A DNA stretch of 26,628 bases from an uncultured Verrucomicrobiota bacterium (GTDB lineage Bacteria; Verrucomicrobiota; Kiritimatiellia; RFP12; UBA1067). The notes beneath the pieces were generated by a model. It made no database searches, had not been told where the DNA came from, and was given only the letters and a program-made list of their open reading frames with translations. The DNA lies in NCBI GenBank assembly GCA_945487985.1, contig CALYTX010000001.1:1-26628 (forward strand). The letters run 5' to 3'. The first letter of the stretch is position 1. Every line of letters starts with the position of its first letter. Positions 1 to 26,628 of the stretch are shown piece after piece. The translations under genes were made by a program, and so were the position numbers.

Positions 1-2501
1 TAGCCGGGATCGTCCTTGCCCTTTACCGGCGGCAAATCCTTCGCTTTCGTCCGCCGGCCCTGCGACTCGCCGTTAAGAAATAGCTCGGCCGAATCGCCGC
101 TGGTGTAGCAGACGACCGTTATCTTCTCGCCTTCATGCCCTTCCCAGTTCCAGTGCGGCAGCAGATGAACCGTAGGCGAGCGCTCGTTCCACACCGACCG
201 GTAAAGATAGAACCGATCTTTCGGCAGCCCCGTCAAATCACAGATACCGAAGAAGGAACTGCGATTGGTCTGCCATTCTGGGCTGGGCTCGCCGAGATAG
301 TCAACGCCTGTCCAGACGAACTCTCCCGCGCAATAACTGTCGCGCCGCATCCGCGCCAGATCGGCATCGGCGATATCGGCCCATGGCGCACAGGTGCGAT
401 CGTAACTGTCGATATCGATCGCGCCGCGTCCGCCATGGTTCGCGGGTTTGTTCGTCGGCGTTAAATCGTAAAAGCCCCAGCTCGAAAACGCGCTGGCCGA
501 TTCTGAATACACAACGGGCTTGCTGGGATAGCGCTCACGCATCGCCGCATACTGTCCGCCATAGTTCCATCCTGTCAAATCCAGCGCTTCGTAATCGCCG
601 CGGCCAATCGCCGCCTGATAGCAACAGCCGATGCCGACCGGACGGGTGGCATCTTCCGCCAGAACCACCTCGCGGAACTTCCGGCAGCGTTCAGCGGTCG
701 TACCCTGCGGGTAGCTGGCGTCGGCTGGTCGAATCTCGTTGCCGATCGACCAGACAACGACCGAAGGATGATTGCGGTCGCGGCGGACGAATTCGCGCAG
801 ATTGCGTGCAACGACCTCATCAACATTCTCGCCGTCGATGATTCCGGCCGTGGCGTCCCACTTGTCGAAACATTCATTCCAGACCAGAAATCCCATCTCG
901 TCGCAGAGATCGAGCAACTGTGGATCGCAGATATTGTGTGCCGTACGCACGGCGTTGGCGCCCATATCCTTCATGATTGCGAGCCGCCGCCGCATCTCGC
1001 TGCGGTCGAAGGCCATGCCGAGCGGACCGAGATCAGAATGCAGATTCACGCCCTTAAGCTGCAGTCGCTTACCATTGAGGAAGAAACCCGTGTCGGTGAA
1101 TTCGGCCGTGCGAATACCAAAACGGAACTTGCGACCCAGCACGCTGTAGGGATAGAGATATGGATCGTCGGGGCTCCACAGCCGTGGATACGCGATATGA
1201 AGTTCTTCGACCACGTTCGTTTCAGGCTTTCCATACTTGATTCGCACCAGCGCGCGCTCCTTGGAAATCTCCGGCACGGTAATCTTAAGCGAACCGTAGA
1301 GGATTCTCTCGCGAGCATCGTCGATAACCACCGTAACATCTCGCACGATACCGGCGCCGGGATACCAGCGGCTGACATGCCGAGAAGTGTCGACTCGGAC
1401 AACCAAATCGTTGTCGACGCCGAATTTGACCTTTCCGGAAACATCCAGCTCGAAGGAAGCGTAGCCGTAGTCCCAACCACCGACCTTCTCGCCGTTTAGA
1501 TACACTTCGGGACGCGACATCACGCCATTGAACCTGATTCCGACATAAGAACCAGCGGCCGACGGAGGCAGGCGCAACTTGCGCCGGTAGTAACCAACTC
1601 CGCGCCACGGCAGCTTGCCCGTACAGCCGTTGGTGCAAGCGGTGGAAAAAGGACCTTCAATCGCCCAATCGTGCGGTATGCGCACGCTTCTCCAGACAAG
1701 ATTCGTGTCGGCGAATCCATTATCCAAAGCGTGCACGCCTGCGCTTTCCGGGCAAGTATCTTTCCATACTTGCGCGAACTGCCATGAATCGCGAATCACC
1801 GTTTCACCCGCGCGCGGATTGCCCGACTCGAGCACATGGCGAACCTGCTCCTCCACAACGCCCTTCGTCTTCGCATCGGGAGCAAGCACGTATCCGCGCA
1901 GGCGGTAGGGCATCCAGCCGACGGTCCAGCCCGTGTCGCGGAAGGGAAGGTCAAAAAGTGCCGGGTCGGCCAAAATGTCATCGCTCGTGCCCGAGAGCCC
2001 ATCGGGTCCGCAGGAATATAGCGTAGGATTCTCGGCCTCGCCGTTGTACACGTAGCCATAGTCGCGTTGCCAAGGGTCTTTGACTATCTGGCGCACATAC
2101 GGGCCGTCCCATCCGGATTTGGCGACCGTGGTTGAAGCGAGTTCTGCCAATCCTTCAGCGGTGGTTGGATAGCAACCCACATGATAGCGGTAGCGACCAA
2201 GAGCGATTGCCAGCGCATCAAGCGATTTACGGACATTGATTTGCGCCTTGGTTGGCTGCGGCGGACGCGACGGCCCGAGTTTGGCGAAGATCATCGAGGC
2301 GATCATTGCCATTCCGACGATGATTGCACCGTAGAACAGCATTCCCTTCTTCATCGCCGGGGCGCCCGAGCGAACTACTTCGGCTCGCTTGCGCTCGTAT
2401 TCGCGCCGGATACCCTTGATTGCGGCCGCCTTGCGGCGGCGCTGCTCGGCACTGTCGCGCCGGGGAGGAAATTTCTTACGAAGATTGTCCAAACCATCCA
2501 T
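1..2501 (-). CDS. GspG/T2SSG-like pseudopilin domain fused to GH2 beta-galactosidase-like glycoside hydrolase (3' end runs off the window; at least 833 aa)
   Basis: Hand-translated with no stop from ATG 2499-2501 (GGAGG 7 nt upstream) to the edge. Basic leader; hydrophobic helix MLFYGAIIVGMAMIASMIF; GspG motifs ALGRYRYHVGCYPTTAEGLAEL, WDGPY, KDPW, LYSCGPDGLSGTSDDI. Then GH2 motifs IPHDWAIEGPF, GVGYYRR, RWYPGAGIVRD, FGIRT, LKGVNLHSDLGPLG, DRNHPSVVVWSIGNE, VYSES, GEFVWTGVDYLGEP, PHWNWEG. Confidence 0.9.
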   Translation of the reverse strand, partial: MDGLDNLRKKFPPRRDSAEQRRRKAAAIKGIRREYERKRAEVVRSGAPAMKKGMLFYGAIIVGMAMIASMIFAKLGPSRPPQPTKAQINVRKSLDALAIALGRYRYHVGCYPTTAEGLAELASTTVAKSGWDGPYVRQIVKDPWQRDYGYVYNGEAENPTLYSCGPDGLSGTSDDILADPALFDLPFRDTGWTVGWMPYRLRGYVLAPDAKTKGVVEEQVRHVLESGNPRAGETVIRDSWQFAQVWKDTCPESAGVHALDNGFADTNLVWRSVRIPHDWAIEGPFSTACTNGCTGKLPWRGVGYYRRKLRLPPSAAGSYVGIRFNGVMSRPEVYLNGEKVGGWDYGYASFELDVSGKVKFGVDNDLVVRVDTSRHVSRWYPGAGIVRDVTVVIDDARERILYGSLKITVPEISKERALVRIKYGKPETNVVEELHIAYPRLWSPDDPYLYPYSVLGRKFRFGIRTAEFTDTGFFLNGKRLQLKGVNLHSDLGPLGMAFDRSEMRRRLAIMKDMGANAVRTAHNICDPQLLDLCDEMGFLVWNECFDKWDATAGIIDGENVDEVVARNLREFVRRDRNHPSVVVWSIGNEIRPADASYPQGTTAERCRKFREVVLAEDATRPVGIGCCYQAAIGRGDYEALDLTGWNYGGQYAAMRERYPSKPVVYSESASAFSSWGFYDLTPTNKPANHGGRGAIDIDSYDRTCAPWADIADADLARMRRDSYCAGEFVWTGVDYLGEPSPEWQTNRSSFFGICDLTGLPKDRFYLYRSVWNERSPTVHLLPHWNWEGHEGEKITVVCYTSGDSAELFLNGESQGRRTKAKDLPPVKGKDDPG

Positions 2502-2515
2502 GCGGAAACCTCCAC

Positions 2516-3805
2516 TTAGGTTATTGTCTCAAGAATCAGCGAACCAGTCGGCGGCGGCTGCGAGCCGATGACGAAAGCCTTCATCAGTTCCGCGGCGCAT
2601 TTCTCGAGCCCGTCCGGATCACCCGAACGCTCGAGCGTGGCCAGCGGAGCGCCGGCGACAACTTTCGCGCCGACTCCTACCGCCAGCGTCACGCCCGCGA
2701 GCGGATCTATCCGGTCGCCGGCGGCCAAACGCCCGGCGCCGAGCGCGAGCGCCGCGCGTGCGACTTTCTCGGCGTCGATGGCCGTAATGTAGCCCGAACG
2801 CATGGCCTGGATACGAAACTTGAAGGTGGGGCGCTCGCGCAACTCTGCAAACCGCGCCAGATTGCCACCGTGCCGCACGACCATCGCCTCAAACTTGGCG
2901 AACGCCGAACCATCCGCCAGCCGAGTCCGGCAAAGCTCGCGCGCATTCTCCAGCTCCATCGGCAGTGCAAGCGCAACCATCCATGCGGCCAGTTCGATGC
3001 AAAGCTCCACATCCGCACCGCCGCGCTCACCCTTGAGCAGCGAAATCGCCTCGGCAACTTCGTTCGCGTTGCCGACGGCGCATCCAAGCGGCGCGTTCAT
3101 GTCGGTAACGAGCGCGACCGCGCGGCGACCGGCCGCCTTTGCGCCGGCAACGAGCGCCGCGGCCAATTCGTGCGCCTCGGCTGGGGTCTTCATAAAAGCC
3201 CCGCGGCCGCACTTCACATCAAAAACCAGCGCCGAGGCGCCTTCGGCAAGTTTCTTGGAAAGTATCGACGAGACGATAAGCGGAATCGAGGCAACCGTTC
3301 CAGTCACATCGCGCAAGGCGTAGAGTTTTTTGTCCGCCGGGGTGATTTCAGCAGTCTGAACCGTCATCGAAACGCCAGTTTCGGAGACGACCCGGCGGAA
3401 TTCAGCAAGCGAAAGCGATGCATTGTAACCAGGAATCGACTCCAATTTGTCGGCCGTTCCGCCCGTGAGCCCCAGTCCGCGGCCGGTAAGGGAAGGCACA
3501 TGCACGCCGCAGGCGGCGGCCAACGGCTGCACGACCAGCGAGAGCTTATCGCCCACGCCGCCAGTGGAATGTTTGTCGGCGGAGGCAAACGGCCAGTCGA
3601 GGCACTCCCCTGAGCGCATCATCGCTTCAGTCAAATCGGCGGTTTCACGCTCATTCATACCCCGACAGCAGATGGCCATCGCCAAGGCCGACATCTGGTA
3701 GTCGGGAATAATCCCTTTCGTGAACAAATCGATAAACTCGCGGATTTCCGCGCTGCCCAGCGCACGACCTTCGCGCTTCTTGTCCAGCACTATCTTGGCT
3801 ATCAT
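2516..3805 (-). CDS. pdp: pyrimidine-nucleoside/thymidine phosphorylase
   Basis: DKHSTGGVGDK, SGRGLG-like TGRGLGLTGGTADKLESIPG, DKKLYALRDVTGTV, SILSKKLAEG and LVFDVKCGRGAFMK are family signatures. Confidence 0.95.
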   Translation of the reverse strand: MIAKIVLDKKREGRALGSAEIREFIDLFTKGIIPDYQMSALAMAICCRGMNERETADLTEAMMRSGECLDWPFASADKHSTGGVGDKLSLVVQPLAAACGVHVPSLTGRGLGLTGGTADKLESIPGYNASLSLAEFRRVVSETGVSMTVQTAEITPADKKLYALRDVTGTVASIPLIVSSILSKKLAEGASALVFDVKCGRGAFMKTPAEAHELAAALVAGAKAAGRRAVALVTDMNAPLGCAVGNANEVAEAISLLKGERGGADVELCIELAAWMVALALPMELENARELCRTRLADGSAFAKFEAMVVRHGGNLARFAELRERPTFKFRIQAMRSGYITAIDAEKVARAALALGAGRLAAGDRIDPLAGVTLAVGVGAKVVAGAPLATLERSGDPDGLEKCAAELMKAFVIGSQPPPTGSLILETIT

Positions 3806-4554
3806 GCAACCCCCTTTCCGACGCTTTTGCGCCAGTAGGAAAGATATTCGATATTGCCCATCTCCTTGCCCTTGATTGGCGATTCGGCCAAGCCAACAAG
3901 CTCCAGCCCCAGCCGTTGAACGGCGAAGTCGACAATGCCGTCGCGCGCGGCTTGTCGCAAGCTTTCATCCCGGACGAGTCCCCCAGGGGCCATACCCTTT
4001 CCAACTTCAAACTGCGGCTTGATAAGGGCGACTATCTCACCACCTTCTTCAAGTACGCTGCAAATAGGCGGTAGTATCAATTTAAGCGAAATAAACGAAA
4101 CATCAGTCACGGCTAATGTGGGCGTTTCCGGAAGATCTTCCCGACGCATGTAGCGAGCGTTGAAGTTTTCGCGGACCCAAACGCGCGGATCGCTTCGAAG
4201 CCGATATGCCAGCTGGTTGGTGCCTACATCTACCGCCATCACTCTCGCTGCGCCGTGCTGGAGCAGACAATCGGTGAAACCGCCGGTAGACGCGCCTACG
4301 TCGAGACACACGCGGTTTGCCGCCGAAAGCGCGGGGAAAACGTTAAAGGCGCCCTCAAGCTTCTCGCCGCCGCGAGAAACGAACCGCGGCTGTTCTGCCA
4401 CCTCGACACAAACATCCTCGTCCAACTGCCGGGACGGCTTGCGCTCCATCTGCCCCGCAACGCGCACCTTTCCTTCCATCACCAGCGCCTGCGCACGGGT
4501 GCGGCTGTCTACAAGACCTTTTTCGACAAGCAGGATATCGAGGCGCTTTTTCAC
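3802..4554 (-). CDS. tlyA: TlyA family rRNA 2'-O-methyltransferase (S4 + FtsJ-like)
   Basis: KKRLDILLVEKGL S4 start, FVSRGGEKL, LDVGASTGGFTDCLLQHGA, DVSFISL, LIKPQFEVG, SPIKG..GNIEYL. Confidence 0.95.
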   Translation of the reverse strand: MKKRLDILLVEKGLVDSRTRAQALVMEGKVRVAGQMERKPSRQLDEDVCVEVAEQPRFVSRGGEKLEGAFNVFPALSAANRVCLDVGASTGGFTDCLLQHGAARVMAVDVGTNQLAYRLRSDPRVWVRENFNARYMRREDLPETPTLAVTDVSFISLKLILPPICSVLEEGGEIVALIKPQFEVGKGMAPGGLVRDESLRQAARDGIVDFAVQRLGLELVGLAESPIKGKEMGNIEYLSYWRKSVGKGVA

Positions 4555-4561
4555 CTCGCTT

Positions 4562-5893
4562 CTACTCCTTGAGCCCCGGGGTGCCCAACAAGGTCAACTT
4601 CCGGATCTCAGAACGCGGGAAGGTCCGCTGCACGCCCATCGAAACTTCTATCGTTACGTAATCAGGTCCGTTGTTTACGAGCACTCCGCTGTGGCTGCCG
4701 GTATCCGTCACAATTTCGATATCAGGCGTAAAGACGCGCTTGAGCGCAATCTTCACTTCTTGCCCCTTTGCAGGCTCTACGGACACTTTCGACCGCGACA
4801 CCTCGTTATAGCCGCGGGCGCGCGCGGTCACGGTGTGCTCGCCCTTGGCAATGCCGTCGATCCGCAGCACGTCGCTAAATTTTGCCTTGGGGTCTTCCGA
4901 TTTCGTTTTACCGACGGTGCGTCCATCCACAATTACCGTGGCGCCCACAGGGGACGTGCGCACTTCTATCCAACCCAGCGTGCTTGACAGGCGAAACTCC
5001 TCGCGCACTGTCGCGCCGAATCCGACGGAAATGTCGCGTTCTACCGTACCGTAGTTTTGCATCTCCGCGCGCACAGTGTATTTGCCCGGCGCAAGATTGG
5101 GAATGGTCAATGGCCCCTTCCCGCGAATTTCGCCATTAAGATAAAATCGCGCTCCGTCCGGAACCGACGAGAGGATAAGCGAGCCAGGAATCCCCTCCAT
5201 GCGCACAAACAGATTCTGCCTGTCGCCCGCCGAAAGCGTAAGCTCGCGCTTCTCGTCGCGATAGCCGTCAAGGCGCAATGTCACGGCCGCCAGACCCTTG
5301 GGAATGTCGCGCACAGCTAAGGGCGTCTTGCCGCGCACCAGACCATTAACCGTAACTTCGGCACCAGCAGGCTCGCTATCGATATCGAGAATACCCGAAT
5401 CGAGAATCAACGTTTCGCTTTTCACTGCTGGCGTGCGGCCCGAAAGCTTCACTTCAACCGGACGAGGCTGGTAGCCCTGCTTCTGCAGCAGCAGCCGGTA
5501 AGACACCCCCGATTCAAGCGTAGTAATCAACCGCGGCGTCTCGCCGAGCGAAAGCCCATCAAGCGATATATTCGCCCCGGCCGGCTCCGAGACGACCAGC
5601 AGCAGACCCTTGACCGGCGCAAGCTCGGCGTGCTTCGACAGATACGCTCCTTCCCGCAGATGGAAAAACTCGTCGTGGGGTTCGCGATTTTTCATTTCGA
5701 AACGGACGTGGTGAGTGCCTTCGACCTTAAGATCGAAAAGCGTCAAGGGCGTGTTGCCGCGCACGACGCCGTCGACAACCACGCCCGCACCCTCGGGCTG
5801 GGAGGTGAAATCGACCCGGGCCGGCCGGGGAAGATCGCTGGCAATGGCCGCGAACGCGAACAGCGCCGCCGTTAGCGCGAGAGTTCCTTTCAT
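4562..5893 (-). CDS. secreted PEGA-repeat protein (about 5 PEGA domains plus small C-terminal beta domain)
   Basis: Signal peptide MKGTLALTAALFAFAAIA; five repeats of the type (T/S)xPxGAxVxxDG..xGxTPL (TSQPEGAG, VSEPAGAN, DSEPAGAE, SSVPDGAR, RTSPVGAT). Confidence 0.88.
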   Translation of the reverse strand: MKGTLALTAALFAFAAIASDLPRPARVDFTSQPEGAGVVVDGVVRGNTPLTLFDLKVEGTHHVRFEMKNREPHDEFFHLREGAYLSKHAELAPVKGLLLVVSEPAGANISLDGLSLGETPRLITTLESGVSYRLLLQKQGYQPRPVEVKLSGRTPAVKSETLILDSGILDIDSEPAGAEVTVNGLVRGKTPLAVRDIPKGLAAVTLRLDGYRDEKRELTLSAGDRQNLFVRMEGIPGSLILSSVPDGARFYLNGEIRGKGPLTIPNLAPGKYTVRAEMQNYGTVERDISVGFGATVREEFRLSSTLGWIEVRTSPVGATVIVDGRTVGKTKSEDPKAKFSDVLRIDGIAKGEHTVTARARGYNEVSRSKVSVEPAKGQEVKIALKRVFTPDIEIVTDTGSHSGVLVNNGPDYVTIEVSMGVQRTFPRSEIRKLTLLGTPGLKE

Positions 5894-7269
5894 TTCCGCT
5901 TACCCCCTTTCTTCGCACTGTTAATTCTCGCCTCGACATCAACAAGCTTGGAATTGGCTTCGGCGTGACGAGGATCAGTTTTATCAGGCACGAGATCGCA
6001 GAGAATGCGCAACTCGTCTCGCGCACGCTCCCAGTCGCCAAGGTTGATCGCCTTGTCGGCGAGAAAGCGCTGATCGCGGTAGCGCACATCAAGCTCAGCA
6101 ACGGCCCGGCGCAGCTTTTCCTTCAATTCCGGATAGGCCGCCGGCTTCGGGTTGACGGTCTCAAGATAAAAGACCGCTTCTTTGTAGGCCTTCACGGCGC
6201 TAGCGAGATTTCCATATTCGACTTCGCGCTCTTCCCACTTGCCGTCGGCAATCTGCTCGCTTTCGGTACTCAGTTCCAGCAATTTGTCACGCGAATACTG
6301 AATCGCCCAAATACCCAGCTCATTGCGCGAGAAGGTCTCCAGTGCCTCGCGGATGGGGATGAACGACTCTGGCTCGAACACGTTCTCGACGAGCACCTCC
6401 TTCATTTTGCCGCCGCGTACGAGCCGGATGCGCCAACTCTTGAGCGCATTTTCGTCTGCCGCACTCGGCCCGGAATAAACCTCGTCAAGACCATCCCAGC
6501 CAGAATTATCGAAAATTTCGCCGATGCGCGCAAGCGCCGCCTCGTTTAGGCGAGAAGATTTGTCGACATGGCGGTTTTCACTGGGAACGTCATCATAGAC
6601 GACCCTAAGCGTACCGGCGGCATCAATTGTCATCTGATAGCGGAAAATCCGCGACGAATCAGCCTCGACCTTTTCGTAATATAGCGAATCAAGACGATCA
6701 GCCTGCGCCGCGTCGGCTTCCGCCACGGGAGCCTTCGGCCGGCGGTTCTTGCCGCTGGGCACCGAGAGCACAAGCACAATTGCCGCGGTTACCGACAGCA
6801 CCGCCACAGCCCAGAGAATGTTCGCAAGCGGCGAGCGGCGCACTGGCGGCGGCTGAGCCATCTCGGCCGCTCTGGCGGCGTCCGCAGAGCTCAACCCCAA
6901 ATCAACTGCCGCGCCCTTGCGCGCCGCAGCCGCGCGCGGTTCCGCCGCGGATGGCGGCGCCTCGCCCTCCTCAACCACACAAATGCGCAGACCACCGGCC
7001 GTGACAATGTCGCCAGGCTTAAGCCCCCGGGGCTCGGCTGCGAGCTGCACACTATTGACGAACGTGCCGTTGGCGCTGGCCAAATCCATCACGCGAATGC
7101 CATCAGGGCCGTCGGGCTCGAAAAGACAGTGGCTGCGCGAAAGTTCCTCGTCTGGCACATGCACATCGTTCGACGACGAGCGTCCCAGCCGCAGACCCGT
7201 GTCGGTAACCGTAAAGCGCCTGCCGGCCAGTTCGCCATTTTCAATCAACAGTTCTGGTCGTTTGGCCAT
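5890..7269 (-). CDS. FHA-domain single-pass membrane protein with helical/TPR-like C-terminal region
   Basis: FHA motifs LGRSSSNDVHVPDEELSRSHC and MDLASANGTFVN; Ala/Pro linker; TM NILWAVAVLSVTAAIVLVLSV. Start placed at ATG 7267-7269, which overlaps the tadC stop (TGATG), not at 7341. Confidence 0.85.
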   Translation of the reverse strand: MAKRPELLIENGELAGRRFTVTDTGLRLGRSSSNDVHVPDEELSRSHCLFEPDGPDGIRVMDLASANGTFVNSVQLAAEPRGLKPGDIVTAGGLRICVVEEGEAPPSAAEPRAAAARKGAAVDLGLSSADAARAAEMAQPPPVRRSPLANILWAVAVLSVTAAIVLVLSVPSGKNRRPKAPVAEADAAQADRLDSLYYEKVEADSSRIFRYQMTIDAAGTLRVVYDDVPSENRHVDKSSRLNEAALARIGEIFDNSGWDGLDEVYSGPSAADENALKSWRIRLVRGGKMKEVLVENVFEPESFIPIREALETFSRNELGIWAIQYSRDKLLELSTESEQIADGKWEEREVEYGNLASAVKAYKEAVFYLETVNPKPAAYPELKEKLRRAVAELDVRYRDQRFLADKAINLGDWERARDELRILCDLVPDKTDPRHAEANSKLVDVEARINSAKKGGKRK

Positions 7270-8186
7270 CAGAACATTCCTTTCATTGCCTGCATCAGGA
7301 CTGGTCCCAGCAGAATGATGAATACCGCGGGAAAAATGCAAAGCATCAATGGGCCAAGCATCTTCGTAGGCGCTTCGTTGGCGAGCTTTTCGGCGCGGTC
7401 AAAGCGACGGCTGCGCAACTGCTCGGATTGGATACGCAAAATCGAACCGATCGACACCCCCAACTCGTCGGCCTGGATGAGTGCGTTGGCCACCGCCTTG
7501 AGGTCGCCCTGCCGGCAGCGCATGGCCATGTTCCGGAGCGCCTCTTTTCGCGACGAACCTACCTGTATTTCCTTGGTCATACGCAGCAGCTCCTCGTTAA
7601 GAGGATCCATCTTGCGCGTAGCGCAGTTGCGCTGAAGCGCGCTGATGAAATCCATGCCCGCCTCGACCGACAAGGTGAGAATGTCAAGCACAAAGGGCAA
7701 TGACTTCATGATCGACCAGTGGCGCTTCTTGACGGCATTCTTGAGCCACATCGTCGGCTGTAGAGCAAATAGCACAATCCCGAGCAGACAAAGCTCGATT
7801 CTGGAGCTCGTGAAGAGCGAATCGGGCAGCACCGCGCCAAAAAGGACAATCGCTACGCTCCATAGCACCCCCATCACCACCGGCACGAGAATCCGCAGTG
7901 CGACGAACTCCTTCCCGTCCACCAGTCCCTCGTAACCTCCCGCAACCAACATGGCATTGGCTTCCGTAACGGCCTTCTTAAACGACGGACGCGACACGAG
8001 CCGGTCGAGATTGCCAACGAACGGCAGCAGCATCTTGAAGGCAAGCGGAAACGAACGCTCTTGACGACGACCGTCCGCAAGCGTCACATAAGTGACTTCC
8101 CGGGCCACCGAGGCGGCGTATGCGGCCAACCCCGCAGCAGCAACCGACCAGGCCAGTATCAGCGCAATCTCCAGCGGATCGATCAT
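7269..8186 (-). CDS. tadC: Tad pilus inner-membrane platform protein (T2SSF family, TadC-like)
   Basis: LPFVLDILTLSVEAGMDF, LIQADELGVSIGSILRIQSEQLRSRRFDRAEKLANEAPTKMLGPLMLCIFPAVFIILLGP. Start at MIDPLE (8184-8186) downstream of an AAGGAG RBS. Confidence 0.9.
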   Translation of the reverse strand: MIDPLEIALILAWSVAAAGLAAYAASVAREVTYVTLADGRRQERSFPLAFKMLLPFVGNLDRLVSRPSFKKAVTEANAMLVAGGYEGLVDGKEFVALRILVPVVMGVLWSVAIVLFGAVLPDSLFTSSRIELCLLGIVLFALQPTMWLKNAVKKRHWSIMKSLPFVLDILTLSVEAGMDFISALQRNCATRKMDPLNEELLRMTKEIQVGSSRKEALRNMAMRCRQGDLKAVANALIQADELGVSIGSILRIQSEQLRSRRFDRAEKLANEAPTKMLGPLMLCIFPAVFIILLGPVLMQAMKGMF

Positions 8187-8208
8187 CGGCGGCACATCTC
8201 CTTTCTTA

Positions 8209-10269
8209 TCAACACACTGGGATTCCAGCACCGGCGAGCGCCATTGGCGATACCACTCCGCCGCCGCTCCCGGGCTCGCCCGCATAGAGGATCATCCCCT
8301 CGGAAACGCCAACGGACATCTTACGCGGCGCGAGATTAGCGACGAAGACAACCTCCTTGCCGACGAGTGCCGAGGGATCGGGATACGCCGCGCGAATGCC
8401 CGAGAAAATCGTCCGTTCGCCAAGCGCGCCCGCGTCGATAACGAATTTGAGCAGCTTGGCGCTCTTGGGAACGATTTCACAGCTCTTGACCAGCCCCACT
8501 CGCAAATCAATTTTCTCGAAATCCGCAAAAGCGATTTCACCTTTAATCCCTGGCGCGGCAACCGCAACAGCGGCGGACTTGGCTTTGTTCTTGGAAGCGC
8601 GACTTTCATGTTGAACCTCGCCAGAATCGGCGGGCTTCACCGTAGCGGCGGCGACCATCGCCTCCACCTGCCCGACATCAATGCGACTGGCAAGATACTC
8701 GTAGTCGCCCAGAGAGCGGTTTTCCAGCGTGGTCGCGATCGACTTCCATGTCCAACTCGTCTCGCCGAACAGTTTCATCGCCTTCTCGGCGTAGACTGGC
8801 AACACCGGCTGGAGATAGATGGCCAGAATGCGGAAGGCGTTCAATGCCGCAGTGAGCGTCACGCGCGTCGCTTCGGAATCGGTCTTCACCGTCTTCCACG
8901 GTTCCTTGCGGTCGAAGTACGCGTTCACGGCGTCGGCCAGACGACAGATTTCCACCACCGCCATATTGAAGCGTCGTTCCTCGTAGAAGCCGGCAATCGT
9001 TTCCGCGGCCGCGCGGCACTCCGCCACCAGTTCGGCACCCTCGGCGTCGAGCGCACCCAGGCGTCCGCTTAGTTTTTTCTGCAACATCTGCGCGCCGCGC
9101 GAAGCGATATTGGTAATCTTGCCGACAAGATCGGAATTGACGCGCTGGACAAAATCGGTCAGATTCAGATCCATGTCATCGGTGCTTCCGCCGAGCTTCG
9201 CCGCGTAATAATAGCGCAATGCCTCGGGCGGCAGATTGTCGAGATAGGTGCGGGCGTTAATGAATGTTCCCTTTGATTTCGACATTTTCTCGCCATTGAC
9301 GGTGAGAAAGCCGTGGACGAAGATTTTATCGGGTTGCGCGAACCCAGCCGTATGCAGCATTCCTGGCCAGAACAAGCAATGGAAACGAATAATATCCTTG
9401 CCAATGAAATGATAACGTTCGGCCTTGGGGTTCTGCCAGTAGTCATCAAACGATTTGCCGTGCGCCGCGCACCAGTTCGCGAGCGATGCGAGATAGCCGA
9501 TAGGCGCGTCAACCCAGACGTAAAAATACTTGTCCGGATCTCCGGGAATCTCGAAGCCGAAATAAGGCGCCGATCTGGAGATGCACCATCCGCGAAGCGG
9601 TTCCTTGAACCATTCCAGCAACTTGTTGGACACATCGCTCGTTGTGTGCGCAGGAATCCACTTCTCGAGATAGTCGTGCTGCGGCTCGAGCTCGAAATAA
9701 AGATGCTCGGAATCGCGAACTACCGGAGTGCCGCCGCACGTGGTGCATATCGGCGCCCCCAGCTCCTCGGCCGCATAAGTTGCTCCGCACCGGTCGCAAC
9801 TGTCGCCATACTGCCCTTCGGCACCGCACTTCGGGCAAATTCCCTTCACAAATCGGTCCGGCAAAAACATCTGGCAGTGCTCGCAATAGAGCTGCGGCGT
9901 CGTTTTGCGGGTGATGCCGCCAGATTTTTTCATCGCCTCATAAAAAAGCTCAGAAAGCTGCCGGTTTTCCGGGGAATTTGTCGAGTAGTAGTTATCAAAG
10001 GCAATCTGGAAATCAGTGAAATCCTTCAAATGGATAGCATGGGTATGCTCAACCAACTCTTCGGGGCTAATGCCTTCCCGGCGCGCACGAATCATGATGG
10101 GCGTGCCATGGGTATCGTCGGCGCAAACATAGACGCAATCGTGCCCGCGAAGTTTCTGAAAACGAACCCAGATATCAGTTTGAATATATTCGACCAAATG
10201 CCCAAGATGAATGTCTCCGTTGGCATATGGCAACGCGCTGGTGACCACAATTTTTCTTTGCTCGTCCAT
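8209..10269 (-). CDS. metG: methionyl-tRNA synthetase with C-terminal tRNA-binding domain
   Basis: ALPYANGDIHLGH, KMSKS, two Zn-knuckle CxxC pairs, YVWVDAPIGY, C-terminal DFEKIDLRVG...ANLAPRKM; AGGAG RBS. Confidence 0.98.
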   Translation of the reverse strand: MDEQRKIVVTSALPYANGDIHLGHLVEYIQTDIWVRFQKLRGHDCVYVCADDTHGTPIMIRARREGISPEELVEHTHAIHLKDFTDFQIAFDNYYSTNSPENRQLSELFYEAMKKSGGITRKTTPQLYCEHCQMFLPDRFVKGICPKCGAEGQYGDSCDRCGATYAAEELGAPICTTCGGTPVVRDSEHLYFELEPQHDYLEKWIPAHTTSDVSNKLLEWFKEPLRGWCISRSAPYFGFEIPGDPDKYFYVWVDAPIGYLASLANWCAAHGKSFDDYWQNPKAERYHFIGKDIIRFHCLFWPGMLHTAGFAQPDKIFVHGFLTVNGEKMSKSKGTFINARTYLDNLPPEALRYYYAAKLGGSTDDMDLNLTDFVQRVNSDLVGKITNIASRGAQMLQKKLSGRLGALDAEGAELVAECRAAAETIAGFYEERRFNMAVVEICRLADAVNAYFDRKEPWKTVKTDSEATRVTLTAALNAFRILAIYLQPVLPVYAEKAMKLFGETSWTWKSIATTLENRSLGDYEYLASRIDVGQVEAMVAAATVKPADSGEVQHESRASKNKAKSAAVAVAAPGIKGEIAFADFEKIDLRVGLVKSCEIVPKSAKLLKFVIDAGALGERTIFSGIRAAYPDPSALVGKEVVFVANLAPRKMSVGVSEGMILYAGEPGSGGGVVSPMALAGAGIPVC

Positions 10270-10292
10270 ATAACTCCTAAAATGTCTGCTGT

Positions 10293-10301
10293 ATTATATC
10301 A
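10293..10301 (-). promoter_or_regulatory. extended -10 promoter (TGATATAAT) for metG and the downstream run
   Basis: Perfect TGnTATAAT 23 nt upstream of the metG ATG. Confidence 0.65.
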
Positions 10302-10371
10302 AAAACGCGCGCCGCGCGTAGGTAAAGAAGCACACTTGAAGGCGAGGGGGAGCAATTGCTGGGCGAAAATC

Positions 10372-10380
10372 TGCTATAAT
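10372..10380 (+). promoter_or_regulatory. extended -10 promoter (TGCTATAAT) for the thioesterase
   Basis: Perfect TGnTATAAT, divergent from the metG promoter, with an ATG 7 nt downstream. Confidence 0.6.
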
Positions 10381-10387
10381 ACCAGGC

Positions 10388-10474
10388 ATGAGAACGTTTC
10401 GGAACTTCAAGCGTGAATGGAGAAGCCTCACCGCAGTCATACACCCATCGGAAACCGACGGACAAATGCCATGA
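10388..10474 (+). CDS. possible leaderless 28-aa upstream ORF MRTFRNFKREWRSLTAVIHPSETDGQMP
   Basis: ATG 7 nt after TATAAT; its TGA overlaps the thioesterase ATG (ATGA, 10471-10474). No homology recognised. Confidence 0.3.
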   Translation: MRTFRNFKREWRSLTAVIHPSETDGQMP

Positions 10475-11241
10475 CGACAGGTTGTGAATACAAATTCCAG
10501 GTCAGATCCTATGAATGCGGAGCCAATAGCGAAGCAACTCTGCCTACAATTTGCAATTATCTACAGGAGGCGGCCAGCCTGAATGCGGAGGCGTTGTCGT
10601 TCTCCCGGTCGAACTTCGACGCCGCCGGCGAGAATATCTCCTGGGTGCTCACGCGAATGCGGGTGAAGATGGATCGCTATCCCCGCTGGGAGGAACCAAT
10701 CACCGTCGCCACCTGGCCAAGCGGCGGACACCGCATCGTCGCCACTCGCGACTTCGAGATTCGCTCGGCAGATGGCGCCCGACTCGGCGTCGCAACAAGC
10801 GAGTGGATGCTCATCGACTTGTCAAGCCGAAAGGTCGTGGCGATTCCGTCCTCGGTCTTCGCGTGCGTGGACACATCCTGTCCGCCGGTCTTCGGCAACG
10901 CACCATTCTCCAAACTGCGCTGGGAATGCCATGAGGTCGCGGATGCGCAGACATTCCGCGCTCGACGCGGCGATATCGACCTCAACCGCCACGTAAACAA
11001 CGTCCACTATATTGAGTGGCTGCTGGAGACCGTTCCGGACGGAAAAGGAAGCTGCTCGGACTTTGAGATCATCTTTCGCTCTGAGGCATTGGCCGGCGAC
11101 GAAGTCCGTGCCGAAGGCATCGAGGTCGAACCCAGCGTCTTCGTCCATCGCATCTCATCGCGAGACGGACGCGACCATGTGCTTGCTCGGACGCGCTGGA
11201 GCACACAAAACACGATCTGCGCGGCGAACCGCGCGACTTAA
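10471..11241 (+). CDS. acyl-ACP thioesterase (FatA/FatB-like double hotdog)
   Basis: YLQEAASLNAEAL, ISWVLTRMRVKMDRYPRWEE, RDFEI, DIDLNRHVNNVHYIEWLLE catalytic motif. Start could be 10417 or 10471. Confidence 0.92.
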   Translation: MTTGCEYKFQVRSYECGANSEATLPTICNYLQEAASLNAEALSFSRSNFDAAGENISWVLTRMRVKMDRYPRWEEPITVATWPSGGHRIVATRDFEIRSADGARLGVATSEWMLIDLSSRKVVAIPSSVFACVDTSCPPVFGNAPFSKLRWECHEVADAQTFRARRGDIDLNRHVNNVHYIEWLLETVPDGKGSCSDFEIIFRSEALAGDEVRAEGIEVEPSVFVHRISSRDGRDHVLARTRWSTQNTICAANRAT

Positions 11242-11292
11242 AGCCGTAAATCTTGCTGGGCCATGCCGACGAACTGTCAGCAGGACGGACAA

Positions 11293-12438
11293 TTACTTGG
11301 CCGAGTTTGAGATTACCTCTGCGCCCTTGTCGCCAACGATTACAAGATCTTCAATGCGCACGCCCAGAACGCCTTCGAGGTAAAGTCCCGGCTCGATTGT
11401 CACCACCATCCCCTTTTCGAGCACATATTGCGAACGCTTGCCGACAACAGGCGCTTCGTGGATTTCAATACCCACGCCATGTCCCAGCGAATGGCCGAAG
11501 TTTTTGCCGAAGTCTGCTTGCGTAAGATAGCGGCGCGCTACCTGGTCGAGATCGGAAGCCCTCATACCCGGCTTGACCGCTGCGATGGCGCGACGGTTGG
11601 CCTCCATGACGAGAGAATAAATCTTCCGGTAGATGCGCGACGGATGCTCTGGAACGATATTGCGCGTCATGTCCGAACAATAGCCGTCGAATTTTACACC
11701 CATATCAACAAGCACTGGCTCGCGTCCGCTCCATATGGTGTCATCTGGAACATGGTGGCATTCGGCAGAGTTTTTCCCCACCGAAACTATCGTCGCAAAC
11801 GCCTCGCCGTCGCCCTTTTCAATCATCAAATGTTTGATGATCCGCGCCATTTCCCGCTCGGTCATCCCGGGGCGGAAGCGATTGCGCGCCTCTGACCAAA
11901 TATCATCGGTAAGGGCCGCGGCGGCACGCACACGATCAAGTTCGGCTGGCGTTTTCACCGCGCGCAATTTTGCGATTCCAACACTGATATCGACAAACTC
12001 CGCTCCTGGGGCAAGATTCGAGCGAGGATTCTCCGCCATGTAGAATCTGGCCGAAGACGACAGGGCAATTCCAGGGAAAACTTTCGCAAGCAATACATAT
12101 TTTGCATGCGGAATCGAACTCTCGAATCCCACTCTCCGGAATACCCGCTCGCCAAACCTCAGCGGAGTTTTGCCGTTCAAGGCCTTGATGTCGCAAACCC
12201 TTATCCAAGGCGCAAGGCGATGCACCATCGGCACATAGCGAAAGTCGGTGAAAAAAACCGCCTCGTCTTTCCCTTCGCCGCCCAAGCTTGGCATAACGAA
12301 CAGACATGCATTGTCGCATTCGATTCCAGTCAACGCTTTGATGTTCGCCTCGCTGAAAACCGCCGCTCCGTCGATTCGCTGCCTGCGCAAATCCTGGACG
12401 AACAAACCGAGGCGCTCGGCAAAAGGATTGTTTTTCAC
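11293..12438 (-). CDS. M24 family Xaa-Pro aminopeptidase
   Basis: FFTDFRY, LRAVKTPAE, PHH-like ECHHVPD, VDMGVKFDGYCSDMTR, FGHSLGHGVGIEIHEAP, VTIEPGLY, GVRIEDLV. Confidence 0.93.
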   Translation of the reverse strand: MKNNPFAERLGLFVQDLRRQRIDGAAVFSEANIKALTGIECDNACLFVMPSLGGEGKDEAVFFTDFRYVPMVHRLAPWIRVCDIKALNGKTPLRFGERVFRRVGFESSIPHAKYVLLAKVFPGIALSSSARFYMAENPRSNLAPGAEFVDISVGIAKLRAVKTPAELDRVRAAAALTDDIWSEARNRFRPGMTEREMARIIKHLMIEKGDGEAFATIVSVGKNSAECHHVPDDTIWSGREPVLVDMGVKFDGYCSDMTRNIVPEHPSRIYRKIYSLVMEANRRAIAAVKPGMRASDLDQVARRYLTQADFGKNFGHSLGHGVGIEIHEAPVVGKRSQYVLEKGMVVTIEPGLYLEGVLGVRIEDLVIVGDKGAEVISNSAK

Positions 12439-12460
12439 CCCATCTTTCCTTTCTACAGTT

Positions 12461-12790
12461 TCACTCCGGCACCGTCATGACCGGGATGTGCACCTCTTCG
12501 CTGACCTTCACTTCCGAAGAGCCGAAAATCACATCTGCCGCCAGCGCAGAGACGGCAATCGTTCCGCCCCCGTAGGCCGAAAAATAGGCTTCCTCTCCGC
12601 CAAAACCGTTCAACGCACCCTTCCCGGCACGCGCGCGGATTGTCCGTTGCTCGCCGCCGGCAAGCGTGATAAAATGAACGAAGGCGAAAAGAGCGGACAA
12701 CACGAGCGAAACCGCAAACATGCCAATGGCCAGCTCTACAAGCGCCTGAGCGCGTTCGGAACGCCGTCGGAACTGCCGATCAATGCCCAT
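12461..12790 (-). CDS. TadE/TadF-like minor pilin
   Basis: Basic leader RRRSERA, then QALVE and a hydrophobic helix (E at +5); lies within the Tad cluster. Confidence 0.75.
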   Translation of the reverse strand: MGIDRQFRRRSERAQALVELAIGMFAVSLVLSALFAFVHFITLAGGEQRTIRARAGKGALNGFGGEEAYFSAYGGGTIAVSALAADVIFGSSEVKVSEEVHIPVMTVPE

Positions 12791-14195
12791 GGCTCGTGCC
12801 TCCGTGCCCTCCGGGACCGCCGGTGCCGCGCCGGCAATAGCCCGAATTGTATTTGAGCCAAATCACGCCCTCGCGGCGAAACGACGCCCTCTCCCACGAT
12901 TGAAGCTGCAGACAATAGAAGCATCCCTGTGCATTCAGCGGGCCGTACTCAAGATATGCGCCAAGGTGGTGACGGACATGATTCACCCAGCCGAAATCGG
13001 CCGTGGCGAGATTTTCCCCACCGACAGAATCAAGCGCAACCAGCCGCACATTGGTCATAGTCCGCGGCACTACGAACGAATTAAGCGCAGTAACAACATC
13101 GCGCTCGAGTTCGAAGGTCTCAACCGTACCGAATGGCTTGGCCGCGGCACTCCACGTCAAATTGGCTACCGCATCCACCGCCGTCGGCTCTAAACTCGCA
13201 TCGCATCGACATACTGCCGCCGCGCCACGAATGTTGTATTCGGGCTTGATGTCCCCCACGATTGGAAAGGCATAGCCGTAGTCATCTCCCGCCAACGCGC
13301 GTCCGTTGAACCATTGAGTCCATACCGAATCATCGTAGAAAAACCACACCTCCTCGCGATTCGTCAGAATATGCGAAGCGGCAAGCTCCTCGTCGGATAC
13401 CTTCCTTTCGCAGTAACGCTCGAGAAGCAATTTGATTTCCTCGCGAGTAAAAACTTCGCTCAACGCCCCCTTGCGCGCGCTCAAATGCAAGGAGAATATC
13501 TCCGAATTGCCAAGGGAATTCTGTTTGCGCGAAGGCAATTCCCCCCAGTCATGGAAATTCCGGTAGTCGCTCAGGACATTTTTGCAGTTGAAATGAAACC
13601 AACACCAGTTCTTGCCGGAAATGGCATTGTAAAACTGGCGGTTCAGCAGCAAATGTCCTCCCGCAGCATCATAAAACTCCATATTGTCAGGACCTGCGGC
13701 CAGACCGCCGGCAATGGCGTTTTCGATTGCGCTGGCGTAATCGGTCCAAGCGCCAGGGTACGCCTCGGGGTAAGGATCGCCGTCCTGTCCGCCGCCGGCA
13801 TAGACGGTGCGGATATCCTTGATATGTTCGCGCAAAATCTGCGAGAACTCATCGCGCACGGCCATGCCGTTCTTCCTCGCGGCCTTGTCGGCAAGCACCA
13901 ACGCTTGCACTGGACCTATCAGAGCCAACCGACGCTGGGAAAGCACGATTTCGTCACACAACTTCGCGTCGTTGGCTATCGCCGCCTGAAGATGCTCGAT
14001 ATTGAGCCGGCCGATTTCGTTGATAAGCGATCCTTGTTTGCGCGCAGCTGCAATGGCCGCAGCATCACCGCCGTTCTGCAGATGGTTTTTGGTCCGCACC
14101 GCAATGAATGTATCCACATTCAGCAACACCAGCAGAACTATAACCGCCAGCACGAAGGCGAGCACAATAGCAATCTGTCCGCGGCGGGCATCCAT
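12780..14195 (-). CDS. TadG-like large minor pilin
   Basis: RRG|QIAIVLAFVLAVIVLLVLL with no E5, followed by the Tad motif LQNGGDAAAIAAAR; translationally coupled to both neighbours. Confidence 0.8.
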   Translation of the reverse strand: MDARRGQIAIVLAFVLAVIVLLVLLNVDTFIAVRTKNHLQNGGDAAAIAAARKQGSLINEIGRLNIEHLQAAIANDAKLCDEIVLSQRRLALIGPVQALVLADKAARKNGMAVRDEFSQILREHIKDIRTVYAGGGQDGDPYPEAYPGAWTDYASAIENAIAGGLAAGPDNMEFYDAAGGHLLLNRQFYNAISGKNWCWFHFNCKNVLSDYRNFHDWGELPSRKQNSLGNSEIFSLHLSARKGALSEVFTREEIKLLLERYCERKVSDEELAASHILTNREEVWFFYDDSVWTQWFNGRALAGDDYGYAFPIVGDIKPEYNIRGAAAVCRCDASLEPTAVDAVANLTWSAAAKPFGTVETFELERDVVTALNSFVVPRTMTNVRLVALDSVGGENLATADFGWVNHVRHHLGAYLEYGPLNAQGCFYCLQLQSWERASFRREGVIWLKYNSGYCRRGTGGPGGHGGTSHGH

Positions 14196-14665
14196 CAGAA
14201 CCCTCCGTCATTCATATAAAACGGGTAGTGCGCTTCACACGCGGCACGCCCAGACGCCTCGATTTCCTCCGCCGTCAAATCTACCGCAACTTCCACCGCA
14301 GCGGAAAGACCCGCGCCCGAGCGAATGTCGATGGCGGTATGCGGCCAGTATTCGTACTCTAAAACGCCGTTCGCGAGCGCTTCGTCTTCCGACGAAAGAT
14401 AAATCGGCACGCGCGAGACCTCGGCAAAGCCACCCTCCTCGGGCCACAGGCGCCGCCCGGCGACCGGGATCATCGCCACTCTGGCCGATTTCTCGCACAT
14501 GAAATCGTTGAACCCAACAGCCTTCGCCCGCGCAGCGCGCGCGGCAGCGTGGTCAAGAAGCGTAAGCGCCTCGAGCTTACGGGAAATCCCGTAAGCTCCG
14601 GAGAATATCGCCATTATCAGCAAAATGGCGATCACCGTTTCGACGATCGCCTGGCCGCGGTGCAT
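14195..14665 (-). CDS. TadE-like minor pilin
   Basis: MHRG|QAIVETVIAILLIMAIFSG, then LDHAAARAARA. Confidence 0.82.
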   Translation of the reverse strand: MHRGQAIVETVIAILLIMAIFSGAYGISRKLEALTLLDHAAARAARAKAVGFNDFMCEKSARVAMIPVAGRRLWPEEGGFAEVSRVPIYLSSEDEALANGVLEYEYWPHTAIDIRSGAGLSAAVEVAVDLTAEEIEASGRAACEAHYPFYMNDGGF

Positions 14666-14691
14666 TCTGAAGAGCGCTCCAGAATCGCGGC

Positions 14692-14847
14692 TCAGTTGCC
14701 GGATTCTTCAATCTTGTCGCCGGCTTCCTCGAACTTGTCGCCAACCTTGCCGGAGAACACTTTCACAACTGCGATAAGCGCAATGGCAATCAGACTTACG
14801 ATGAGGATATATTCGACCATCGTCTGCCCTTTTCTCATTTTCTTCAT
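14692..14847 (-). CDS. flp: Flp major pilin (51 aa; not in the ORF track)
   Basis: MKKMRKG|QTMVEYILIVSLIAIALIAVVKVFSGKVGDKFEEAGDKIEESGN: G at -1, E5-Y6 Flp motif, hydrophobic helix; AAAGGA RBS upstream. Confidence 0.9.
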   Translation of the reverse strand: MKKMRKGQTMVEYILIVSLIAIALIAVVKVFSGKVGDKFEEAGDKIEESGN

Positions 14848-14863
14848 TTCAGCGGTCCTTTCT

Positions 14864-15019
14864 TTAGGGATAATCCGAACCCACGAGACTTTCCGTGCGC
14901 ACCACCGCCCGCCGCGTTGCCCCCAACAAATAGGTCAACGAGCCGACTACCGCCAGCAACGCGCTAAAGACGAGCACATACTCGACCAGCGTCTGCCCTT
15001 TCCTGCCCCGCAGTTTCAT
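14864..15019 (-). CDS. second Flp-like pilin (51 aa)
   Basis: MKLRGRKG|QTLVEYVLVFSALLAVVGSLTYLLG; start at ATG 15017-15019, not 15127. Confidence 0.8.
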   Translation of the reverse strand: MKLRGRKGQTLVEYVLVFSALLAVVGSLTYLLGATRRAVVRTESLVGSDYP

Positions 15020-15026
15020 TACTTTA

Positions 15027-15035
15027 ATTATATCA
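15027..15035 (-). promoter_or_regulatory. extended -10 promoter (TGATATAAT) heading the flp-tad operon, probably leaderless
   Basis: TATAAT 7 nt upstream of the flp-like ATG, with no SD in between. Confidence 0.6.
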
Positions 15036-15078
15036 CAAATCCGCCCAACCGGCACGGCGTAAAAATCGCAGCCGCCTA

Positions 15079-18000
15079 TCATCGAACGATGACCGACAAT
15101 CCGGCCGTCGCGGACATCGAGGCCCACGGCGTATTACCGTAGTAGCCGTAATTGAGCCGACCGCCGTTCGGCTTCGGTTCGCGGAGCGTGCCGTCCTTCA
15201 CCTTCGCACCGGCGTCGATGGCCGGCGAGACGACGCGCGGAACGCGCACCAGCTCCCCCGTTACCTCGTCGAAGTAACCGGTCTTGCTCTGAAGGTGGAC
15301 ATTAATCTCCGTCGATTCAAGCGCAAAGGTCGGCGACTGGCCCTTGATCTCAATCGCACACTCTGGCGTCATCAATAGCGGATCGCCCGTCCTGATATTC
15401 GCCCCGAACTTGATACGACCTGCGTTCGCACCGTCGGCGCAATGCGCCGCATCGACAGCATCGAAGAAGCAGTCGTCGACATCGATGCCGGTCGCCGCAC
15501 TCTCGCTCGACGCGGTCGAGACGTACAAGTCATGTCCAGTATACGGGCCCGACCACGAGGTGAAAGTGCCGGCCGGCGCGTCATTGGCCCGATTGCCGTG
15601 GAAGATCGAATTGCGGATTGTCACCTTGCCCTTGTAGACGCATACCGCGCTGCCACTGCCGAGATAGCCGGCGTTGTACGCCCAGGTACAGTTCTCGAAG
15701 TTGCATGTTTGCGCATCATCATTCAGGATCACCAGACAGCCGATCGGCGCACCATTGTCATTTACACCATAACCCTCGTTCGCCACGAAGGCGCAGTTGC
15801 GGATGACGCTGCCGCCAGAATTGCCGGTCAGGGCCAGCATTCCGCCCGTGTAGATCGGCCCAGAATCGCGATGCGAAAGCACTCGATTGCCCACCAAGGT
15901 GCAGCCCGTCATCGTAAGCGGCGCATTGTCGCAGCGCACCACCCCGCCTCGCGTTCCAGTGCGCCCAGCGACGTTGTTGTTCCCCTTCGGCGGACCATTC
16001 TTCACGAACCGGCAACCGGTCACGGTCACCGTCTTGAAGTTCTTCGCCGAGAGTGCCATGCCGGAATGATCGCGGCTCGACTCGCTCCATGAGAAATTAC
16101 CGGTGAAGTAGCAATCCTGCACCGTCAGCGCGGACGATGATGCCGAACCCTCGCTCTGTAGGCCCATGCCCCAGCAACTGTTCGACAAGCCGTTTCCTAT
16201 AAACGAGCAATGCTCTACCCGGAGGTCGCCTTTTCCCGATTTCATGACGGCCGGTCCGGGGCAGTTTGTAATCAGCAAATGACGCAAAACCGACTCGCCC
16301 GTTGTCGCCGCGAGGTGAAAGGCTTGATAACGGCCCTGTCCGTTGATCTCCGAGATATTCGTCCCCGTACGCTCGTCCAGCGACTGCTCATTGCCAGCGA
16401 ATCCGCCGATGATTGTCACCGGTTGCTCGAAGACGGCAGGCCCTGCCGTCATCTGCAAGTCTCCTGCCACGCAAATCGTGCGACGACCCTCCGCCACGAA
16501 CTCGCTCGCCATCACCAGATTAGTGCACGCATTCATCCAATCCGAACCGTCGCTGCAGCCCTTCGCGCTCGACCAGACATGAATCACGTCCGCGCCGCAA
16601 CTACAGCCGAAGCCTGGCGGTTCGTTGCCAGAGACGGACACCGACTCGATCGGCGTGGCGGCTGTGCCCAACGCGCAAACGGCGACCCAACGGTAGTAGT
16701 ACTTTGTCCCCGTCGCCACGAATTCAAGCGGTTCCATCTCGATTGTGTCGCCAACCGTCTTCAAGATGCCGACCCGGCGGCTATGCTCCCAACCGGCAAA
16801 CTCCTCCTCGCTTGACGGCGCGAGGCCATAGCAGAAATACACCTCGGCGAGGGTCGATGTCCCCTCCTCCGTTGCCGTCAGTGTCGCCGAAAAAAGCGGC
16901 TTGGTGAAATTGTTGCTCTGGTCGATTGCCTTGTTCGCCAATTGCGGCATTGAACCGGCATAGACCACTTCTCCCGTCTTTTCATCGCGGCCATTGGCGT
17001 TCTCGGCACACACCAGCCAGTAGAGCCTCGTGCCCGTTGTATGGTATTCGTTCACCGTCGACTCAAGGACATCGCCGCTATCCGTCCCCCAAAAAGGCAC
17101 AACATGATCCCAACCCTCAAGCCCCGCGCCAGCCGTCATGCCATAGCAGAGATAAGTAGTCGCCGAATAACCGGCGTCGCCGCCCATCGTGATCGAGAAA
17201 CGGCCGCGATACGACGCGTCGGGTTGGACGAAGGCAACCTCGGACAAGACTGGCTTCAGCAAACTCGGCGCAGACGCCTCGTCCGTATTGCCATAATAGC
17301 CGAGGTCGATCGCCCTCGACGGTGACGGCTCATTCGCGGCGTCCGCAGCTGGATCGCCCGCGTCGATGGCCGGCGACTGGTCCGCGTCCTTCACCCATTC
17401 CGTGCCGTTCCAGCGCGCTTGCGTGCTCATCAAATGGAAGTCGAGCGCCGCGAAATCCGCGTCACCCTTCACGCAGCAGGAATTAGCACCGCTCTTGCCC
17501 TTGTAATAATCCGACTTGAAGGTCTCCCGCGTGGTCACGAAGCGCGGATCGGCCGAGAAAACGCTCGCGGCGAGATTCAATGTGCCGGCCGTCGCCGCGC
17601 AGGTTGTCTTAGCGTCCGTCACCAGCGAATAGGCGACATTGATCTGCGCATTCGCGCCCCAGGCAAGCAAATCGGCCGCAACCCCGTATTTCCCGACCTC
17701 ATTACCGAAGATAATCGAGTTCGCAATATTGACCGTGCCGGAACTCACGGAGATGCCCGCGCACTTGCCAGTTCCGGTCACATTATAGGCGATGGTGCAA
17801 TTCTCGACCGCAACCGTCTGCGTCGCGCCGCCTAAATCGACCGCCAGCGCCGCACCGCGCAAATTGAGAGTGTCACTGTAGCAGATTGTGCAGTTGGCCG
17901 CCATCAAACAGTTCTTGAAAGAGGAACCGTTGCAATTCCCATTAAGTTTGAACAGCGCGCCGCCTTGCCAGTCCCTATGAGCGCCGAAACGATTGCCAAT

Positions 18001-18747
18001 TAAACGGACATTCTTTGCATGAACGGGGGAGGCGTTGACATAGATGAGGGTTGGATTGTTCTCGCGTCCGGAACAATTGTCATCAAGATTCGTCTTGCAG
18101 CCACACTGCGCGATTAAGCAATCGTTCATGACGACTTCTTTGAAATTGTCAATTCGCAGCAGCCAGCCTGCCCACTCGGCCGGGTGCGCGCCTTCCGTCG
18201 GATCGCGCACGCGCTCAATCGTCACGTTGTCGAGCGTCAGCACCGAAGAGTCTGCCGCCCCTTTAACCCACAGGGCATGACCCAACTTAGTTTTGGTCGG
18301 AGTCATATCATAGATTGAGACCTGGCGAAGCGAGAGCGACGCATTGCCGCTTTGCTTGATGACTGCATGCTCGGTTGCGGCGGTGAAGGCGAGCCCCTCC
18401 AGCACCACCGCGCCCGTCGTCGCCGTGACCGTCAAGAGATCGGCGACACTGTTTCCGCCGTTCAGCACCGAACGCGCCTGCGGATTCCGCGTCTCGGCCG
18501 AGATCTCATCACCGGTAAAACCGCCGCGGACCGTAACGGGATTGGCCAGCGTGTATCCTTGCGTCAGCGAATATGCTCCCTCCTTAAGCCACGCTTCATC
18601 GTCAGCCTGCAGCGTTGAAAGAACCTCAATCGAAGCCGGATCGCTCCAAGAAGAACCAGAACCCGTTCCAGTAGGAGTTACATAATAAACACCAGCGCAC
18701 AGAGCCGTCGACAGCAAGCCGACAACCGCACACAACATTTCCCTCAT
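15079..18747 (-). CDS. large secreted protein with two right-handed beta-helix (pectin-lyase-like) modules and two Ig/FN3-like linkers
   Basis: Signal peptide MREMLCAVVGLLSTALCA; Asn/Cys-rich repeats (NCLMAANC, ENCTIAYN, NSIIFGN); two SPAIDAG...GYYGNT module ends; C-terminus GLSVIVR; GGGGGA RBS. Confidence 0.75.
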   Translation of the reverse strand: MREMLCAVVGLLSTALCAGVYYVTPTGTGSGSSWSDPASIEVLSTLQADDEAWLKEGAYSLTQGYTLANPVTVRGGFTGDEISAETRNPQARSVLNGGNSVADLLTVTATTGAVVLEGLAFTAATEHAVIKQSGNASLSLRQVSIYDMTPTKTKLGHALWVKGAADSSVLTLDNVTIERVRDPTEGAHPAEWAGWLLRIDNFKEVVMNDCLIAQCGCKTNLDDNCSGRENNPTLIYVNASPVHAKNVRLIGNRFGAHRDWQGGALFKLNGNCNGSSFKNCLMAANCTICYSDTLNLRGAALAVDLGGATQTVAVENCTIAYNVTGTGKCAGISVSSGTVNIANSIIFGNEVGKYGVAADLLAWGANAQINVAYSLVTDAKTTCAATAGTLNLAASVFSADPRFVTTRETFKSDYYKGKSGANSCCVKGDADFAALDFHLMSTQARWNGTEWVKDADQSPAIDAGDPAADAANEPSPSRAIDLGYYGNTDEASAPSLLKPVLSEVAFVQPDASYRGRFSITMGGDAGYSATTYLCYGMTAGAGLEGWDHVVPFWGTDSGDVLESTVNEYHTTGTRLYWLVCAENANGRDEKTGEVVYAGSMPQLANKAIDQSNNFTKPLFSATLTATEEGTSTLAEVYFCYGLAPSSEEEFAGWEHSRRVGILKTVGDTIEMEPLEFVATGTKYYYRWVAVCALGTAATPIESVSVSGNEPPGFGCSCGADVIHVWSSAKGCSDGSDWMNACTNLVMASEFVAEGRRTICVAGDLQMTAGPAVFEQPVTIIGGFAGNEQSLDERTGTNISEINGQGRYQAFHLAATTGESVLRHLLITNCPGPAVMKSGKGDLRVEHCSFIGNGLSNSCWGMGLQSEGSASSSALTVQDCYFTGNFSWSESSRDHSGMALSAKNFKTVTVTGCRFVKNGPPKGNNNVAGRTGTRGGVVRCDNAPLTMTGCTLVGNRVLSHRDSGPIYTGGMLALTGNSGGSVIRNCAFVANEGYGVNDNGAPIGCLVILNDDAQTCNFENCTWAYNAGYLGSGSAVCVYKGKVTIRNSIFHGNRANDAPAGTFTSWSGPYTGHDLYVSTASSESAATGIDVDDCFFDAVDAAHCADGANAGRIKFGANIRTGDPLLMTPECAIEIKGQSPTFALESTEINVHLQSKTGYFDEVTGELVRVPRVVSPAIDAGAKVKDGTLREPKPNGGRLNYGYYGNTPWASMSATAGLSVIVR

Positions 18748-18801
18748 AATCAATCCCCCATAAATCAAGATAGGCTAACAGACCACCCCTTAATAATGCA
18801 A

Positions 18802-18831
18802 ATTGTAGGAAAACTAATGCCAGTTTGTCAA
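18802..18831 (-). promoter_or_regulatory. sigma70-type promoter TTGACA-N18-TACAAT
   Basis: -35 at 18826-18831 and -10 at 18802-18807, upstream of the beta-helix gene. Confidence 0.6.
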
Positions 18832-18901
18832 ACCGGAAATTCTCTCTCCATTTTGCCTTTCTGCTCCGCGCGTTGAAATAAAGCACATTGTGCCGTAAGT
18901 T

Positions 18902-18974
18902 TTCCGTATGCTCCGTGTGTTCCGTGGTCTAAATAGGAGAGAAATTAACCACGGAAGACACTGAAGACACGGAA
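18902..18974. repeat. imperfect 27-bp inverted repeat built from three 9-bp units (cacggaaga-like)
   Basis: Arms 18902-18928 and 18948-18974 match at 22/27 positions as reverse complements; 19-nt spacer. Confidence 0.75.
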
Positions 18975-19027
18975 TGGAGATGGGGGCGGAGGAGAAAATG
19001 ATCTGAACATATAATAATCATGTCCGT

Positions 19028-19171
19028 TCATACTCCTGATGCGGCGGCAATCACGCTCTTCGCCGCGCGCATTGGTTTCTCGCGGCTGTCGCGGATCATG
19101 TCTCAGTCGTCGTTGCCGTACATGCACGCGTAGCCGCCCGTGTCTTCTCCCCGTCATTCGAGGAAAATGCC
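19028..19171 (-). pseudogene. possible decayed coding fragment with two in-frame TGA codons
   Basis: Reads GIFLE*RGEDTGGYACMYGNDD*DMIRDSREKPMRAAKSVIAAASGV*, which looks protein-like; no start codon. Confidence 0.25.
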
Positions 19172-19183
19172 TAATGCGCACTG

Positions 19184-19204
19184 CGCATAGCACCTCGCTA
19201 TGCG
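19184..19204. other. hairpin (8-bp stem CGCATAGC/GCTATGCG), possible terminator of the hydrolase operon
   Basis: Perfect stem about 75 nt past the 19278 stop; no U-tract. Confidence 0.3.
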
Positions 19205-19277
19205 AGCACTCTAACGGCTGGTTGATATAAGCGACTGATTAGACGATGACACCAGCAATGTTCGATTAGCCTCGTCC

Positions 19278-20726
19278 TTACCGACGCGTTCGGGTCTTGC
19301 CGGCACTCTTCTTCTTGGCACTTTTGCCCCCTGTGAAGATTACTGTGAGCAGCTGTTTCTTGCCGGTGATTACAAGTCCTGGAATCGTCACGAGACCATT
19401 GGCATCGGCCGTAACGGTTCCCTTCGCCGAACCGAAGGTCCAGCCGACGGACTGACCCGGCTTGATTTGCGCAGCTTGGATGCGGCGCAGCGAAACATCC
19501 ACCTTCACTTCAGCGGGGACCGAAACGCCGCCAAGCTCGTCGGCAGACGCGAGGAAGAGCTTCATCTTCAGCCCTTTCGCTACATCCGCGACATTCTCCC
19601 ACCGGAAGTAGCCGTTGACCTGTCCGACCAATTTGGCGCCGACCGCAATCTCCATCTTCGAATCGCCTTTGATGTCGCCATTCCAACCGCCCCAGGTGTT
19701 CACATTTGGCTTCCAGACGCTGAACGGCCAAGGCAATTTATCATCCGTGGAGGCATTGGTGAAGACGGGATAAGCCGCATTCTTGCGAATGGACGTCCAG
19801 TCGAAACGCTCGATCATCGGATTTTTCTCGCGTGCCACGGCAACATCTCCGCAATGGCCAAAATTGCCCCAAAGACCGAGGATTGCGTACTTGTGTTTGG
19901 CCATGTTCCGATAGAGGACATCGTGGTTGCGACTCCAGACATCGTCCGAGCCCGACCAGTCCACGACGAACGGGGGATCGGCGAATTTCGCCGAATCGAA
20001 AGCGGGATTGTCGTTGCCTTTGTCGTCGACGAAATCCATACGTGCGGCGGGGAACCAGATTGTGGCCGGCACGTTGGCGTTGACCGCGGCGAAAATCTCC
20101 CCGTGGGGAAGCCCGATGGCGAGCGCACCCTGTCCGCCCATCGAGTTGCCGCAGAGGTAGATACGGTTGCGGTCAATCTTGAAGGTGCGCACTACCCATT
20201 CGATCGTATCCAGCACGCGCCGCTCGCAAGATGTTTCCTCCTTACGCAGGCGCGGCAGATCGCTCTCTTTGGGCCCGCAGAACTTGGCGCAGCCGCCCCA
20301 CCAGAACTCGGGGTGCGTCCGGTTGGCGCCGACGTCAAAGTTCCGCATCGAATCGAGAGCGAGCACATAGAACTCGTCCTTGGCTTCGAAAACCGAACCC
20401 TTGATGTCCGCACACGCGACCTGAGACTGGATGCCACCCGTCGGCTTGCCGCCGCCGCGGCTGTGGAGCTGGACGAGCAGCGGCGCATGTTCCTGGTCGC
20501 CGGCAACGGGCTTGGCGACGGTGAATAAATCCGTATACGGAGCCTGCGCCTGCCAGGCGGGATCCGTGTCATGTGCATACCAGACGACGCTGCGACGGCC
20601 AACCGTCTGTGTCTTTGTCTCCTTGGGACAGATGCCGAGCTTCTTCCCCGACCAATCCTTCTCGGTCGGTGCTGCACAGACCGTCAAAACGCCAATCGCC
20701 AGCGAGGCGAACATCATAGTTTTCAT
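19278..20726 (-). CDS. secreted alpha/beta-hydrolase (esterase-like, possibly carbohydrate esterase)
   Basis: Signal peptide; APLLVQLHSRGGG; IDRNRIYLCGNSMGGQGA GxSxG elbow; candidate Asp (GSDD) and His (GHCG); Lys/Arg-rich tail. Confidence 0.8.
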   Translation of the reverse strand: MKTMMFASLAIGVLTVCAAPTEKDWSGKKLGICPKETKTQTVGRRSVVWYAHDTDPAWQAQAPYTDLFTVAKPVAGDQEHAPLLVQLHSRGGGKPTGGIQSQVACADIKGSVFEAKDEFYVLALDSMRNFDVGANRTHPEFWWGGCAKFCGPKESDLPRLRKEETSCERRVLDTIEWVVRTFKIDRNRIYLCGNSMGGQGALAIGLPHGEIFAAVNANVPATIWFPAARMDFVDDKGNDNPAFDSAKFADPPFVVDWSGSDDVWSRNHDVLYRNMAKHKYAILGLWGNFGHCGDVAVAREKNPMIERFDWTSIRKNAAYPVFTNASTDDKLPWPFSVWKPNVNTWGGWNGDIKGDSKMEIAVGAKLVGQVNGYFRWENVADVAKGLKMKLFLASADELGGVSVPAEVKVDVSLRRIQAAQIKPGQSVGWTFGSAKGTVTADANGLVTIPGLVITGKKQLLTVIFTGGKSAKKKSAGKTRTRR

Positions 20727-20739
20727 CAGTTCATTCTCC

Positions 20740-23700
20740 TTACCAGTATGTGTAGAGATACGGATCGAAAGTCGACTTGAGACCGTTGTAGAGCTTTACC
20801 TCACCGGCTGTGGGGCTTGCTCCGAGATTGGTCAGCAGACGCGCCGTAAATTGGCGTCCGCGTTCGAATGAGAGGTCGCCGTGCTTGAGGTCGCGCGCTC
20901 GGTTCTTTTCGGAAACAGGGTTCTTCTTGTTATTAACGAAATAGAACTCAGCGGTGGCGATCTTGTTCTCGAGGTAGTACGGATCATACTGCGAGACGAA
21001 GACCGTCCCGCCGCCCTTGAAGCGCATCGACGCGAAGATGCCCTCGCCGTCAATGCGGGTGCCGGACGGAGCCGAACCTTGCTGCAACACGGAATACTTC
21101 ATGCGCTCGCGCCAGCGGAGCTGGCTCTGGCCGATGCCTTGGAGATCACTGTTCTGGTGGTCGAATTTCACCCAGTAGACATCTGGTCCGCACGGCTTCA
21201 GAACAAATCCAAGCCCCTTCGCCACCGTGTCGTTGCAGAGAACGAGCACATTGGCGCCGCGGTTCGCGGCCGCTACGACTTGCGCGGCCGAAGTCTTGCC
21301 GTCGGGGCCAACCAGCAGGAGCTCGCCCGCGTCGGCCTGAGGCTTCACCACCGTCTTGACGCCGAGTTCCGCAGCGATTTTCTGCGCCGTCGTCCCGTCG
21401 GCGATCACCGCGCGCGCGGCCGGTTCGGCGCCTTTGCCGCAGAAGTCCGCGAAGACGGCGGCAGCCGTCTGCTCAATGGCGGGATCTGTGGCCGAGATAT
21501 CCGCCGCCCCTTCCGGAGCCGAGGTGTCGATGCGGCCAAGGAAGTCGAGCGTGCAGAAGAGAACCTCGCCCTTGCCGCGGCGGTAGCGTAGCAGCGCTGC
21601 GTAATTCATATCAAGCTCGCCCTCGACGACCGGCGTGTAGCCGACCACATCGGGCGACCTCAGCTGCAGCGCGGCAACGGCCATCTCGTACGTCCAGCGC
21701 GGCTCGTGCTTCTGGTGCTTGACGAGACTACCGTACTGCTGACGGTTGTAGGCGTTCTTCTGCTGGGTGCGAGGGGCGCCGTTCCATTCGCGCACGTAGT
21801 CGTCGTCGAGTTTCTTCCAAGCCGGACTCGTCCGGTCGCGGATGAAGAGAATGCGCGACATGCGGTCCTGCACATCAAAACCGAAGCCCTTCCAAGCATC
21901 GGCATTCTGCGGAAGGACGAGCACCTTGAGACCCTTTTCGACAGCCTCCATCGGCAGCGCCATGTAGCCGTCCTTGCCGAGGGCGAACGATCCGACCACG
22001 AGACGGGTGGCCGTGCCGAAGTCGGCGGGAGACGCTACCTTGCGGAGATTCACAAGACCAAGCTTCCTGAGCGCGGGCTCGGTCTGTCCGTCCGGATCGT
22101 AGAGGGCGAACTCAGGAGCCTTTTCCCATTTGACCGCTTTGCGCGGATAGACCTCGAACGCGCAAGTGTCGACGAACTCCTCCGCGCCATTCGCATTGCG
22201 GTAGACAACCTTGATTTCGCCGGCCGTCTTCTGCCGGACCTCGGGCGCGGCAAAGGCAATCTTGTCCGACACGGGGCGGTTGGATGTTAGCGCGCGCTTG
22301 AAGCGTCCGGAGGCGACCTTCTGTCCGCCAACGGTCGCCGTCCACTCCGCAACGAACGACCGGTTGTCGAAGCCGTCCCACATCATCACGTTGCGCTTGA
22401 CGATCTTCTCGCCGGGATAGTACGCGTGGCGGCGGTCGGTGATGCGCGGATAGCCGGCGATCCACCCTAAGAAGTCAAGGTTACCCTTGCGGTAGATGTC
22501 CCAACTCGGGAAGGCCCATTCGGGCTTACCCTTCGGAATATCCGCCTCGGACTTGAAGAAGCCGTAGTTCGGACCGTACTTGTTGTAGATCCCCTCGATC
22601 GTCCAGCCCGGCATGCCGTAACCGTAGTCGAGGTTGAACCATACGATGCCAGCGTTCACGCCGAAGGTGCGCCAGGCTCGCGTGGTGCGCCAGCAGAAGT
22701 CCTCTGTCAGCTTCCAGAAGAGCGGATGTTGCAAGCGGCGGATGTAAAGCGACTCGATGTGGCGTTCCTGAATCGTGCGCGGTTCAAGGCGGTAGGCCTC
22801 CTCACCGTAGTAGATGGCGCAGTATTCGGTGATAAGATCGCGCTCATCCTTGTACCAGCTGTACTGGTAGGGATGCCCGAACTCGCAGGCCTGGAACGGG
22901 AAGTGTCCACGCTCGGCCCAGCGGCTCGGCCAGGACTCTCGTTCCTGCAGCGGAATCCAGTTAAGGTAGAGGTTGGCCGACGCGATTTCGCCCGTGTTGC
23001 CGTCGGAGTGGGAGAAGTAGAGGATATTCGGATTCGTCTCCTTGGCGGCCGCGACGAGGTCGGTCATCATCTTGGCGAAGTCGCCGTTATCGCCGCTACC
23101 CAGGTGAACCGCCTCGTAGGCCCATTGCGGCAAGTAGGTGTTGACGCCCATATACACCATCGCGAGGCAAGGGTAGTTGCGGTATTTGCGGAGGTTCATC
23201 GCCTGCAGGCGCTTGAAGGCCTCGCGCTTCTCGCCTGGCTTGAGCAGCGGGTTCTTCGTATTCCAGTCAAATGCGGTCGTCGGCGCGACAATGGCGATGC
23301 CGTGCTCGGAAAAATATTGGAGATCCTCCTCGTTCAGCGTTGGATCGAGGCTCGTCTGGTGGGCGAACTGGATGCAGTTATAGCCGACGCCAGTCAGGAA
23401 CTTCGCGCCATAGCGGTTGCAACCAAAATTGTAGGTTACGCGGTACTTCTGCTCGTGTCCGTTCATGAAGATTTTGCGCTCGTCGCGCCAGATCTCGCGA
23501 AACCCGAACTTGACATCTTTGTAGGAAATCGTCTTGCCATTGATTTTCGCCTGGGTTTTGAGCGTATAGAGATAACCGCGACCGAGTTCCCATGTAATGG
23601 GGTTCTTCCAGTCGACGGACGGCTTGACTACGCTCGTTCCGGCCTTGAGGGAGAACTTGCCCGAGACTTCCTTCACCACCTTGCCGGCGGCGTCCAGCAC

Positions 23701-24393
23701 CTGCGCCGAGACGATCGCGGAGCAGTCGTTCGGGACGGTGATCTCCGTTTCTACCGTCAGCTTCTTCTGCCGCCAGGAAGTGTTGGCGAAGACGTCTTCG
23801 ATGCACACCGGCGACTTGGCGGTTAGAAACGGCGGATCCTTCTCGAACTTAAAACGGGCGTCTTTCGCGCCGGACATGAGCATCGCGAACTCGTTCGGTG
23901 CGGCGACCTTCACGAATTTCGTTACATCGAGTTCGCCGGCGGGTTGCTTAATGACGCCCGCGAACGTGCCATTGATCCAAAGCCCCACGTCACAGTTCTT
24001 GATGCCGGTCTGCGAATAAATGAGCCGGCATCCGTCCCAATGGCGAGGAACATCCATCCTCGCTTTCAGCCAGGCGCCGCGGTAGTTGCCGATAGGTTTT
24101 TTAAACCCGCCCGCCGGAGGAGTCCAGGAGTTGCCCTCGGTTTCATTTTGCAGAAGACACTGCGCCCACCACTGTCCGTTCCAGAACTTCCACTGCCCCC
24201 ACTGGGAATCCGGCTCGGTCGGCAGCGCGATGGCCTCGGGCTTTGAAAGATCCGCCGGCTTCTCCACCGGCAGCAGCTTCCAGAACTTCGCGACTTTGTC
24301 GGACATCACAACCTTCGAATCGACCTTCTCCGCTGCGAGAGCGGAAAACGCCGCCAAGATTCCGAGGAGCGGAATCACCCACCTCTTCGACAT
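20740..24393 (-). CDS. secreted GH2-like multidomain glycoside hydrolase homologue
   Basis: Signal peptide MSKRWVIPLLGILAAFSALA (AAGGGGGA RBS); sugar-binding sandwich; PITWELGRGYLY, FGFREIW...MNG; RNYP; PFQACEFG; C-terminal class-I GATase-like/trimerisation-type domains. Confidence 0.78.
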   Translation of the reverse strand: MSKRWVIPLLGILAAFSALAAEKVDSKVVMSDKVAKFWKLLPVEKPADLSKPEAIALPTEPDSQWGQWKFWNGQWWAQCLLQNETEGNSWTPPAGGFKKPIGNYRGAWLKARMDVPRHWDGCRLIYSQTGIKNCDVGLWINGTFAGVIKQPAGELDVTKFVKVAAPNEFAMLMSGAKDARFKFEKDPPFLTAKSPVCIEDVFANTSWRQKKLTVETEITVPNDCSAIVSAQVLDAAGKVVKEVSGKFSLKAGTSVVKPSVDWKNPITWELGRGYLYTLKTQAKINGKTISYKDVKFGFREIWRDERKIFMNGHEQKYRVTYNFGCNRYGAKFLTGVGYNCIQFAHQTSLDPTLNEEDLQYFSEHGIAIVAPTTAFDWNTKNPLLKPGEKREAFKRLQAMNLRKYRNYPCLAMVYMGVNTYLPQWAYEAVHLGSGDNGDFAKMMTDLVAAAKETNPNILYFSHSDGNTGEIASANLYLNWIPLQERESWPSRWAERGHFPFQACEFGHPYQYSWYKDERDLITEYCAIYYGEEAYRLEPRTIQERHIESLYIRRLQHPLFWKLTEDFCWRTTRAWRTFGVNAGIVWFNLDYGYGMPGWTIEGIYNKYGPNYGFFKSEADIPKGKPEWAFPSWDIYRKGNLDFLGWIAGYPRITDRRHAYYPGEKIVKRNVMMWDGFDNRSFVAEWTATVGGQKVASGRFKRALTSNRPVSDKIAFAAPEVRQKTAGEIKVVYRNANGAEEFVDTCAFEVYPRKAVKWEKAPEFALYDPDGQTEPALRKLGLVNLRKVASPADFGTATRLVVGSFALGKDGYMALPMEAVEKGLKVLVLPQNADAWKGFGFDVQDRMSRILFIRDRTSPAWKKLDDDYVREWNGAPRTQQKNAYNRQQYGSLVKHQKHEPRWTYEMAVAALQLRSPDVVGYTPVVEGELDMNYAALLRYRRGKGEVLFCTLDFLGRIDTSAPEGAADISATDPAIEQTAAAVFADFCGKGAEPAARAVIADGTTAQKIAAELGVKTVVKPQADAGELLLVGPDGKTSAAQVVAAANRGANVLVLCNDTVAKGLGFVLKPCGPDVYWVKFDHQNSDLQGIGQSQLRWRERMKYSVLQQGSAPSGTRIDGEGIFASMRFKGGGTVFVSQYDPYYLENKIATAEFYFVNNKKNPVSEKNRARDLKHGDLSFERGRQFTARLLTNLGASPTAGEVKLYNGLKSTFDPYLYTYW

Positions 24394-24521
24394 CAACAAT
24401 CCCCCTTTGCAACCTATGTCAGTTAATCTCGGCGAGTATCGGCACCGACAAGCCCCGACCTGTCTGATGGTCATTGTCAACTGCGGCGCACAATGATTTC
24501 CCCCATGCCAAGACTTTGAAG

Positions 24522-24551
24522 ATTATAGCACATCACCCGCAGCAACTTCAA
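24522..24551 (-). promoter_or_regulatory. promoter TTGAAG-N18-TATAAT with extended TG
   Basis: TGCTATAAT at 24522-24530, about 130 nt upstream of the GH2-like start. Confidence 0.55.
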
Positions 24552-24573
24552 TCGCCCCCGCCCCTGTTTTTCA

Positions 24574-24753
24574 GATAATGTGGCAAAGTCTGGGATGACC
24601 CTTATGGGAACCGAGAAGTTGCTCCAAGCAACATAGCGCGATACATGATTGAATCATATAAGATATCCCATGATACATTTACTTTCAGCTGTCAATGGTC
24701 GAGAACGTCTTTCACTGGCAACACCGCCGTATCCCAGACTTTGCCACATTACC
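24574..24753. mobile_element. 180-bp MITE with IS1-like ends
   Basis: 23-bp terminal inverted repeats with 1 mismatch (G[A/G]TAATGTGGCAAAGTCTGGGAT), flanked by an 8-bp direct repeat GTTTTTCA (24566-24573 and 24754-24761); no transposase. Confidence 0.88.
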
Positions 24754-24789
24754 GTTTTTCAAATGATTTCGCGCGCGTTTTATTTTGGC

Positions 24790-24817
24790 CGTGTAGAACG
24801 TGTAGAAACGTGTAGAA
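24790..24817. repeat. three tandem CGTGTAGAA(A) units
   Basis: Units at 24790-24798, 24799-24808 and 24809-24817. Confidence 0.7.
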
Positions 24818-24866
24818 TTTTTGAGAACTCCGACGGTTGAAAAATTGGCTCCGTTACCACTTCGCC

Positions 24867-25487
24867 TCAGCTTCGCGCCACGAAACCGCGATTATTGCCT
24901 CCTACTATGTTTTCTTTATCTGGGGGCACCGCCCCCAGACCCCCAAAGCTGTCGCTGCGAATTTCATGCGGCTGAACAGCGCGAAGCAGAGGGCGCAACG
25001 TTAGTGAAGCCTCTTTGCCAGCCGTCGGAGTTCCAATATCCTCCCGACCCTTTATCCGCTTGATCGCCGCTTCGACTGCGGCCGAACGCCGAGCGTCGCC
25101 CCTGAAGCGCTCTATAAGCGCAATGTCATCCGCGTTGCCGAGAAGCCCGACGGACCCGATGCAGACGGCATCGAGGACCGCATCGCGCTTTTCACCGGAA
25201 AGCGTATCGCGCAAGACTGGCAGCGCCTCGGCGTATCTGCGCTGCCCCGCGAGCTGGATCGCGGCGATGCGCGCGACGTTGTTGACGCCGGGATTGCACA
25301 GCGCGAGCGTCAGCCGCTTCAGCTCCCCTTCCTGTGCAGCGCTGGCGCGCTTGTCCTCAGCGAGAGAGTAGAGCGCAGTTCCCGCGTAGGGCTTAGTCTT
25401 TTCGCGCGCCGCCCTGACCAACACCTCGCGGACACGGTTGCACATTGCATCGTCCAGCTCGTTCACCATTGCGCCAAGGTGCTGCAT
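24867..25487 (-). pseudogene. 5'-truncated HEAT/armadillo-like helical-repeat protein remnant
   Basis: Helical repeats (ARIAAIQLAG, EALPVLR, IGSVGLLG...DIALIE). The frame continues 27 codons upstream without a start and then meets TAA; the 3' tail reads through the REP hairpin and looks non-coding. Confidence 0.45.
24920..24938. repeat. REP-like GC hairpin CTGGGGGC-ACC-GCCCCCAG
   Basis: Perfect 8-bp stem followed by ACCCCC. Confidence 0.5.
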
Positions 25488-25644
25488 GCAGTAGTCGAGG
25501 ACATCCCCGCACCCCTCATCTTCCTTGCTATCTTTTCCCTGCGCTGGCGCGCGGTGGAACTTAGGATCTTACACACTTAGACAATGCCCGGAAATTTCAT
25601 TTAAAATTTCCAGTTGCTGACCCTCCTGTGTTCCATGCTTACTT

Positions 25645-26430
25645 CTAATATCCACCATGTACAAGGAAATTCTGACTGAACATCAGATGCGGCGAATTGC
25701 CGCTTTCGGGATAGAACCAAATCTCGACCATGACACCATATGGCCGCCCGCGCCGTCCTGGCAATACTTTAAACGGACGAACGAAAGTAAAACATTCATT
25801 CTGGTCCTTCGACCATCTAAGCAACTTCGGCTCCATTCCGCAGGACTCGAGCATGCTGTCACTGTATTCTAACAACGCCATCCCAGTTGTCAGCTCATGA
25901 ACCCTGATGTCCATTCGTCCCGCCTCTCCAGGATTAAGCGCACCATAACATATCGGAGGATCATCAAGATCCAACATAATGTACGGGGCGCAATTGGTCT
26001 GCTGGCAATTCGCGAACGGCCCGATATCAACGCACTTCTTAGGATTCACAAGCGACACGTTCAGAGGGATCGACAATCCATCCGCAAAGAATTCAGGTCC
26101 ATTGGCTAGAATTCTCAAAAGGACAACAGTGCACAAATACAACACAAATACGTCGGTTACAGCAGTAAGCAAGCACCTTCCAACGACAAGCAAGGGGGAG
26201 CTCCTGAACGTAACTTCACGATCCTTCCCTCTAAGCAAGGAATACAACAGCCAGAAAACTGTGCAGAACGTCATCATGGCACCAGAGAACTTGCTCAGGC
26301 GCAAAGCTACAAAATTCTCGCCTGACAAGGCGTATACAAGCACAAACGACAGCACAATTTCGCTCATCAGACGCACCCCATAACGAGGTCTTGCAATACC
26401 AGACAAAACGCGTATGCAAAAATTCTTCAT
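25645..26430 (-). CDS. conserved hypothetical membrane protein, AT-richer than flanks
   Basis: Three N-terminal hydrophobic segments; C-terminal PGEAG..I...E.T.G, WS.D..E.F, G..G.PY....EIWF.PESG, NF.V.G pattern that I recall from an uncharacterised family. Confidence 0.65.
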   Translation of the reverse strand: MKNFCIRVLSGIARPRYGVRLMSEIVLSFVLVYALSGENFVALRLSKFSGAMMTFCTVFWLLYSLLRGKDREVTFRSSPLLVVGRCLLTAVTDVFVLYLCTVVLLRILANGPEFFADGLSIPLNVSLVNPKKCVDIGPFANCQQTNCAPYIMLDLDDPPICYGALNPGEAGRMDIRVHELTTGMALLEYSDSMLESCGMEPKLLRWSKDQNECFTFVRPFKVLPGRRGRPYGVMVEIWFYPESGNSPHLMFSQNFLVHGGY

Positions 26431-26471
26431 GGTAAGTTACGATTGATTCGCATTGGTTTACTCGTGCTTGA

Positions 26472-26627
26472 CTAGTAAATTATACGCTTCTCAAACCGCT
26501 TGCCTAAGCTACCATTGGCAAAATCAACAGCCCATGCATAAGGGCGATACCAAACATACGGATCAACGTACCTCAAAGAACTAGAGCACGAGATATCTAT
26601 CTCCCGTCCGCGACAGATCATCTTGTC
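26472..26627 (-). CDS. possible 3' end of an upstream gene entering from the right edge
   Basis: Open 51-codon frame DKMICRGREIDISCSSSLRYVDPYVWYRPYAWAVDFANGSLGKRFEKRIIY ending in TAG, 41 nt before the next start. Confidence 0.35.
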   Translation of the reverse strand, partial: DKMICRGREIDISCSSSLRYVDPYVWYRPYAWAVDFANGSLGKRFEKRIIY

Positions 26628-26628
26628 C

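Follow-up and report, generated by a model that had tools for sequence, protein, structure and literature searches.

The fused gene and its surroundings

At the left edge of the window (the whole 26,628-nucleotide stretch of DNA analysed here) lies a minus-strand gene in which a module resembling the T2SS major pseudopilin GspG is joined in frame to a GH2 glycoside hydrolase. Its neighbours in the window encode a pyrimidine-nucleoside phosphorylase (PyNP), TlyA, a PEGA protein, an FHA protein, a T2SSF-like protein and MetRS. A T2SS or T4P operon context was found neither around the fusion nor at the loci of its relatives, and a canonical GspG–GspH pair is located on another contig of the same genome. 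The host is a pig-gut Kiritimatiellia bacterium.

The original prediction of a single stop-free frame, running from the ATG at 2501 to the window edge, is confirmed in respect of the frame itself (3..2501, minus strand, 833 codons, 833 aa), with the correction that the gene is 3'-open and truncated by the contig end. Indeed, a 99%-identical homologue, P0002, has 991 aa, adding the remainder of DUF4982 and the GH2 C5 domain, such that it contains the full set of GH2 sugar-binding, Ig, TIM-barrel, DUF4982 and C5 domains. A Shine-Dalgarno sequence stands 7 nt ahead of the ATG, right behind the stop codon of the upstream gene. An internal start at M50, which would leave a short MKKG leader, was rejected, as the 49 residues upstream of it are conserved in all homologues and GGAGG precedes the ATG at 2501. 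The features are as follows.

2516..3805, minus strand: PyNP gene, immediately upstream of the fusion
2509..2513, minus strand: Shine-Dalgarno GGAGG, with the upstream PyNP stop at 2516-2518
3..2501, minus strand: whole fusion ORF, 833 codons, 3' end cut at the contig edge
2343..2501, minus strand: residues 1-53, conserved basic tail, predicted cytoplasmic, ending in KKG
2274..2342, minus strand: residues 54-76, single hydrophobic helix beginning MLFYGAIIVG
2250..2273, minus strand: residues 77-84, Pro-rich break PSRPPQPT between TM helix and head helix
1965..2249, minus strand: residues 85-179, GspG-type globular head with the Ca-loop motif GPDG..GT.DD.
1827..1964, minus strand: residues 180-225, conserved Trp-rich extension PFRDTxWTxGWxPxxLRGY plus helix
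1797..1826, minus strand: residues 226-235, short low-confidence linker at the fusion junction
3..1796, minus strand: residues 236-833, GH2 beta-galactosidase-like region (sugar-binding, Ig, TIM barrel, start of DUF4982)
735..737, minus strand: codon of E589, acid/base Glu in WSIGNE, invariant in 34/34
501..503, minus strand: codon of E667, nucleophile Glu in YSES, invariant in 34/34

The Pfam search proposed as a check matched T2SSG (residues 90-174, E 2.8e-19, 69.6 bits against a cut-off of 21), Glyco_hydro_2_N (residues 271-391), Glyco_hydro_2_C (residues 468-623, E 2e-28) and DUF4982 (residues 791-820), all within one frame.

The fusion is a genuine gene under selection and no assembly artefact. 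The architecture of GspG-type head plus GH2 is common to at least 34 full-length protein clusters, at 58–99% identity, drawn from four data sources (NCBI, ENA, JGI and Logan). Two independent pig-gut contigs cross the fusion free of gaps, X2 (7490 nt) over 1–2600 and X7 (2892 nt) over 1–2558, and a contig from an RNA library bridges the junction (1081–1854). Moreover, 33 of the 40 sites that vary in the population are synonymous, with synonymous variation predominating in both halves. The in-frame fusion, as first proposed, is thereby borne out. The contrary view, that two separate genes were joined through misassembly or a sequencing frameshift, can draw only on the position of the window copy at a contig edge and, set against the recurrence of the architecture down to 58% identity, the independent contigs, the junction-spanning RNA-library contig and the pattern of variation, is scarcely conceivable.

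The GspG-type head and the GH2 enzyme

The assignment of the head to the GspG type, made in the original prediction, holds. Alongside the T2SSG match, a sequence search against solved PulG/GspG chains gives 5wda at E 6.7e-12, and the AlphaFold modelling that had been suggested recovers a GspG/EpsG/PulG fold in the head region. When the AF2 model is compared with the PDB using Foldseek, the top 15 matches are all GspG/EpsG/PulG; 14 have target TM values of 0.61–0.73, and the fifteenth has 0.48. In other words, the head has the pilin fold with the GspG Ca-binding loop motif, in which the fused clade shows no variation at D167, G171, T172, D174 and D175. The NCBIfam equivalog for the T2SS major pseudopilin GspG, TIGR01710, scores 63.3 bits, under its cut-off of 88.85. 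What had been described as a linker of 58 residues behind the head turned out otherwise: residues 180-225 are conserved and structured (pLDDT 90–96) and correspond to the C-terminus of the standalone orthologues discussed below, the true linker being confined to residues ~226-235.

In comparison with GspG, PulG and EpsG, the head of the fusion has the same fold at ~30% identity, the same Ca-loop motif and a similar spacing between the head and the hydrophobic N-terminal helix. It departs from these proteins in having neither the G↓FTLIE class III signal nor Glu5, in its conserved 53-aa tail (predicted to be cytoplasmic) and Pro-rich alpha1 break, in the extra Trp-rich C-terminal extension and ~760 aa of GH2, and in being encoded outside a gsp operon by a genome that holds a separate canonical GspG.

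The GH2 part appears, from its residues, to be an intact enzyme. As expected of the intact active site that was originally put forward, E589 and E667 are both kept in 34 of 34 aligned full-length homologues and align with the equivalent motifs of 9bey, which together with 5t98 is the closest solved relative (E 5.6e-144 for 9bey); both are GH2 beta-galactosidases. The NCBIfam GalB model gives 539 bits, which is below its equivalog cut-off, and a fold search with the whole model returned GH2 relatives only, with no fused entry. The fusion shares with the GH2 exo-beta-galactosidases (9bey; BuGH2A, 5t98/5t99; BgaD, 4ypj; BgaA, 4cu6) the five-domain layout that includes DUF4982 and C5, as well as the nucleophile Glu and the NE motif of the acid/base. 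Where those enzymes and the nearest non-fused paralogues use Sec signals or other anchors, however, the GH2 of the fusion lacks a signal and has the GspG-like module as its carrier. Since ordinary Sec signal peptides are found on the non-fused paralogues, among them the C190 copy of the same genome, the GH2 of the fusion is likewise expected to be extracytoplasmic.

The N-terminus: membrane anchor or pilin

The tail (residues 1-53) contains 18 K/R as against 7 D/E, and L7, K10, F11, P12, Y35, K38 and P48 are invariant in the alignment of homologues. In distant relatives it is replaced or extended by zinc ribbons, which are predicted to be cytoplasmic. The hydrophobic stretch behind it spans 21-23 residues, which is the length of a TM helix. 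Such a length does not suit a Sec signal peptide with a long n-region, from which signal peptidase I would release a soluble GspG-head–GH2 protein. Some relatives do have small residues past the helix (SATG/SVAG, then KGG), as that reading would have it, but the −3 residue in the window is Lys (FAKLG), the site is not conserved and the long n-region is, all of which makes release in this way very improbable.

The more searching question is whether the N-terminus is that of a pilin. Pfam N_methyl (PF07963 / IPR012902) has no match in residues 1-235 of the fusion even at E<=10, nor in the standalone orthologue L016 at the same threshold, although the controls in the same genome are positive (30.4 bits for its own GspG, 21.1 bits for the GspH-like protein). 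Position +5 is Gly in the window and Ser, Ala, Thr, Met or Val in homologues; a Glu at this position was found in none of ~150 family representatives, and the FTLIE motif is missing from the helix of the window as well. The fusion thus lacks the defining class III signal of pilins, which consists of a short basic leader, Gly at −1 and a hydrophobic N-methylation motif. In pilins the filament core is formed by an unbroken alpha1N–alpha1C helix. Between the TM helix and the head helix of the fusion stands PSRPPQPT in the window and GKGGP in relatives, and the AF2 model has coil at 75-84 between the two helices. Real pilins also partly melt in this alpha1 region within filaments. Because of the negative N_methyl result, the want of Glu at +5, the conserved basic tail and the helix break in the AF2 model, the protein does not appear to be a canonical pilin, and we read the TM helix as a signal-anchor derived from pilin alpha1N.

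In this regard, a variant of the protein is informative. In P0037-P0042 the head is deleted, so that the first part of the tail and the TM helix lead straight into GH2; because these proteins keep the helix without the head, it would seem to work as an anchor.

There are, nonetheless, features that sit awkwardly with an anchor. Every member of the intact-GH2 clade has G53 behind two basic residues and a hydrophobic residue at +1, and prepilin peptidases are said to need little beyond a Gly after basic residues and a hydrophobic +1. The Gly-to-head distance is pilin-like, within 2-3 residues of PulG, and GspK, the tip pseudopilin, is likewise marked by a missing Glu5. Among the good genomes of the order, 28/28 encode a prepilin peptidase. 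That none was found in the window's own genome is attributable to the 64% completeness of that genome, given its presence throughout the order, and this absence was dropped as an argument since it does not discriminate.

These same features, along with the genuine GspG fold and its Ca loop and the canonical GspG and GspH of the genome, are what would be expected of a modular tip pseudopilin, cut after G53, which would initiate or cap a type IV filament or T2SS endopilus and carry beta-galactosidase at its tip, whether periplasmic or surface-exposed. Modular pilins that bear a bulky module at the C-terminus are indeed known and are thought to be tip-located (PMC8179133). Against it stand the negative N_methyl result beside its positive controls; the wider family, whose distant members, like two GH2-derived ones, have another residue in place of the Gly and in which Pro is frequent at +1; a 53-aa 'leader' so strongly conserved, with zinc ribbons in its place in distant relatives; the Pro-rich break in alpha1; the head-deleted variants that retain the TM helix only; and the absence of a T2SS/T4P operon context. 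A tip pseudopilin is thus an unlikely description of this protein. Whether the module might still be a filament subunit, cut after G53 and positioned without Glu5 at an endopilus or type IV tip where it displays an active 85-kDa beta-galactosidase, must be judged on the same evidence, and we consider it decidedly unlikely. Were it so, this would be the first pilin-borne glycosidase, that is an enzyme-bearing (CAZyme) pilin, and a new way for PVC bacteria to present glycan-degrading enzymes. The evidence lends little support, therefore, to one of the two options originally offered, an enzyme incorporated in a filament, and favours the other, an enzyme anchored in the inner membrane.

Among known systems, GspK-type tip minor pseudopilins resemble the fusion in that Glu5 is missing and a pilin scaffold carries a sizeable additional domain (in part after the discussion in PMC8179133). 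In GspK, however, the class III signal is retained, the additional domain interrupts the pilin fold and the gene shares the gsp operon with GspI and GspJ; the fusion differs in all three respects. Modular type IV pilins number more than 1,200 proteins in 264 architectures, among them PilB with a vWA module and PilC with a lectin module in Streptococcus sanguinis, and were defined by Raynaud et al. (2021) through an IPR012902 class III motif at the N-terminus combined with a further, non-pilus domain (PMC8179133). The fusion is similar in that an N-terminal pilin-type module bears a bulky functional module via a short linker; it has the extra domain, GH2, but the IPR012902 motif was not detected, and its pilin module looks like an exapted membrane anchor. 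In the text of PMC8179133 and the supplements consulted, no glycoside hydrolase module was found. A literature search retrieved no paper on a pseudopilin–GH fusion or on prepilins in Kiritimatiellota, in agreement with the earlier statement that no pilin–CAZyme fusion is described, the modular-pilin concept itself being already published. The archaeal 'bindosome' of Sulfolobus consists of sugar-binding proteins with cleavable class III signal peptides, and is akin to the fusion in that proteins of carbohydrate acquisition borrow a pilin-type N-terminus; these, however, are binding proteins and not enzymes, have a cleavable signal and lack a pilin head.

The module family and its use as a carrier

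The first 225 residues of the fusion occur as a standalone protein in related genomes, in single copy in 12/12 other genomes of the same family and mostly as short open frames. The module is, on this evidence, ancestral. It lies directly behind PyNP in G074, G194, P0159 and P0124, as in the window, and because PyNP precedes the standalone, full-fusion and remnant forms alike in other genomes, all three appear to occupy one orthologous locus. All 42 long module-bearing proteins are GH2 or GH2 remnants, with no other enzyme partner among them. An anti-sigma-factor lead, which came from a sigma-like gene downstream of the standalone module in G074 and G194, was dropped because this neighbour is restricted to one genus.

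The remnants suggest a different view of the gene, in which the module and the C-terminal Ig-like domains would do the conserved work, for example tethering in the periplasm, docking to a secretion or pilus machine or serving as a stalk that binds glycans, while the GH2 barrel is an accessory that many lineages have discarded and that merely rides along in the window. Indeed, some complete relatives lack both Glu and either ~60% or the whole of the TIM barrel, and yet DUF4982, C5 and the module are retained; on the module tree intact forms alternate with degraded ones, and the well-supported branches require a minimum of 4-5 changes; a remnant form (P0124) sits at the same PyNP locus; and P0118 and the window both adjoin a T2SSF-FHA-PEGA block, albeit on opposite sides. 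On the other hand, this linkage is missing in other genera, no partner for the module was found, and 34/34 intact copies in the clade keep both Glu and the whole barrel, under purifying selection. We consider this view of the gene rather unlikely.

The fusion is, rather, probably an uncleaved periplasmic beta-galactosidase tethered to the inner membrane and not a component of a pilus. The sequences establish the fusion and its conservation, the identities of the domains, the missing class III signal and the evolutionary series of forms, whereas the topology, lack of cleavage, periplasmic location and substrate are what we infer. As a bitopic inner-membrane protein it would keep its 53-residue, strongly basic N-terminal tail in the cytoplasm, with the single hydrophobic helix predicted to cross the membrane as an uncleaved signal-anchor, the GspG-type head and Trp-rich extension on the periplasmic face, and the GH2 exo-beta-galactosidase, predicted to be active, hanging from the head. 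Residues 1-225 would represent an older, single-copy protein of the Kiritimatiellia lineage, derived from a T2SS major pseudopilin with loss of the prepilin signal, to the 3' end of whose gene a periplasmic or secreted GH2 gene, with Sec-signal paralogues, was presumably fused once. The enzyme would thereby be held on the periplasmic side of the inner membrane and may trim imported galacto-oligosaccharides there.

The module presumably also has a function of its own, since a mere anchor leaves unexplained the strong conservation of the GspG head and its Ca loop, and also that many relatives discard the barrel and keep the module together with the C-terminal Ig-like domains.

The locus can be seen, in this light, as a secretion-pilus subunit turned to another use. 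A major-pseudopilin head that lost its processing signal and gained a cytoplasmic tail would have become a conserved membrane protein of gut and environmental Kiritimatiellia, which was then used once as the carrier of a carbohydrate-degrading enzyme. The natural series at one locus, namely module alone, module with enzyme, module with gutted enzyme and headless anchor with enzyme, allows one to ask what a GspG head does outside the pseudopilus. A look-up in a protein atlas returned only T2SSG 'hypothetical proteins' of Kiritimatiellota, and automatic annotation labels such proteins either 'GH2' or 'GspG', overlooking the combination.

Confirmation of the fusion gene and its domains

The in-frame fusion of a pseudopilin to a GH2 enzyme is confirmed. 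In accordance with the original prediction, the frame from ATG 2501 is free of stops to the window edge, and a GspG-type head and a GH2 enzyme are both recognised within it:

3-2501 (-): fusion ORF, a single open frame of 833 codons continuing past the contig end
7 nt before ATG 2501 (-): GGAGG, the upstream gene's stop lying immediately before
Residues 90-174: T2SSG domain (Pfam, E 2.8e-19)
Residues 271-391: Glyco_hydro_2_N (Pfam)
Residues 468-623: Glyco_hydro_2_C (Pfam)
Residues 791-820: DUF4982, start only (Pfam)

The end missing from the window is supplied by P0002, a 99% identical homologue of 991 aa, which carries the remaining DUF4982 and a GH2 C5 domain. The head matches solved PulG/GspG chains in sequence (5wda, E 6.7e-12), and the best 15 PDB matches of an AF2 model of residues 1-235 (pLDDT 88.6) are every one GspG, EpsG or PulG. 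It is therefore a true GspG-type head, yet the protein is not GspG, its NCBIfam GspG match lying under the equivalog cut-off. The enzyme part is a bona fide GH2 of the GalB/GalA beta-galactosidase type (NCBIfam), which matches the beta-galactosidase structures 9bey and 5t98 (E about 1e-143) and in which the catalytic glutamates, E589 (acid/base) and E667 (nucleophile), are conserved without exception in 34 aligned homologues.

The fusion is real, an assembly artefact being hardly conceivable. A search of independent genomes and MAGs found the T2SSG-GH2 architecture in at least 34 clusters (90% identity; 934-997 aa, down to 58% identity) from NCBI MAGs (named Kiritimatiellia or Kiritimatiellae), ENA, JGI and Logan. 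Moreover, DNA near-identical to the gene occurs in metagenome runs from 10 studies (pig gut as well as other gut or faecal samples); among these, a 7490-nt contig (run X2, covering 1-2600) and a 2892-nt contig (run X7, covering 1-2558) are gap-free and differ by substitutions only. Synonymous changes account for 33 of the 40 variant sites listed in the gene, the first 235 codons holding 8 synonymous and 3 non-synonymous ones. The fusion junction is also crossed by a metatranscriptome-library contig (1081-1854), which is weak evidence of expression, since such libraries can contain DNA.

Codon 149 of the window (2055-2057) encodes Gly in a column that is invariantly Val in all 34 homologues; two other metagenome contigs carry Val there (C>A at 2056), and Gly149 is either a variant private to the window or an assembly error here.

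The N-terminal module and the pilin signal

Alignments of the fused homologues, one with 22 and one with 34 sequences, define the following segments:

Residues 1-53: conserved basic tail, 18 K/R vs 7 D/E, ending K-K-G
Residues 54-76: hydrophobic helix of 23 residues
Residues 77-84: Pro/Gly-rich break
Residues 85-179: GspG head, including the GPDG..GT.DD loop
Residues 180-225: conserved Trp-rich segment PFRDTxWTxGWxPxxLRGY and helix, pLDDT 90-96 in the AF2 model
Residues 226-235: short, low-confidence linker preceding the GH2

Within the tail, all 22 sequences of the smaller alignment share L7, K10, F11, P12, Y35, K38 and P48. The 58-aa linker initially placed after the GspG core is mostly module, since residues 180-225 are conserved and well modelled.

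The class III signal that defines pilins is absent from the fusion. With a cut-off as loose as E<=10, Pfam N_methyl still matches neither its residues 1-235 nor a standalone orthologue, whereas it detects GspG of this genome (30.4 bits) and the GspH-like protein next to it (21.1 bits). These positive controls are the genome's canonical T2SS pseudopilins (L010, contig C78, 1333-2555 (+)), a GspG with G|FTLIE and a GspH-like gene directly after. Glu at +5 is never seen in the family members compared, the residue being Gly, Ser, Ala, Thr, Met or Val. In a comparison of the Gly, +1 and +5 positions over the wider family (about 150 representatives), distant members replace the Gly before the helix with Arg, Ser, Lys or Thr, and Pro is common at +1. 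Two GH2-derived members have RR-FPYY at this site, and in distant standalone members the cytoplasmic N-terminus carries a zinc ribbon. Such features suit a permanent cytoplasmic domain and not a discarded leader; a Sec signal with a long leader is a very improbable reading of the hydrophobic segment.

In this regard, the fusion resembles the modular pilins (PMC8179133) but fails their defining motif, and it is unlikely to be a modular pseudopilin displayed at a tip, even though the Gly is invariant and +1 hydrophobic in the intact-GH2 clade, the spacing from Gly to head differs from that of PulG by only 2-3 residues, and a prepilin peptidase is present in 28/28 good genomes of the order. That the peptidase was not found in the window's own genome carries no weight, as this genome is 64% complete and all those good genomes have it.

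Location of the enzyme and role of the module

The fusion is probably an inner-membrane-tethered periplasmic beta-galactosidase, in which the GspG-like module would hold the enzyme on the periplasmic side. In the homologues P0037-P0042 (780-789 aa) the first tail residues and the TM helix are kept and joined directly to the GH2 start, the entire GspG head being cleanly deleted; here no role but that of signal or anchor is left for the helix. Among GH2 proteins that are not fused, the nearest relatives (P0036, P0040 and a copy in the window's own genome, on contig C190) start with ordinary Sec signal peptides, as do other exported proteins of the window, and from these relatives the GH2 would be expected to belong outside the cytoplasm. 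By the positive-inside rule, the basic tail would be cytoplasmic. Of the original alternatives, incorporation into a pilus or anchoring at the inner membrane, the second is thus favoured by the helix retained in the head-deleted forms, while the lack of a class III signal speaks against the first.

The conservation of the head and extension is higher than a simple spacer would need. In many lineages, moreover, the enzyme has been gutted but the module and the C-terminal Ig-like domains are retained, so that the module probably has a function of its own besides the GH2. The same retention speaks for a structural role of the protein with the enzyme as an accessory, which is conceivable but rather doubtful. 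The module's gene neighbourhood is housekeeping, with one recurrent pilus-related neighbour:

4562-8285 (-): T2SSF-like (single T2SSF domain), FHA/YscD-like and PEGA genes, then TlyA; likewise at loci L014 and L024

This block, perhaps a small unit connected with pili or secretion, lies upstream of the module gene in the window and in P0005, downstream in P0118, and is absent beside it in the other genera compared.

Elsewhere in the window, 12780-14665 (-) encodes a TadG-like protein (Pfam Tad, 471 aa) and then one of 156 aa whose N-terminus is TadE/F-like (RGQAIVETVIAILL), apparently pieces of a Tad/Flp pilus system, of which no ATPase or secretin was found in the window. Two very large exported proteins with ordinary Sec-type N-termini, 1229 aa (15079-18768 (-)) and 1246 aa (20740-24480 (-)), contain no pilin-like parts; a GH2 Ig-like domain is the sole Pfam-recognisable part of the latter.

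Family of forms and origin

An exhaustive HMMER search with residues 1-235 gave 41 representatives at E<=1e-30, sorted into classes by their Pfam domains and by how much of P0002 they cover:

Class 1: intact GH2 fusions
Class 2: 600-800 aa, complete, but missing about 60% of the TIM barrel together with the two catalytic Glu
Class 3: 440-470 aa, module, DUF4982 and C5 only
Class 4: about 380 aa, module and C5
Class 5: 200-270 aa, standalone

Database labels of members are 'GH2', 'DUF4982 protein' or 'GspG', and a literature search found no paper describing a pseudopilin-GH2 fusion or the standalone family; the fusion may be seen as both a glycosidase anchored in the membrane and a carrier derived from a pilin. 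All 42 long module-bearing proteins are GH2 or GH2 remnants, and no other enzyme partner was found.

Among species-representative genomes, the tail-TM-head-extension module is present once in each of 12/12 others of the same family, mostly as short frames, and in 15/15 of a second family of the order. In genomes G074 and G194 the standalone protein stops right after the LRGY motif, and its gene is directly preceded by that for pyrimidine-nucleoside phosphorylase, which also precedes the window fusion, the P0005 fusion (64% identical), the remnant form P0124 and the standalone P0159. Since this neighbour is common to these forms, they are versions of one orthologous locus. In a quick module tree, rooted by an outgroup, the fused forms fall into a single group (SH-aLRT 97) and the standalone forms branch at the base; intact forms are intermixed with degraded ones, well-supported branches forcing at least 4-5 changes. 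The simplest history is a single fusion event, after which the catalytic core decayed repeatedly.

P0118, P0046, P0069, P0110 and P0119 (L024:5263-7506) have N-modules that hardly differ from the intact fusions' modules (branch lengths 0.02-0.09). Their barrels lack the active-site core, substrate-site aromatics of the N-domain are replaced (GGWDYGY to GGCDDGC) and SRWYPGAG is lost; they are recently derived pseudo-enzymes. At L018 (G164:C22, 9607-13962), a separate gene for an 868-aa GH2, a distant paralogue 35% identical to the fused GH2, lies about 1.1 kb downstream of the gene for a standalone module; a neighbourhood of this type could favour gene fusion.
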